64,000 bases of DNA from an uncultured Sphingomonadales bacterium. GTDB lineage: Bacteria; Pseudomonadota; Alphaproteobacteria; Sphingomonadales; CAKZYD01. Location: positions 71,357-135,356 of the forward strand of contig CAZPXQ010000003.1 of assembly GCA_964590595.1 (NCBI GenBank). The letters are read 5' to 3'. Positions 1 to 64,000 of the stretch are shown piece after piece. A program made the position numbers and the translations under genes. How positions within the stretch are numbered: position 1 is the stretch's first letter; every line of letters begins with the position of its first letter. The notes under the pieces were generated by a model, which was not told the DNA's origin, did not search any database, and worked only from the letters and a program-made list of their open reading frames with translations.

Positions 1-773
1 TTCCCAATCGACGCCAAATGCACCCGCACCTGATGCGTGCGGCCGGTCTCCAATTGGCACTCAACCTCGGCAGCGAACGCTTTGGCGCCGCCGCCAAAGA
101 CCCGCTTCACCCGATAGCGGGTGGCGGCATGGCGTCCACGTCCGGGCTGTTGGACCGCCATTTTCTTGCGGTCGCGGGCATGGCGGCCGATGGCCGCCTC
201 GATCCGCCCCGCCAATGGCGTCGGGCGGCCCCAGACCAGCGCGGTATAGACCCGTTCGATGTCGTGACTGGCGAACAAGGCGGCCAGGCCTTGATGCGCG
301 GCGTCGGACTTGGCCACCACCATCACGCCGGAGGTATCCTTGTCCAGCCGGTGGACGATGCCGGGGCGGGCAACGCCGCCAATACCCGAAAGCTGGTCGC
401 CGCAATGCGCGATCAAAGCGTTGACCAAGGTGCCGCCGTGATGGCCGGGCGCGGGATGCACGACCAGTCCGGCGGGCTTGTCCAGCACCACAAGGTCAGC
501 GTCTTCATAGAGGATGTTCAGCGCCATGGCTTCGGCCGCCGGCTGCGCCTTGACCGGCGCCGGCACTTCAACGTTGATCCGTTCGCCGCCCGCCAGCTTG
601 CGCGCCGGGTCGGTGCAAATGGCGTCATTGAGCCGAACCTTGCCGTCCTGGATCAAGGCTTGCACCCGCATCCGCGACATCGGCGCCATCGCCGCCGCCA
701 GCGCCTTGTCCAGGCGTTGGCCGGCGATGTCGTCGGCGAGGCGAAGGTCGACCGGTTCGGCGGGCGGTTCCAT
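1..773 (-). CDS. rluD: RluA/RluD-family 23S rRNA pseudouridine synthase (3' end runs off the window)
   Basis: Not in the ORF track; manual translation from ATG at 773 gives MEPPAEPVDLRLADDIAGQRLDKALAAAMAPMSRMRVQALIQDGKV (S4 domain) and later the catalytic motif IVHRLDKDTSG. Confidence 0.9.
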   Translation of the reverse strand, partial: MEPPAEPVDLRLADDIAGQRLDKALAAAMAPMSRMRVQALIQDGKVRLNDAICTDPARKLAGGERINVEVPAPVKAQPAAEAMALNILYEDADLVVLDKPAGLVVHPAPGHHGGTLVNALIAHCGDQLSGIGGVARPGIVHRLDKDTSGVMVVAKSDAAHQGLAALFASHDIERVYTALVWGRPTPLAGRIEAAIGRHARDRKKMAVQQPGRGRHAATRYRVKRVFGGGAKAFAAEVECQLETGRTHQVRVHLASIG

Positions 774-833
774 GCTGTGCGGCTTTGCCTGGCTGGTTAT
801 AATGCGCCCATGTCTGTGACAGCAGAGGGCAAA

Positions 834-1307
834 ATGGTCAATCGCCATGACACGCCGCCCAGGGCCAAGGCGGTGCATTTGCAGGCCCACCACCAAGCCA
901 TGATCGCGCGGGCCGCGCGCGCGGCCTGGCCGGCGGAAGCCTGTGGCTTGTTGATCGGCACGCGCACCGATGATGGCGCGGTCATCGTTGAACAGGTGAT
1001 GGTTACCGCCAATGCCATGGCCGGGCAAAACCATGACCGCTTTGAAATCGCCCCTGAAGTGCTGCTTAGCGCCCATCGCGGCGCTCGCGCGGCGGGGACC
1101 AGCATCGTTGGCCACTTTCATTCCCATCCCAGCGGCGATGCGTCGCCATCGGCCACCGACGCGGCTTGGGCGGAGGAACCCGGGGTGATTTGGTTGATCC
1201 AGGCGGTTGAGGCGCGGACGATGGGCCCGCTGCGCGCGTTCGTGGCGCAAGGCGAGGGCGCTGGCCCGGCCTTTACCCCCCTTGCCATCGTCACCATGCC
1301 TCAGTAA
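834..1307 (+). CDS. JAB/MPN (Mov34, M67 family) metallopeptidase
   Basis: C-terminal part of ORF 18..1307: EACGLLIG plus JAMM motif HFHSHPSGDASPSATD; start uncertain (810, 834 or 900). Confidence 0.85.
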   Translation: MVNRHDTPPRAKAVHLQAHHQAMIARAARAAWPAEACGLLIGTRTDDGAVIVEQVMVTANAMAGQNHDRFEIAPEVLLSAHRGARAAGTSIVGHFHSHPSGDASPSATDAAWAEEPGVIWLIQAVEARTMGPLRAFVAQGEGAGPAFTPLAIVTMPQ

Positions 1308-1334
1308 GCCTGTCCAGGGAAAGGCAGGACAGAC

Positions 1335-1547
1335 GTGGCGCTGGGCACCATCAAATGGTTCAACGATTCCAAGGGTTATGGCTTTATCCGCCCGGATGAA
1401 GGCGCCCGCGATGTGTTCGTCCATATCTCGGCCCTGCGGCGCAGCGGAATCGACGCGGTCAAGGAAGGCCAGCGGGTTGAATATGAACTGACCCAAGACC
1501 GCGACGGCAAAGCCAGCGCCAATCGCTTAAGGGTATTGCAGGCCTAG
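1335..1547 (+). CDS. Cold-shock protein (CspA family)
   Basis: GTIKWFNDSKGYGFI (RNP1) and DVFVHIS (RNP2); GTG start with upstream AGGA. Confidence 0.95.
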   Translation: MALGTIKWFNDSKGYGFIRPDEGARDVFVHISALRRSGIDAVKEGQRVEYELTQDRDGKASANRLRVLQA

Positions 1548-1558
1548 CCCTGCCTGGC

Positions 1559-1774
1559 TCAGGCGGCGGGGCGATTGCCATCGGCAGCCTGATGGCTGGC
1601 TGGGTGGTGACCCTGCTGATCCAAAAAATCATCCAGCTCGACAATCGCGATTTTAAGATGCAGGGCCGCAACCTTCAAATCATGGTCCAGAGTGTCGGCC
1701 AACAGCCGGTTCAGGCAGTGGCGCAAACTGCTGGCAAAGGCGATCCGTGGTTCCGGCAGAGGGTTTTCAGACAT
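1559..1774 (-). CDS. Small hypothetical protein (71 aa)
   Basis: Fills the gap between csp and rsmD; amphipathic helical sequence; AT-rich promoter-like upstream region. Confidence 0.45.
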   Translation of the reverse strand: MSENPLPEPRIAFASSLRHCLNRLLADTLDHDLKVAALHLKIAIVELDDFLDQQGHHPASHQAADGNRPAA

Positions 1775-1898
1775 GACATGGCCCCGTCAAGATGCGCGAA
1801 ATACAACCAAGGGTATTATTGAATCACCCTATATACATCTTAAGGGGGATATGGTTAATAAATCAAGAAAAAGTGTAATAACAATATAATATACAACT

Positions 1899-2450
1899 TT
1901 AACGATAGTCATGCAAGATCAGCAGTTCCGATTTGCCGATCCGGCGGATTTCCTGTTCGCCAGGCCAGTCGATCTGCTCGCTGCGGTCGCCAGCGGCGCG
2001 TTCGATCACCACCCAACTCGCGGGGCCGATCCAGTGTTGGCGGATCAGCGCGGGCAGCGCCGCGGCGGCCAGTCCCTGGCGATAGGGGGGGTCCATGAAA
2101 ATCAGGTCATAGGGCTGGTCCGCCGGCGGTGGCTGACGCGCATCGCCAGCAAGGATGCGGCAGGCGTCGGTCGCGCCCAGCAGCCGCGCATTGGCCGCCA
2201 ATAGCCGCCGCGCCGCGGGCTCGGTATCAATGAAGGTGACCGCCTTGGCGCCTCGCGACAGCGCTTCAAAGCCAAGCGCGCCGCTGCCGGCGAACACGTC
2301 GGCGACCAAGGCGTCGACCAGGGGCTGTTGCGGCCGGTGCGCCAACAGGTTGAACAGGGATTCGCGCAGTCGGTCGCTGCTAGGCCGGATGAAGCCATTC
2401 TCGGGGCTTTGCAGGCGGCGGCCACGATATTTGCCGGCGATGATGCGCAT
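1899..2450 (-). CDS. rsmD: 16S rRNA m2G966 methyltransferase RsmD
   Basis: MRIIAGKYRGRRL, RPSSDRLRESLFN, DVFAGSGALGFEALSRGA, DPPY. Confidence 0.95.
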   Translation of the reverse strand: MRIIAGKYRGRRLQSPENGFIRPSSDRLRESLFNLLAHRPQQPLVDALVADVFAGSGALGFEALSRGAKAVTFIDTEPAARRLLAANARLLGATDACRILAGDARQPPPADQPYDLIFMDPPYRQGLAAAALPALIRQHWIGPASWVVIERAAGDRSEQIDWPGEQEIRRIGKSELLILHDYR

Positions 2451-2454
2451 GGGC

Positions 2455-3288
2455 TTAGTGTCGCTGCTTGCGTGGTGGCTTGTTGGGCCTGGGCTTGGCC
2501 TTGGCCCAGCCTTTTGGTCGCGCCGGCTTGCCGGCGGCGGCGGGCAGCCGCATATGCTCCAGCACCGGCTGGGCGATACTGATCCAGTCCTTGCGCGGCA
2601 CCGCGGCGATTTCCCCCGGCGTCAGCCTGCCCAGCAGAAACGGGCCATAGGCAATGCGAATCAGCCGCGACACATCCAGGCCCAAATGCGCCATCACTTT
2701 GCGCACCTCGCGATTCTTGCCTTCATTAAGGCTGACTTCCAGCCAGGCATTGGCGCCTTGGCGGCGTTCCAGCCGGGCCGTGATCGGACCATAACGAATG
2801 CCGTCCACGGTCACGCCTTCAGCCAAGGTCGCCAGCGCGGTTTCATCGACCCGGCCATGCACCCGCACCCGATAGCGCCGGGCCAGCCCGGTGGCGGGCA
2901 GTTCCAAATGCCGCGCCAGCGCGCCGTCATTGGTCAGCAGCAGCAAACCCTCGGAATTCACGTCCAGCCGGCCCACCGAGATCACCCGCGGCAGGCCTGG
3001 CGGCAGTTTCGCGAATACCGTCGGCCGACCTTGCGGGTCATGATGGCTGACCACCAGGCCGGCGGGTTTGTGATAGCGCCAAAGCTGGACCGGCTCGATT
3101 GGCCGCACCGGTTCACCGTCGACGGTGATGCCGTCCAAATCAGCCACCAAGGTCGCCGGACTGTCCAGCACCCGGCCGGCCAGCGCAATGCGGCCTTCGG
3201 CAATCATCGCTTCCACCCCCCGGCGCGAGCCGACGCCTGCGCGGGCCAATAATTTGGCGATGCGTTCTTTTTTGGGTTCTTTGATCAT
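2455..3288 (-). CDS. rluB: RsuA/RluB-family rRNA pseudouridine synthase
   Basis: ERIAKLLARAGVGSRR (S4), VGRLDVNSEGLLLLTNDG, EGKNREVRK; start trimmed to ATG 3288. Confidence 0.9.
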   Translation of the reverse strand: MIKEPKKERIAKLLARAGVGSRRGVEAMIAEGRIALAGRVLDSPATLVADLDGITVDGEPVRPIEPVQLWRYHKPAGLVVSHHDPQGRPTVFAKLPPGLPRVISVGRLDVNSEGLLLLTNDGALARHLELPATGLARRYRVRVHGRVDETALATLAEGVTVDGIRYGPITARLERRQGANAWLEVSLNEGKNREVRKVMAHLGLDVSRLIRIAYGPFLLGRLTPGEIAAVPRKDWISIAQPVLEHMRLPAAAGKPARPKGWAKAKPRPNKPPRKQRH

Positions 3289-3367
3289 GGCGCGACCATA
3301 ATGACGAGTTGCGCGCGCGTCCATCACGGCTTGACGGCGCTGGCTAGCCTCCGCATTGTCGGCGGCG

Positions 3368-3817
3368 ATGACACAGATGCAAAGCCCGATGGAACTGGCG
3401 CTGCAACAGGCGCGGGCTGCGGTGGCCGTTGGCGAGGCGCCGATTGGCGCGGTGATCGTGCATGGCGGCGCGGTCATTGCTCAGGCCCATAACCGGGTTC
3501 TAAGCTTGAAGGACCCAACGGCGCACGCGGAGATTTTGGCGATCCGCCAAGCAGCGCTTGCGCTGGATAATGAGCGGCTGCTGGGCTGCGACTTATATAC
3601 GACGCTGGAGCCCTGCGCGATGTGCGCGCAGGCGATTGCCTTTGCCCGCATCCGGCGGCTGTATTTCGGCGCCGAGGATCGCAAAGGCGGCGGCGTGGTT
3701 CATGGCGCCCGGGTATTTTCCCACGCCACCTGCCATCATAAACCGGAGATTTATGGCGGTGTCGGCGAGCAGGAAGCGGCCGCACTTTTGCGAGACTTTT
3801 TCCAGGCGCGGCGCTAA
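3368..3817 (+). CDS. tadA: tRNA adenosine deaminase / nucleoside deaminase TadA
   Basis: DPTAHAE and TLEPCAMC zinc-deaminase motifs. Confidence 0.9.
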   Translation: MTQMQSPMELALQQARAAVAVGEAPIGAVIVHGGAVIAQAHNRVLSLKDPTAHAEILAIRQAALALDNERLLGCDLYTTLEPCAMCAQAIAFARIRRLYFGAEDRKGGGVVHGARVFSHATCHHKPEIYGGVGEQEAAALLRDFFQARR

Positions 3818-3826
3818 CATCGCCGC

Positions 3827-5158
3827 ATGCTTCAGCAATGGACCGAGCCCGAACGCTGGCGGCAATTGGCCGAGACGGCGCTAGCTTGGCTGCAAGCCCA
3901 TGTCTTGACGTTGGATGCCGGCCTGCAAGCCATGGTGTTGATCTTGGCCGTGCTGCTGAGCGGTTGGCTGGGCCGGCGGATCAGCGGCTGGTGCCAGGCG
4001 CTGATTGGCCAATGGCCACCCTATCGCCGGGTCGCGCCGTTCATCGACACCCTAACCCCGCCGATTGCCGCCTTGCTGGTGATCCGCCTGGGTGCGGCGG
4101 CATTGGCGATGGCGGGTTTTGGCGAAGGGCTGTTGGCGGTGGCGACCAGCCTGTTGCTTGCCTGGATCGCGGTGCGCTTTGCGTCCAACTTCATCCGCAA
4201 CCGCCAGGCCGCCAAGGCGTTCGCTGGTATTGCCTGGACCCTAGCCGCGCTGAATATTCTGGGTCTGCTTGCGCCATTGATCGACACCTTGCGCGCCTTT
4301 GGTTTCAGCATTGGCGAGACCCGCTTGTCGGCCTATAGCGTGCTGACGGCGGTGTTGACGGCGGTGGCGTTGATTTGGCTGGCGTTGTTCTTGTCGCGCA
4401 CCACCGAGGAACAGTTGGCCCGTGTCAAGGGTCTGAACCCGTCGCTGCAAGTGCTATTCGGAAAGATGGTGCGCATTCTGCTGCTGGTGATCGCGGTGTT
4501 GATCGCGCTGGCTGGCGCGGGCATCGATCTGACCGCCTTTGCCGTGTTTTCGGGCGCCCTGGGTGTTGGCCTTGGTTTTGGTCTGCAAAAAGTGGTGTCG
4601 AATTTTGTTTCCGGCACCATCTTGTTAATGGACCGGTCGATCAAGCCGGGCGACGTCATCGAAATCGGTCAGACCTATGGCTGGATCAACAAACTGGCGG
4701 CGCGTTATACCTCGGTGGTGACCCGCGACGGGACGGAGTTTCTGATTCCCAATGAGGACATGATCACCCAGCAGGTGGTCAATTGGTCGCATTCCGACCG
4801 CAATGTCCGCCGCCGGATTCCCGTGCAGGTTGCTTATTCCAGCGATGTCAAAAAAGCCATGCGACTGATGGAGGAGGCGGCCAGCCGGGTGTCTCGGGTG
4901 CTAACCAAGCCGGCGCCGCGCACCTTGATCCGCGGTTTCGGTTCCGACGGGGTCGATTTGGAACTGCGCATCTGGATCGACGATCCCTATAATGGCGTCT
5001 CCAACATCGCGTCGGAAATCATGGAACAGATTTGGGACTTGTTCCATGAACATGGCATCGAATTTCCGTTTCCGCAGCGCGATGTCCATATTGCGGCCGA
5101 TGCGGTGGAGCGGCTGCGGGCATTGCTGGCGGAGATCAACAAACCGAAAACGGTTTAA
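3827..5158 (+). CDS. Mechanosensitive ion channel, MscS family
   Basis: Several TM helices, GALGVGLGFGLQKVVSNFVSG, IKPGDVIEIG, IPNE, IEFPFPQRDVH. Confidence 0.92.
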   Translation: MLQQWTEPERWRQLAETALAWLQAHVLTLDAGLQAMVLILAVLLSGWLGRRISGWCQALIGQWPPYRRVAPFIDTLTPPIAALLVIRLGAAALAMAGFGEGLLAVATSLLLAWIAVRFASNFIRNRQAAKAFAGIAWTLAALNILGLLAPLIDTLRAFGFSIGETRLSAYSVLTAVLTAVALIWLALFLSRTTEEQLARVKGLNPSLQVLFGKMVRILLLVIAVLIALAGAGIDLTAFAVFSGALGVGLGFGLQKVVSNFVSGTILLMDRSIKPGDVIEIGQTYGWINKLAARYTSVVTRDGTEFLIPNEDMITQQVVNWSHSDRNVRRRIPVQVAYSSDVKKAMRLMEEAASRVSRVLTKPAPRTLIRGFGSDGVDLELRIWIDDPYNGVSNIASEIMEQIWDLFHEHGIEFPFPQRDVHIAADAVERLRALLAEINKPKTV

Positions 5159-6385
5159 TCAATTTGGTCTTTCGGTGACGCGGACGCCGTCTTCCACCGC
5201 ATTACCCGGATGCAGCACCACCTGCGTGCCCGCTTCAAGGCCGGACAGAACTTGCGCTTGATGGTCGTTGCGTTGGCCCAAGGCGATGCGGCGAATGCGG
5301 GCGACACCATCATCAATGACGAACACCGCCCAGTCGCCGCGCAAACGAAACAGCGCGCTGGCCGGCACCTGCAGCACATCCTCGCCTTGCCAGACAATGA
5401 TCCGCGCTTCCACCCGATAGCCATGGCCCAGCGCGTGCCAGCTTGCGGCCGGCCCAGAGAAGTCAATAATCACATTGACCCGCTGTTCCTCAACCCCAAG
5501 TGCTGAAATCTTGGTGAAGCCAAAGGGCTCGATGCGCCGCACCACGCCAGTCAAAATGTCGCCGCCGCCCCAGCCGACGATTTCCACCGCCGCGCCTTCG
5601 GCGATCTTGACCGCGTCCATCGACAGCAAATCAACCACGATTTCCAAGTCATTGGGGTCGCCCAACGACACCAGCGGCGTGCCCGGCGCGACCACGGTTT
5701 CGCTTTCCTGCAAGACCTGCAGCACCCGGCCCGACACCGGCGCCCGGACATTCAAGCAGCACGTCGCCCCTATGCCGGATTGGGCTTCATTGCCGGGTGT
5801 GATCAGCATCGCTTGCGCGCTTTCTAGCTGAAAGCGGGCGACATCGACCGAAGCTTGGGCCGTTTGCATGGCCGCCTGGGCGCGCTCGAAACTGGCGCGG
5901 GCGCGGTCCAAGGCAGCTTGCGAGACGGTGCGAGACTGAAACAGCTGCTCGATCCGTTCAAGTTCGGTACGCGCCAACTCGCGGTCGGCGGCGGCGCGCC
6001 TGACATCGGCCTGAGCCAGCGCCAGGGCGGCCTTGGCGGCGCTGATCTGGGCCTTGGCCTTGGTCTCGCTGCGGCGGTCGAGAAAGGCCGGCGCCGAAGG
6101 CTCAATCCGCGCCAAGATCGTTTCGCCGGCTTGCGCGGCATCACCGGCATCGGCGGTGACGCGCAGCAGCCTGCCGCCAACCGGCGCTGAAATCACATAG
6201 GCCTCGCGGACCCGGGTTTCGCCTTCCTCATCCACCGTCACGGTCAGCGGCGCCCGCGTCACCTGGCCAATATCAACCGCCACCGGCGGCGACCGCAAGG
6301 CCAACACCAGTAAAAGCACAAGTAAGGCAATGCCGGCGCCAATCAGCGCGCGGCGCAGCCAAAGCCGGGTGGTCGCTGCATCCAT
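5159..6385 (-). CDS. HlyD/MacA-type membrane fusion protein
   Basis: N-terminal TM anchor, ISAPVGG and VRAPVSG lipoyl half-motifs flanking a coiled coil; downstream of ABC genes. Confidence 0.9.
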   Translation of the reverse strand: MDAATTRLWLRRALIGAGIALLVLLLVLALRSPPVAVDIGQVTRAPLTVTVDEEGETRVREAYVISAPVGGRLLRVTADAGDAAQAGETILARIEPSAPAFLDRRSETKAKAQISAAKAALALAQADVRRAAADRELARTELERIEQLFQSRTVSQAALDRARASFERAQAAMQTAQASVDVARFQLESAQAMLITPGNEAQSGIGATCCLNVRAPVSGRVLQVLQESETVVAPGTPLVSLGDPNDLEIVVDLLSMDAVKIAEGAAVEIVGWGGGDILTGVVRRIEPFGFTKISALGVEEQRVNVIIDFSGPAASWHALGHGYRVEARIIVWQGEDVLQVPASALFRLRGDWAVFVIDDGVARIRRIALGQRNDHQAQVLSGLEAGTQVVLHPGNAVEDGVRVTERPN

Positions 6386-6390
6386 AGGTT

Positions 6391-8793
6391 TTACTCCCGG
6401 CTCTTTAAGACGCGGATCAGGTCCAGCTTGTCAATACGCCGCCGTACGATCAATGCCGACGCGGCGGCGGCCACCAGCACGGTGATCACGCCCAGGGCGA
6501 TGGTGCGTCCGCTCAGGGCATAGGGGACGATGAACAAATCGGTCGAAAACCGTTCGGCGATGAACCAGGATAAGCCCATGCCCATGGCAATGCCCAAGGG
6601 CAGCGATGCCAGCACCAAGATCGCCAGTTCCCCCAGCGCGATCACCGAAACTTCGCTGCGCTTGAACCCCAGCACCCGCATCGACGCCAAGTCGCGGGCG
6701 CGTTCGGAAAGAGAGATGCGGGCATTATTATAGACCACGCCAATGACGATCAGGCTGGCGAAAACGGTATTTATCAGGGTCATGATGCCGAGATTTTCAG
6801 CCATCGTCCGATTGAAGGTTTCAATTGACGTCTCGGTCAAAGACAGCCCAGCCACAGCCGGGGTTTGTTTCAGTCTTTCGTACAGCGTCGGCAATTGCTG
6901 CTCATCGACCATGACATAAACGCCATTAATCACATCGCCTTCCTGCATCAGCGCGTTCAGCGCCCGAATATCCATATAGGCTGGGGTGCCGATATAGACA
7001 TCGACCAGCGCGGTCACTGGAATGCTGAGTGTTGGGCGGCGGCCCTCCATTACCTCCACAATTAGCCGGTCGCCGGCGGCGATGCCCAATTGGTCGGCCA
7101 GCGATTGCGACAGTGTCACCCCAAAGGGAGCGGGATCGACACCTTTTTGGCGCATGTCGATCAGCCGGTTCATGCGGGCGCCGGGCGCCACCCCGGTCAG
7201 GCCTTGGCGCTTTTCCTTGGCGCCGAATTTCAGCCGCGCTGGCACATTGCGAAACGGTTCAACCGCCATCACCCCGGGTAGCCGCGAAAAGGCGTGGAGG
7301 ATGCCGCCGGCGCGCGGTTCAATCAGACTGATGGTGGCATCCTGGCGCTGCGCATAATCGAAGGTCAGCTCGATCATCCGGCCGACATTGTCGTTGCTGG
7401 ATTCCGAAGCGATGCGCAGCCCCAGCGCCATGGCGATGCCGAGCACGGTCAGCGCGGCGCGGCCGGGCCGGCGTATCAGATGCCGCAACACGATCCGCGC
7501 CGGTTCGCCCAGCCATCGGGTGGTGGCCAGCCGGCGGCTCAGCCTGCCGGAATAATCGATCGGGGCGGGGGGCCGCATCGCCACCGCCGGCGCCAAACGG
7601 GCGGCGCGGCTGACTGCCAAATAGGTGCCGGCCAGGGCTGCCGCCACGCTGATCAGCGCGCCCAGGGCATACACATCGCTGCCGGCATCGAAATAGAGGA
7701 AGGGAAAGACGAAAAAGTCCTGATAGATCGACGCCAGGCCACGTCCCAACCAAGCGCCGGCGGCAAAGCCCAAGGCCACGCCTAAGCCGGTCAACAACAA
7801 CACCATTTTGGTATAATGCCAGCCGACCGCGAAGGTAGAATAGCCGAAGGCCTTCAACAGGCCGATTTGTTCCCGTTCGGTCTCGATCAGGCGCGAGAGC
7901 ACCACATTCAGTAAAAACGCCGCCACGCCCAAAAAAATCGGCGGCAGAATGCCGGTCATGGTTTTGAGCTGCTCCATCTCATTGGAGAGAAATTCATCCG
8001 AGATATGTTCGTCCCGGCCATAGGCGCCGATGCCACCATAACGGTCGAGGATCAAGTCCAGCCGGCGCATCACTTCCGCTTTGTCGCCGCCGCGTTCCAG
8101 CGCCGCCAGCACCTCATTGAAGGCGCCGTCCAGGTCGAAAGCGGCGGCAAGATGTTCGCGGCCCATCCACAACACGCCAAAGCGCTTGGGGTCTGGCAGC
8201 AATTGGCCGGCGGCGATGGCATAGACATATTCAGGCGACAGCACCAAGCCGGTCACTTTCAGGCGCTGGCGCTTGCCCTTTAGATTGGCGTGGAACCGGT
8301 CGCCGGGCACCAGGCCATGGGCTTGCGCGAAGGCTTCCAGCACCAGCACCTCATCATCGGCATTGGGGTCGACCATGCGGCCGGAGCGCAAAACCACCGC
8401 ATTCAAGCGCGGCGTGCCCGACGCCGGTAGCGAATGCACCCGGCCGGTCACCGGCTCCGCCATCCCCGGCACGTCCAGCACCACATTAACGGTGATCCGG
8501 GTCTCGGCGCTGCGGATGCCGGGCAAGGTGCGGATTTCATGGATCAGATATTCCGGCGCGCGTTTGACCGGCGCCCAGACATCGGCGAAGCGATAGCGGT
8601 CATAATAGGCGTCGCGGGTGTTCTCCAGTGAGCGGATCATGCCGGTCGACATGATGAACATGGCGACCCCGCAGCCGATCACCAGCGCAATCGCCAGCGC
8701 TTGGCCGCGCAAATGCCATAAGTCGCGCATCAGCTTGCGGTCCAGCGGCGCCAATGGCCGCAGCAGGCGGTTGAGCTGTTGTTCCAGCCTCAC
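6391..8793 (-). CDS. ABC transporter permease with duplicated FtsX/MacB domains
   Basis: Two repeats of a periplasmic domain plus TM block with [12 protein letters not shown] and [13 protein letters not shown]. Confidence 0.9.
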
Positions 8794-9542
8794 CAGCTGA
8801 TCCCCGCCGGCGGCTTGCGGGTGGCATTGCGCTTTTCCTCAGCCAACCGGCCATCGGCGAAAAACAGCACCCGGTCGGCCATGTCGGCGATGCCGGCATT
8901 GTGGGTGATGATCATGGTGGTGGTGCCGGTTTCGCGATTGACCTGCTCCAGCGCCTCCAACACCTTGACCCCGGTCTTGGAATCCAGCGCGCCGGTGGGC
9001 TCGTCGCAGAGCAGCACTGTCGGCCGCTTGGCGATGGCGCGAGCGATTGCCACCCGCTGCTGCTCGCCGCCGGAAAGCTGGGCCGGGAAATGATCCAGCC
9101 GGCCGCCCAAGCCAACCATGGCCAAGGCCTGATCGGGCGGCATTGGATTGTCGGCGATCTCGGTGATCAGGCCGACATTTTCACGCGCGGTCAAGGACGG
9201 GATCAGATTGTAGAATTGAAAAATGAAGCCGACTTCGTGGCGACGATATTGCGTGAGTTCAGCGTCGGAAAGGCGGGTGATGTCGGTGCCGCGAAACCAC
9301 ACTTGGCCCGCCGATGGCGCATCCAGGCCGCCGAGAATATTAAGCAGTGTCGATTTGCCGGAACCCGACGGCCCCAGCAGCACCGTCAATTCGCCATCCG
9401 GCACTTCCAGGTCGACACCGCGCAAGGCATGAACGGCGGCGACGCCCTCGCCATAGACCTTGGTCAGGCCAAGGGTGCGAAAGGTTGGCGGCGGCGCGGC
9501 GGCCGGTGCTTGTGACTGTGCCTGGCCCGGCGGTTCGGCCAT
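8790..9542 (-). CDS. ABC transporter ATP-binding protein (LolD/MacB-like)
   Basis: [32 protein letters not shown]. Confidence 0.95.
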
Positions 9543-9608
9543 GCGCGGCTCTCCATTAGCAAGGGAAAACCAGCATGCGGCAGCATCGCCGCCAAGACAA
9601 GACCAGCC

Positions 9609-10274
9609 TTAAACGATTGGCGACAAGGTGATTTCCACGCGCCGGTTCAACGCCCGGCCTTCCGCCGTCGCATTATCGGCGATGGGGGCTGCTTCGCCCA
9701 TGCCGCGAATGAGGAAGCGTTCACCCCTGACGTCGCGGCCGATCAGATAATTCGCCACCGCCGAGGCCCGACGCATCGACAAGTCCTGATTATAGGCCTC
9801 CGCCCCGGTGGAGTCGGTATGACCAAGGACATCGACATAGGTTTTCTGAAACTCCTTCAGAACCAGGGCGACCGAATCGAGCACTTCATGAAATTGCGGC
9901 TTGATGTCGGCTTCATCGACATCGAATGTGATGTTGGAAGGCATGTTGAGGATGATGTCGTCGCCCATGCGGGTGACTGACACGCCGGTGCCTTCCAATT
10001 GCCGCCGCAGCTTGGCTTCCTGATTGTCCATATAAGCGCCAACGGCGCCCCCCGCCAGTGCGCCCACGCCCGCGCCGATCAGCATTTCCTTGCGCTTTTT
10101 CTTGCCGCCCACAATAGCCCCGCCAACCGCGCCCACGGCGGCGCCGACGCCAGCGCCAATCGCGGTTTTGCTGGCTTGGCGTTCGCCGGTATAGGGATCG
10201 GTGGTGCAAGCGGCCAGCGCCAGGCTCGCGCTAGCCGCGATGGCGATGGTGTCGAATTTCAAATGCAGTGGCAT
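9609..10274 (-). CDS. OmpA-family lipoprotein with glycine zipper (YiaD-like)
   Basis: Lipobox LAAC, Gly-zipper, GHTDSTG..YNQDLSMRRA..NRRVEI. Confidence 0.92.
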   Translation of the reverse strand: MPLHLKFDTIAIAASASLALAACTTDPYTGERQASKTAIGAGVGAAVGAVGGAIVGGKKKRKEMLIGAGVGALAGGAVGAYMDNQEAKLRRQLEGTGVSVTRMGDDIILNMPSNITFDVDEADIKPQFHEVLDSVALVLKEFQKTYVDVLGHTDSTGAEAYNQDLSMRRASAVANYLIGRDVRGERFLIRGMGEAAPIADNATAEGRALNRRVEITLSPIV

Positions 10275-10465
10275 TGGCTTTCTCCCTCAAGGGCTCAGGT
10301 CAGCGATGATCACCGGCACGCGCCGCCAGACAAATACAATTTTGCTAAATGACCAGCGAATTATGTGAATTTCACGGCCCGCCCTTGCGTGCAGTTCGCG
10401 CTTAAGCGGAGCCTAGTCTTGCGCTATCGTGGCGGCGGCTTTTTCACCCCTTTCCGGAGTCCGTC

Positions 10466-11005
10466 ATGGCCGAAGTATTCGACCAAATTTCCGACAAGCT
10501 GGCCGCGTTCATCGCCGCGCAACCGGTTTTTTTCACCGCCACCGCGACGGCGGACAGCCGCGTCAACCTCAGCCCCAAGGGGATGGACAGTTTCCGGGTG
10601 CTTGGCCCCAATCAAGCTGCCTATCTCGATCTCACCGGCAGCGGCAATGAAACGGCGGCGCATTTGAGCCATGATGGGCGCATCACCATCATGTTCTGTT
10701 CGTTCGCCCGCAATGCGCTGATCCTGCGGCTTTACGGCCGGGGCCAAGCGGTGCTGCCCGCCGATCCGCGTTGGGCGGGCCTGATCGGCCGGTTTCCACC
10801 GATCCCAGGTACCAGGCAAATCATCCTGATCGATGTCGAGCGGGTGCAGACCAGCTGCGGTTATGGCGTGCCGGAAATGACACTGACGCGCGAACGTCCA
10901 ACCATGGTCGCCTGGGCCGAGAAAAAGGGCGAAGCCGGCCTCGCCGATTACCGGTACAAGAACAACCGCTCCAGCATTGACGGCTTGCCGGTGGAAATCG
11001 GCTGA
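10466..11005 (+). CDS. Pyridoxamine 5'-phosphate oxidase-like FMN-binding protein
   Basis: VNLSPKG, YLDLTGSGNETAAH, VQTSCGYGVP. Confidence 0.85.
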   Translation: MAEVFDQISDKLAAFIAAQPVFFTATATADSRVNLSPKGMDSFRVLGPNQAAYLDLTGSGNETAAHLSHDGRITIMFCSFARNALILRLYGRGQAVLPADPRWAGLIGRFPPIPGTRQIILIDVERVQTSCGYGVPEMTLTRERPTMVAWAEKKGEAGLADYRYKNNRSSIDGLPVEIG

Positions 11006-11247
11006 TAGACCAGCTCGCCATTGATCAGCAGTTTCTTGCCGCCAAAGCTGACGCCGCGATAACTTGGATCAATGACCGTGCGATATTGGGTTTTTTCAAC
11101 CGCCGCGCGCGCCGGTTGGGCCAGCGGCTTGCCATAATAGATGGTTACCCCGTTCTCGACCCGCTGACCAAATTGCTGGCCTGGCGCGGCGGCCAAGGCT
11201 GGCGCCGCTAAAACCGCCAGCATGGCCGCGAAAATCGCAGTTTTCAT
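10948..11247 (-). CDS. Small exported hypothetical protein
   Basis: Signal peptide MKTAIFAAMLAVLAAPALA; GGAGG SD upstream; overlaps the 3' end of the convergent gene by 58 nt. Confidence 0.65.
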   Translation of the reverse strand: MKTAIFAAMLAVLAAPALAAAPGQQFGQRVENGVTIYYGKPLAQPARAAVEKTQYRTVIDPSYRGVSFGGKKLLINGELVYQPISTGKPSMLERLFLYR

Positions 11248-11279
11248 CACAACCTCCAACACAACAGAGTGATGTGATG

Positions 11280-11295
11280 ATAACCCTTTTTTAAC
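11280..11295. promoter_or_regulatory. Putative CtrA-binding box
   Basis: ATAA-CCCTTTT-TTAAC, one mismatch from TTAA-N7-TTAAC, 33 bp upstream of the small exported gene. Confidence 0.5.
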
Positions 11296-11315
11296 CCTGT
11301 GGCCAGCGGCGGCGA

Positions 11316-14300
11316 TTAGGGACGAAGCGGGGCATAGTCGACCGACACCGGTTTGGCGGTCAGCGCGACAATGCCGACTTCACCTGGTGTCGCCGGACCC
11401 TGGATTTCAAGGATCAGCTTGGCGATCACCGGCGTGCCTGGATTGCCGTGGCCGGCCGGCGGATCATAGGGCAGTTTAAGTGCGCCGCCCACATCCAGCG
11501 ATAATGTCAGATTGGTGTCGCCATAAGCGCGGCCGCCGGGCAACAACGCCGCCGCCTGATTTTGCTTGCGGTAAAACGCCTGATCGGCGGCGCATTGCTT
11601 GTCGTTGAGCGCCTTGATGCTTTGGATCGGCATGAAGTCTGGTTGTTTCACCTTGCCGACAAAGTCGCAATCCGGCGGGGTGGGTGCCTGCGCATGATTT
11701 TCGCAGCGCGCCGATCGATAGTTTTGCTCCGCTTGATACAGCCGCGACTGCGCCGTTTTGCAACTATTGCCCTGACTGGCCGCCTTACTTGGCGCGCCGC
11801 CATTGGGCGCTGGCGCTTGGCCTGAGAGGATGGCCTGAACCTGCGCGGTCAAATCGGCTTGCGCGGTTTGCATGCAAGCCTGAAATTGCTGAACTTCAGC
11901 CAGCGTGGTTGGCTGGCCGCCGCATTGTTGCAAGATGCAGCGCTGCATTTCCTGGCCAAGCTGACTGGGCGCAACATCGGGCGAAATACGGCAGCCCGCG
12001 CCCGCCTCGGGGGTTGAGGGCTGAGCGGTCGCGGTGGCCGCCGTTGCCGTGCAGCCAGCGGCCTCGGCCTTGCCCAGCGCCGCTTTGGCCGCGGCTACCT
12101 CGCTGCCGATATCCTGGCACCGCTGGTGCGCGTTGAGCGCCTGCTCATGCGCGGTTTGGCATTGCCGTTGTTGCTGCTGCGCCAAGATCACTGCGGTATT
12201 GCCGCGAACCGGGGCGCCCGGCACGGCTTGTGCCCGCAAACAACGGCCGTTCACCGCCATCGATGTGGCCGTGTAGATCAGGCTGAGATCGACGGAAAGT
12301 CGATTGGGAAAGGCCTGTGCTTGGTTCAGCAGCCATGCCTTGAATTGCGGCCGATTGGTGGCTGTATCATCGGCGCTGGGCTGCCGCGCTGTTGGATTGA
12401 AGAAGCGACCGCCCAAGGGGTTTTGGGTATTGCGTTCATACAGCCACCGCGAACTCATCATCGCGTCCAGCATGCGGTCGCTGAGATTCTGTGGTTGATA
12501 TTTGGCCAGCAGAAAATCATAAGCGGCGGCCTCCAATTGCGAGTCCGCGCCCAGCCCGACAATGTCGGGGAAGGCATAGTCCGCTTGTGCCGCCTTGGGT
12601 GCCAGGGTTTCGGTCAAACTGGCGGCAGCGGGCAGGGTAGCGCCATCGACCGACCAGATCAGCCGATCATCAGGCGCGATGACGGCGACCTGTTCAATCG
12701 ACGCCAACACCGTCTGTGCCTCGATCTCGCGCGTGTTACCGCTGCCGGCCAAGCTGTATTGATAGGGAATCAGCCGCATCGATATGTCTTTGAAGGTCAC
12801 CACCAAACGCCAGCCGTCGCGGGCCTGGGCATGGGCCAAGCCTTCGGTCGGCGCAAAGCGCAGGGATGGCGGTGTGATCTGCCGGTCCAGGGCGAGCAAG
12901 GCGCTGTGCGTTTCCACCGGCATGAACGCGCCCCAATAGGTGCCGCAATCCATCGACTTGCGGCGGCTGCTGTGCGTGCAGCGCGAAATATAATGGTCTG
13001 GCCGCAATGTGCCGAGCGAGGCCGTGCTCAAGGCCAGGCGATACAGCATGCGCGACTTCGCGTCGGGATGCGCCAGCGTGTAGGTAACGCCGCGAAATTT
13101 GCTTTCCGCCGCCGTGGTGAATTGCACCGACGGGCTTTCCGGCAAGGTCGAGAACGGCCAGTTCTCAAAGCTCAATTCACCGGTTTTTTGATCATAGCGC
13201 GGCGTGCCCAGGTCATAGACCCCGGTCAGTCGGCTGCTGGGATAGCGCGCGGCCAAGGCTTTGGCGAAAGCCTCAAGCGTGCGCAGGCTGGCATCGTCGG
13301 CGCGAATACCCGCCATGGCCGGGTCGGTGGGGAAATGATTGCGCGGAAACACCGTGGCGACATTCATGCCCCAATCCACCGCCGCCAGCGCGTCCGGCCA
13401 GGGGCTGCCGTCTTTGCCCTCGGGGCTGGTGCCATAGCCGAGAAGATAATCCATGAAGGCTTGGCGCTGCGCCGCCGACCATGTCGCTGCCTCGGTCCAG
13501 GCAAAGCTTTTAGACTGCGCGGCATTGTTGGCGGCTTGTTGGCGGGCCTTGGCCTGTTGTTGCTGCTGAAGCGTGCCGCCGGCGGGCTGGGTTTGGGCGG
13601 CGGTACGTTCACGCACCTCCAATTGCTGCCAAAACAGGCGCTCGTTTTCGGCGATCATGAAGGCCATGCGGTCGCGGTCATGGGGGCTGAGAGGGCCCAA
13701 GGGAAAGCGCAGCAAATGAAAGGCGCGGGTGTCGAATATGCGGCTGTCGGGCGGGGCCTGAAACAGGTCGGCGGCGCTGCCGGCCTTGGCCTGCGGGTCA
13801 GTGGCGGCGACCGCGACCAGGGACGCTTCGCCCAATTTGTCGGTCAAGGCTTCATCGCGGTAAAATTCAACCTTGTTTTCGGCATAATAAAAAGGCTGCT
13901 TGCGGCTATCGAGCGAGATTTCGCCATAGCTGCGACCGCTGCCTTTCAAGGGCGCGAAGCCGATCTTGACCACCGTATAAACATAGCGCGCGCCCTGCGG
14001 CATGCTGTTGACCAATGCGCGCGCCGCTTCGGGGGTCATCGCCAAATCAACCGGCTGATGTAGGAACGGCATGCCGGGCGACGATGTTTTCGCGGCTTTT
14101 TCAAATTGTTGGGTTGGCTGATGAACAAATTCGACCGGGTTAATGCGCGGCGTGGTCAAGTTCTTGGGACGCGCCGGCGTGGGGCTGCTGTCGCGCGGCG
14201 CGGGAACCTCTTGTCGCATCATCGCCCGTTCGGGACTGGTCAAACGCAGGCTGAATTTCCGCAGATCGAAATCATAGGCGCCAAGCTCGCTCGCCGCCAC

Positions 14301-14972
14301 AAACCAAGCTGCGTCGGGCATCGCCTTGTCGGCATAATAGCGCCGGAAATCGGCGAAATGTTCGTTGACGATCGCGGCATGTTTTTCCCGCAGTTCAAAT
14401 TCGTCCAAATTTTGGACGCGGCCATTGGGCAGCTTCTTGGTGATTTGCCAAATTTTGTCGATGCCGCAGCCATCGGCGGTCAAGCAAAAGGTGGCCGCAT
14501 GTTGTTCTGGCTTTAATGACAACGCCAGCGCGCGCATGAAATCATCAGCGGCGAAGCGGCGCTGGTCGGGCATCACCGGGAAGCCTTGGCAGCGTTCGAT
14601 CGATGGCGCGAAACGCTCGGCGCCTTCGGAACAGTCGGGATTGGCGCGCAAGAATGCGAGATGCGGCAACAGCCATAGCGACTGATTGTGACGCTGCATT
14701 TGCGCCGACAGGCGGCGGGCAAGCGCCGGATCCGCATTGGCGCGCTGTTGGGCGGTGGCATGGCGGGTCGGATAGGGTGCGATGCCGCCGGTGTCCTGCA
14801 GTCCAATTCGGGGAAGACCGCGCCAGCTATTCAACTCGATCCTGTGAAATTTGGCCGAGTCGGCGCCGATTTGCGTGTTAGCTTGCGCTGGCGCCCAAAT
14901 CCAAATGGCGGCGATCATCATGCTCAAGCCGCCACCAAGCAAAACCCTGCGCCGTTGATGCGAAAATAGCAT
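11316..14972 (-). CDS. Large exported Cys-rich hypothetical protein (~1218 aa; DUF4852-like repeats suspected)
   Basis: Long ORF; signal peptide MLFSHQRRRVLLGGGLSMMIAAIWIWAPAQA; GGGGA upstream of ATG 14972; 18 Cys. Confidence 0.8.
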   Translation of the reverse strand: MLFSHQRRRVLLGGGLSMMIAAIWIWAPAQANTQIGADSAKFHRIELNSWRGLPRIGLQDTGGIAPYPTRHATAQQRANADPALARRLSAQMQRHNQSLWLLPHLAFLRANPDCSEGAERFAPSIERCQGFPVMPDQRRFAADDFMRALALSLKPEQHAATFCLTADGCGIDKIWQITKKLPNGRVQNLDEFELREKHAAIVNEHFADFRRYYADKAMPDAAWFVAASELGAYDFDLRKFSLRLTSPERAMMRQEVPAPRDSSPTPARPKNLTTPRINPVEFVHQPTQQFEKAAKTSSPGMPFLHQPVDLAMTPEAARALVNSMPQGARYVYTVVKIGFAPLKGSGRSYGEISLDSRKQPFYYAENKVEFYRDEALTDKLGEASLVAVAATDPQAKAGSAADLFQAPPDSRIFDTRAFHLLRFPLGPLSPHDRDRMAFMIAENERLFWQQLEVRERTAAQTQPAGGTLQQQQQAKARQQAANNAAQSKSFAWTEAATWSAAQRQAFMDYLLGYGTSPEGKDGSPWPDALAAVDWGMNVATVFPRNHFPTDPAMAGIRADDASLRTLEAFAKALAARYPSSRLTGVYDLGTPRYDQKTGELSFENWPFSTLPESPSVQFTTAAESKFRGVTYTLAHPDAKSRMLYRLALSTASLGTLRPDHYISRCTHSSRRKSMDCGTYWGAFMPVETHSALLALDRQITPPSLRFAPTEGLAHAQARDGWRLVVTFKDISMRLIPYQYSLAGSGNTREIEAQTVLASIEQVAVIAPDDRLIWSVDGATLPAAASLTETLAPKAAQADYAFPDIVGLGADSQLEAAAYDFLLAKYQPQNLSDRMLDAMMSSRWLYERNTQNPLGGRFFNPTARQPSADDTATNRPQFKAWLLNQAQAFPNRLSVDLSLIYTATSMAVNGRCLRAQAVPGAPVRGNTAVILAQQQQRQCQTAHEQALNAHQRCQDIGSEVAAAKAALGKAEAAGCTATAATATAQPSTPEAGAGCRISPDVAPSQLGQEMQRCILQQCGGQPTTLAEVQQFQACMQTAQADLTAQVQAILSGQAPAPNGGAPSKAASQGNSCKTAQSRLYQAEQNYRSARCENHAQAPTPPDCDFVGKVKQPDFMPIQSIKALNDKQCAADQAFYRKQNQAAALLPGGRAYGDTNLTLSLDVGGALKLPYDPPAGHGNPGTPVIAKLILEIQGPATPGEVGIVALTAKPVSVDYAPLRP

Positions 14973-15079
14973 GGATTTTTCCCCTGATTGTATTGCGGTG
15001 CAATGGCACAGCCCGGCCAATGCCAGCCGCGCCATCCAATACTAGGCCGATTGCCCCCGGCCCAATCACACACGCGAAT

Positions 15080-15109
15080 GTTGTATTGCTATGGCAACAA
15101 TATGGCAAC
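15080..15109 (-). promoter_or_regulatory. Putative sigma70 promoter overlapped by a direct repeat
   Basis: Minus strand TTGCCA-N17-TACAAC; TATGGCAAC repeated at 15090 and 15101. Confidence 0.4.
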
Positions 15110-15206
15110 CCGATGAATCCGCCATTGATCGGGCCGCAGCCATCGCGGGAGCGGCTTATATATTGAATATACAGGAAAACGCGATGAGCGCCGGCGCGCG
15201 GCGTGG

Positions 15207-16580
15207 CTAAAAGGTCGAGCCTTCAAAGATCCGCATCACGTCGCCTTGCCACGCACCATGATAGGCGTTCAGCAGCAGGTCGGCGGGGGTCAGGCCCGAG
15301 GCGGCGATGTCATGCAGGCTGTTGAGAAAACCCTGCTCGCTTTCGCCAACAAAATCGCGGGCGGCACGGTTTTTAAGGCCATGATCGGCGATCGCCAGCA
15401 CTTGCTTGGCCAAGGCCTGCATGCCGCCGGCGGGGGTTTGCGCTTTCAGGCCCAGCTTGGGCACGGCATCGCGCAGCGCGACATGATCGGCGATGGTCCA
15501 ATCCTTGACCAGGTCCCAGGCGGCATTGAGCGCGGTGTCGTCATAAAGCAAGCCCACCCATAAGGCGGGCAGTGCGCAAATCCGGCCCCAGGGGCCGCCG
15601 TCGGCGCCGCGCATTTCCAGGAATGTCTTGAGCCGAACTTCTGGAAACAGGGTCGACAGATGATCCTTCCAATCGGCCAGGGTTGGCCGCTCGCCGGGCA
15701 GGGCGGGTAGTTTGCCGTCCATGAAGGCGCGGAAGGATTGGCCGGCGACATCGACATAGCGACCGTCGCGATAGACGAAATACATCGGCACATCGAGCGC
15801 ATAATCGACATAGCTGGCAAAGCCCATGTCGCCGTCGAACACGAATGGCAGCACCCCGGTGCGGTCAGGGTCGGTGTCGGTCCACATATGGCTGCGATAG
15901 CTGAGATAGCCATTGGGCTTGCCGTCGGCGAAGGGCGAATTGGCGAACAAAGCCGTGGCCACCGGCTGCAATGCCATGCCGACACGGAATTTCTTGACCA
16001 TGTCGGCTTCCGACGAAAAGTCCAAATTGACCTGAATGGTGCAGGTGCGGAACATCATGTCGAGGCCCATGCTGCCGCGCAAAGGCATATAGCGGCGCAT
16101 GATGCCGTACCGTGCCTTGGGCATCAGCGGCATGTCCTGGCGCGCGACATGGGGAATGAAGCCCGCGCCCAGAAATCCGACCTGGAAATCAGCCCCAATC
16201 GCCTTCACTTGCGCTAGATGATCGCCGACCTCGGCGCAGGTCTGATGCAGATTGACCAAGGGCGCGCCTGACAATTCCAACTGCCCGCCCGGTTCGAGGC
16301 TGACCGATGCGCCTTTTTGGGCCAGCGCGATGACATGGCCGTCTTCGATGATCGGCAGCCAGCCATAACGTTCGGCCAAGGCGGTCAAAATGTCGCGAAT
16401 GCCGCCCGGCTCCTCATAGCCGACGGGCATTTTGTCGGCCAGGTGATAGACGAATTTTTCGTGCTCGGTGCCGATCCGCCAGTCGGACGCGGGCTTGGAA
16501 CCCGTCGCCATATAGGCGACCAGGGCATCGACAGTCTCGATCGGGGCATCATCGCCCACCGCTTCGATCCGATTGCTCAT
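15207..16580 (-). CDS. gshA: Glutamate-cysteine ligase (plant/alphaproteobacterial type)
   Basis: WRIGTEHEKF, SLEPGGQLELSG, TCTIQVNLD, FPEVRLKTFLEMRGADGG. Confidence 0.95.
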   Translation of the reverse strand: MSNRIEAVGDDAPIETVDALVAYMATGSKPASDWRIGTEHEKFVYHLADKMPVGYEEPGGIRDILTALAERYGWLPIIEDGHVIALAQKGASVSLEPGGQLELSGAPLVNLHQTCAEVGDHLAQVKAIGADFQVGFLGAGFIPHVARQDMPLMPKARYGIMRRYMPLRGSMGLDMMFRTCTIQVNLDFSSEADMVKKFRVGMALQPVATALFANSPFADGKPNGYLSYRSHMWTDTDPDRTGVLPFVFDGDMGFASYVDYALDVPMYFVYRDGRYVDVAGQSFRAFMDGKLPALPGERPTLADWKDHLSTLFPEVRLKTFLEMRGADGGPWGRICALPALWVGLLYDDTALNAAWDLVKDWTIADHVALRDAVPKLGLKAQTPAGGMQALAKQVLAIADHGLKNRAARDFVGESEQGFLNSLHDIAASGLTPADLLLNAYHGAWQGDVMRIFEGSTF

Positions 16581-16649
16581 GGCACGCGGTTAGCCGATTG
16601 CCTGGCCGCTGGCAAGCGGGGAAATGCAACAATAATGTAATTACAATAA

Positions 16650-17414
16650 TTACACCCAGTCGCCGAGCACGGCCTGCCATAGCGCAATCGCCGCCAGGGC
16701 GGCGGTGTCGGCGCGCAAGATTCTGGGGCCCAGATGCACCGCCACGGCGGCCTGATGCGCGGCGATAGCCTGGCGTTCGCCCAGCGCGAAGCCGCCTTCG
16801 GGCCCGGTCAGGATGGCCCAAGGCTTGGTCGCGGGCTGGCTGTCGGCCTCGGCCAGCGCTTGGCTGGCCGGTGCGCCTTGGCGCAGTTCATCGCAAAACA
16901 TCAGCCGCCGCGCAGCCGGCCAGTCGCCCAGCAATTGATCCAGCCGCAAGGGCTCGGCAATGTCGGGGACATGGGTGCGGCCGCATTGTTCCGCCGCCTC
17001 AATGGCATGGGCCCGCAGCCGGGCAATGTTGACGCGCTCGGCAATGGTCCGCTGGGTGATCACCGGCTGCAGATGTGCGACGCCCAATTCGGTCGCTTTT
17101 TCAACTAGATAATCGACACGGTCGCGCTTGATCGGGGCAAAGCACAGCCACAGGTCCGGTACCCGTTCTTGGGCCTGGCTTTGCTGTTCGACCTGCACGA
17201 GGCCGTCTTTTTTGGCCAAGCGCTCGACCCGCGCGTGCCATTCGCCGTCGCGGCCATTGAACAGCAGCAGACGCGCACCGGCGTCCATCCGCAACACCGC
17301 CTTGAGATAATGTGTTTGCTTGGCGTCCAGCGTCACACCCATGCCTGGCGCCAGCGCCGGGACATCGACAAACAGCCGGGTCTTGGGCTGATAGCCACCG
17401 GTTCGGTTTGACAT
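16650..17414 (-). CDS. rsmE: 16S rRNA m3U1498 methyltransferase RsmE
   Basis: EKATELGV, IEAAEQC, GPEGGF, LGPRILRADTA. Confidence 0.95.
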   Translation of the reverse strand: MSNRTGGYQPKTRLFVDVPALAPGMGVTLDAKQTHYLKAVLRMDAGARLLLFNGRDGEWHARVERLAKKDGLVQVEQQSQAQERVPDLWLCFAPIKRDRVDYLVEKATELGVAHLQPVITQRTIAERVNIARLRAHAIEAAEQCGRTHVPDIAEPLRLDQLLGDWPAARRLMFCDELRQGAPASQALAEADSQPATKPWAILTGPEGGFALGERQAIAAHQAAVAVHLGPRILRADTAALAAIALWQAVLGDWV

Positions 17415-17478
17415 CGACGCCACTTCCCGCTTAGCAACCAGAACCACATTAGCATGACGGTGCAGCAAGGCGAGTGCA

Positions 17479-18399
17479 ATGGCGGAGCTTCGGCCCGAGG
17501 ACAGTTTGCGTCATCATTGGGTCGATGCCATGCCGGCGCGATGGCGGCCTTATTTGCGATTGGCGCGGCTGGATCGCCCGATTGGCGCCTGGCTATTGCT
17601 ATGGCCATGTTGGTGGGGCTTGGCGCTTGAAGCCCTGGCGCAAGACCGTGCTGGCCCATCGCTGTGGCATATGGCGCTGTTTTTCATTGGCGCCTTCGCC
17701 ATGCGCGCGGCCGGCTGCACCTATAACGACATTGTCGACCGCGCCATCGACGCTCAGGTCGAACGCACCCGCGCCCGGCCCATCGCCAGCGGTCAGGTCA
17801 GTGTTCAAAACGCCTGGCTTTTGATCATTGGTCTCTGCCTGCTCAGCCTGTTGGTGCTGCTCAGCTTCAACCGCTTCACCATTTGGCTAGGCCTGGGCTC
17901 AATGCTGGTGGTCGCGATTTATCCCTTTGCCAAACGCTTCACCAATTGGCCGCAGATCGTGCTGGGCTTGGCGTTTAATTGGGGCGCGCTATTGGGTTGG
18001 ACGGCAGGCGCTGGTGGCTTGGCTTTGGCGCCGCTGCTGCTTTATGGCGCCGGCATCGCCTGGACCTTGGGTTATGACACCATCTATGCCCATCAAGACA
18101 AGGAGGACGACGCGCTGATCGGCGTCGGTTCCACCGCCTTGGTGTTGGGCGCGCAGACCAAAGCCTGGCTGCACGGCTTTTATCTGACATTGATGGCACT
18201 GCTGGTGACTGCGGCTGGCCTCGCTGGGGCTGGGCCTTTGGGGCTGATTCTGGTATTGGCCGCCGGCGCGCACCTGGCCTGGCAATTGCGAATGCTGAAT
18301 ATTGACGACCGCGGCCTATGTTTAAGGTTGTTTCGGGCGAATCACGGCTTTGGCGCCCTGGTGTTCGCTGCACTGTTATTGGCTGGATGGGTGAATTAG
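17479..18399 (+). CDS. ubiA: 4-hydroxybenzoate polyprenyltransferase
   Basis: [39 protein letters not shown]. Confidence 0.95.
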
Positions 18400-18401
18400 A
18401 C

Positions 18402-19910
18402 ATGGCTTTCGCATCGCTGCGTGACTTTATCGCTTTGTTGGAAAGCCGCGGCCAGTTGGTGCGGGTGTCCGAGCCGGTCTCGACCCAGCTTGAAATGACG
18501 GAAATTCAAACCCGCGTGTTGGCCCAAGGCGGGCCGGCGATCCTGTTTGAACATGTCATCAAGGCCGATGGCAGCCGCGCCGACATGCCGGTGCTGGTCA
18601 ATCTGTTCGGCACCGTCGAACGGGTCGCCTGGGGCATGGACCGCAAACCGGATCAATTGCGCGCGGTGGGCGAGACGCTGGCGTTTTTGCGCCAACCCGA
18701 ACCACCCAAGGGCATAGGGGACGCGCTGGATCTGCTGCCGCTGGTCAAGACCGTGATGGCGATGAAGCCAAAGACCGTTAGCCATGCGCCTTGTCAGGAG
18801 GTGGTGTTGCGGGGCACTGACATCGACCTCGGTCGGCTGCCGGTGCAAGGCTGCTGGCCGGGCGAGCCGGCGCCCTTGATCACTTGGCCACTGGTGGTCA
18901 GCCGCGGCCCGGGCAAGGGACCGGCCGATGGGGTGAATCTCGGCATCTACCGGATGCAATTGCTGGGCCCCGACAAGACCGTGATGCGCTGGCTGGCACA
19001 TCGTGGCGGGGCCCAACATCATGCCCGCTGGCGCCAGAAAAATCGCGAGCCGCTGCCGGTCGCCGCCGTTCTCGGCGCCGACCCCGGCACGATTTTGGCC
19101 GCCGTTACGCCAGTGCCGGATACCTTATCGGAATATCAGTTCGCCGGTTTGCTGCGCGGCAAACGGGTTGAACTGGTCGATTGCAAGACGGTGCCGTTGA
19201 AAGTGCCGGCACAGGCCGAAATCGTGCTTGAAGGCCATGTCTCGCTGGATGAGATGGCCGATGAAGGGCCTTATGGCGATCATACCGGTTATTATAACGC
19301 GGTTGAAAAATTCCCGATCTTTACCGTCAGCGCCATCACCATGCGCCGCGACCCGATTTATTTGTCGACCTATACCGGCCGCCCGCCGGATGAACCGTCG
19401 ATCCTGGGCGAGGCGCTGAATGAGGTATTTATCCCTTTGTTGCAACAGCAGTTTCCCGAAATCCTCGATTTCTGGCTGCCGCCCGAAGGCTGTTCCTATC
19501 GGATCGCGGTGGTACGGATCAAAAAGGCCTATGCCGGCCATGGCAAGCGGGTGATGATGGCGGTGTGGTCGTATCTGCGGCAGTTCATCTATACCAAATT
19601 CGTCATTGTCGTGGACGACGACATCAATGCCCGCGACTGGAAGGATGTCATGTGGGCGATCTCAACCCGCATGGACCCCGTGCGTGACATCACGGCGGTT
19701 GAAAACACCCCGATCGACTATCTGGATTTCGCTTCGCCGGTGTCGGGTCTGGGGGGCAAGCTGGGGCTGGATGCCACCAATAAGTGGCCCGGCGAGACGA
19801 CCCGCGAATGGGGCCAGCTCATCCGCATGGACCAAGCGGTGATTGACAGCATCAATGAAAAATGGCCGCGCCTGGGGTTGCCAGGCGCGGGCACTTCAAT
19901 TTGGCGTTAG
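18402..19910 (+). CDS. ubiD: UbiD-family decarboxylase (4-hydroxy-3-polyprenylbenzoate decarboxylase)
   Basis: [36 protein letters not shown]; starts 3 nt after ubiA. Confidence 0.93.
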
Positions 19911-19922
19911 AGAGGCGAGGCC

Positions 19923-20414
19923 CTATTGATCGAGGCGCGTAAAACCCTCGCGCATGGCACGCCAGCTTTCGCTGCCGAGCTGGGCTTCAAAGGCATCCTG
20001 CACTTCACGCCACAGTGGCCATGCCGCTTCCAAAACCTCGGCTCCACGCTGGGTTAGCCGTACCCGGCGACGGCGGCCGCCCTGGGTTTTCAGCGCGGTA
20101 ATCACGCCATCGCGCTCCAACGGCGTCAGATTGCGCGTCAAGGTCGATGCATCCATCGCCAAGCGCGTCGCCAATTCCGAGACCGGCGCGTCGCCCATGC
20201 AGGCGATTTCGTTTAAAATTGACATTTGCGTGGCCCGCAAGCCAGTGGCGCGCATCGCTTCATCATAGCGCCGGGTCACGATCCGGGTCGCCCGACGCAA
20301 ATTGGCACATGCGCAGACCGCCCTGATTGCGGCAGCCTTCTCGCGGTCAACACTATCGCCCGCAGCTTGCTGGGCACTGCGATCCATGTTCATTGTATTT
20401 GGCAATTCATTCAT
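19923..20414 (-). CDS. MarR-family transcriptional regulator
   Basis: CACANLRRATR...YDEAM, LAMDASTLTRNLTPLERDG, VRLTQRG; start uncertain. Confidence 0.88.
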   Translation of the reverse strand: MNELPNTMNMDRSAQQAAGDSVDREKAAAIRAVCACANLRRATRIVTRRYDEAMRATGLRATQMSILNEIACMGDAPVSELATRLAMDASTLTRNLTPLERDGVITALKTQGGRRRRVRLTQRGAEVLEAAWPLWREVQDAFEAQLGSESWRAMREGFTRLDQ

Positions 20415-20720
20415 ATCGATGTTCCACCCACCCTTACTTAAACATTTCATGGCAAACAGCCATCTGTAAAACTACTTAGCACTTGTCGATGCACAAAACC
20501 TGACGACCAGCCATCCTATCGATGGTCCGCCCCAAATGGCCTAAGGCCAGGTTCACACCCGGCCTTTATGTCCTGCGTCATCCATGCACAGCGCGCCGAC
20601 TTCGCCCTTTGTATATAAGGCAAGCCCCCCCCGGGCTGTTAGCCTGTGAACAACGCCAGCCTTTTTCACCGAACGGTTGCGGTCGAAATCAGGGCCAACG
20701 CGCCTCACATGACTTGGCGC

Positions 20721-20766
20721 AGCCGTTTCAATGCACTAAGCATGATGCGGTTGAAACGACTTTTTA
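20721..20766 (+). terminator. Hairpin followed by a T-tract
   Basis: CGTTTCAA (20724-31) pairs with TTGAAACG (20751-58), then ACTTTTT. Confidence 0.4.
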
Positions 20767-20809
20767 TATCATCGGTTATTTTTCCCATGACATCAAAGCA
20801 TTATTCGCC

Positions 20810-22171
20810 ATGACACGCGCATCGCCTGTAGATACAGATCGCCTGGAACTTGCTAATACATTGATAAAAAAGGCGCGTCGGCAAGGCGCCGAGGCTGCGG
20901 ACGTGGTTGTGCTGGACCAGACCGCATTGTCCGCATCTTGCCGTTTGGGCAAGCCGGAAGACATCGACAGGGCCGAATCAGTCGATATCAGCCTGCGCGT
21001 CTTAATCGGTCGGCGCCAGGCTTTCGTGTCGTCCAGCGACATCAAGGCGCCGGCATTAGATTCCATGGCCGAACGCGCGGTGGCGATGGCCCGCGCCGCC
21101 CCGGAAGACGCCTATGCGGCCTTGGCGCCAGAAGATCGGCTCTGGCATGGCGATTCGTCTGATCAATTAGATTTATATGATCAAACAAACTATAGCTCAG
21201 AGCAATTGGTGGCCATGGCCCGAGCGGCGGAAGACGCGGCGTTGGCGGTGCCCGGCGTCACCAATTCCGAGGGTGCTGGCGCCGGTTGGAGCCGCCGCTA
21301 TTTCGGCCTGGTCACCAGCCACGGCTTTTGCGCCAGCCGCGTTGGCAGCAATTTTTCCATCAGCGCGTCGGTTCTGGCTGGTGAAGGCACCGCCATGGAG
21401 CGCGATTATGCGTTCAGCAGCACCCGCCATGCCAGCGACCTTGAGGCCGCCGCCGATATTGGCCGCCGCGCTGGCGAACGCGCGGTCAAGCGGCTGAATC
21501 CGCGCAAGGTCGCCACCGGCGCCATGCCGGTGGTATTCGACCCGCGTGTCGCCAACAGCCTGCTGGGCCATTTCGCCGGCGCCATCAACGGCCAAGCGGT
21601 GGCGCGCGGCTCCAGTTTTTTGCGCGATAAGTTGCATCAGCGGATATTCGCGGCTGGTGTCACCATCACCGACGATCCGCTGCGCAAACGCGGCCTGGCC
21701 TCGCGCCTGTTTGACGGCGAAGGGGTTGCCTGCCAGCGTCAGGATATCGTTAGTGACGGTATCTTGAATTCCTGGTTGCTCGACACCGCGACGGCGGCGC
21801 AATTGGGCATGGCCAGCACCGGCCATGCTGGCCGCTCGGGCGCCGGCGTGCCAGCGCCGACGCCCAGCAATCTGTATCTTGCACCGGGGGCCCGTGCACC
21901 CGAGGCGCTGATCGGTGACATCGAGAAGGGTTTTTATGTCACCGAGCTAATTGGCATGGGCGTCAATCCGGTCACCGGCGACTATAGCCGCGGCGCGTCC
22001 GGGTTTTTGATTGATGATGGCGCGCTGACATCTCCGGTCTCGGAAGTGACCATTGCCGGTAATCTGAACGATATGTTCATGGCGTTGACCCCGGCCGATG
22101 ATTTGACCTTCCGCTATGCCATCAACGCGCCAACCTTGCGTATCGATGGCATGACGGTGGCTGGCAGTTAA
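20810..22171 (+). CDS. pmbA: PmbA/TldE metalloprotease partner
   Basis: MERDY, FDGEGV, GVNPVTGDYSRGASG, EVTIAGNL; lacks the HExxxH of TldD; start trimmed to ATG 20810. Confidence 0.9.
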   Translation: MTRASPVDTDRLELANTLIKKARRQGAEAADVVVLDQTALSASCRLGKPEDIDRAESVDISLRVLIGRRQAFVSSSDIKAPALDSMAERAVAMARAAPEDAYAALAPEDRLWHGDSSDQLDLYDQTNYSSEQLVAMARAAEDAALAVPGVTNSEGAGAGWSRRYFGLVTSHGFCASRVGSNFSISASVLAGEGTAMERDYAFSSTRHASDLEAAADIGRRAGERAVKRLNPRKVATGAMPVVFDPRVANSLLGHFAGAINGQAVARGSSFLRDKLHQRIFAAGVTITDDPLRKRGLASRLFDGEGVACQRQDIVSDGILNSWLLDTATAAQLGMASTGHAGRSGAGVPAPTPSNLYLAPGARAPEALIGDIEKGFYVTELIGMGVNPVTGDYSRGASGFLIDDGALTSPVSEVTIAGNLNDMFMALTPADDLTFRYAINAPTLRIDGMTVAGS

Positions 22172-22181
22172 ATACAGCGCT

Positions 22182-22853
22182 CTAAAAACCGAAGCTGACT
22201 TCCAGCACGGCGGCACTGCCGCTGAGGCGGCCTGGTAGGTCGGTGTCGATATAGCGCAGGGTGAAGGTCGCGGGGCCGGCGGTATGAAACAGGCCGATGG
22301 ACCAATCCCATTTGTCGCGGGCGCGTTGCAAATGCTCAAAGCCGGCGCTCAGCGCCGCGCCAAAAGGCTTGCCCGGCCAATAAGCGTCAACCCGCGCCTG
22401 GCCATAAAAATTGCTGCCGGTGCCATCATCGTTGGAGGGTGCGAAGGTGACGCCAAGGGACGGCACCAACAGGCCATAATCAAGCCCGGCATTGCCGTAG
22501 AATTCAACATGGTTGCCACCCAGCGTGCCGCCAGGATGCAGCACGCCTTGCACGCCCGCGCTCCAAAAGCCTTGCAAGCCAAAGACCCCGGCATAGCTGG
22601 CGGTCAAATTGATTTCCGCATCGCCCAACGGGTCATCATTCAATGAACTGGCCCAGGCCGATAGCCGCCAAGCCGGGGTCAGGTCGGCATGCACCGCGGC
22701 CTGCACCGCGGGGTCGCGGTCGGTCCGCGAGACACCGCGATCGCGATAGTCGGTGAGAAGCGCGATTTCACCTGACCAATCCGCCGCCGCCGCCGGCGCA
22801 CAGGGCGACAACGCGCAGCACATCAGGGCCAGCGGCTTAATCTTGCCAGTCAT
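22182..22853 (-). CDS. TorF/TIGR02001-type putative outer-membrane beta-barrel
   Basis: Signal peptide, TDYRDRGVSRT..PAVQ motif, C-terminal Phe. Confidence 0.75.
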   Translation of the reverse strand: MTGKIKPLALMCCALSPCAPAAAADWSGEIALLTDYRDRGVSRTDRDPAVQAAVHADLTPAWRLSAWASSLNDDPLGDAEINLTASYAGVFGLQGFWSAGVQGVLHPGGTLGGNHVEFYGNAGLDYGLLVPSLGVTFAPSNDDGTGSNFYGQARVDAYWPGKPFGAALSAGFEHLQRARDKWDWSIGLFHTAGPATFTLRYIDTDLPGRLSGSAAVLEVSFGF

Positions 22854-23664
22854 CCGCTTTCACCTGCAACACCAGCGCGGGATCGACGCGGGCATCGCCG
22901 ACATTCATGCGCCAGTCCAGATGTGGGCCATTGGCGCGCCCGGTCATGCCAACGGTGCCGACTACCGCACCTTGTTCAACCTGATCGCCGGCTTTCACGG
23001 CAACGCTGTGAAGATGCATCAATGTCGACGTCACGCCATAGCCATGGTCGATGATGATCAGCCCGCCTTCGAGCAGGAAATCGGCTTCAGCGAGGCGCAC
23101 CACGCCCGCCGCCGGTGCCTTCACCGGGGTGCCGATGGGGGCTGCATAGTCGATGCCATAATGCGGCCAGCGCGGCACGCCGTTTAAAATGCGCTGTGAA
23201 CCATAAACGCCACTGATCCGCCCGCCTGCCACCGGCACGATGAAGCCGCCGGCCCAGGCCGTCAGATCGGCGGAGACGGCGCGGGCCTCGGCGACCATCG
23301 CCCGTTCCCGCGCGCGTCGCTGTTTTTCAGCCTCGGGGATGACTACGGTCTTTTGCGGCACGCCATCAACCCGCTCGATGGCGAAACTGCGTGGCGCGAT
23401 GGCCAAGCGGTGGGTCTTGCGCTGGCCATCCGCCGCGACTGTCAATGCGACATCGCCTTCCTCATCGCGGCCAATGCCAAAGGCGAACAGGCCGCCAGGC
23501 GTCAAGCGCAGGCTTTGGCCGTTGAGCGTGACTTGCGCGTCTGGCGCTACCCGGCCGATCACAAAACCGCCTTGGGTGATGGCGCCGCGCAATTCCAGCG
23601 CCTGAGCCGGCCAGGCCGCCAGCAGCAACACGCCCAGCGCCAACAATCTGCTGGACAGAGTCAT
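22837..23664 (-). CDS. M23-family metallopeptidase
   Basis: HYGIDYAA, IIDHG, GPHLDW; signal peptide from ATG 23664. Confidence 0.9.
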   Translation of the reverse strand: MTLSSRLLALGVLLLAAWPAQALELRGAITQGGFVIGRVAPDAQVTLNGQSLRLTPGGLFAFGIGRDEEGDVALTVAADGQRKTHRLAIAPRSFAIERVDGVPQKTVVIPEAEKQRRARERAMVAEARAVSADLTAWAGGFIVPVAGGRISGVYGSQRILNGVPRWPHYGIDYAAPIGTPVKAPAAGVVRLAEADFLLEGGLIIIDHGYGVTSTLMHLHSVAVKAGDQVEQGAVVGTVGMTGRANGPHLDWRMNVGDARVDPALVLQVKADDWQD

Positions 23665-23852
23665 TGGCCGGCCAACGCTTGATGCCGGGCGGTGGCGGCG
23701 GCGGAATCGATATAGGCTTCTTGCCGTTCGACATTCCAATAGCGCAATTGCGCCAAGGCAATGGGCTTGCCGGTATGGGCGCAACGCACGAAATCGCCAT
23801 GCGCCATCACCCGGAAACTGGCTTGGTCATATCGGATCTGTGCTTCCATCAT
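23661..23852 (-). CDS. DUF2093 protein
   Basis: [29 protein letters not shown]; usual position downstream of xseA. Confidence 0.85.
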
Positions 23853-25279
23853 AGCAATTGCCCCTGCTTGGGTTTTGCGGGCCGCGGGCCAGGCTTGAGC
23901 GGCCTTGGCTTTGGCCCGGTTGTGTTGCCGACGGTCGCATCCAGCCGGCCATCGGCGAACTCAATCGCCAACCGGTCGCCGGCATCGACCCCGGCCCGGC
24001 GCGTCACTGTCTTGCCAGCGGCATCGAACACCGCCGCATAACCGCGCGCCAATATCGAGTGATAGCTCAATGTGGCGAGAACACGGCCAGCCATGTCGAG
24101 GCGGTTGCGGTCGCGTTCCCAGGCCCGCAAGGCGGCACTGTCCAGCCGCCGCGCGGCGTCGGTCAGGGCGCGGCCCTGCAAGTCGATGCCGGTTTTCAGC
24201 AGCCCCGGCCGCAGCCGGCCGCCGATGCGCTCATAAGCGCTGTGTTTGTGACGCACCAATTGGCCCAAGGCGCGCGGCAGCCGGTCGGCCAAATCGTCCA
24301 CCCGCTGCGCTGGCAACGCCACCAGATCGCGCAGACTGGGCATAGCGCGGACCAGGCCGCGCAGCCGTTCTGCCCGATCGGCCAGGCCGCGCCGGGCCGC
24401 GCGGTCCAGCCGCGCCGCCAAGTCAGTCACGCTGAGGCGCAAATCGGCCAGCACCGGCACCGCCATTTCGGCGGCCGCCGTTGGCGTTGGCGCGCGGCGG
24501 TCGGCGGCATGATCGATCAAGGTGACGTCGGTTTCATGGCCCACCGCCGAGATCAGTGGAATGGCGCTGGCGGCGGCGGCGCGCACCACCACGTCCTCGT
24601 TGAACGCCCATAAATCTTCCAGGCTGCCGCCGCCGCGCGCGATGATCAGCAAATCGGGGCGCGGCACCGGCCCATTGGCGGCGAGGCGGTTGAACCCTTC
24701 GATGGCGGCGGCGATTTGGCTGGCTGCGCCTTCGCCTTGCACCAGCACCGGCCACACCAGAACATGGCGGGGAAAACGGTCGGCCAGCCGGTGCAAGATA
24801 TCCCGGATCACCGCCCCGGTTGGCGAGGTGACAACGCCGATGACGCTGGGCAGGAATGGCAATGGCCGCTTGCGCGCGGCATCGAACAGGCCTTCCGCCG
24901 CCAGCTTCTTGCGCCGTTCCTCCAACAAGGCCATCAGCGCGCCAACACCCGCTGGCGCCATCTGCTCGATCACGATTTGATATTTGGAACGGCCGGGATA
25001 GGTCGTCAGCTTGCCGGTGACGACAACCTCAAGCCCATCCTCGGGCCGGAACTTCAGCGCGCCGGCCAGGCCTTTCCACATCACCGCGTCAAGCACCGCG
25101 CGTTCATCCTTCAGGCTCATATAAAGATGGCCGGAGGCAGCGCGCTTGAACCCTGAAATCTCGCCGCGCAGGCGGACATGGCCGAAGCGGTCCTCGATCG
25201 TGCGCTTTAACAGGCCAGACAACTCGCTGACCGTGAATTCATGGACATTGCCGCCGTCTTGGTTCTCTGGATCGATCAC
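23849..25279 (-). CDS. xseA: Exodeoxyribonuclease VII large subunit
   Basis: [48 protein letters not shown]. Confidence 0.96.
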
Positions 25280-25354
25280 GGGGTCTCACTTGGCTTGAGT
25301 TGACGTGCGCGCATGCTACAAGGGCCGGGCTGTGTGACAAAAGGGAAATCGAGC

Positions 25355-26629
25355 ATGAATGTCCTGGTGATCGGCGGCGGCGGGCGCGAACATGCGCTGT
25401 GCTGGAAATTGGCGCAGTCGCCGCGGCTGACCCGGCTTTATTGCAGTCCTGGCAATGGCGGCATCGCCGCCGTCGCTGAATGCTTGACGCTGGACAGCGA
25501 CGATCATGACGCTGTCATCGCCTGGTGCCGCGATCACGCCATCGACCTGGTTGTGATCGGGCCGGAAGCGCCCTTGGTCGGCGGCCTGTCCGACGCGCTT
25601 AAAGTTGCCGGCATCCGGGCATTTGGCCCCAGCGCGGCGGCTGCGCAATTGGAAGGCTCTAAAGCCTTCACCAAGCAGATCTGCGACCGCGCCGGCATCC
25701 CCACCGCCGGCTATGCGCATTTCACCGAGGCCGAGGCCGCCAAGGCCTATATCGCCGAAAAAGGCGCGCCAATCGTGATCAAGGCCGACGGCTTGGCCGC
25801 CGGCAAGGGCGTCACCGTGGCGATGACCCGTGCTGATGCGATGGCGGCGGTGGAAGACTGTTTTGCCGGCCGCTTTGGCGAAGCCGGCGCCGCCGTCGTG
25901 GTGGAGGAGTTTCTGGAAGGCGAGGAGGCCAGTTTCTTCGCCCTGGTCGATGGCCAAACCGCGCTGCCGCTGGCCACCGCGCAAGACCATAAGCGCGCGC
26001 TTGATGGTGACAATGGTCCCAATACCGGCGGCATGGGGGCCTATTCGCCGGCGCCGGTGATGAGCCAGTCCCTTTGCGCGCAAGTGATGGCCGAAATCAT
26101 CCAGCCCACTGTCGCCGCCATGGCGCAAGCCGGCACGCCCTTCACCGGTGTGCTGTATGCCGGGCTGATGATCACCAAGAACGGGCCGAAGCTGATTGAA
26201 TATAATGTTCGCTTCGGCGACCCGGAATGCCAGGTCCTGATGATGCGGCTGCGCACCGATTTGCTGGACCTGCTGCTAGCCGCCTGCGACCAAGGCTTGG
26301 CCGACGCCGCGATCGCCTGGCATGAGGACTGCGCGCTGACCGTGGTGATGGCCAATCAGGGCTATCCAGAGCGCTATCAAAAAGGCGACCGCATCGCTGG
26401 GCTGGAGGCCGCGGCCGGGCTGGAGCAAGTGCAGGTCTTCCACGCCGGAACGCAGCGCCAGGACGATGCGATCATCGCCACCGGCGGCCGGGTGCTGAAT
26501 GTCACGGCGCTGGGCGCATCCGTGGCCGAGGCCCAGGCCCGCGCCTATCAAGCGGTCGATTTGATCGATTGGCCCCATGCCTATTGCCGCCGCGACATCG
26601 GCTGGCGCGCCATCGCCCGCGAGGCTTGA
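25355..26629 (+). CDS. purD: Phosphoribosylamine-glycine ligase
   Basis: [44 protein letters not shown]. Confidence 0.97.
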
Positions 26630-26658
26630 GCGACCGCCGCCCGCGCCTGCGTCGCCGC

Positions 26659-28092
26659 TTAAGCGGCGGTACCGCCCACGGTCAGCTTGTCGATCAACAA
26701 TGTCGGCTGCCCGACGCCGGCGGGCACCGACTGGCCGCCCTTGCCGCAAACGCCGATGCCGGGGTCGAGTTCGAGATCATTGCCGATGGCGCTGACATGT
26801 TTCAGCACCTCGGGCCCGGACCCGATCAGGGTGGCGCCCTTGATTGGCGCGCCCAGCTTGCCATTTTCGATTTTATAGGCCTCGGTGCAGGAAAACACGA
26901 ATTTGCCCGATGTGATGTCGACCTGGCCGCCGCCGAAATTCTTGGCGTAAATGCCGGACTTGACCGAGGCGAGAATTTCTGCCGGGTCATGCGTGCCGGC
27001 CAGCATGAAGGTGTTGGTCATGCGCGGCATTGGGGCATGGGCAAAGCTCTCGCGGCGGCCATTGCCGGTCGGCGCCATGCCCATCAGCCGGGCGTTGAGG
27101 CGGTCTTGCATATAGCCCTTCAAGATACCGTCCTCGATCAGCACCGTGCGGCTGGTCGGCGTGCCCTCGTCATCGATGCTCAGCGAACCCCGGCGTTCGG
27201 CAATCGACCCATCATCGACCACGGTCACGCCGGGCGCGGCGACGCGCTGGCCCAACAGGCCGGAAAAAGCGGAGGTCTTCTTGCGGTTGAAGTCGCCTTC
27301 CAGGCCATGACCAACCGCTTCATGCAGCAACACGCCGGGCCAGCCGGGACCCAACACCACCGGCATTTCGCCGGCCGGCGCCGGTACCGACTGCAGATTG
27401 ACCAAGGCCTGGCGGTAGGCTTCATCCACGGCGGCCTGCCATTCGGCGTCGGTAAAGAAGGCGCCATAGGGCCGCCGACCGCCCATGCCATGATAGCCGG
27501 TTTCGCGGCGGCTGCCGTCGGCGGCGACTATCTGCACATTCAAGCGCACCAAGGGCCGAACGTCGCGCAGCCGCTGCCCGTCGGCGCGGATGATTTCCAC
27601 GGCTTGCCATTCGCCAGCCAGGGAGGCGGACACCTGCACCACCTTGGGGTCGAGGCCACGGGCATAGGCGTCGATCGCCTGCAACAATTGAACCTTTTTC
27701 TCGAAGCCCTCATTTTCTAGGGGATTGCCGGCGCCATAAAGATGCCTGTTGGTGCGCGGCGGACCATCGGCCAGCGTGCCCGACTGGCCGGTCTTGACCG
27801 CGCGCACGGTGGTGGCGGCGCGGGCGATGGCATCATGCGACAATTCGGTGGCATGGGCATAGCCGGTGGCGTCGCCATGAACCGCGCGCAAGCCAAAGCC
27901 CTGGCTGGTGTCGAAACTGGCGGTTTTCAGCCGGCCGTCGTCCCATTGAAAGCTTTCGCTTTGGGCATATTCCAGGAACAGCTCGCCATCGTCCATGCCG
28001 GCCAATGCCTGGGCGACTTGGCCGGCGGCACGGTCGGGGTCGAGGCCGGTACGGGTGAAGAACAGGTCGATGGACGGGGCGGGATCGGTCAC
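26659..28092 (-). CDS. tldD: Metalloprotease TldD
   Basis: LLHEAVGHGLEGDFNRK, GNGRRES..PMPRMTNT, CGKGGQ; GTG start after GGAG. Confidence 0.95.
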   Translation of the reverse strand: MTDPAPSIDLFFTRTGLDPDRAAGQVAQALAGMDDGELFLEYAQSESFQWDDGRLKTASFDTSQGFGLRAVHGDATGYAHATELSHDAIARAATTVRAVKTGQSGTLADGPPRTNRHLYGAGNPLENEGFEKKVQLLQAIDAYARGLDPKVVQVSASLAGEWQAVEIIRADGQRLRDVRPLVRLNVQIVAADGSRRETGYHGMGGRRPYGAFFTDAEWQAAVDEAYRQALVNLQSVPAPAGEMPVVLGPGWPGVLLHEAVGHGLEGDFNRKKTSAFSGLLGQRVAAPGVTVVDDGSIAERRGSLSIDDEGTPTSRTVLIEDGILKGYMQDRLNARLMGMAPTGNGRRESFAHAPMPRMTNTFMLAGTHDPAEILASVKSGIYAKNFGGGQVDITSGKFVFSCTEAYKIENGKLGAPIKGATLIGSGPEVLKHVSAIGNDLELDPGIGVCGKGGQSVPAGVGQPTLLIDKLTVGGTAA

Positions 28093-28203
28093 GGGCACTC
28101 CTTTGGGCGAAAATGGGGTCGACGCCTCTTTCAACTTAATCGCCCCGGCGCGTGATTCCAGCCCCAAAAGCCGGATAATCTGTAATGGCCGGTCCGCGAC
28201 CTT

Positions 28204-28222
28204 TCGCGACATTTTGCCGCGA
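28204..28222. promoter_or_regulatory. RegR/RegA/PrrA box
   Basis: TCGCGAC-ATTTT-GCCGCGA; reverse strand GCGGC-N5-GTCGC matches the RegR consensus; lies between divergent tldD and coxB. Confidence 0.6.
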
Positions 28223-28388
28223 TAACGGGCTGAGGGCAGAAAGAAGCCGTTAAAAGGGTTATTTTATTCATGAACGACGCAGCGATTTTCTTGTCGCGCG
28301 CGAGGCAGTGATATAAGGTCCGGCGCGATTTCCTGAGCCGCCTGGTTGGCGGCGCTGGTCACGGCAAAGACAGAGAGGCTTGACGAAG

Positions 28389-29234
28389 ATGGTGAAAACC
28401 TCCTTGACGCGGCATTTTGGTGGCGGTGTCGCCGCCCTCATGGGTTGGATGGCCGCCACGGCGGCGTGGGCCGGACAGCCCGTGCCCAAGGGCTTGGGCC
28501 TGCAGGAACCGGCAACCTCGATCGCGGAACAGGCTTTCTCCTTTTATAATGATTTGCTGACTCCCATCATCTTCGCCATCAGCATTTTCGTCCTGGGTTT
28601 GTTGGTGTGGATTTTGATCCGCTACAACACGCGGGCCAATCCTGAGCCGTCGCGCACTACCCACAACACCTTGCTGGAAGTGGTTTGGACGGTGTTGCCG
28701 ATCGCGATTTTGCTGGTCATCGCGGTGCCATCGTTCCGGATCCTGACGTATCAAGAGACCATCCCAGAAGCCGATCTGACCATCAAGGCAACCGGCAGCC
28801 AATGGTTCTGGAGCTATGAATATCCCGATCATGGCGGCTTCTTCTTCGATTCCTATATGGTCGCCGACGCCGATTTGAAGCCGGGCCAGCCGCGTCTGCT
28901 GGCCACCGACAATAATATCGTGGTGCCGGCGGGCCAGGTGGTGAAGCTGCTGGTCACCGCGTCTGACGTTTTGCATAGTTGGGCGGTGCCCGCCTTCGGC
29001 GTTAAGATTGACGCCGTGCCAGGGCGCTTGAACGAAATCTGGTTCAAGGTCGACAAGGAAGGCATGTATTACGGCCAATGCTCGGAACTGTGCGGCAAGA
29101 ACCATGGCTTCATGCCGATCGCGGTGGAAGTGGTGTCGCAGGAACGCTTCGAGCAATGGGTGGCGGAGGCGCAAATGCGCTTCGCTGGCGCACCTGCGCC
29201 GGACCGCACCGAACTTGCCTTCGTCGCCCAATAA
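28389..29234 (+). CDS. coxB: Cytochrome c oxidase subunit II
   Basis: QWFWSYEY, DVLHSW, CuA motif CSELCGKNHGFM. Confidence 0.97.
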   Translation: MVKTSLTRHFGGGVAALMGWMAATAAWAGQPVPKGLGLQEPATSIAEQAFSFYNDLLTPIIFAISIFVLGLLVWILIRYNTRANPEPSRTTHNTLLEVVWTVLPIAILLVIAVPSFRILTYQETIPEADLTIKATGSQWFWSYEYPDHGGFFFDSYMVADADLKPGQPRLLATDNNIVVPAGQVVKLLVTASDVLHSWAVPAFGVKIDAVPGRLNEIWFKVDKEGMYYGQCSELCGKNHGFMPIAVEVVSQERFEQWVAEAQMRFAGAPAPDRTELAFVAQ

Positions 29235-29241
29235 GTTTTGA

Positions 29242-30900
<1,659 letters not shown>

Positions 30901-30914
30901 CGGCGGGAGTGACG

Positions 30915-31856
30915 ATGAGCGTGACACAACGCGAAATCGGCCTGGATCAAGCGATGATCGGCTCTGTTGCCCTTGGGCAGCAGGCCGATTGGCGCGACTA
31001 TCTGGCCTTATTGAAGCCAAGGGTGATGTCGCTGGTGGTGTTCACCGGCCTGGTTGGCATGATTGCCGCCCCGGCCAACCTGCACCCGGTGCTGGCGTTC
31101 ACGGCGATCTTGTCGCTGGCGGTGGGCGCGGGTGCGGCCGGCGCCATCAACATGTGGTATGACGCCGACATTGACGCGGCGATGCACCGCACGGCGACGC
31201 GGCCGATCCCGGCGGGCCGCATCGCGCCGGGCGAGGCCTTGGGTTTCGCGGTGGTGCTGGCGGTGGCCTCGGTGGCGATGATGGGGCTGAATGTCAATTG
31301 GCTGGCGGCCGGCATTCTTGCTTTCTCGATCGTTTTTTATGGTGTGCTTTACACCATGGGCCTGAAGCGGCGGACCTCGCAAAATATCGTGATTGGCGGT
31401 GCCGCCGGCGCGTTTCCGCCGTTGATTGGCTGGGTCGCGGCGACGGGTGAAATCACCACCATGCCGGTGATCTTGTTTCTGATCATCTTTTTATGGACGC
31501 CGCCGCATTTTTGGGCGCTGTCGCTGTTGATGGCGTCGGAATATACCAAGGCTGGCGTGCCAATGCTGCCGGTGGTGGCGGGCCCGGCGGCGACCAAACG
31601 GCAAATCCTGTATTATACGGTGGCGATGGTGGCGACTTCGCTGGCGCCAACCCTCCTGGGCTTTGCCAGCTGGATTTATGGCGCGGTGGCGGTCGTGCTG
31701 GGCGGCGTGTTCATCTTTTACGCCCTGCGCCTGCAGCGGCGGGAACGGCCCGGCGATGCGCGCGGCTTGTTCGGCTATTCGATCCTATATTTGTTCCTGT
31801 TGTTTGCGGCCTATGCGGGCGATGTTGTGTTAGCACGCCAGGTGATGGGTGGATGA
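30915..31856 (+). CDS. ctaB: Heme O synthase (protoheme IX farnesyltransferase)
   Basis: [35 protein letters not shown]. Confidence 0.95.
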
Positions 31857-31990
31857 TGGCCGAGGATGACGAACAGCGGCGGGAATTTGAGCGCCGCCGC
31901 CGCGGACGCAATATCGCCATCGCCTTGGTGTTGGCCGGTTTGGTGGTGCTGTTTTATTTAATCTCGATCGCACGTTTGAGCGGGAATTGA
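31853..31990 (+). CDS. Small single-TM cox operon protein (CoxF-like)
   Basis: [42 protein letters not shown]; ATGA overlap with ctaB; usual position before ctaG. Confidence 0.75.
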
Positions 31991-31997
31991 GGTTGCG

Positions 31998-32558
31998 ATG
32001 CGCTGGGACGGTAAAAAAACGACAGTATTGGCTTCGCTGGCCGGACTCGCGGTGATGACCGGGCTGGTGGCCGCGTCGGTGCCGCTGTATGAGCTGTTTT
32101 GCCGGGTGACTGGGTTTGGCGGCACCACGCAAGTGACCGATGGTGCCGAAAAGCAGGTGTTGGATCGCTCGGTGCGGGTGCGTTTTTCGGCTTCGACCGC
32201 GCGCGACATGGTTTGGGAATTCAAGCCCGTGCAGCAGGTCGTCAATGTCCGCATTGGCGAACGGGCCTTGGCCTTTTACGAAGCCTATAACCCGACCAGT
32301 GAACCCATTTCCGGCCAGGCGACCTATAATGTGACGCCGTTCAAGGTCGGCCCGCATTTCGTCAAGATCGAATGCTTCTGCTTTACCGAGCAGACCTTGG
32401 CGCCGGGCCAGCGGGTCAGCATGCCGGTGACCTATTATATCGATCCCGCCATGGCCGATGATCCGGACTTGGCGGACATCACCGAAATCACTTTGAATTA
32501 TACCTTCTTCCGCCTGGACCAACCGGTCACCGTCGCGTCCGCGGATAAGGCACAATAG
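31998..32558 (+). CDS. ctaG: Cytochrome c oxidase copper chaperone CtaG/Cox11
   Basis: VPLYELFCRVTGFGGT, KIECFCF. Confidence 0.95.
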   Translation: MRWDGKKTTVLASLAGLAVMTGLVAASVPLYELFCRVTGFGGTTQVTDGAEKQVLDRSVRVRFSASTARDMVWEFKPVQQVVNVRIGERALAFYEAYNPTSEPISGQATYNVTPFKVGPHFVKIECFCFTEQTLAPGQRVSMPVTYYIDPAMADDPDLADITEITLNYTFFRLDQPVTVASADKAQ

Positions 32559-32587
32559 GGCGCATCAGCAAGAAAGGGAGCGAGTAG

Positions 32588-33397
32588 ATGGCAGGCGCGG
32601 TCCAACATGATTATCATCTGGTCAAGCCCAGTCCATGGCCATTGGTAGGGTCTATCGCCGCGTTGCTGCTGTTTGGCGGCGCCGCTGCCTGGATGCATGA
32701 CGAACCCGTCGGACCCTATCTGTTTTGGATCGGCCTGGTCGGCGTATTGGTCACCATGATCTCCTGGTGGGTCGACGTGGTGCGCGAAGCCCACCAAGGC
32801 GATCATACCCGCGTCGTCCAATTGGGTCTGCGCTATGGCATGATCCTGTTCATCGCGTCTGAGGTGATGTTCTTCGTGGCCTGGTTCTGGGCCTATTTCA
32901 ATGCCAGCCTGTTTCCGCCCGACGCCATTGGCGGGGTGTGGCCGCCGGAAGGCATCGAGGTATTGGACCCGTTCCATTTGCCGCTGCTCAACACCGTGAT
33001 CCTGCTGTTGTCGGGCACGACCGTGACCTGGGCGCATCATGCGCTCATTCATGGCGACCGCGAGGGCCTGAAACAAGGGCTGTGGCTGACAGTGGTGCTG
33101 GGGGTCTGCTTCTCTGGCGTGCAGATTTACGAATATGACCATGCCGCCTTTGCCTATGCCGGCAACATTTATGGCGCCACTTTTTACATGGCCACCGGCT
33201 TTCACGGCTTCCATGTCCTGGTTGGCACCATCTTCCTGGCGGTTTGCCTGATCCGCGCCTATCTTGGCCATTTCACGCCGCAACAGCATTTTGGCTTCGA
33301 ATCCGCCGCCTGGTATTGGCATTTTGTCGACGTGGTGTGGCTGTTCCTGTTCATTTTCATCTATGTGCTGGGCTCGGTTGGGGCGCCAATTCACTAG
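32588..33397 (+). CDS. coxC: Cytochrome c oxidase subunit III
   Basis: [33 protein letters not shown]. Confidence 0.97.
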
Positions 33398-33400
33398 CGC

Positions 33401-33796
33401 ATGGCGGATGACCATAAACCCGGTTCGCAGCAGCGCGTCTCGATCCTGTCGGCAGGATTGAAGGCGCGCTGTCCGCGTTGTGGGCGAGGCCCTTTGTTCA
33501 CGGGCTTTTTGACCCTGGCGCCGTCATGCAGCCAATGCGGACTCAGCTATGAGCATTTCGACTCCGCCGATGGTCCGGCGGTGTTCATCATCCTGATTGT
33601 CGGCTTTATCGTGGCTGGCGCGGCGCTGGTGGTGGAGAATGTTTTCGCCCCACCTTATTGGCTGCATGCCGCCTTATGGCTGCCGCTGACTTTGGCGCTG
33701 TCCCTGGCCTTGTTGCGGCCGTTCAAGGCTTTGTTGATCGCTGCCCAGCACCGGCATGACGCGCGGGAGGGCCGGTTCGGCGGCGATGATGTTTAG
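33401..33796 (+). CDS. DUF983 membrane protein
   Basis: RCPRCGRGPLF, CSQCG, DGPAVF. Confidence 0.88.
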   Translation: MADDHKPGSQQRVSILSAGLKARCPRCGRGPLFTGFLTLAPSCSQCGLSYEHFDSADGPAVFIILIVGFIVAGAALVVENVFAPPYWLHAALWLPLTLALSLALLRPFKALLIAAQHRHDAREGRFGGDDV

Positions 33797-34505
33797 GCTG
33801 GCCCTGCTGTTGCCGGTGCTGGCCTTCGCGCTGCTGATCGGCTTGGGCACTTGGCAGCTTCAGCGCTTGGATGAAAAGCGCGAATTGCTGGCGCTGATGG
33901 CGCAGCGGCTAGACCAACCGCCGGTCCAATTGCCGACAGCGATCGACCAAGGCGACGCTGCGCAATGGTCCTATCGTCCAGCGCGGGCGACCGGGCGATT
34001 CCTGCATGATCATGAACGCTATGTCTATGCCATCGGGCCCGATCAGGCGCGGCCGGGCTATCATGTCTATACCCCGCTCCAACGCGCCGAGGGGCCGTTG
34101 TTGCTGGTCAATCGCGGTTGGGTGCCGGCGTCATTGCGCGATCCGGCCTTGCGCCGGGACGGCCAGGTCGAGGGAGTGGTGACGGTGGCCGGCTTGGCCC
34201 GCGTCGACCGCCAGCCCAACGCCTTCACGCCGCCCGATGAGCCGGCCCGGCATGTGTATTACGCGCCGCGCGTCGATGTGCTGGCCGCCGGCCTTGATGC
34301 GCCAGTGCTGCCGGTAATGCTGGAAGCCGACCGAACCCCCAATCCTGGTGGCTGGCCGCAAGGCGGAGTAACGCGGGTGGATATCCCCAACAATCATCTA
34401 CAATATGCGTTCACTTGGTATGGCCTGGCGGCGGTGATGGCGATCATCGTGCTGCTGATGTGGCGGCGCACACAGGCAGTTGCGCGGCCATCACGCGATC
34501 AGTAG
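33786..34505 (+). CDS. SURF1-family cytochrome oxidase assembly protein
   Basis: LGTWQLQRL..K, VNRGWVP, NNHLQYAFTWY. Confidence 0.93.
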   Translation: MMFRLALLLPVLAFALLIGLGTWQLQRLDEKRELLALMAQRLDQPPVQLPTAIDQGDAAQWSYRPARATGRFLHDHERYVYAIGPDQARPGYHVYTPLQRAEGPLLLVNRGWVPASLRDPALRRDGQVEGVVTVAGLARVDRQPNAFTPPDEPARHVYYAPRVDVLAAGLDAPVLPVMLEADRTPNPGGWPQGGVTRVDIPNNHLQYAFTWYGLAAVMAIIVLLMWRRTQAVARPSRDQ

Positions 34506-34553
34506 AGTGCGCGCTTTCGCGAACCCAGACAAACACACAGGAGCAGCCTGAGC

Positions 34554-35948
34554 GTGCAATATCTCTCGACACGGGGGCAAGCGCCCGCGACCGATTTTGC
34601 CGGCGCCACCATGGCCGGGCTGGCGCCCGATGGCGGCCTGTATGTGCCGGCAAGCTGGCCGCAATTGAGCGCTGAAACGATACGTGGTCTGCGCGGACGC
34701 GGCTATGATGATTTCGCCTATCAGGTGATAGCACCGTTCATTGCGGGTGCGATCGACGATGCCACCTTAAAGGCGTTGATCAAACGCGCCTATGAGGTGT
34801 TTCACCATAGCGCCATCGCGCCCTTGTCGCAGCTTGACGCGCGGCATTGGGTGCTGGAACTCTATCATGGCCCCACCCTGGCGTTTAAGGATTTCGCGCT
34901 GCAGCTTCTGGGCCATGTGTTCGAACATCTGCTGGCCCAATCCGGGGCGAAACTGACCATTGTCGGCGCCACGTCCGGTGATACCGGTTCGGCCGCCATC
35001 AATGCCATCGCCGGGCGCGACGGCATCGAGATTTTCATGCTGCATCCCGAAGGCAGGGTGTCTGAGGTGCAGCGCCGGCAAATGACCACGGTGATGGCGC
35101 CCAATGTTCACAATATCGCCATCGCCGGCACGTTCGACGATTGTCAGGCGCTGGTGAAGGCGTTGTTCGCCGATCCGGTGTTTCGTGATGAAGTCGCGCT
35201 GTCTGCGGTCAATTCCATCAATTGGGCGCGGGTGATGGCGCAGGTGGTGTATTATTTCTACGCCGCCGTGCAATTGGGCGCGCCGGACCGGGCGATGGCG
35301 TTTTCGGTGCCGACCGGCAATTTCGGTGATGTGTTCGCGGGCTATGTCGCGGCCCGGATGGGGCTGCCGATCTCGCGCCTGATCATCGCCACCAATGTTA
35401 ACGACATCATGACGCGGGCGTTGGAAAGCGGCGATTATTCGGTAGGCGAGGTGCATGCCACCATGTCGCCGTCGATGGACATTCAGGTGGCATCGAATTT
35501 CGAGCGGCTGTTGTTCGATCTCTATGACCGCGACGGCGTGGCGCTGAACCGGCTGATGGCGCAATTCCAGCAAAGCCGGGCGCTTCATATTCCGACCGAG
35601 CGGCTGGCGCGGGCACAGGACTTGTTCACCGCCTGTCGCGCTGACGAGGCCGACACTGCCAACACCATGCGCCGGGTGCATGAACAAACCGGCCGATTGA
35701 TCGACCCCCATACCGCCGTTGGTGTGGCTGCCGCCTATCGCCGCGCGCCGGACGAGCCATGCCCGGTGATCACGCTGTCCACCGCGCATCCGGCCAAATT
35801 CCGCGATGCGGTCGAGCGGGCGACCGGCCAGCGGCCTAGCCTGCCGGCTTATGTCGGCGATCTGTTCAGCCGCGAGGAACGTTGCGTTTCGCTGGACAAT
35901 GACCTGGCTGGGCTGAAGGCGCATATCCGCGGCCGTCTCGGCCAATGA
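34554..35948 (+). CDS. thrC: Threonine synthase
   Basis: YLSTRG, GLAPDGGLYVP, HGPTLAFKD, ATSGDTGS, PTGNFG. Confidence 0.97.
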   Translation: MQYLSTRGQAPATDFAGATMAGLAPDGGLYVPASWPQLSAETIRGLRGRGYDDFAYQVIAPFIAGAIDDATLKALIKRAYEVFHHSAIAPLSQLDARHWVLELYHGPTLAFKDFALQLLGHVFEHLLAQSGAKLTIVGATSGDTGSAAINAIAGRDGIEIFMLHPEGRVSEVQRRQMTTVMAPNVHNIAIAGTFDDCQALVKALFADPVFRDEVALSAVNSINWARVMAQVVYYFYAAVQLGAPDRAMAFSVPTGNFGDVFAGYVAARMGLPISRLIIATNVNDIMTRALESGDYSVGEVHATMSPSMDIQVASNFERLLFDLYDRDGVALNRLMAQFQQSRALHIPTERLARAQDLFTACRADEADTANTMRRVHEQTGRLIDPHTAVGVAAAYRRAPDEPCPVITLSTAHPAKFRDAVERATGQRPSLPAYVGDLFSREERCVSLDNDLAGLKAHIRGRLGQ

Positions 35949-37201
35949 TGGCGCGGGTCACCACGCTGGCAAATGGCTTGCGGATCGCCAGCCAGGCGAT
36001 GCCGGCATTGGAAACGGCGGCGGTGGGGGTGTTTATCAATGTCGGCAGTCGCCATGAACCGGCGTCGCAGGCCGGCATCGCCCATGTCGTCGAACATATG
36101 GTGTTCAAGGGCACCAAGCGGCGCAGCGCCCGCGCCATCGCCGAACAGATCGAGGACGCCGGCGGTCAGCTCAACGCCTATACCACCCGCGAGTCCACGT
36201 GTTTTCATGCCCGCATTCTGGCCCAGGACATGCCATTGGCCGTCGACCTGCTGGCCGACCTGGTGACCCAGGCCAGTTTCGACGAAACTGAACTGGCCCG
36301 CGAACGCGAGGTGATCTTGCAGGAAATCGGGCAGGTACACGATACGCCCGATGATTATGTGTTCGACGAATTGCAGGCCGCCGCCTTTGCCGATCAGCCG
36401 CTGGGCCGCAGCATTTTGGGCACGCCGGCCAGCGTGCGTGCATTGAGCCAAGCTGATCTGCAAGCCTATCGCCAGCGCTTTTATCAGGCCCAGGATGTGG
36501 TGGTGGCCGCCGCTGGCAAGGTCGATCATGATGCCTTGTTGCGTTTGTGCGAAACTGCCTTCGCGGGACTGGGCGCCGCGCGGGTGCCGACGCCGGAACC
36601 CGCGCGCTATCATGGCGGCGCGAGCCATCAGGACCGGACCTTGGAACAGGTGCATCTGGCCTTTGGCTTGCCGGGCTTTGCCTATCATGACCCGGATATT
36701 TATGCCCTGCAGGTCTATTCCATGGTGCTTGGTGGCGGCATGTCGTCGCGCCTGTTTCAGGAGGTGCGGGAAGAACACGGCCTGGCTTATGCGATCTTCA
36801 GCGACGCGACGGCGCATCATGATTGCGGCTTGTTCAGCATTTATGCCGGTACCGGCGCTGATGAGGCGGCCAAGGCGGTGGCGCTCATCGGCGCCGCGGT
36901 GCAGCGAATGACCGAGCCGGTGGCCGAGGCGGAACTCAACCGTGCGCGCGCGCAATTGAAGGCCGGACTGTTCATGGGTCTGGAAAGCCCTGCCGCCTTA
37001 AGCGAGCAGCTTGGCCGTCATCTGCTGATCTTCGGCCGGGTGATCGGGCCGGACGAATTGGTGGCGCGGATCGACGCTGTCGATCAAGCGGCGGTGATGC
37101 GGGTTGGTCGGCGGCTGCTGGAAGGCCCGCTCAGCCAAGCGGTGATCGGCGCCGCCGGCGCGCTCGATCAGGGTGCCGCCGCGCGCCATTTCGGCCAGTA
37201 A
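35945..37201 (+). CDS. M16 (pitrilysin/MPP-like) zinc peptidase
   Basis: Inverted zinc motif HVVEH, NAYTTRE, GGGMSSRLFQEVRE. Confidence 0.93.
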   Translation: MMARVTTLANGLRIASQAMPALETAAVGVFINVGSRHEPASQAGIAHVVEHMVFKGTKRRSARAIAEQIEDAGGQLNAYTTRESTCFHARILAQDMPLAVDLLADLVTQASFDETELAREREVILQEIGQVHDTPDDYVFDELQAAAFADQPLGRSILGTPASVRALSQADLQAYRQRFYQAQDVVVAAAGKVDHDALLRLCETAFAGLGAARVPTPEPARYHGGASHQDRTLEQVHLAFGLPGFAYHDPDIYALQVYSMVLGGGMSSRLFQEVREEHGLAYAIFSDATAHHDCGLFSIYAGTGADEAAKAVALIGAAVQRMTEPVAEAELNRARAQLKAGLFMGLESPAALSEQLGRHLLIFGRVIGPDELVARIDAVDQAAVMRVGRRLLEGPLSQAVIGAAGALDQGAAARHFGQ

Positions 37202-37209
37202 AACAGGCT

Positions 37210-37818
37210 TTATTTCTTGCCGATCCGGGGTTCGGTGCCGTTGAGCAGGCGGCGGATATTGCCGCGATGCCGCCAGACCATGAAAACGGCGATCACGGCG
37301 GCGGGGCCAACCAGCGCCTTATGCCCCAGCGCGATCATCACCAATGGCGCGGCGGCGGCGATGGCCAAAGCCGCCAGCGACGAGTAATGGCCAACGGCGG
37401 CGAACACCAGCCAAACCGTTGCCAGCGTTGCGCCCGCCACCCAAGACCAAGCGGCGAACACGCCAAGCGCCGTGGCAACGCCCTTGCCACCCTTGAAGCC
37501 CAGCCAAACCGGATATAAATGGCCGAAAAAGGCGCCCAGGCCGGCGACCACCGCCAACTTCTCGCCGCCCAAGATCATGCCGACGCCCACAGCCGCCGCG
37601 CCCTTGCCGATATCCAGCAGCAAGGTGACGGCGGCCAGGCTTTTCTTGCCCGTGCGCAGCACATTGGTGGCGCCGATATTGCCGGACCCGATTTGCCGCA
37701 GATCGCCAAGGCCGGCCAGCCGCGTCAGCACCAGGCCAAAGGGCACGCTGCCAAGCACATAGCCAAGCAGCGCTGCGATGCCGGTGGCGAAGGCGGCATG
37801 TGAAACGATGTCCTGCAT
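37210..37818 (-). CDS. plsY: Glycerol-3-phosphate acyltransferase PlsY
   Basis: [29 protein letters not shown]. Confidence 0.96.
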
Positions 37819-37824
37819 GGCCGC

Positions 37825-39072
37825 CTACTCCCGAACGAAGCTGTCATAGCCGTCGCACAAAGTCCGCACCACGCGGCCTTGCATCGGCATGCCGTCAAAA
37901 GGCGAATTCTTGGCGGCGCTTTTCAGGGCGCTGGCATCGAACCGCCAGGTGATGTCGGGGTCGAACAACACCAGATCCGCCGGCGCGCCCACCGCCAGCC
38001 GGGCTTCCGGCAGGCCAAGCAGGGCCGCGGGCTGTGAGGTCAAGGTCGCGATCAGGCGCGGCAGGCTCATGGCGCCGTCATGATAAAGCCGCAGCGCCAT
38101 GGGCAGCAGGGTTTCATGGCCAACCATGCCGGGTTCGGCCTGGGCGAAGGGCAGGCGCTTGTCTTCCTCGGTGCGGGGGTCGTGGCCAGAGCAGATGACG
38201 TCAATGGTACCGTCGGCTATGCCCGCGCAGACGGCGCGACGGTCTTCTTCACCACGCAAGGGTGGCGACAGTTTGGCGAAGGTGCGGTAATCGCTGATCG
38301 CCAGTTCGTTCAAAATGAAATGCGCTGGGGTGACACCGCAACTGACGGGCAAGCCGCGCTTTTTCGCGTCTCGGATCAAGGCCACGCTTTCCGCCGTGGT
38401 TACCTGGGCGACGTGATAGCGCGCACCAGTGGCCGCGACCAGCCGCAGGTCGCGGGCGATGATCAGGGACTCGGCAAAGGCCGGCGCCGCCGGCAGGCCT
38501 AGGCGCGTCGCCAATTCGCTGTCAGTGGCGCTGGCGCCAGCGACAAGGCCGGGGTCTTCGGCATGCTGGATAATCAGGGCGTCGAAGGCGGTGGCATAGG
38601 TCAACAGGCGCAGCATTACCGTGCTGTCGGCAATGGCGCGGCGGCCATCGGTGAAGGCGGCGGCGCCACCCGCTTGCATCAGCCCCAGTTCGGCGATTTC
38701 ATCACCGGCCAGGTTCTTGGTCGCGGCGCCCAATGGCCGCACCCGCACGAACAGATCGTCGCGGCCCATGCGCAGCACATAGTCGACCATCGCGGGCGTA
38801 TCCACCGGTTGCGGCAAATTCGGTGCCAGGGCGATGGTTGTCACGCCGCCGGCGGCGGCCGCGGCGCCGTCCAGCGCGAAACAGCGCATGTCGATAAAGC
38901 CCGGGCACAGCACCAGACCCTTGGCGTCGATCTGCTGCGCGGCGGCGGGAATGTCGATGGCCGGACCCAAGGCGGCGATCTGGCGGTTTTCCACCAGCAA
39001 ATCGCCGATTTCATCGCGGCCGCTGGCGGGATCGATCAGGCGCGCGGCCTTAAAGGCGATGGGCGGCATCAT
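37825..39072 (-). CDS. pyrC: Dihydroorotase-like protein, probably catalytically inactive (PyrC')
   Basis: Amidohydrolase fold (KLSPPLR, KNSPFDG) but DMRCFA replaces the DxHxH metal motif. Confidence 0.85.
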
Positions 39073-40067
39073 GCGGCCGGCCTCCGTGCGCGCAATGGCC
39101 GGGTCAATACATCCAGACAGGCCATCCGCACCGCCACCCCCATCGACACCTGCTGATAGATCAGCGACCGGCTGATGTCGTCGGCGATCGGCGTATCGAT
39201 TTCGACACCACGGTTCATCGGCCCGGGATGCATGATCAGCGCATCGGGCTTGGCGCGCGCCAGCTTGGCTTCGCTAAGGCCGTAAAAATGGAAATATTCC
39301 TTTACCGACGGCAAATAGGCGCCGGCCATGCGTTCGCGCTGCAGGCGCAGCATCATCACGATATCGGCGCCTTCCAGTCCCTTGTTCATGTCGGTAAAAA
39401 GCTGCGCGCCCATGCGTTCGATGCCGGTGCCGGCCAAGGTTGGCGGGGCGACCAGGCGTACCTGTGCGCCCAGGGCGCTGAGCAGGTGAATGTTGGAGCG
39501 GGCCACCCGGCTGTGCAGGATATCGCCGCAAATCGCCACGACCAGGCCTGCAATGCGGCCCTTGTGCAAACGGATGGTCAGCGCGTCCAACAAAGCTTGG
39601 GTCGGATGTTCATGGCGCCCGTCGCCAGCATTGATGACCGCACAGTCCATCTTTTCGGCCAGCAATTTGACCGCGCCGGCATCGCCATGGCGCACCACCA
39701 ACACATCGGGCCGCATCGCGTTCAGGGTCATCGCGGTATCGAGCAGGGTTTCGCCCTTTTTGATCGACGAATTGCCGACCGGCATGGCGATGGTGTCGGC
39801 GCCCAGGCGTTTGCCGGCGATTTCAAACGACATCAAGGTTCGGGTTGAGGTTTCGAAAAACAGATTAATCTGGGTCAGCCCCTTCAGCAGCGGTGCTGAT
39901 TTCAGGCCACCATTGCCGGGTTCGATCCAGCGCTCCGCTTCATCCAGCAAAAAGCTGATTTCCAGCGGGTTCAAACCTTCGATGCCCAATAAATGCGGGT
40001 GGGGGTAGCCCTCAAGCGGGGCTGACGGGCGCGTCGCGCCAGCGGATGCATGATCGTCTGTGTTCAT
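39069..40067 (-). CDS. pyrB: Aspartate carbamoyltransferase catalytic subunit
   Basis: [38 protein letters not shown]. Confidence 0.96.
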
Positions 40068-40077
40068 TAAAGCAAGG

Positions 40078-40106
40078 CCTATAGCCCGCTTCTGGGTTCC
40101 AGGCAA
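40078..40106 (-). promoter_or_regulatory. Putative sigma70 promoter for pyrB
   Basis: TTGCCT-N17-TATAGG (GCTATA context) just upstream of the pyrB start. Confidence 0.5.
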
Positions 40107-40116
40107 GGCCCCAGGG

Positions 40117-40584
40117 CTATAACCGGCGCATCCGGTCCAAGGCGCCTTGCAAAATATAGGCGGCGGCCATTTTATCTACCAATTCGGCGCGGCGGGCGCG
40201 GCTGCGGTCGGCGTCGATCAGGGTGCGGGTGACGGCGGCGGTGGACAGCCGTTCATCCCAATAGCCGATGGCAAGGTCGGTCAAGGCCGTCAGATTGCGG
40301 GCAAAAGCGCGAGTCGATTGCGCACGCGGGCCTTCGCTGCCGTCCATGTTGCGAGGCAAGCCCAGAACAAAGCCAATGACGCCATGTTGCCGCGCCGCAT
40401 CAAGCAATTGCGCCGCATCGAGGCTGAATTTTTGCCGTTTCAAAGTCGTCAAAGGCGAGGCGATCTGGCGACCGTCGTCCGACAAGGCGAGGCCAATGGT
40501 TTTGCTGCCCAAGTCCAGGCCAAGCAGTCGTCCTCTTGGCGGCAATGCCGCGTTGAACGCCGCGATGTCTTCAATGATCGCCAC
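40117..40584 (-). CDS. ruvX: RuvX/YqgF pre-16S rRNA nuclease
   Basis: [40 protein letters not shown]; GTG start after GGGAGG. Confidence 0.95.
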
Positions 40585-40682
40585 AACAGCCCTCCCATCG
40601 GCGCCCAGGCGCCGGCAGTTTGAGAAGGCCTGTATCGGCTTGGCGCCGAAATGGCCAGCGCCAATAATTGCCTGGCGTCGGT

Positions 40683-41840
40683 TTAAGACGCCTTCGGCAT
40701 CTGCCGTTCCTTGCAAATCTCGACAAAGGGGCGCCGCAATCCCGCCGCTTCCAAACGCGGAAAGACATCGCGAGTCATGCGGGCAACGCCTTCCAATGGG
40801 TCGGGCCAGTTGATCAGCACGCCGTCGACCCCGCAGCTAGCCAGCGATTTCAAGACATCGGCCACGGTGTCGGCATCGCCAGCGATGGGATAACCGCCGC
40901 CGGCGCCGACAATCTTGCTCATCACCTCAAATTGCGGAGTACCTTTTTTCACGCCGCTTTCATCGCTCAAGGTGCCAAGGAATTGGTCCATCGCTTCATT
41001 GTCGCGGAATTCCTGTGTGTAGTGGCGGTGGAAGTCCTTGGCCTCGGCGACGGTATCGCGCTGAATGACGGTGATATTGGAAAAAATTTGCAAATGGCGA
41101 TTGAAATGTTTGCGTGCATAACCGCGATAGTCATCGACTTGCGCTTTCCATTTTTCGGGCTCATTGCCAAGCAGGGAAATGAAGGCGATGTCGGCATGTT
41201 CGGCGGCAAAGGCGCGGCCGGCGGGCGACAGCCCCGCATTCATGATCGGAATCCGGGCCTGGACCGGCTGCGGCCGGCACAAGGCGCCGTGAATCTTGAA
41301 ATATTTGCCATCATGGTTGACTTCATCCGGCGATTCCCACAACGCGCGGACAACCGTCAGCCATTCCGCCAGATATTGATAGCGTTCGTCATGCTCCAGC
41401 AAGTCGATGTCAAACATCGCGAATTCGCGCCGATTCCAACCACCGACGATATTCATGGCAAAGCGGCCGCCCGACAACCGGTCGATGGACGCCGCCTGTT
41501 TGGCGATCAAAACCGGGTGCGCGGTGGGCGCGTTAAGGGTGGTGAACAAGGTGCTGTAACTGGTGACTTGTGTTAACGCGCCGGCCAAAATGAACGGGTC
41601 CATGACATAATTCAGCGGATGATCGGGCTGATTGTCCAAATAGCCTTTCCAGCGGGCAATCGGCACCAAGCCCTCAAAGCCAGCGGCATCAGCCATGCGG
41701 GCGACGCCCAGAATCTGTTCGATCGATGGAATTGGGATGTGTGGCGATATGGTTGGAATGGCGAAATTATTGATGCAGAACGCCGCGATCTTCAACTTGT
41801 TGTCATTGTAAAGCGCATTCGGCTTTTGACGGACTTCCAT
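40683..41840 (-). CDS. Luciferase-like (LLM) flavin-dependent monooxygenase, RutA/SfnG-like
   Basis: [56 protein letters not shown]; AGGAGG SD before ATG 41840. Confidence 0.88.
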
Positions 41841-41868
41841 GTCGCCTCCTGTCCTGATGGTTTGGACT

Positions 41869-43008
41869 TTAAATCGCTGTCGCCAGCATATCGCGCGAGA
41901 CATCGTCCACCGACCGGACCCCGGAAAAGGCCAGGCTGAGGTCGATTTCGGTGCGAATGATGTCAAGCGCGGTTGAAACGCCGGCTTCGCCATCGGCGGC
42001 CAAGCCAAACAAATGCGCCCGGCCCAACAAGCATCCCTTAGCACCCAACGCCATGGCCTTGAGCACGTCCTGGCCGCTGCGCACGCCGCCATCCAGCAGC
42101 ACTTCGCCACGGCCATTCGCGGCTTCGACCACGCCCGGCAGGGCAGCGATGGTGGACTGGCCCTGGTCGAGGCAATTGCCCCCATGATTGGACACGCTCA
42201 CCGCATCGACGCCGGCATCGAAGGCGGCGCGGGTGTCGTCGGGATGCATGACGCCCTTCAAGATCAGCTTGCCTGGCCAGATTTCGCGCAGCCAGGCGAT
42301 ATAGGACCAGTCGACTTCATCTTCCAACAAGCCGAGAATCGTGCCCAGATCGGCGGTTTGCATGATTGGCTCAAAATTCCCCAATTTGATTGGCCCACCC
42401 AGCAAAGACGCGAGGGTCCAGCGTGGCGTGCGCGCTAATTCCAACAGCGACGACAAGGTCAGTTTTGGCGGCAGCGACGTGGTTCTATTGCGAATGAAAC
42501 GATTGGTGCGGCTGGCGGTGGGCCAGGTGACGGTCACGATGAGTACGGGGCAGCGATGATGCTGGGCGCGATCGACTAATGCTTGGACGACGCCACGGTC
42601 TTTGAGCGGACATAGCTGGAACCATAGTTTTTCGGTGCTGCCCAAAGCAGCCGCCACCTCATCCAGCGAAGCGATCGACATCATGCCCAGCGTAAAAGGA
42701 ATGCCGGCTTTCTGCGCTGCCCGAGCGGCGAGGATCTCAGCCTTGCTGCCGCGCAAGATGCCACTCATGCCGGTGGCGGAGATGGCGACGGGCATGGAAC
42801 AGTCTTGGCCAACCAATTGGGTCGCCAATTTACGGTTGGCGATATTGCGCGCCACCCGCTGCTGGAAGCGAAACTTAGCGAAATCATCGCAATTGGCGCG
42901 CAATGTTGCTTCCTCAAAGCCGGCGCCGTCGATGAAGTCGAAGACCGGCTTGGGCAGCTTGTGCTGCGCTTGCTTCCTCAGATCGGCAATGCTGGCGGCG
43001 GGTTGCAT
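41869..43008 (-). CDS. FMN-dependent oxidase of the alpha-hydroxy-acid oxidase fold, non-canonical active site
   Basis: LILKGV, SNHGG, DGGVRSG, GR FMN motifs; substrate-binding residues altered. Confidence 0.88.
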   Translation of the reverse strand: MQPAASIADLRKQAQHKLPKPVFDFIDGAGFEEATLRANCDDFAKFRFQQRVARNIANRKLATQLVGQDCSMPVAISATGMSGILRGSKAEILAARAAQKAGIPFTLGMMSIASLDEVAAALGSTEKLWFQLCPLKDRGVVQALVDRAQHHRCPVLIVTVTWPTASRTNRFIRNRTTSLPPKLTLSSLLELARTPRWTLASLLGGPIKLGNFEPIMQTADLGTILGLLEDEVDWSYIAWLREIWPGKLILKGVMHPDDTRAAFDAGVDAVSVSNHGGNCLDQGQSTIAALPGVVEAANGRGEVLLDGGVRSGQDVLKAMALGAKGCLLGRAHLFGLAADGEAGVSTALDIIRTEIDLSLAFSGVRSVDDVSRDMLATAI

Positions 43009-43039
43009 GGTTTTTTCCCAATCATGGTTGCGCTGAACG

Positions 43040-43091
43040 AAAAGGGCGCGGCTTGGCTGTTGCTGTCATTCAAAGCCGCACCGCGCCCCTT
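43040..43091 (-). terminator. Stem-loop downstream of the TonB-dependent receptor gene
   Basis: Minus strand GGGCGCGG...CCGCGCCC followed by TTTT. Confidence 0.5.
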
Positions 43092-43109
43092 GTTGTTTTT
43101 CGGTCCCGT

Positions 43110-45560
43110 TTAGAAGTTGAAGCCGACTTCAGCGGCGTAATAGCGCGGCGGGCCATAGACCGACCACAGCCACAAGCCGGCGACGGTTTGGCTGGAAACG
43201 CGGTAGCGCTTGTCGCCAATATTACGGACAATGCCGCGGACATAGTATTTGTCGTCTTCGGTCCGATAGGTAACCGACGCATTACCCAGCAGCCGCTTGT
43301 TCAGGAAGCTGTTGGCGGATTCCGCAATCAGCGACTGTGTGTAAAGGCTGCGTGATGAATAGTTCACATTGGCATTGAAGTCGACAAAGCCGCCCGGCGC
43401 CTCAACGGTATAGGTGGCGTCCACCCCCCAAGACCATTTCGGCGTGCGATCAAGCGGTGCCGTGGACAAGTCATAGCCGGCGGGAACTGGCGTTTGGAAT
43501 TCCCGGTAGCCGCCATCCTGGAAGCCCAGATTGCCGCGGATCATCAGATTTTCGATCGGCAGGGCGGTGAGTTCAAGTTCAATACCCTTAACTCGCGCCT
43601 TGGCGGCATTGAAAAAGGTGCTGACTTGGAACGGTTGGCCATTGACCACCAAGGGCACGTTAATCTGCTTTTGTAGATCATTATAGTCGACCCAGAAACC
43701 AGTCAGGTTGAACCGCACCCGGTTATCGAAAAATTGCGTCTTGACGCCAATTTCATAGGAGTCGGCCTTTTCCGGATCGGTTGGGAAAGCCGCAGCGGCA
43801 AATGCATCAAGATTATTGCCGAATGGCGCGAAGGTCCCGATCTGGGTGTTGTAACCGCCAGCCTTGAAACCCCGCGAATAGGACGCATAGGCAAAGATAT
43901 CATCGCTGGCTTCATAGCTCAGGATGAAGCGGTAGGACGGGTCGTCCCAATTCTCGCGCAAGGTGACAACGCCGGCTGGGAAGCGGTCAAAATTCGCTAG
44001 TTCCAGCAGATCGATGTCCTGCCAAGTGGCGTTGGGATCGCCAAGGATGTCTTGGACATAGGCTTGTTGGCGGCCCTGCCAGCGCTTGCGGTCCCAGGTA
44101 TAGCGGAAGCCGCCGGTGGCCTTCAGGCGGTCGGTGATGTCGTAGGTGCCTTCGATATAAGCGGCGACCGACCGGGTCTTTTGGCCATTGCACAGCACAT
44201 GCGCGTTGTCATTGTGGCGGCCGAAGGGCGTACTGCTGCCGACCAAGTCCAGAAAGCCCGCAGATTGCGAAACGCAATAGGAGATGGTGTCATATTGATA
44301 GAATACGCCAGATACGAAGTTGAACGGGCCGGCGAAATCGCTGGTGAAACGCAGCTCCTGTTGCGCGGTTTTACGCACGTGATTGTTAGCGACATCGAAC
44401 AGGCTTAGCCTGTCGCCATCCGCGCCAACCAGGGCGCCGTGGCCGCTGACGCTGCTGGCGTTGAACCAATCTTGCTTGCGATAGCCGGACACTGAGGTGA
44501 ATGTGCCGAAGTCGGTTTCCAAATTCATGTTGAGGTGTACGCCGTCGGCATCGATATAGGCCCGGCCACCGGACACATATTGATCGGGCTTGCGGCTAAA
44601 TCCGCCCGCTTTCAACGGATCGTCGACTTGCTGGGTGATGCCCAGAATATTCCACAAGAACGACATATCGCCGGCTGGGGTTTCATCGACGGCGGCTGGC
44701 GCTTCTGTCTTATCGCGGAGAATTTCATATTGGAACAAAACACTGAAGCGGTCGGTCGCTTGCCACAACACCTTGGCGCGGCCGGCAAAGGCATTGTCGC
44801 CGCCTTCGCGGGCGCCGTCGCCCTGACCGGTGACGCCGAGGAAATCGGGATCGACGACATTGGCTAATGGCCCATAGGGATGGCCGTTGCGCATATAACC
44901 TTTATTGTAATTATAGGCTCCGACCAGCCGCACCGCCAGTTTATCCTCGATGACGGGGATATTGATGGCGCCCTTGATGTCGCGGGTGCCATAGCTGCCA
45001 ATGGTGGCGGAGGCCTTGCCGCTGAACGTGTCAAGTTGCGGCTTAATGGTTTTCACCACCACGGCACCACCGGTGCTGTTCTTGCCAAATAGCGTGCCTT
45101 GCGGGCCGCGCATGACTTCAACTTGTTCGATGTCAAAAGTATCCAGCAACTGTGTCTGGATGCTGTTATAGACAAAATCGTCGACCATGACGACTACGGG
45201 AGGTTCGGAATAGTCGCTGATATTGGTTTGGCCAACGCCACGGATTGCGAACGAGGCGGCGTTGTAGCCGGTGATCTTGGCCGCATCGAAATTAGGTACG
45301 AACACGGCCAGGTCGCCAATATCATTGGGCGCAGCCATTTCGATCATGCTGTTGGACAAGGCGCTAACCGAAATCGCGGTGGTTTGCAGATTGCTCTCGC
45401 GCCGGGTGGCGGACACCACCACTTCTTCCAATTGCCCGAAGCCTCCGGTACCGATGTCCGGCGCGGCATTCTGGTCTTGCGCGGCGGCCGGTGCAACCAG
45501 CGCCGCGACCACGGCCCAGGATGCATAGTGCAGCAATGATCTTTTTTGGTGTCTCGTCAT
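43110..45560 (-). CDS. TonB-dependent receptor
   Basis: Signal peptide, LEEVVVSATRRE, plug motif IEQVEVMRGPQGTLFGKNSTGGAV, C-terminal Phe. Confidence 0.95.
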   Translation of the reverse strand: MTRHQKRSLLHYASWAVVAALVAPAAAQDQNAAPDIGTGGFGQLEEVVVSATRRESNLQTTAISVSALSNSMIEMAAPNDIGDLAVFVPNFDAAKITGYNAASFAIRGVGQTNISDYSEPPVVVMVDDFVYNSIQTQLLDTFDIEQVEVMRGPQGTLFGKNSTGGAVVVKTIKPQLDTFSGKASATIGSYGTRDIKGAINIPVIEDKLAVRLVGAYNYNKGYMRNGHPYGPLANVVDPDFLGVTGQGDGAREGGDNAFAGRAKVLWQATDRFSVLFQYEILRDKTEAPAAVDETPAGDMSFLWNILGITQQVDDPLKAGGFSRKPDQYVSGGRAYIDADGVHLNMNLETDFGTFTSVSGYRKQDWFNASSVSGHGALVGADGDRLSLFDVANNHVRKTAQQELRFTSDFAGPFNFVSGVFYQYDTISYCVSQSAGFLDLVGSSTPFGRHNDNAHVLCNGQKTRSVAAYIEGTYDITDRLKATGGFRYTWDRKRWQGRQQAYVQDILGDPNATWQDIDLLELANFDRFPAGVVTLRENWDDPSYRFILSYEASDDIFAYASYSRGFKAGGYNTQIGTFAPFGNNLDAFAAAAFPTDPEKADSYEIGVKTQFFDNRVRFNLTGFWVDYNDLQKQINVPLVVNGQPFQVSTFFNAAKARVKGIELELTALPIENLMIRGNLGFQDGGYREFQTPVPAGYDLSTAPLDRTPKWSWGVDATYTVEAPGGFVDFNANVNYSSRSLYTQSLIAESANSFLNKRLLGNASVTYRTEDDKYYVRGIVRNIGDKRYRVSSQTVAGLWLWSVYGPPRYYAAEVGFNF

Positions 45561-45634
45561 TGGAACCCCCCAATATTGTGGTTGCTGTGAAAAAATAAAT
45601 AAAACGCATCGTGGCCCGGAACGCCGATCGGGTT

Positions 45635-46876
45635 TTAGTCGCTCCGCTTTTCAAAACGAATTGGCAGACTCTCCAGGCGCCGGATCACCAGGCCAGGAAT
45701 GTATTTGATGTCCTCGGGCGAGCAGGCGAAGGCGAAATTTTCGCACCGCTCCAGCAGCCGTTCGAAAGAGACTTGCATTTCTTGGCGCGCCAGTGGTGCG
45801 CCAATGCAGTGGTGCGCGCCTTGATTGAAAGCCATGTGCGAGCCGGCGTTGCGTCGCTCTAGGTCCAAGGCCTCGGGGCAGCCGAAATGGCGTTCATCGC
45901 GATTGGCGGCACCGAAGCGGATGTGAATCGGCGTTCCCTTCTTGATCGGCCGGCCATTCAACTCGGTATCAATGCGTGCGAAGCGCCACAAGCCCTGGGT
46001 TGGCGATTCCAGGCGCAGCGCCTCTTCCACGAAGGTGCGTATTTTATTCGTCGACTGCCGTAAAGCCTGCTCCAGGCCATCGGTTTCGATCATCAATTTC
46101 ATTGCCAAGCCGATGGCGTTCATGGTCGTTTCATTGCCGCCAGTGACCAAGGTTTCGCCAATCGCCGCTAATTCGCGGTCATTCAGCGGCCGGCCTTCAG
46201 GCGTGCGGGCGGTCACGACATCTGATAAAATGTCTTCCTTCGGGTTGCGGCGTTTCACCTCGAACCAGTCCAGCAAATAGCGTTGAAACGCGACGGCGGC
46301 TTCCGCCACTTCGATTTCGCCCGCTTCATCCAAATTCTGTTGAAATGGCCGCGCCCACATGTCGGCCCAATATTTCAACTGCGGCATGTCTTCCAGCGGC
46401 AGGCCAAGGCGCTCGGTGATCACAGTCATGGGCAGCGGCAGGCAGAAATGCTCGATGAATTCCACTGGCGACTCCATGCGATCGATCAGATCATCGATGA
46501 TCTCACGGACACGCCATTCCAGCTTCTTGACACGCGATGCCGTAAAGGAGCGCTCGACAATCGTGCGATAGGCGCTGTGCAAGGGGTCGTCGACGGTAAA
46601 GGGCTGCACCCGCGGAAAACCCTTTTCACGATAAATTGCCAGCGCTTTTTCCGATTTGATCAGACCGTCGCCGCCCTGGCCGTCGGTGCTGGCGGCATAA
46701 ATATCGGGCTTGCGAATGACTTCGGCAATATCATCATAGCGGGTGACAACCAGCCAATCGGTCTCGGGATGCGGATAAAGCGGCGCTTCGTCGCGCAGGG
46801 TTTTATATGCCGTGTAGGGGCATGCCTGCACTTGCGGATCAAACAGATTGACCGACGGATATTCCACTTTAGACAT
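45635..46876 (-). CDS. Cytochrome P450
   Basis: I-helix GGNETT, EALR, AANRD, heme motif FNQGAHHCIG. Confidence 0.96.
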   Translation of the reverse strand: MSKVEYPSVNLFDPQVQACPYTAYKTLRDEAPLYPHPETDWLVVTRYDDIAEVIRKPDIYAASTDGQGGDGLIKSEKALAIYREKGFPRVQPFTVDDPLHSAYRTIVERSFTASRVKKLEWRVREIIDDLIDRMESPVEFIEHFCLPLPMTVITERLGLPLEDMPQLKYWADMWARPFQQNLDEAGEIEVAEAAVAFQRYLLDWFEVKRRNPKEDILSDVVTARTPEGRPLNDRELAAIGETLVTGGNETTMNAIGLAMKLMIETDGLEQALRQSTNKIRTFVEEALRLESPTQGLWRFARIDTELNGRPIKKGTPIHIRFGAANRDERHFGCPEALDLERRNAGSHMAFNQGAHHCIGAPLARQEMQVSFERLLERCENFAFACSPEDIKYIPGLVIRRLESLPIRFEKRSD

Positions 46877-47435
46877 GAATAAACTCGCCTCGTTGCAGTC
46901 GTCTCAGCATCAAGGATCAAAGCATAGTGTTTTGAAACTAAATGATGGGTGAGACCCTAAAGGATCGGTTGCGGGCCAGGCAATATGGGGTCTTGGCTGA
47001 GGCTGTCATATAGTGTTGAACAAGACTGAGGTTGGCCTCAAATTGAAAATTCACGGGGATGATCGCCATCAGCTGCGGTGCAAATGATTTGTATAAGCAC
47101 TTATGGCGCGCCCCTTGGCGCTGTGCGGAATCCCCTCGCAAGACAGCAGCCCTGGCGAAAAAGTGAGGTTTCGCGCCGCATCAAGCAACCATAGTCTATC
47201 ATTCCGCTTGATTCGAATAACAGTCCGTGGGACGGCCACCGCAAGAAGGGCGCGAAGACCCTTGGACGACGCGACCAACAGCAGCGAGTTTTGCCGCAGA
47301 GTGATCGGCGGGTTGACTGAGACTGTGAAAGGCGCGTTTGCCGCGCGCCGTGCTAGCCATGTCAATTGCTTTGATTGCGGCTTTGACTTTATACTTTTGC
47401 AAAACACAAAGTGTTTTTTTTGGGGAGACGCGCAC

Positions 47436-48407
47436 ATGGGTGGGGAACGCTGCGACTTTTCGGACTATGTTCAGAAAGTCCTGGGTGAATACGGGCCTCA
47501 AGACATTGACCTGCAAGAGAGCGCGGCCAATTTTCGCGGCGCCTATGCCTATCTGGAATTAGGCTGGGCGCGGGTGTTCAAGCTTCAGACCAATATGGGA
47601 TGGCTGACCAAAAGGCGCGCTAACGCGGCGCGGCGTGATGAGCATTTTGTGTTGACGCTGCTGCAAAAGGGCGCCTTTTCCATCACCCAACGCGGCCAAA
47701 CCGCGCATTGTTCGCCCAACAATATCAGCTTTCTCAGCGATTCCGCGGTACTGGAATCGATGTATCAAGGCGAGGTCGAGGTTTTGGCTATTCGGTTTCC
47801 ATCGCGATTGGTGCGGGCTTATTTCCCGGCGGCGGATCGGATCTGCGGTCGCGCGGTGGAAACGGAGTCTGGCTGCGCCGCCGCGGTGACCGATTTGATG
47901 TTGCGCATTTGGCGCGAGCATCAAAGCGCCGATAAATTATGTATTGAAGCCTTGCTGAACTGTATCATGCGGTTGCTGGAAGGCGCGTTCATGCCAGACG
48001 GCGCGCCGGCGGTGGAATCGGGCCATGACCATCATTTGCGAAGAGTGCGGCAATTGGTCGATCGCGAGTTTACCGATCCCAAATTGTCGGCACGGTCGAT
48101 CGCCAAAAGCCTGGGTTTGTCGGAAGGCTATTTACACGCGGCAGTGCGCGGTTCTGGCAGCACGGTTGGCGAGATGATTTTCGAGAAACGGCTGGAAGCA
48201 TGCCAACGGCAATTGGTTGACCCAGCGCTGCGGCAAAGAACCGTAACGGAAATAGCCTTTGGCTCAGGCTTTTCAAGCCTGCCGCATTTCAGCCGACGGT
48301 TCAAGGAACGCTATGGCTGCTCGCCACTGGAATATCGTCGCCAAATGCTGACCTTTAACGCGCTTGCGGAACATGGATATCAAGCATCGATGATGGCCCA
48401 TGCATAG
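47436..48407 (+). CDS. AraC-family transcriptional regulator (FeaR-like ligand domain)
   Basis: C-terminal TVTEIAFGSGFSSLPHFSRRFKERYGCSPLEYR; GGGGAG SD before ATG 47436. Confidence 0.92.
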   Translation: MGGERCDFSDYVQKVLGEYGPQDIDLQESAANFRGAYAYLELGWARVFKLQTNMGWLTKRRANAARRDEHFVLTLLQKGAFSITQRGQTAHCSPNNISFLSDSAVLESMYQGEVEVLAIRFPSRLVRAYFPAADRICGRAVETESGCAAAVTDLMLRIWREHQSADKLCIEALLNCIMRLLEGAFMPDGAPAVESGHDHHLRRVRQLVDREFTDPKLSARSIAKSLGLSEGYLHAAVRGSGSTVGEMIFEKRLEACQRQLVDPALRQRTVTEIAFGSGFSSLPHFSRRFKERYGCSPLEYRRQMLTFNALAEHGYQASMMAHA

Positions 48408-48510
48408 ACGCCGGCCGGCGTTTATTGCATAAATGCTAAAACGAAATAGGGCACGAAAGCAGCGTGAGCCAAGCGCCAGGCAGTGTTGCGTCAAATTGAG
48501 GAGAACAAGA

Positions 48511-50475
48511 ATGTCATTGCGCCATGTGCTCAGCCCCATTGCCATCGGCCCGGTCGAGCTGGCCAATCGCGTGGTGCGTACCGGCCATGGGACCGGCATT
48601 GGCGGCGGAACCATGAACGATGCCTTGATCGACTATCATGTCGCAAGAGCCCGCGGCGGTGTTGGCTTGACGATTCTGGAACTACTGTCGGTCCATCACT
48701 CGGCCTATCCGTTTTTTGTCGCTGGCGCGCCGGGATTGGTCGAAGGCTATGGCAAGCTGATGGAGCAGGTGCGTCCGCTGGGCATGCGGGTGTTCCAACA
48801 GATTGGCCATTTGGGCAATGAAATTCCGCAAGCTGATGGTGGCCCGCCGATTTCATCCTCCGACACCGCCGGCGCCATGGTCGGTGTGCCTTCGGAGCCG
48901 ATGACCAAGGCGCAAATCGCGGAGATGATCGACTGCTATATCGCCGCCGCCAAGCAATGCATCGCCGGCGGCCTGGATGGCATTGAATTGCACATGGCGC
49001 ATGGCTATTTGGTGCAGCAGTTTTTGTCACCGCTATATAATTTCCGGGACGATGAATATGGCGGCGATTTTGAAAACCGTGCGCGGCTGGCGCTGGAATT
49101 GTTGCGTGCCGTGCGCGGCGTGTTGCCGTCCTCTATGGCGCTGGGCGTGCGCCTGAGCAGCGAAGCTCTGCCCGGCGGCATGAACAGCGACGATGTCGCC
49201 CGGCTGGCTAATCTGTTTCATAGCGAAGGGTTGATCGATTATGTCAACCTGACCTTGGGCACCGATTATAATCCGCACAAGATCATTGGCGCCATGCATG
49301 AACCGGTGGGTTATGAGATCCCCTATGGGGCGCCGGTGAAGGCGGCAGTGAAATTGCCGGTGCTGGTCACTGGGCGATTCCGCACGCTGGAGGAAGCCGA
49401 TCAAGTGATTGGCGGTGGCGATGCCGATTTGGTGGCTTTGACGCGCGCGCATATCGCCGGCCCTGACATCGTGCGCAAAACCATTGCCGGACGGGAAGAG
49501 GAAATTCGTCCCTGCATTGGCTGCAATCATGGTTGCATTGGCGGTTTGCTGTCGGCCGGCCGCATTGGGTGCACCGTGAATGTCGCCGTCGGCCAGGAAG
49601 CGACTTTAGCGGAAGATTTGATCGCGCCCAGCGCGCAGCCCAAGACCGTGTTGGTGGTGGGCGGCGGTCCAGCTGGATTGGAGGCAGCAAGGGTCGCGGC
49701 CTTGAAGGGGCACCGGGTGATCCTGGCGGAAGCCGCGCATGAGCTGGGCGGTGCCATTAATATCGCCAAGCGCGCACCACGGCGCCTCGGCATTGCCGAC
49801 ATCACCGACTGGCTGGAGCGTGAAATTTTCCGCCTTGGCGTGGAAGTGCGCCTCAGCACATATGTCGAGGCTGAAGATGTCACAGCGATTGCGCCTGATG
49901 TGGTCATTGTCGCCACTGGCTCGCTACCGCGCATGGACGGTAAGCAGTTCTTGTCTCCCGGCCAAGTCGCCGATGGCATGGAACGGCGTCACGTCGTTTC
50001 CAGCCATGATTTGCTGCTTGAGCACAGCAACCGCGACTGGGGGCAGCGCGCTTTGGTTTATGACGATGCCGGCCATTATGAGGGGGTCGCCGCCGCCGAG
50101 TTCTTGATTGAGAAGGGCCTGGCCGTCACCTATGCCACCGGCCACAGCCGGTTCGCGCCGGGGCTTGAGGCCAGTTTGTCGGCGGAACCGGCGCTTGAGC
50201 GGCTGGCGAAGGGCGATTTTCGGCTCATCACCTATGCGCGGCTGGCGGCGGTTGAAGACGGCGCCGCGCGCATCGATTTCCGCTATGGCGGCAGCCCGGT
50301 CGAGGTGGCGGCGGACACAGTGGTGTTTGTGTCCCACAATAGCAGCAATCGCGAGCTGGCCGACACATTGGCGGATTGGCCGGGCGCGGTGCATTTGGTG
50401 GGCGATGCCCGCAGCCCGCGCTATTTGCAAACCGCGATTCGCGAGGGTCATTTGGCGGCCCGGCAGATCGATTAG
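48511..50475 (+). CDS. FadH/OYE-type NADH:flavin oxidoreductase with 4Fe-4S cluster and FAD domain
   Basis: RARGGVGL, ELHMAHGYL..QFLSP..NFRDDEYGG, CIGCNHGC-x-C, GGGPAGLEAA; GAGGAG SD. Confidence 0.92.
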   Translation: MSLRHVLSPIAIGPVELANRVVRTGHGTGIGGGTMNDALIDYHVARARGGVGLTILELLSVHHSAYPFFVAGAPGLVEGYGKLMEQVRPLGMRVFQQIGHLGNEIPQADGGPPISSSDTAGAMVGVPSEPMTKAQIAEMIDCYIAAAKQCIAGGLDGIELHMAHGYLVQQFLSPLYNFRDDEYGGDFENRARLALELLRAVRGVLPSSMALGVRLSSEALPGGMNSDDVARLANLFHSEGLIDYVNLTLGTDYNPHKIIGAMHEPVGYEIPYGAPVKAAVKLPVLVTGRFRTLEEADQVIGGGDADLVALTRAHIAGPDIVRKTIAGREEEIRPCIGCNHGCIGGLLSAGRIGCTVNVAVGQEATLAEDLIAPSAQPKTVLVVGGGPAGLEAARVAALKGHRVILAEAAHELGGAINIAKRAPRRLGIADITDWLEREIFRLGVEVRLSTYVEAEDVTAIAPDVVIVATGSLPRMDGKQFLSPGQVADGMERRHVVSSHDLLLEHSNRDWGQRALVYDDAGHYEGVAAAEFLIEKGLAVTYATGHSRFAPGLEASLSAEPALERLAKGDFRLITYARLAAVEDGAARIDFRYGGSPVEVAADTVVFVSHNSSNRELADTLADWPGAVHLVGDARSPRYLQTAIREGHLAARQID

Positions 50476-51047
50476 GCTTCGGTCTTGGCACCGCCGACAA
50501 AGGCGCACATCAGCAGATCGTCGCAATAGCGGCCATCGCGAAATTTGATGGCGCGGGCGCGGCGGCCTTCTTCGAGAAAGCCCAATTGCCGGTATAGCGC
50601 CAGTGCTGGGGTGTTGCCGGCATGGACATGCAGTTCCACCCGCTCGATGCCGGGATGGTTGCGGGCCCAATCCAGCGCCCGGTGCATCAGTGCGCGGCCC
50701 AGGCCGCGCCCTTGCCAATCGGGGTCGATGGCCAAACCCAGGGTGACGGCGTGGCGGCGGCGCCAGCGTGGCTCACCCCGGCAATCCAACATGCCGACCA
50801 GTGCGCCGTCGGCGGCCTGGGCCACCAAATACAAGCCATCGGGATTGTCGCGTTGCAGCAGGATCCAACGCTTTTCGCCACGCGGGGCGATGTCATATTC
50901 GGCGACTTCCTGCACCATGTGCGTGGCGCTGGCCAGCACCCGCCGGGTCAAGCCAATCAACGCCCGAGCATCCCGCGCTTGCGCCGAACGCAGCATCAAC
51001 ACCGCGCCGTCTCTCCCTTGCCAAGCCATCGGTTGCAGTTGTGCCAT
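50472..51047 (-). CDS. GNAT N-acetyltransferase
   Basis: WQGRGLGRALM, LHVHAGNTPALALYRQLGF. Confidence 0.9.
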   Translation of the reverse strand: MAQLQPMAWQGRDGAVLMLRSAQARDARALIGLTRRVLASATHMVQEVAEYDIAPRGEKRWILLQRDNPDGLYLVAQAADGALVGMLDCRGEPRWRRRHAVTLGLAIDPDWQGRGLGRALMHRALDWARNHPGIERVELHVHAGNTPALALYRQLGFLEEGRRARAIKFRDGRYCDDLLMCAFVGGAKTEA

Positions 51048-51073
51048 CAACAGAGCTCTATTCCGGCCGCCTC

Positions 51074-52933
51074 ATGTCTGCTAGTCATTTGAACGCGGGA
51101 ACAACGGCGGAGCAAGCGATGAATTGGCGGCCATGGCGGGGCGAAGGAGCGGTTTACGCGCTGATTGGCGGGTTGGCAGGCTTGGCGATTTGCTGGTTGG
51201 ACGAAGCCGGCTTCAGCTTTTGGAACTTGCCTTATTTCGACACCTCCGCCGCCGCTGGGGTGTTCGCGGCGGCGCTGTTCTTCATGCTGGCCGACCGCCA
51301 GGACCATCAGGACCGCCGTGGCGCGGTGGCGGCGGCGGCCCTGGTCATGGGCGGCCTGATCGCGTTGATGGCTTATGCGATGCGCGCGCGGTATGGCGGT
51401 CCCTGGGCCAGCATGGGCGCGCGGCACATGGCGGCGCCGGTCATCACCCTGTTTTTCTGGATCAGCCTGCCGTTTTTCCAGGCCTGGAACGAGCGCCGCG
51501 ACTGGCGCTTCGACTATGGCCGGCTCGCTGATCTGGCCTGGAGCGACGTGCTGCGGGCGGTGTTGGGGTTGCTGTTCGTCGGCGTGCTGTGGGCGGTGCT
51601 GGGCTTGTGGATGACCCTGTTCAGCGCCATCGGCATCGATTTCTTCAAGGACCTGTTCACCGACAAATGGGCCGGTTTCGGCATTTCCGGGGCGGCCGCC
51701 GGCATTGCCCTGGCCTTGCTGGCGCGCTGGACGGTGGCGATCGAACGCCTGCACGGCCTGCTGCATGGCCTGTTCGCGGTGCTGGCCGTGCTGGTGGCGG
51801 TATTGGTGTTGGCGTTCGTGCCCAGCTTGGTGTTCGCGCGCCTGGATGCCCTATGGGGCTCGACATTGACCACCGGCTTGATGCTCAGCCTGATCCTGCT
51901 CAGCTTGCTGCTGGTCAACAGCGTGATTGGTGCCCGCGACGCCGACATGCCGGCCAATCGCCGCCATATCTACCGGCTTTCGGCGCTGGTATTGATTGTC
52001 GCCTTGCCGGTGCTGGCGTTGCTTGCCAGCCTGTCGCTGGGCCAGCGCATTAGCGCTTTTGGTCTGACGCCGGATCGTTTCTATGGTGCGGTGGCGCTGG
52101 TGCTGGCGTTTTTGTTTGGCGGTGGCTATGTGGGCGCGCTGGCATGGCGGCGGGGCGGTTGGCCCGCGGCGGTGCGGCAGGTCAATCTGGTGCTGGCACC
52201 CGTGGTGGCGTTGGTGGCGTTTCTGCTGGCAACGCCGATTCTAAGCGCCGAAGCCTGGTCGGTGCGCCATCAGCTTGCCCGGCTGACGAGCGGCACGGTC
52301 AGTGTCGCCGATTTCGATTTTGATTTCCTCCGCTTTCGTGCCGGCACGGCGGGGGCCGCCGCGCTGGAGCGGCTGCTGACCTTGAAGGACCACCCCAACC
52401 ATGACGCGCTGGCGCAAGCGGTGGCGGCGGCCAAGGCGCGGACATCGCCTTATTCTTCCTTCGCGCCGCTGCCGGTGACGGACGCGCGCGGCAGCCTGGG
52501 GCATTGGGTGGAGACCGGCCAGGTCGCCATCTGGCCCGATGCGCAGGCGGTGCCGCAAGAGGTGTTGGACCGGCCGCTGGCAATGATGCCGCCGGGCGGT
52601 TGTCAGCCGGCGGATGCCGATTTGCCGCCTTGTTTCCTGTTGGCGTCGCCCGCTCCGGGTGAGGCTGGCGGGCCATGGCTGTTGATTGCATTTTTCGATG
52701 CCGGCAATGCCAAACGCGTGGTCTTGCAGGTGCTGACGGCCGAGGGCGATGGGCCCTTGCCGCGGCGGGCCGGCAGCGTGGTCGATCTCAGCGGTGATGC
52801 CGATGCCTTGCAGGCGGCCCTGGCTGAAGGCGATATCAGACTGGAGCCGAGGCCCGTTCAAGCCATCCACGTCGGCGATTTCGTGTTCGAGCCAGCGCCG
52901 GGCTATGTCTTGCGGCCAGTCCCTGGAGAATAG
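51074..52933 (+). CDS. Polytopic membrane protein (DUF4153-like)
   Basis: Many TM helices, RISAFGLTPDRFY, SVRHQLARL, DFDFDFLRF; start uncertain (51074 or 51119). Confidence 0.7.
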   Translation: MSASHLNAGTTAEQAMNWRPWRGEGAVYALIGGLAGLAICWLDEAGFSFWNLPYFDTSAAAGVFAAALFFMLADRQDHQDRRGAVAAAALVMGGLIALMAYAMRARYGGPWASMGARHMAAPVITLFFWISLPFFQAWNERRDWRFDYGRLADLAWSDVLRAVLGLLFVGVLWAVLGLWMTLFSAIGIDFFKDLFTDKWAGFGISGAAAGIALALLARWTVAIERLHGLLHGLFAVLAVLVAVLVLAFVPSLVFARLDALWGSTLTTGLMLSLILLSLLLVNSVIGARDADMPANRRHIYRLSALVLIVALPVLALLASLSLGQRISAFGLTPDRFYGAVALVLAFLFGGGYVGALAWRRGGWPAAVRQVNLVLAPVVALVAFLLATPILSAEAWSVRHQLARLTSGTVSVADFDFDFLRFRAGTAGAAALERLLTLKDHPNHDALAQAVAAAKARTSPYSSFAPLPVTDARGSLGHWVETGQVAIWPDAQAVPQEVLDRPLAMMPPGGCQPADADLPPCFLLASPAPGEAGGPWLLIAFFDAGNAKRVVLQVLTAEGDGPLPRRAGSVVDLSGDADALQAALAEGDIRLEPRPVQAIHVGDFVFEPAPGYVLRPVPGE

Positions 52934-52943
52934 CGCAACACCG

Positions 52944-52972
52944 TTGCGGCGGCGGGCTGGGCTGTGTAAGGT
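52944..52972 (+). promoter_or_regulatory. Putative sigma70 promoter for gatCAB
   Basis: TTGCGG-N17-TAAGGT ~40 bp upstream of gatC. Confidence 0.35.
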
Positions 52973-53011
52973 CCGCGGCCATCAAGACGGCAATATGTTT
53001 GGGAAAAACTC

Positions 53012-53299
53012 ATGTCGATCGATGCCGCGACGGTGCGCCGGATCGCCCATCTGGCCCGCATTCGCCTCAATGAAGAAGACGTTGCCCCATTGGCGACCGA
53101 ACTCAATCAAATTCTCGGATGGGTCGAGCAATTGAGCGCGGTCGACACCGCCGATGTGCCGGCGATGACCAGCGTGGTTGACGCCAAGGCGTTTCAGCGT
53201 GTCGATGAGGTGCGCGATGGCAATCAGCCCGACGCGGTGCTGGCCAATGCGCCGCGCGCGGAATTCGGATTTTTTGGCGTGCCGAAGGTGATTGAATAG
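53012..53299 (+). CDS. gatC: Asp/Glu-tRNA amidotransferase subunit C
   Basis: VRRIAHLARI, VLANAP..FFGVPKVIE. Confidence 0.96.
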   Translation: MSIDAATVRRIAHLARIRLNEEDVAPLATELNQILGWVEQLSAVDTADVPAMTSVVDAKAFQRVDEVRDGNQPDAVLANAPRAEFGFFGVPKVIE

Positions 53300-53302
53300 C
53301 TC

Positions 53303-54796
53303 ATGAGCGCGTTGACGGAACTTTCCATCGCCGCCGCCCGCGATGGCTTGGCGAAAGGCGAATTCACCGCGGTCGAACTGGCCGAAGCGCATGTCGCGGC
53401 GATGGCGGCGGCACGGCCGCTGAATGCCTATATCACCGAGACGCCGGAACTGGCGATCGAACAGGCCAAGGCGGCGGACGCGCGGCTGAAAACCGGCAAT
53501 GCCACCGGCATGACCGGCATTCCCATTGCCATGAAGGACCTGTTTTGCACCAAGAATGTGCAAACCACTGCCGCCAGTCATATTCTGGAAGGCTTCAAGC
53601 CACCTTATGAATCGACCGTTTCCGCCAATTTGGCGGCGGCCGGCGCGGTGACGCTGGGCAAGGCCAATCTGGATGAATTCGCCATGGGTTCGTCCAATGA
53701 AACCTCGTATTACGGCAAGGTGCAGAGCCCCTGGCGGGTGGCTGGCGACAGCCGGGCGCTGGTGCCGGGTGGCTCGTCCGGTGGGTCGGCGGCGGCGGTG
53801 GCGGCGCGGGCCGCGATTGCGGCAACCGGCACCGACACCGGCGGTTCGATTCGCCAGCCGGCGGCTTTTACCGGCACAGTGGGGCTGAAACCCACTTATG
53901 GCCGCTGTTCGCGCTGGGGCATCGTTGCCTTTGCCTCGTCCCTGGATCAGGCGGGGCCGATCACCCGCAGCGTGCGTGACGCCGCCATCATGCTGAAGGC
54001 GATGGCGGGCCATGACCCCAAGGATTCAACCAGTGTCGACAAGCCGGTGCCCCATTATGAAGCCGCCTTGGGACAAGGCGTGAAGGGCCTGAAAATCGGC
54101 ATTCCCAAGGAATATCGGGTCGACGGCATGGATGATGAAATCACCCGGCTATGGCAACAAGGCGCGGATTGGCTGCGCCAGGCCGGCGCCCAAATCGTCG
54201 AGATCAGCCTGCCGCACACCCAATATGCGCTGCCGACCTATTATATCGTTGCTCCGGCCGAGGCTTCGTCCAACCTCGCCCGCTATGACGGTGTGCGCTA
54301 TGGCCAGCGGGTAATGCCGGAGGGCGGCAGCCTGGTTGACATGTATGAAGCCACCCGCGCGGCCGGTTTCGGCGCGGAAGTGCGCCGCCGTATCATGATT
54401 GGCACCTATGTGCTTTCCGCTGGTTATTACGAGGCTTATTATCACAAAGCGCAGCAGGTCCGCACCTTGATCGCGCGGGATTTCGCGACCGCGTTCCAAT
54501 CGGTGGATGCGATCTTGACGCCGACGGCACCCAGCCCGGCCTTCGCCATTGGCGCCAACAGCCAGGACCCGATCGCGATGTATTTGAACGACGTGTTCAC
54601 GGTGCCCGCCAGTTTGGCCGGGCTGCCGGGGCTGTCGGTGCCAGCGGGGCTGTCGGCCAATGGTTTGCCCTTAGGCCTGCAACTGATTGGCCGCGCATTT
54701 GACGAGGACATGTTGATCCGGGTTGGCGGCGTGCTGGAGGAGGCCGCCGCGTTCACCGCCCAACCCAGCCCCTGGTGGCGGGAGGCCGGCCAATGA
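53303..54796 (+). CDS. gatA: Asp/Glu-tRNA amidotransferase subunit A
   Basis: [36 protein letters not shown]. Confidence 0.97.
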
Positions 54797-56286
54797 GTGC
54801 GCATAAGCCTTATCGCGTCCAAGGCGTGACCGGTGACTGGGAAGTGGTGATCGGCATGGAAGTGCATGCCCAGGTCATTTCCAAGTCGAAGCTGTTTTCG
54901 GGCGCCTCCACCACCTTTGGCGGCGCGCCCAACGCCAATGTGTCGTTCATCGACGGGGGCTTTCCGGGCATGCTGCCGGTGATCAACCGCGAATGCGTGC
55001 GCCAAGCGGTGCGCACAGGCCTGGCGCTGGGTGCGCAAATCAATAAATGGTCGCGTTTTGACCGCAAGAATTATTTCTATCCCGATTTGCCGCAAGGCTA
55101 TCAGATCAGCCAGTTCAAATACCCGGTAGTCGGCGAAGGCGAAGTGGTGCTGGACCTTGACGATGGCGCCAGCAAAACGGTGGGGATTGAGCGCATTCAT
55201 TTGGAGCAGGACGCCGGCAAATCGCTGCACGATCAGCACCCGACCCTGACCCTAGTCGATCTCAACCGCTCCGGCGTCGCGCTGATGGAGATCGTGTCGA
55301 AGCCGGATATGCGCTCGCCGGCCGAGGCCGGGGCTTATTTGCGTAAGCTGCGCACCATTCTGCGCTATATCGGCACTTGCGATGGCAATATGGAAGAAGG
55401 CTCGATGCGGGCCGATGTTAATGTGTCGGTGCGCAAGCCGGGCGCGGCGCTGGGTACCCGTTGCGAGATCAAGAATGTCAATTCCATCCGTTTTGTGCAG
55501 ATGGCGGTGGAATATGAAGCCCGGCGCCAGGTCGATTTAATCGAAGCTGGCCAGCAGGTGGTACAGGAAACCCGGCTGTTCGACCCCGGCAAAGGTGAGA
55601 CCCGGTCGATGCGCTCGAAGGAAGAAGCGCATGATTACCGTTATTTCCCCGATCCCGACTTGCTGCCGTTGGAATTGGAGGACAGCTTTATCGCCGATGC
55701 TCGCGCCAGCTTGCCGGAATTGCCGGACGAGAAAAAAGCCCGGTTCGAAACGCATTTAGGTCTCAGTGCCTATGCCGCCGCCGTACTGACGGTGGAAAAG
55801 GAAAGCGCCGATTATTTTGACGCGCTATTGGCGGCGCTGGCCAAGCAGGCGGCCAAGACGCAAGCTGCGGTCGCGCGCCAGGCCGCCAATTGGGTGACCT
55901 CCGACCTGTTCGGCGCGCTCAATAAGGCGGGCAAGAGCGTGTCCGAAAGCCCAGTGTCGCCGGAACAAGGCGCCGAACTCCTGGCCTTGCAAGACGAAGG
56001 CGTGATTTCCGGTCGGATTGCCAAGGACGTGTTCGAGATCATGTTCGAAACCGGCCAGGGTGCGGCCCAAATCGTCGAGGAAAAGGGCCTCAAGCAAGTG
56101 TCCGACACCGGCGAATTGGAAGCCATCATCGCCAAGGTGTTGGCCGACAATCCAGACAATGTCGCGGCGTTCAAGGGCGGCAAGGACAAGCTGCTGGGCT
56201 TTTTCGTCGGCCAGGTGATGAAGGCGACCGGCGGCAAGGCCAATCCGACGCTGGTCAATGACCTGCTGCGAAAGGCGCTGAGCTGA
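54793..56286 (+). CDS. gatB: Asp/Glu-tRNA amidotransferase subunit B
   Basis: [36 protein letters not shown]; ATGA overlap with gatA. Confidence 0.97.
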
Positions 56287-56312
56287 CACCGCCAGCGGCC
56301 TTTGGCGGACTG

Positions 56313-56870
56313 GTGATGGCAGGGGGCCGCTCGGCCCGCATGGGCCGCGACAAGGCGGCCTTGGACTGGCACGGCGTGAGCCTGCTTCAACATATGAAGA
56401 CCGTGTTGGCCCAGTCTGGCGCCAACCCGGTTTGGGCGGGCGGTGGTGGTTATGATCTGCCCGACCTGGTCGCTGACGCCGGACCGGTGTCCAGCTTGTG
56501 CGCCTTGGCGGCGGCGGTGACGGCACAGCGCCTGCCCGACACTTGGCTGATCACGCCGGTCGACATGCCCTTGCTGACACCCGCGATGTTGCGGCGGCTG
56601 CTGGAGGGCGGCGCTCAGGCCGCGCATTTTAGCGGCCAGCCCTTGCCTTTGCGGTTGCGGTTCGATGATAGCCTCAAAGCGGCCAGCGCGGCCATAGCCG
56701 CGCGCCTGGTCGCCGGCGAAAGTGTCGCCATCCGCAGCCTGCTCGATTGCGTGCAGACATCGGTGCTGGCACCAACGCCGGACGAAGCCGCGTGCCTGGT
56801 TGGCGCCAATACCGAAGCGGAATTCGCCGCGCTCAGGACACCGCCGCCAAAATTTCCTTCAGCGGAATAG
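56313..56870 (+). CDS. mobA: MobA-like molybdenum cofactor guanylyltransferase
   Basis: AGGRSARMGRDKA, DAGP, PVDMPLL; true start may be CTG at 56283. Confidence 0.75.
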   Translation: MMAGGRSARMGRDKAALDWHGVSLLQHMKTVLAQSGANPVWAGGGGYDLPDLVADAGPVSSLCALAAAVTAQRLPDTWLITPVDMPLLTPAMLRRLLEGGAQAAHFSGQPLPLRLRFDDSLKAASAAIAARLVAGESVAIRSLLDCVQTSVLAPTPDEAACLVGANTEAEFAALRTPPPKFPSAE

Positions 56871-58059
56871 ATGCATCGGCCAATTGGTCGGCGGGCAACA
56901 CCTGTTTGCTGGCGATCAAATTGCGCGCGCCCATATGATCGGCGGGTGAATTGACACAGTCCGAGGCAATCATCCGCCCCGCCCGCAGATAGAATACCGC
57001 GAATTTTCGATGCGCCATATTACCACGCACGACAATTTCGTCATAGCCCTCAAGCAAGCCATGGGTGAGCAATTTAAGGTCATATTGATCCGACCAAAAG
57101 CTGGGCACGCCATGCCAGGGCACGGGTTTGCCGCAAATGTCGAGGGCCGCCGCCTTGGCTTGCTCAACCGCATTCTGGACCGACTCCAGGCGGACCCTGC
57201 GTTCATATAAGGTATTGAAATGATTGGCGACATCGCCGGCGGCGTAAATGTCGGCATCATCGGTGCGGGAATTGGCGTCAACCCAGATGCCATTGTCGCA
57301 GTAGAGCCCGGCCTCGGCGGCGATTTCCTGGTTTGGCACCACGCCGATGCCGACAATGACCAGATTGGCCGCGATTTTCTCGCCATCCTTCAGCACCGCA
57401 TGACTGACCGCGCCAGCGCCTTCAAAATGCGACAAGCCGGCGGAGAGGCGGATATCGACCCCGGCGGCGCGATGATAATCTTGATAATATTCCGATATCA
57501 GCGGGCTAGAGACCCGCGCCAAGACCCGGTCGGCGGCTTCGATCACGGTCACCTTCATGCCGTTCTTGACCGCCACGGCGGCGACCTCAAGGCCGATATA
57601 GCCGGCGCCGACGATGGCGATGGATTCGCTGTTGGCGAAATGCGGCTTGATCCGCTCGACATCGTCAATGCCGCGCAGGCTAAAAATATTCCCCAAATCC
57701 GCGCCGGCCACCGGCAATAGCCGTGGCCGGGTGCCGGTGGCGATGATCAGCTTGCTATAGGCCAGCGTTTCACCATCGGCCAGCCGCACGGTTTTGCCAG
57801 CACGATCGATGGCGACGACCCGCGCGTCTGTGCGGCAGGTGATGGCCTTGGTTTCGTAAAAATTTTCCGGCCGCAGGAACAAGCGGGACAATTCCAGCTT
57901 GCCGGCCAGGAAATCCTTGGACAAGGGCGGCCGCTGATAGGGCAGATAGGGTTCTTCGCCCAAGATCAGCACTTCGCCGTCATAACCGCTTTGACGCAAG
58001 CTGATAGCCGCTTGGCCCCCGGCATGGCCGGCGCCAATGATGATAATACGTTCGTTCAC
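56833..58059 (-). CDS. Ferredoxin reductase (putidaredoxin reductase-like FAD/NADH oxidoreductase)
   Basis: GAGHAG, YQRPPLSK, GAGYIGLE, RLESVQNA, FWSDQYD. Confidence 0.9.
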   Translation of the reverse strand: MNERIIIIGAGHAGGQAAISLRQSGYDGEVLILGEEPYLPYQRPPLSKDFLAGKLELSRLFLRPENFYETKAITCRTDARVVAIDRAGKTVRLADGETLAYSKLIIATGTRPRLLPVAGADLGNIFSLRGIDDVERIKPHFANSESIAIVGAGYIGLEVAAVAVKNGMKVTVIEAADRVLARVSSPLISEYYQDYHRAAGVDIRLSAGLSHFEGAGAVSHAVLKDGEKIAANLVIVGIGVVPNQEIAAEAGLYCDNGIWVDANSRTDDADIYAAGDVANHFNTLYERRVRLESVQNAVEQAKAAALDICGKPVPWHGVPSFWSDQYDLKLLTHGLLEGYDEIVVRGNMAHRKFAVFYLRAGRMIASDCVNSPADHMGARNLIASKQVLPADQLADASIPLKEILAAVS

Positions 58060-58138
58060 CCCATGACCCCCACTTGATCTTCTGTTCGGGCCCCAGTCCT
58101 AAATGTCGCGGCGGTTTGCCGCAATCCCGCAATTTGCC

Positions 58139-58426
58139 TCAGCCCGCGTCACCGGCCGCTTCCTCCGGGCTGTGGGCGCTGATCGAAAGGGCGTGCACCC
58201 GCTCGGCCAATTCCTCGGCAAGGACTTGATAAACTTGGCGTTGCCGGGCGACCCGGTTTTGATCAGCAAAGGCATCGGCGACGATTTCGACGCGGAAATG
58301 CGTTTCGCCGCCAGGCCGGTGGCCGGCGTGGCCGGCGTGCAAATGACTTTGGTCTTCCACCACCAAGCGGCTGGGCGCGAAGGCGGCATTTAATTTCGAT
58401 TCGATACGTTTGGCCATGCCGGTCAT
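58139..58426 (-). CDS. bolA: BolA-family protein
   Basis: SHLHAGH, ETHF, RVARQRQVY, VHALSI. Confidence 0.92.
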   Translation of the reverse strand: MTGMAKRIESKLNAAFAPSRLVVEDQSHLHAGHAGHRPGGETHFRVEIVADAFADQNRVARQRQVYQVLAEELAERVHALSISAHSPEEAAGDAG

Positions 58427-58511
58427 GGAAAAGCTCTTTTCGATTGACTAGATTAACAGTGGATCAGCCCTATTGTGGTAATGGAAAACAGCCGCCGGCA
58501 AAAGACTTGAG

Positions 58512-59102
58512 ATGACGACTGCAAGACGCAAACCCAATCGCTTTCACGGCCGTATCGAACATGCGGACGGGCGGTTGTGCGCCAAGCCGGGCTGCAGCCA
58601 ATTGGGTGAATTTCGCGCCCCGCGCGGCCCGCTGGCGGGACCTAATAATTATGACTGGCTGTGCTTGGAGCATGTCCGGCTGCACAATGAAAGTTGGAAT
58701 TATTTTAATGGCTTAAGTCCAGAGGCGGCGACTCGGGTCAACGATCCCTATGGGGTGTGGGACCGCCCAACCTGGCCGCGCCATGGCCATGCCGGGGGGC
58801 CGGCAGCGGATCCCGAACTGATCGATTTGGCGCATTTGTTCGCTGATTATCCGGGCCTGCGGCGATTTGCCGAAAAACCAGCCGCCGCCAAGGCGCGGCA
58901 GCCCCTTAGCGCGGCGGAGCGGGCGGCGCTGCGTGAGCTTGAGCTTGACGAATCCGCCACGGCACAAGACATAAAGTGGCGCTATAAGGCGCTGCTCAAA
59001 CGCTATCACCCCGATACCAATGGTGGCGATCGGTCGGGAGAGCGTCGTTTGCAACGCATTATCGGGGCTTATCAGCGACTTGCCGGCATCGCCGCCCGCT
59101 GA
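58512..59102 (+). CDS. J-domain (DnaJ-like) protein
   Basis: CLEHVR..N N-terminal motif; C-terminal J domain with HPD. Confidence 0.9.
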   Translation: MTTARRKPNRFHGRIEHADGRLCAKPGCSQLGEFRAPRGPLAGPNNYDWLCLEHVRLHNESWNYFNGLSPEAATRVNDPYGVWDRPTWPRHGHAGGPAADPELIDLAHLFADYPGLRRFAEKPAAAKARQPLSAAERAALRELELDESATAQDIKWRYKALLKRYHPDTNGGDRSGERRLQRIIGAYQRLAGIAAR

Positions 59103-59145
59103 CCCACCCAAGCGCAACCGCCAGAGTGAATTAAAAGGATAGGGA

Positions 59146-60156
59146 ATGACCGCTGAACCCGCGACCTTGAGGGCGCACAAAGACGCTGGCATGACGCCGG
59201 ACCGCAGCATATCGGTGCGCGAGGTGTTCGGCATCGACAGCGACATGGAGGTGCCGGCCTTCGCCGAGCGCAATGATTATGTCCCCGATGTCGATGACGC
59301 CTATGTCTTCGACCCGATGACCACCTTGGCGATCTTGGCGGGTTTTAAGTTCAACCGTCGGGTGTTGGTGCAGGGCTATCATGGCACCGGCAAATCGACT
59401 CATATCGAGCAAGTGGCGGCGCGTCTCAACTGGCCATGCGTGCGTGTCAATCTGGACAGCCATATCAGCCGCATCGACCTGGTCGGCAAGGATGTGATCG
59501 TGCTTAAGGATGGCAAGCAGATCACCGAATTTCAGGAAGGGATTTTGCCCTGGGCGCTGCAAACGCCGACGGCGCTGGTGTTCGATGAATATGACGCTGG
59601 GCGCCCCGATGTGATGTTCGTGATCCAGCGGGTGCTGGAAGTGGAAGGCAAGCTCACCCTGCTCGATCAAAACAGGGTCATTCGACCCAATCCCTGGTTC
59701 CGGCTGTTCGCCACCACGAATACCGTGGGATTGGGCGACACCACCGGGCTGTATCACGGCACCCAGCAAATCAACCAAGGCCAGATGGACCGCTGGAATA
59801 TCGTTGTCACCTTGAATTATCTGCCGTTCGACACCGAAAAGGAAATCGTCCTCGCCAAGGCGACCCATTATCAAAACCCCGAGGGTGAAAAGACCATCGG
59901 CGCTATGATCCGGCTGGCCGAATTGACCCGCCAAGGCTTCATCAATGGCGATTTGTCGACGGTGATGAGCCCCCGCACAGTCATCACATGGGCGCAGAAT
60001 GCGGAGATTTTCGGCAATGTGGGCTTTGCCTTCCGCGTTACCTTCCTAAACAAATGCGACGAGGCCGAACGACCGCTGGTGGCGGAATATTATCAACGCT
60101 GCTTTGGCGAGGATTTGCCGGAATCCGCCGTCGCCATGGCCCAGACGCAAGCCTAG
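59146..60156 (+). CDS. cobS: Cobaltochelatase subunit CobS (AAA+)
   Basis: [32 protein letters not shown]. Confidence 0.95.
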
Positions 60157-60174
60157 GGGCGGACTGTACACGCT

Positions 60175-62049
60175 GTGGCCGGAGCCGACAAAAACCCAGT
60201 CGAGCCGTTTCGCGAAGCCGTTAAGGCGGCGATGCGGGCGCTTGCCCGGGATAAGGACCTGGAAGTCAGCTTCAGCGCCGACAAGCCGGGGCTATCCGGC
60301 CATAGTGCGCGATTGCCACAACCGGCGCGGCGGATGCCGGCAGAGCAAGTCGGCCAAATTCGCGGTATGTCGGACGCCATGGCGCTACGGCTACGCCATC
60401 ACGACGCTGTCACCCATGCCCGCCTGCAACCCTCTTCCGGCGCTGCGCGGGAAATTTTCGACGCCATGGAGCAGGCCAGGGTGGAAGCGATTGGCGCCCG
60501 CGACATGGCTGGCGTTGCCGGCAATTTGCGCCAGGCGCTGGTGCAGCGCTGCCGCGATGCTGGGCTGGAAAATGCCAAGGTGGCTGACGATGTGCCGTTG
60601 CCCACCGCGCTGGCGTTGTTGGCGCGTGAACGTATGACTGGCGAGGCGCCCCCGGCCAATGCCGTTGCGGCGGTCGATATGCTGCGCCCCTGGGTCGAGG
60701 ATCGCGCCGGCGCGCAACTCGACAGTCTGTTGGCGGCTGGCGACGATCAAGGTCATTTCGCCGAGGCGGCACGGCGAATCATCCGCGATCTCGATATCGA
60801 GGAATACACTGAGCAGGAAGAAACAGAGACCGAACCTGAAGCTGAACAAGACGAACAGGATCAACAAAGCGAAAGCAGCGAGGATGCGGCGCAAGAAGGC
60901 GAGGGCGCTGACGATCAGGATCAGTCGGCGCAGCCCGCCAGCGAAGGCGCCGACCAACAAGGCGAGGGCGATGGCGGCGAGACCACCGCCGAACTGGCCG
61001 AGGACAGCCATGAGGGCGAGATGGGCGAGGAATCGCCGCAAGGGCTTAGCCCCAACCGGCCCAATCGCGCGCCTTTCAACGCCCCGCCCGATTTCGCCTA
61101 TCGCGCCTTCACCACCGCCTATGATGAAATCATCGCTGCCGAGGATTTGTGCGATACAGAGGAATTGACCCGGCTGCGCGGCTATTTGGATCAGCAATTG
61201 GTGCATCTGCAGGGTGCGGTCACCAAATTGGCCAATCGCCTGCAACGGCGGCTAATGGCGCAACAAAACCGCAGTTGGGAATTCGACCTGCAAGAAGGCT
61301 TGCTGGACGCGGCCAGGCTGTCCCGCGTGGTGGCCAACCCGCTGCACCCATTGTCGTTCAAATGGGAGCAGGACGCCGATTTCCGCGACACCGTGGTCAC
61401 CCTGCTGATCGACAATTCAGGCTCCATGCGCGGCCGGCCAATTTCAATTGCGGCGATTTGCGCCGACATCTTGACCCGGACCTTGGAGCGTTGCGGGGTC
61501 AAAACCGAGATTTTGGGCTTTACCACCCGCGCTTGGAAGGGTGGGCAATCGCGCGAGGCCTGGATCGCCGCCGGCAAGCCAGCACAGCCCGGCCGGCTGA
61601 ATGATTTGCGTCATATCGTCTACAAGGCCGCCGATGCACCCTGGCGGCGGGCGCGCCGCAATTTGGGCTTAATGATGCGCGAAGGTCTATTGAAGGAAAA
61701 CATCGACGGCGAAGCGCTGCTATGGGCGCATCATCGTTTGATTGGACGGCCCGAGGAGCGGCGGATATTGATGGTGATTTCCGACGGCGCGCCAGTGGAC
61801 GATTCCACATTGTCGGTGAATTCCGGCTCTTATCTGGAACGCCATTTGCGGCAAGTGATTGCATGGATCGAGACCCGTTCGCCGGTGGAACTGCTAGCGA
61901 TCGGCATTGGCCATGATGTCAGCCGTTATTATAGCCGCGCCGTCACCTTGGTCGACGCGGAACAACTTGGCGGCGCGATGACCGAACAACTGGCGGCGCT
62001 GTTCGACACCCAGTCGGCGCCCAAATTGGCGCGTCGCAGGCGGGCCTGA
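60175..62049 (+). CDS. cobT: Cobaltochelatase subunit CobT (vWA)
   Basis: Acidic linker, [32 protein letters not shown]. Confidence 0.95.
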
Positions 62050-63111
62050 ATGCGCTGGCCGGCCAAGCTGTTGTTGGTGCTGGCCTGTATTGGCATCACC
62101 CCGGCCGAGGCCAAAAGCCCGCGCCAAGATATCATCGCCCTGACCATCACCGCCAAGCCGATGCCCTTGGACCCAACCCAGCCGAAGCAGGACCGGGTCG
62201 GCGCCCTGCTTTATCGAGGCGGTTTGGAGCTGCACGCCGACTCACCGCTGTTTGGCGGGCTGTCTGGCCTGGCGCTGTCACCGGAAGGCAAGACCCTGGT
62301 GGCGGTGTCGGACACCGGTTATTGGTTCATCGCCGATCTGGTGTTGGACGAGGACGGCCTGTTGGTCGGGCTGGACAAGGCGGTGATGGCCGATCTGTTG
62401 CGGCCAGACGGGCTGGCGCATCAAGGCCGCGCCTTGTCGGACGCGGAAGCGTTGGCGATCGATTATCGGCGCGGCGTGGTCTATGTGGCGTTTGAAAATC
62501 GTCACCGCATCTGGGCCTATGATTTCAACCCGTATCGCGACATGCGGCAATTGCTGCGCACGCCGGCGCGGGCGATCGACGACAAGGGCGCATTGGCCAA
62601 GCAACCGGGCAATGGCGGTGTCGAGGCCTTGTGTTGGGTCGAGGGCGAGGGGCTGGTGGCGTTGTCGGAAGAACATGGCGACGGTGCCGGCGGCCGCGCT
62701 GGCTGGCTGTTCCAGTCCGGGCGGCCGATGGTGCTGCGTTATGACGCGCCGTTGCCTTATGTGCCAACCGATGCCGCCGCGCTGCCTGGCGGCAAGGCGC
62801 TGATCTTGAACCGCCAGGCCAGTTGGTTGTCGGGTTTCGCGGCCAAGCTTGTGCTGGCGCAAATGCCTGTCTTCGAACCAGGCGCGCAAATCAGTGGCGA
62901 AGTCATCGCGGAATTTGGCGGCAGCGTGATCAGCGACAATTTTGAAGGCATCGCCGCTTGGCAAGACCGCGACGGCGACATTGCCGTCTACATGGTCTCA
63001 GACGACAATTACAACCCGCTGCAGCGCAATCTATTGTTGAAATTTCTGCTCAAGCCAGAGGACGACCAGTTCGAGAAGCTGGTCGGCCCGCCGGCTAAGC
63101 TGTTTCGCTGA
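62050..63111 (+). CDS. Esterase-like activity of phytase family protein
   Basis: FGGLSG, SDTG, DAEAL, DNFEGI, VSDDNY..QRNLL. Confidence 0.85.
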
Positions 63112-63400
63112 CTGCCGCTTTTTGACGCGATTTGGCGATCTGCCGCTTCAGGCGTCGCGCCTTCAACGACAGCTTTTCATCGCGCGCCTTCATCAGGAAA
63201 TTGTCCAGCCCGCCATTATGCTCGACCGAACGCAGGGCGTTGGTGGAAATGCGCAGCCGCACCGACTGGCCCAAGGCATCGCTCAACAAACTGGTCTGCA
63301 CCAGATTGGGCAAAAACCGACGCCTCGTCTTATTGTTGGCGTGAGAGACTTTATTGCCAGTCAGAACGCCCTTGCCGGTCAATTCGCAAACCCGTGACAT
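63095..63400 (-). CDS. rpmB: 50S ribosomal protein L28
   Basis: [32 protein letters not shown]. Confidence 0.97.
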
Positions 63401-63506
63401 GTCTTGTCCTTTAATTCCGTATCCCAGTGGGCGGATGAACCGGCGCAGGCACCTTGCTGCGGCGCCGCGCCCCATCAAGGCGCCCAACCAAGCCAATGAG
63501 CGCTGG

Positions 63507-63535
63507 CCTATACTGGAAGGACCGCATCAGGTCAA
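63507..63535 (-). promoter_or_regulatory. Sigma70 promoter for rpmB
   Basis: TTGACC-N17-TATAGG. Confidence 0.6.
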
Positions 63536-64000
63536 GTCGCGCGGGCCTTCAAACAAGGTCAATAACCGCTCCGCGGCGGCGCCGGGCGGTTCGCGGCCAC
63601 TGCCGACCGCTTGTTCGAGCGGCGCCAGGGCGGCGGCAACGGCGGGATGGCCGCGGAACCGGGCTTGCAACCGGTCCTCAATCTCGGTCCACATCCAGGC
63701 TTTGGCTTGTTCTTGGCGGCGGCGCTCAAATTCGCCGGCCTGATCCATGGCGGCGCCAAAATCGGCGACCTGGCCCCAAATGTCGTCTAGGCCCATGCCG
63801 GTCAATGCCGAAGCCAGCAGCACCTTGGGCGCCCAGGCCGGGGATTTCGGCCGGATCAATTGCAGCGCCAGGCGATATTCCGACTGTGCCCGTTTCGCTG
63901 CCGCCGTCAGTTCGCCATCGGCCTTGTTGACGATCACCAGGTCCGCCAATTCCATGATGCCGCGCTTAATGCCTTGCAGTTCATCGCCGCCGCCCGGCGA
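63527..64000 (-). CDS. meaB: Methylmalonyl-CoA mutase-associated GTPase MeaB (5' part outside the window)
   Basis: GGDELQGIKRGIMELADLVIVNKADG; C-terminal RRRQEQAKAWMW. Confidence 0.9.
   Translation of the reverse strand, partial: SPGGGDELQGIKRGIMELADLVIVNKADGELTAAAKRAQSEYRLALQLIRPKSPAWAPKVLLASALTGMGLDDIWGQVADFGAAMDQAGEFERRRQEQAKAWMWTEIEDRLQARFRGHPAVAAALAPLEQAVGSGREPPGAAAERLLTLFEGPRDLT

Follow-up and report, generated by a model that had tools for sequence, protein, structure and literature searches.

An acquired island in the window, the 64,000-nucleotide stretch of uncultured Sphingomonadales DNA analysed here, carries a gene with the alpha-hydroxy-acid oxidase/dehydrogenase fold (variant FMN_dh) in which five substrate-pocket residues are replaced. 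The replacements are conserved in a monophyletic clade; immediately downstream, a coupled gene encodes a luciferase-like monooxygenase. It probably encodes a functional membrane-associated FMN dehydrogenase whose carboxylate site has been rebuilt as a neutral, hydrophobic one and which would act on an uncharged alpha-hydroxy-carbonyl intermediate, with a substrate class, an order of steps and an electron acceptor that we infer. The gene and its neighbours are arranged as follows.

40683..41840, minus strand: luciferase-like monooxygenase (LLM), 385 aa; ATG after GGAGG, 28 nt past the FMN_dh stop
41869..43008, minus strand: variant FMN_dh (alpha-hydroxy-acid oxidase/dehydrogenase fold), 379 aa; PF01070 match, motifs, structure model
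43035..43089, minus strand: GC-rich hairpin with U-tract in the spacer between TonB receptor and FMN_dh; dG -36.9 kcal/mol, z -3.3, 0/200 shuffles as stable
43110..45560, minus strand: TonB-dependent outer-membrane receptor, 816 aa; Plug and beta-barrel, below all substrate-specific NCBIfam cut-offs
45635..46876, minus strand: cytochrome P450, 413 aa; profile matches, 42-44% identical to the P450s of two related islands (C2 and L012)
47103..48407, plus strand: AraC-family regulator, divergently transcribed; best NCBIfam match FeaR, 124.6 bits (cut-off 199)
48433..50475, plus strand: FadH/OYE-type FMN/FAD flavoenzyme, 680 aa; 2,4-dienoyl-CoA reductase / BaiCD / TMADH architecture, 503 bits (cut-off 793)

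The FMN_dh reading frame has exactly the coordinates given in a preliminary description made from the sequence alone, which was silent on the strand (minus). Its product matches Pfam PF01070 with 369.5 bits (cut-off 24.9), residues 14-376 covering profile positions 1-349 of 350, and its AF2 model (pLDDT 94.1, pTM 0.93) superposes on the (beta-alpha)8 barrel of solved family members. The top match in both sequence and structure, loop-4 membrane segment included, was MdlB, the monotopic membrane (S)-mandelate dehydrogenase (MDH) of Pseudomonas putida (6bfg; E 6e-63, 34% identity; TM 0.94/0.95, rmsd 1.4 A, 380 columns). Against soluble oxidases TMq was at most 0.87 (0.85 for 1gox), and in the ESM Atlas the only matches were generic clusters of LldD and of alpha-hydroxy-acid oxidases. 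FMN_dh and MdlB share the catalytic His, the flavin Lys, the FMN-phosphate motifs and the equivalent of MDH Gly81 (Gly80, invariant in the clade described below). Judged from the model, the protein is most likely an FMN-dependent dehydrogenase of the membrane-associated LldD / mandelate-dehydrogenase architecture, with predicted FMN binding.

The alpha-hydroxy-acid oxidases/dehydrogenases are textbook flavoenzymes, defined mechanistically by Tyr, Arg, His and Asp residues set around the carboxylate, among which Tyr129 (glycolate oxidase numbering) hydrogen-bonds the alpha-hydroxyl or oxyanion of the substrate and Asp157 partners the catalytic His. The preliminary description had read five pocket residues by eye as replaced, and the catalytic His, the FMN Lys and the DGGVRSG and GR motifs as kept. 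Every motif that it named (FDFIDG, WFQLCP, TVTWPTASRT, LKGV, SNHGGNCLD, DGGVRSG and GR) was found in the translation, and the replacements were borne out, with Tyr24, Tyr129, Asp157, Arg164 and Arg257 corresponding to F25, C133, T161, T168 and N278 of this protein. In an ungapped HMMER pairwise alignment to 6bfg, with positions counted along the chain, MDH Y26, Y131, D158, R165 and R277 are matched by these same F, C, T, T and N, and H274 by H275. An alignment had been named as a check on whether the Tyr and Arg residues are conserved or compensated, and this one finds Tyr24, Tyr129, Arg164 and Arg257 all replaced. Only the reading of Tyr24 needed adjustment: its replacement by Phe holds, but of the two Phe residues in FDF it is the second, F25, that aligns with the catalytic Tyr.

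Both carboxylate-binding arginines of alpha-hydroxy-acid enzymes (motif SNHGGRQ) are absent, with T168, N278 and the motif SNHGGNC in their place; C133 and F25 stand where these enzymes have Tyr129 and Tyr24, and T161 where Asp157 would pair with the catalytic His. The nearby R170, two residues past the lost Arg164, is no shifted copy of it, because MDH and most canonical sequences are also basic there. The clade has gained basic residues elsewhere, at R/K54, K/R99, R/K142, R200 and H332 (61/64), and one clade-specific basic residue may point into the pocket and partly rebuild an anion site. Loss of Asp157 (T or S in 64/64) could weaken base catalysis or signal different chemistry. D306 and G308 are invariant across A1, and R310 and R330 are at least 90% conserved.

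The conservation of these changes was assessed in an alignment of 124 rows, of which 64 variant rows were compared with 57 canonical rows that include E. coli b3605 (LldD) and P. aeruginosa LldA. All 57 canonical rows have Y, Y, D, R and R at positions 25, 133, 161, 168 and 278, and the contrast with the variant rows goes far beyond chance. Among the variant rows, position 25 (Tyr24) is F52/W10/L1/Y1, position 133 (Tyr129) is C56/A4/F2/S1/V1, position 161 (Asp157) is T59/S5 and position 278 (Arg257) is N60/I4, while position 168 (Arg164) is variable (Q27/T14/L8/M7/H4/F2/N1/A1). K251 and H275, the counterparts of flavin-contacting Lys230 and catalytic His254, are invariant in all 64 variant and 57 canonical rows, consistent with the flavin machinery having been described as kept. 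In the phylogeny, another check that had been proposed, the variant clade is monophyletic with an SH-like support of 99; its members are 41-100% identical to one another (median 56%), and the canonical sequences closest to them are 42-47% identical. Because the replacements are conserved in a monophyletic clade over this range of identity, the new pocket is under selection and is a conserved variant, not decay. Three FMN_dh paralogues are present in the genome, each of the variant type and each on a branch of its own. A cultured carrier of the clade is, for example, Croceicoccus sp. BE223 (L022). No clade member was found among PLSDB plasmids, where the best match was 45.5% identical.

The 10-kb island is an acquired insertion between ruvX and gatA. 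These two genes lie 12.6 kb apart here versus 2.1 kb in 4 of 5 same-family genomes (the 4 with both on one contig), and GC is 0.55-0.59 in the island and 0.62-0.65 in the flanks; no convincing flanking repeats were found at its borders. The hairpin preceding FMN_dh looks like a terminator from its sequence, although a consensus terminator scan with a loop limit of 8 did not flag it, and because of it FMN_dh and LLM may form their own bicistronic unit. Consensus promoter and terminator scans of the region gave matches at chance level. The matches of the neighbouring genes are all below equivalog cut-offs. The nearest solved relatives of LLM are the FMNH2-dependent SfnG and RutA, and those of the P450 and the FadH/OYE flavoenzyme are mixed and do not narrow the substrate.

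Similar neighbours recur elsewhere. Variant FMN_dh (65% identity), LLM (66-73%) and P450 (42-44%) co-occur in 3/3 subclade-A loci with context. These are the window and the C2 island, both from one genome, and L012 of another assembly. The LLM genes of the other two islands are orthologues or paralogues; LLM adjoins FMN_dh only in the window, lies 8-12 kb away in the C2 island and L012, and is not found near most clade members. Across the 13 clade loci with context we found TonB receptors in 7, SDRs in 7, TetR regulators in 8, lone Rieske alpha-subunits in 5, FadH/OYE enzymes in 5 and KstD/ChcC1-like FAD enzymes in 3. Two loci (L013 and L018) are without receptor and oxygenase genes, and three (L017, L019 and L021) have mainly TetR, with or without FadH/OYE. 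Read from its genes, the context of the clade is the degradation of hydrophobic compounds and not the use of lactate. A specific link to a bile-salt pathway was considered and dropped: the available portions of two Sphingobium Chol11 preprints (10.1101/2021.05.19.444901 and 10.1101/2021.06.24.449856) contain none of the terms lactate dehydrogenase, FMN, luciferase-like and Baeyer-Villiger.

Single changes at positions altered here are known from mutants R163L, Y128F and Y128C of p-hydroxymandelate oxidase (Hmo; PDB 6a3t, 5zzx and 5zzz). According to the available part of PMC6677016, R163A and R255A are no longer active on hydroxy acids, R163L converts neutral mandelamide into the keto-amide and Y128F behaves like a monooxygenase; since R163L accepts an alpha-hydroxy amide, this fold is able to oxidise alpha-hydroxy carbonyls that carry no charge when the Arg is absent. 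The same source describes a native Phe at the Tyr24 position of Hmo, so that Tyr24 is not strictly defining for the family. Unlike the clade, which is natural, has five positions changed together and has a membrane-dehydrogenase architecture, R163L, Y128F and Y128C are single substitutions made in the laboratory in a soluble oxidase, which keeps Arg255 and the Asp. A literature search for characterised neutral-substrate family members returned one relevant case, the L-pantolactone dehydrogenases of Nocardia, Rhodococcus and Amycolatopsis, which we take to be PF01070 members. These membrane-bound FMN enzymes turn an alpha-hydroxy-lactone into the keto-lactone, which is the kind of reaction that we propose for FMN_dh, and their assay follows the reduction of free FMN supplied to the mixture (PMC10384591, available part). 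They are actinobacterial, are not known from such catabolic islands and are likened to FMN_dh by described chemistry, not sequence.

We propose that the variant enzyme retains the core chemistry of the family on a different substrate. Because the flavin, His275 and Lys251 at flavin N1 are kept, abstraction of a proton and a hydride from the C-H beside a carbonyl is most likely retained. The substrate would be an acyloin, an alpha-hydroxy-lactone or an alpha-hydroxy-lactam, formed as a degradation intermediate of a hydrophobic and probably alicyclic compound, and the product would be a 1,2-dicarbonyl. In the order that we infer, the TonB receptor would import the compound, the P450 would hydroxylate it, FMN_dh would oxidise the hydroxylated compound, and the co-transcribed, FMNH2-dependent LLM would attack the dicarbonyl with a flavin peroxide, leading to C-C or C-O cleavage. 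The electron acceptor is probably a quinone, not O2, and since the architecture is that of membrane dehydrogenases, the H2O2 assay suggested earlier may be the wrong read-out.

The annotation itself offers another reading. As the preliminary description foresaw, clade members carry lldD-type names in their sources, among them 'L-lactate dehydrogenase (cytochrome)', all named members being called L-lactate dehydrogenase or alpha-hydroxy acid oxidase. Such a label would be correct if FMN_dh were an ordinary L-lactate or 2-hydroxy-acid dehydrogenase in which other residues hold the carboxylate, as the basic residues gained by the clade and the native Phe of Hmo (PMC6677016, available part) might allow. 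The LldD subfamily model is also its top NCBIfam match (317 bits), its fold and membrane segment resemble LldD/MDH-type enzymes, and it shares Pfam family and length class with E. coli b3605 and P. aeruginosa LldA. However, FMN_dh misses the cut-offs of both LldD models (NF033901 and NF008398; 278.9 versus 550 and 317.4 versus 376 bits) and is below every curated LldD, LOX and MftD cut-off. The five substrate-anchoring residues kept in LldD/LldA are all replaced, and the replacements are conserved; Arg257 is retained in 138/150 nearest family representatives, with Asn there confined to this clade, and the matching single Arg-to-Ala mutants of Hmo are inactive (PMC6677016, available part). The E. 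coli lldPRD operon served as the comparison for neighbouring genes. No such operon of lactate permease and regulator is present at this locus, where the neighbours are LLM, TonB receptor, P450, AraC and FadH/OYE, with neither lactate permease nor LldR nearby; nor was a lactate permease found among the 131 neighbour ORFs scanned across clade loci. The context is not that of a mandelate pathway either. Sub-cut-off scores, the Hmo precedent and neighbours suited to hydrophobic-compound catabolism agree with the earlier statement that this is not a lactate dehydrogenase, and make a lactate or 2-hydroxy-acid dehydrogenase very unlikely.

The preliminary description had instead likened the protein to MftD, to which it ascribed the motif SNHGGN. 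An MftD-like oxidative deaminase would oxidise a C-N bond, taking an alpha-amino lactam or amide to the imine, from which hydrolysis would yield an alpha-keto amide plus ammonia, and a neutral pocket with Asn for Arg257 would suit an alpha-amino carbonyl too. MftD is indeed a family member acting on a non-carboxylate, converting an alpha-amino lactam to an alpha-keto amide (PMC11778925, available part). The best match of the AraC-family regulator is FeaR, a regulator of aromatic-amine catabolism, and the adjacent FadH/OYE enzyme has the same architecture as the dehydrogenases for histamine and trimethylamine and finds its best NCBIfam match in a mycofactocin-associated family. However, FMN_dh scores only 254.5 bits against TIGR03966 (cut-off 470.85), less than its LldD subfamily score, and the best TIGR03966 score in its own genome (266 bits) comes from another FMN_dh paralogue. 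MftD is not among the nearest relatives: no MftD-level protein (E<=1e-115) occurred in the 126 nearest representatives scanned, of 148 non-clade representatives, and none of the 120 best matches to residues 245-335 (the HGGN region) bears that name. An MftD family search of 81 genomes around one labelled Bifidobacterium, probably an alphaproteobacterial mis-bin, gave 0/81. Furthermore, a search of the 74% complete genome for the mycofactocin maturase MftC (TIGR03962) alone reached at best 53 bits (cut-off 265), and the genes around clade members encode mainly oxygenases, SDRs and ring-ketone enzymes instead of proteins that handle amines or ammonia. Nothing in these comparisons supports a tie of FMN_dh specifically to MftD, and we consider a deaminase unlikely. 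What stands of the earlier proposal is a non-carboxylate substrate: an alpha-hydroxy (or alpha-amino) carbonyl is the best reading of the pocket, the Hmo precedent (PMC6677016, available part) and the context, without the link to MftD.

The proximity of FMN_dh and LLM (28 nt, translationally close) could also mean that FMN_dh is chiefly a substrate-driven flavin reductase that supplies its two-component neighbour LLM with reduced FMN, as none of the six island genes encodes a flavin reductase dedicated to LLM; the use of added free FMN in assays of L-pantolactone dehydrogenases (PMC10384591, available part) would fit such a role. However, this adjacency is peculiar to the present locus and does not extend to the two sister islands or to most of the clade. 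Family members also hold FMN tightly as a prosthetic group, and we regard this role as quite improbable. Even harder to sustain is the idea that FMN_dh is what remains of an LldD-type gene, catalytically dead or non-redox. Asp157 and both arginines are lost, and Arg changes cripple canonical enzymes (Hmo mutants; PMC6677016, available part), but the frame is intact, the model is confident, all 64 sequences, some only 41% identical, have the His and the Lys, and FMN-binding residues are invariant or at least 90% conserved. The three paralogues on separate branches and the coupling to the downstream gene likewise make a relic extremely unlikely.

An active dehydrogenase of uncharged alpha-hydroxy carbonyls is thus the reading that we prefer. 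A more far-reaching version, which we put forward tentatively and hold to be rather doubtful, is that the clade represents a new activity of the fold, turning a neutral alicyclic acyloin or alpha-hydroxy-lactone into a 1,2-dicarbonyl in a fixed pair with a RutA/SfnG-like monooxygenase that cleaves the dicarbonyl, possibly with hand-over of reduced flavin. The two would then form an undescribed module of two flavoenzymes that spares NAD(P)H and cleaves rings or chains in compounds resembling terpenoids or steroids.

With the five pocket residues lost and the flavin machinery kept in a natural and conserved lineage, the fold would have been put to use on uncharged substrates beyond MftD, to our knowledge the single case known in the family. 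The proposed activity would bring a new reaction type to hydrophobic-compound catabolic pathways, and the clade enzymes may serve as biocatalysts for alpha-hydroxy ketones, lactones and amides, the oxidation of which, as far as we know, has so far needed engineered mutants. Finally, L-lactate dehydrogenase labels lead metabolic reconstructions to credit these bacteria wrongly with lactate oxidation, and the signature F/W25, C133, T/S161 and N/I278 would allow annotators to tell the clade apart.

The FMN_dh protein is encoded by a single ORF (41869-43008, minus strand; 379 aa), and its match to Pfam FMN_dh (PF01070) spans the entire domain (369.5 bits). Its HMMER alignment to full-length (S)-mandelate dehydrogenase (MDH, PDB 6bfg) is gap-free through the critical stretches and, with positions counted along the chain, pairs F25, C133, T161, T168, H275 and N278 with MDH Tyr26, Tyr131, Asp158, Arg165, His274 and Arg277, respectively. 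We take these MDH residues to correspond to Tyr24, Tyr129, Asp157, Arg164, His254 and Arg257 of glycolate oxidase (GOX), the same equivalence as in the preliminary description. All the motifs quoted there were found in the protein, and its claim that the carboxylate-binding residues are replaced is borne out by this alignment (F25, C133, T161, T168 and N278). The Tyr-to-Phe replacement that it read in FDFIDG is present as well, with the catalytic tyrosine pairing with the second phenylalanine of the motif and not the first. R170, two residues past T168, was ruled out as a displaced Arg164, since a basic residue is also found there in MDH and in most canonical sequences (those keeping Tyr/Tyr/Asp/Arg/Arg).

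A 124-row alignment was assembled from 119 of the 120 top-scoring database clusters (all but P0065, a 284-aa fragment), the two other paralogues of the genome, the Croceicoccus locus L022, E. coli LldD and P. aeruginosa LldA. The clusters split cleanly, and the aligned rows comprise 64 with a remodelled site, 57 canonical ones and 3 intermediates. The 64 variant rows represent 63 distinct genes, one being present twice (P0012 is the copy on contig C2 of the same genome).

Active-site residues in the variant and canonical rows
GOX position; window protein position; variant rows (n=64); canonical rows (n=57)
Tyr24; 25; F52, W10, L1, Y1; Y57
Tyr129; 133; C56, A4, F2, S1, V1; Y57
Asp157; 161; T59, S5; D57
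Arg164; 168; Q27, T14, L8, M7, H4, F2, N1, A1; R57
Arg257; 278; N60, I4; R57
Lys230; 251; K64; K57
His254; 275; H64; H57

Among the intermediates, P0060 has lost Arg257 alone, and P0063 and P0096 keep Asp157 and have lost Tyr129, Arg164 and Arg257. The 64 variant rows form one clade in a FastTree phylogeny (SH-like support 99), with pairwise identities of 41 to 100% (median 56%); the variant FMN_dh is a conserved lineage and not a damaged gene. The Arg164 position varies between subclades (T, Q, M/L or H), as expected of a specificity determinant. Other clade-specific changes in the alignment are S108G, T109M, L162W, F140L, F228L, H87G and a one-residue deletion at 127; the charged residues H169, D171 and R207 are also lost, and basic residues are gained at R/K54, K/R99, R/K142, R200 and His332. 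The last is the most striking gain, found in 61 of 64 clade rows at a site that is F, Y or W in canonical proteins. When 1.84 billion representatives at 50% identity were searched exhaustively, the clade appeared as one representative, P0002 (533 bits), followed by a 719-aa multi-stretch protein (344 bits) and then a match at 314 bits. The Arg257 column of the 150 nearest representatives reads R138, N2 (the window protein and P0002), V2, K2, I2, L1, T1, F1 and one gap, and Asp157 was missing only in the clade (T) and P0322 (N), one fragment aside. As to architecture, database protein P0188 (719 aa), three stretches of which match the window protein, looks like a tandem FMN_dh, and P0134 (424 aa) joins FMN_dh with peptidase M20 domains.

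Every curated NCBIfam match of the protein fell under its cut-off: LldD subfamily (NF008398; 317 bits, cut-off 376), LldD (NF033901; 279 bits, cut-off 550), MftD (TIGR03966; 254.5 bits, cut-off 470.85) and L-lactate oxidase (TIGR02708; 139 bits, cut-off 645.5). Clade members are nonetheless labelled 'L-lactate dehydrogenase (cytochrome)' by their sources. The SNHGGN motif had also been likened to that of MftD. None of the 126 representatives scanned reached the MftD model at E<=1e-115, no MftD-named protein was among the 120 best matches to residues 245-335 around HGGN, and the best MftC match in the genome (74% complete) scored 53 bits against a cut-off of 265. The likeness to MftD is an analogy, no more.

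An AlphaFold2 model built from a 64-sequence alignment (mean pLDDT 94.1, pTM 0.93) has an intact barrel. Its best Foldseek match is 6bfg, entitled 'monotopic membrane protein (S)-mandelate dehydrogenase' (TMq 0.94, TMt 0.95, rmsd 1.4 A over 380 columns), whereas soluble glycolate, hydroxy-acid and mandelate oxidases reach a TMq of 0.81-0.87; the loop-4 membrane segment seen in LldD/MDH-type dehydrogenases is therefore part of this protein. Glycine versus alanine at the MDH Gly81 site may tune oxygen reactivity. The equivalent Gly80 is invariant in the clade, and p-hydroxymandelate oxidase (Hmo) has Ala79 there (PMC6677016). The 6bfg-like architecture and Gly80 are more consistent with a quinone-linked dehydrogenase than with an oxidase forming H2O2.

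FMN-dependent L-pantolactone dehydrogenases are presumably PF01070 members as well. As described in PMC10384591, they convert an alpha-hydroxy-lactone into a keto-lactone, so such chemistry occurs naturally. According to PMC6677016, Hmo anchors its hydroxy acid via Tyr128, Arg163, His252 and Arg255, and wild-type Hmo has Phe24; mutants R163A, H252F and R255A lose activity, Y128F is still active but turned into a 'monooxygenase-like' four-electron oxidative decarboxylase, and R163L converts (S)-mandelamide into 2-oxo-2-phenylacetamide. PDB entries of Y128C, Y128F and R163L with 2-hydroxy-phenylacetamide were among our structural matches. The mutant data thus indicate that arginine removal ends acid oxidation and lets neutral alpha-hydroxy carbonyls into the site. 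The main inference of the preliminary description, that the enzyme is not a lactate dehydrogenase and probably acts on a non-carboxylate substrate, is well supported by the pocket residues, the sub-cut-off LldD scores and the Hmo precedent.

The gene lies in a six-gene island (40.7-50.5 kb), flanked by ruvX-pyrB-pyrC-plsY and, at the opposite end, by DUF4153-gatA-gatB, together with the following genes:
ATG at 41840, minus strand: luciferase-like monooxygenase (LLM), 385 aa, with a GGAGG-N7-ATG start
Upstream of FMN_dh, minus (same) strand: TonB-dependent receptor and P450
Divergent from the FMN_dh side: AraC-family regulator, best NCBIfam match FeaR, below cut-off
Divergent, with the AraC gene: FadH/OYE-type flavoenzyme, 680 aa

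The FMN_dh stop lies 28 nt upstream of the LLM start. The closest solved relatives of this LLM, which is under every NCBIfam cut-off, are SfnG (FMNH2-dependent dimethylsulfone monooxygenase, 103 bits) and RutA (pyrimidine monooxygenase, 97 bits). Because a GC-rich hairpin precedes a U-tract in the 98-nt receptor-FMN_dh spacer (dG -36.9 kcal/mol, z -3.3; none of 200 shuffles was as stable), FMN_dh and LLM may be a separate bicistronic unit. Island GC is 0.55-0.59 versus 0.62-0.65 in the flanks. The island is acquired, since ruvX and gatA are 12.6 kb apart here and 2.1 kb apart in four of five same-family genomes (both flanks on one contig); no flanking repeats were found at its borders. The DUF4153 membrane-protein gene at the island edge (50768-52933, plus strand) is without a counterpart (E<=1e-20) in five genomes of the same family, despite the same-size 2.1-kb gap parting ruvX from gatA there, and is either fast-evolving or replaced. 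The island holds no redox partner genes for its P450, which a putidaredoxin-reductase-like ferredoxin reductase 6 kb past the island (56833-58059, minus strand; Pyr_redox_2 + Reductase_C) could serve. Elsewhere in the window, a 1239-aa ORF (11316-15035, minus strand) has a coding-like GC3 of 0.71 and matches nothing in Pfam at E<=1e-8.

In the assembly (2.23 Mb, 17 contigs, 74% complete), FMN_dh is present in three full-length copies. Each belongs to the variant type and to a different branch of the clade; no canonical LldD was seen. The C2 paralogue (65% identical) sits in a catabolic island of about 26 kb (about 85.4-108 kb, loci L032 and L025) with three LLMs, one of them 73% identical to the window's, a Rieske oxygenase, Zn-ADHs, SDRs, an enoyl-CoA hydratase, an amidohydrolase_2, a P450 (42%), a TonB receptor, SnoaL_4 and glyoxalase-fold genes. 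A LuxR regulator marks its end, with an integrase and a phage capsid gene next to it, and the island may accordingly lie in or beside a mobile element. A syntenic counterpart of this island, locus L012, occurs in a different assembly (FMN_dh 65%, LLM 66%, P450 44%). FMN_dh, this LLM type and a related P450 occur together in all three subclade-A loci with enough context, which is suggestive rather than strong because two of the three are in one genome. The C5 paralogue (L024:9923-11443; 506 aa) carries a C-terminal extension of about 120 aa (L024:11060-11443) without a Pfam match, conserved in one subclade since P0040 and P0041 are equally long (506 and 507 aa).

Within about 7 kb of FMN_dh, the 13 loci with usable context (L014 and L020 were too short) encode TetR regulators (8 loci), TonB-dependent receptors and SDRs (7 each), lone Rieske alpha-subunits and FadH/OYE flavoenzymes (5 each), and KstD/ChcC1-like FAD enzymes and P450s (3 each). 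L013 and L018 have none of these and instead encode enone-reductase-type ADHs and histidine kinases, with an MFS transporter in L013 only. No lactate permease was seen among the 131 neighbour ORFs scanned. The clade is rare: a pattern scan reached 12 loci in 9 assemblies (species representatives), none of 200 other same-order genomes sampled gave a clade-level match (the single other match was 42% identical), and PLSDB plasmids held no member. MAG records titled Candidatus Kuenenia stuttgartiensis (L013, L015, L019) and uncultured Bifidobacterium sp. (L014) contain loci of sphingomonad type, with TonB receptors and three variant FMN_dh copies; mis-binned contigs or mislabelled records probably account for this. 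Searching at class level around the 'Bifidobacterium' genome gave results like those of a non-actinobacterial sample.

Both the sequence and the model keep the FMN barrel, the His base and the flavin-N1 Lys, in a pocket that has lost both arginines, both tyrosine hydroxyls and the aspartate and now presents Phe/Trp, Cys, Thr, Trp, Asn, Gly and Met. In the mechanism that we propose, His275 would deprotonate the alpha-hydroxyl (or amine), flavin N5 would take up the alpha-hydride, and the Asn278 amide would hold the adjoining neutral carbonyl of the substrate in place of the Arg salt bridge. Electrons would go to quinone, and the LLM would then attack the 1,2-dicarbonyl product by a flavin (hydro)peroxide. 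This mechanism accounts least well for the loss of Asp157. Judging from the alignment, a new catalytic or binding role that makes up for this loss could fall to His332 (window about 42013-42015, minus strand), which stands two residues past the FMN-phosphate Arg in the GR motif. The window protein represents a new and uncharacterised form of a well-known enzyme family, residing in acquired catabolic islands, and its clade has naturally fixed the arginine loss engineered in Hmo mutants.
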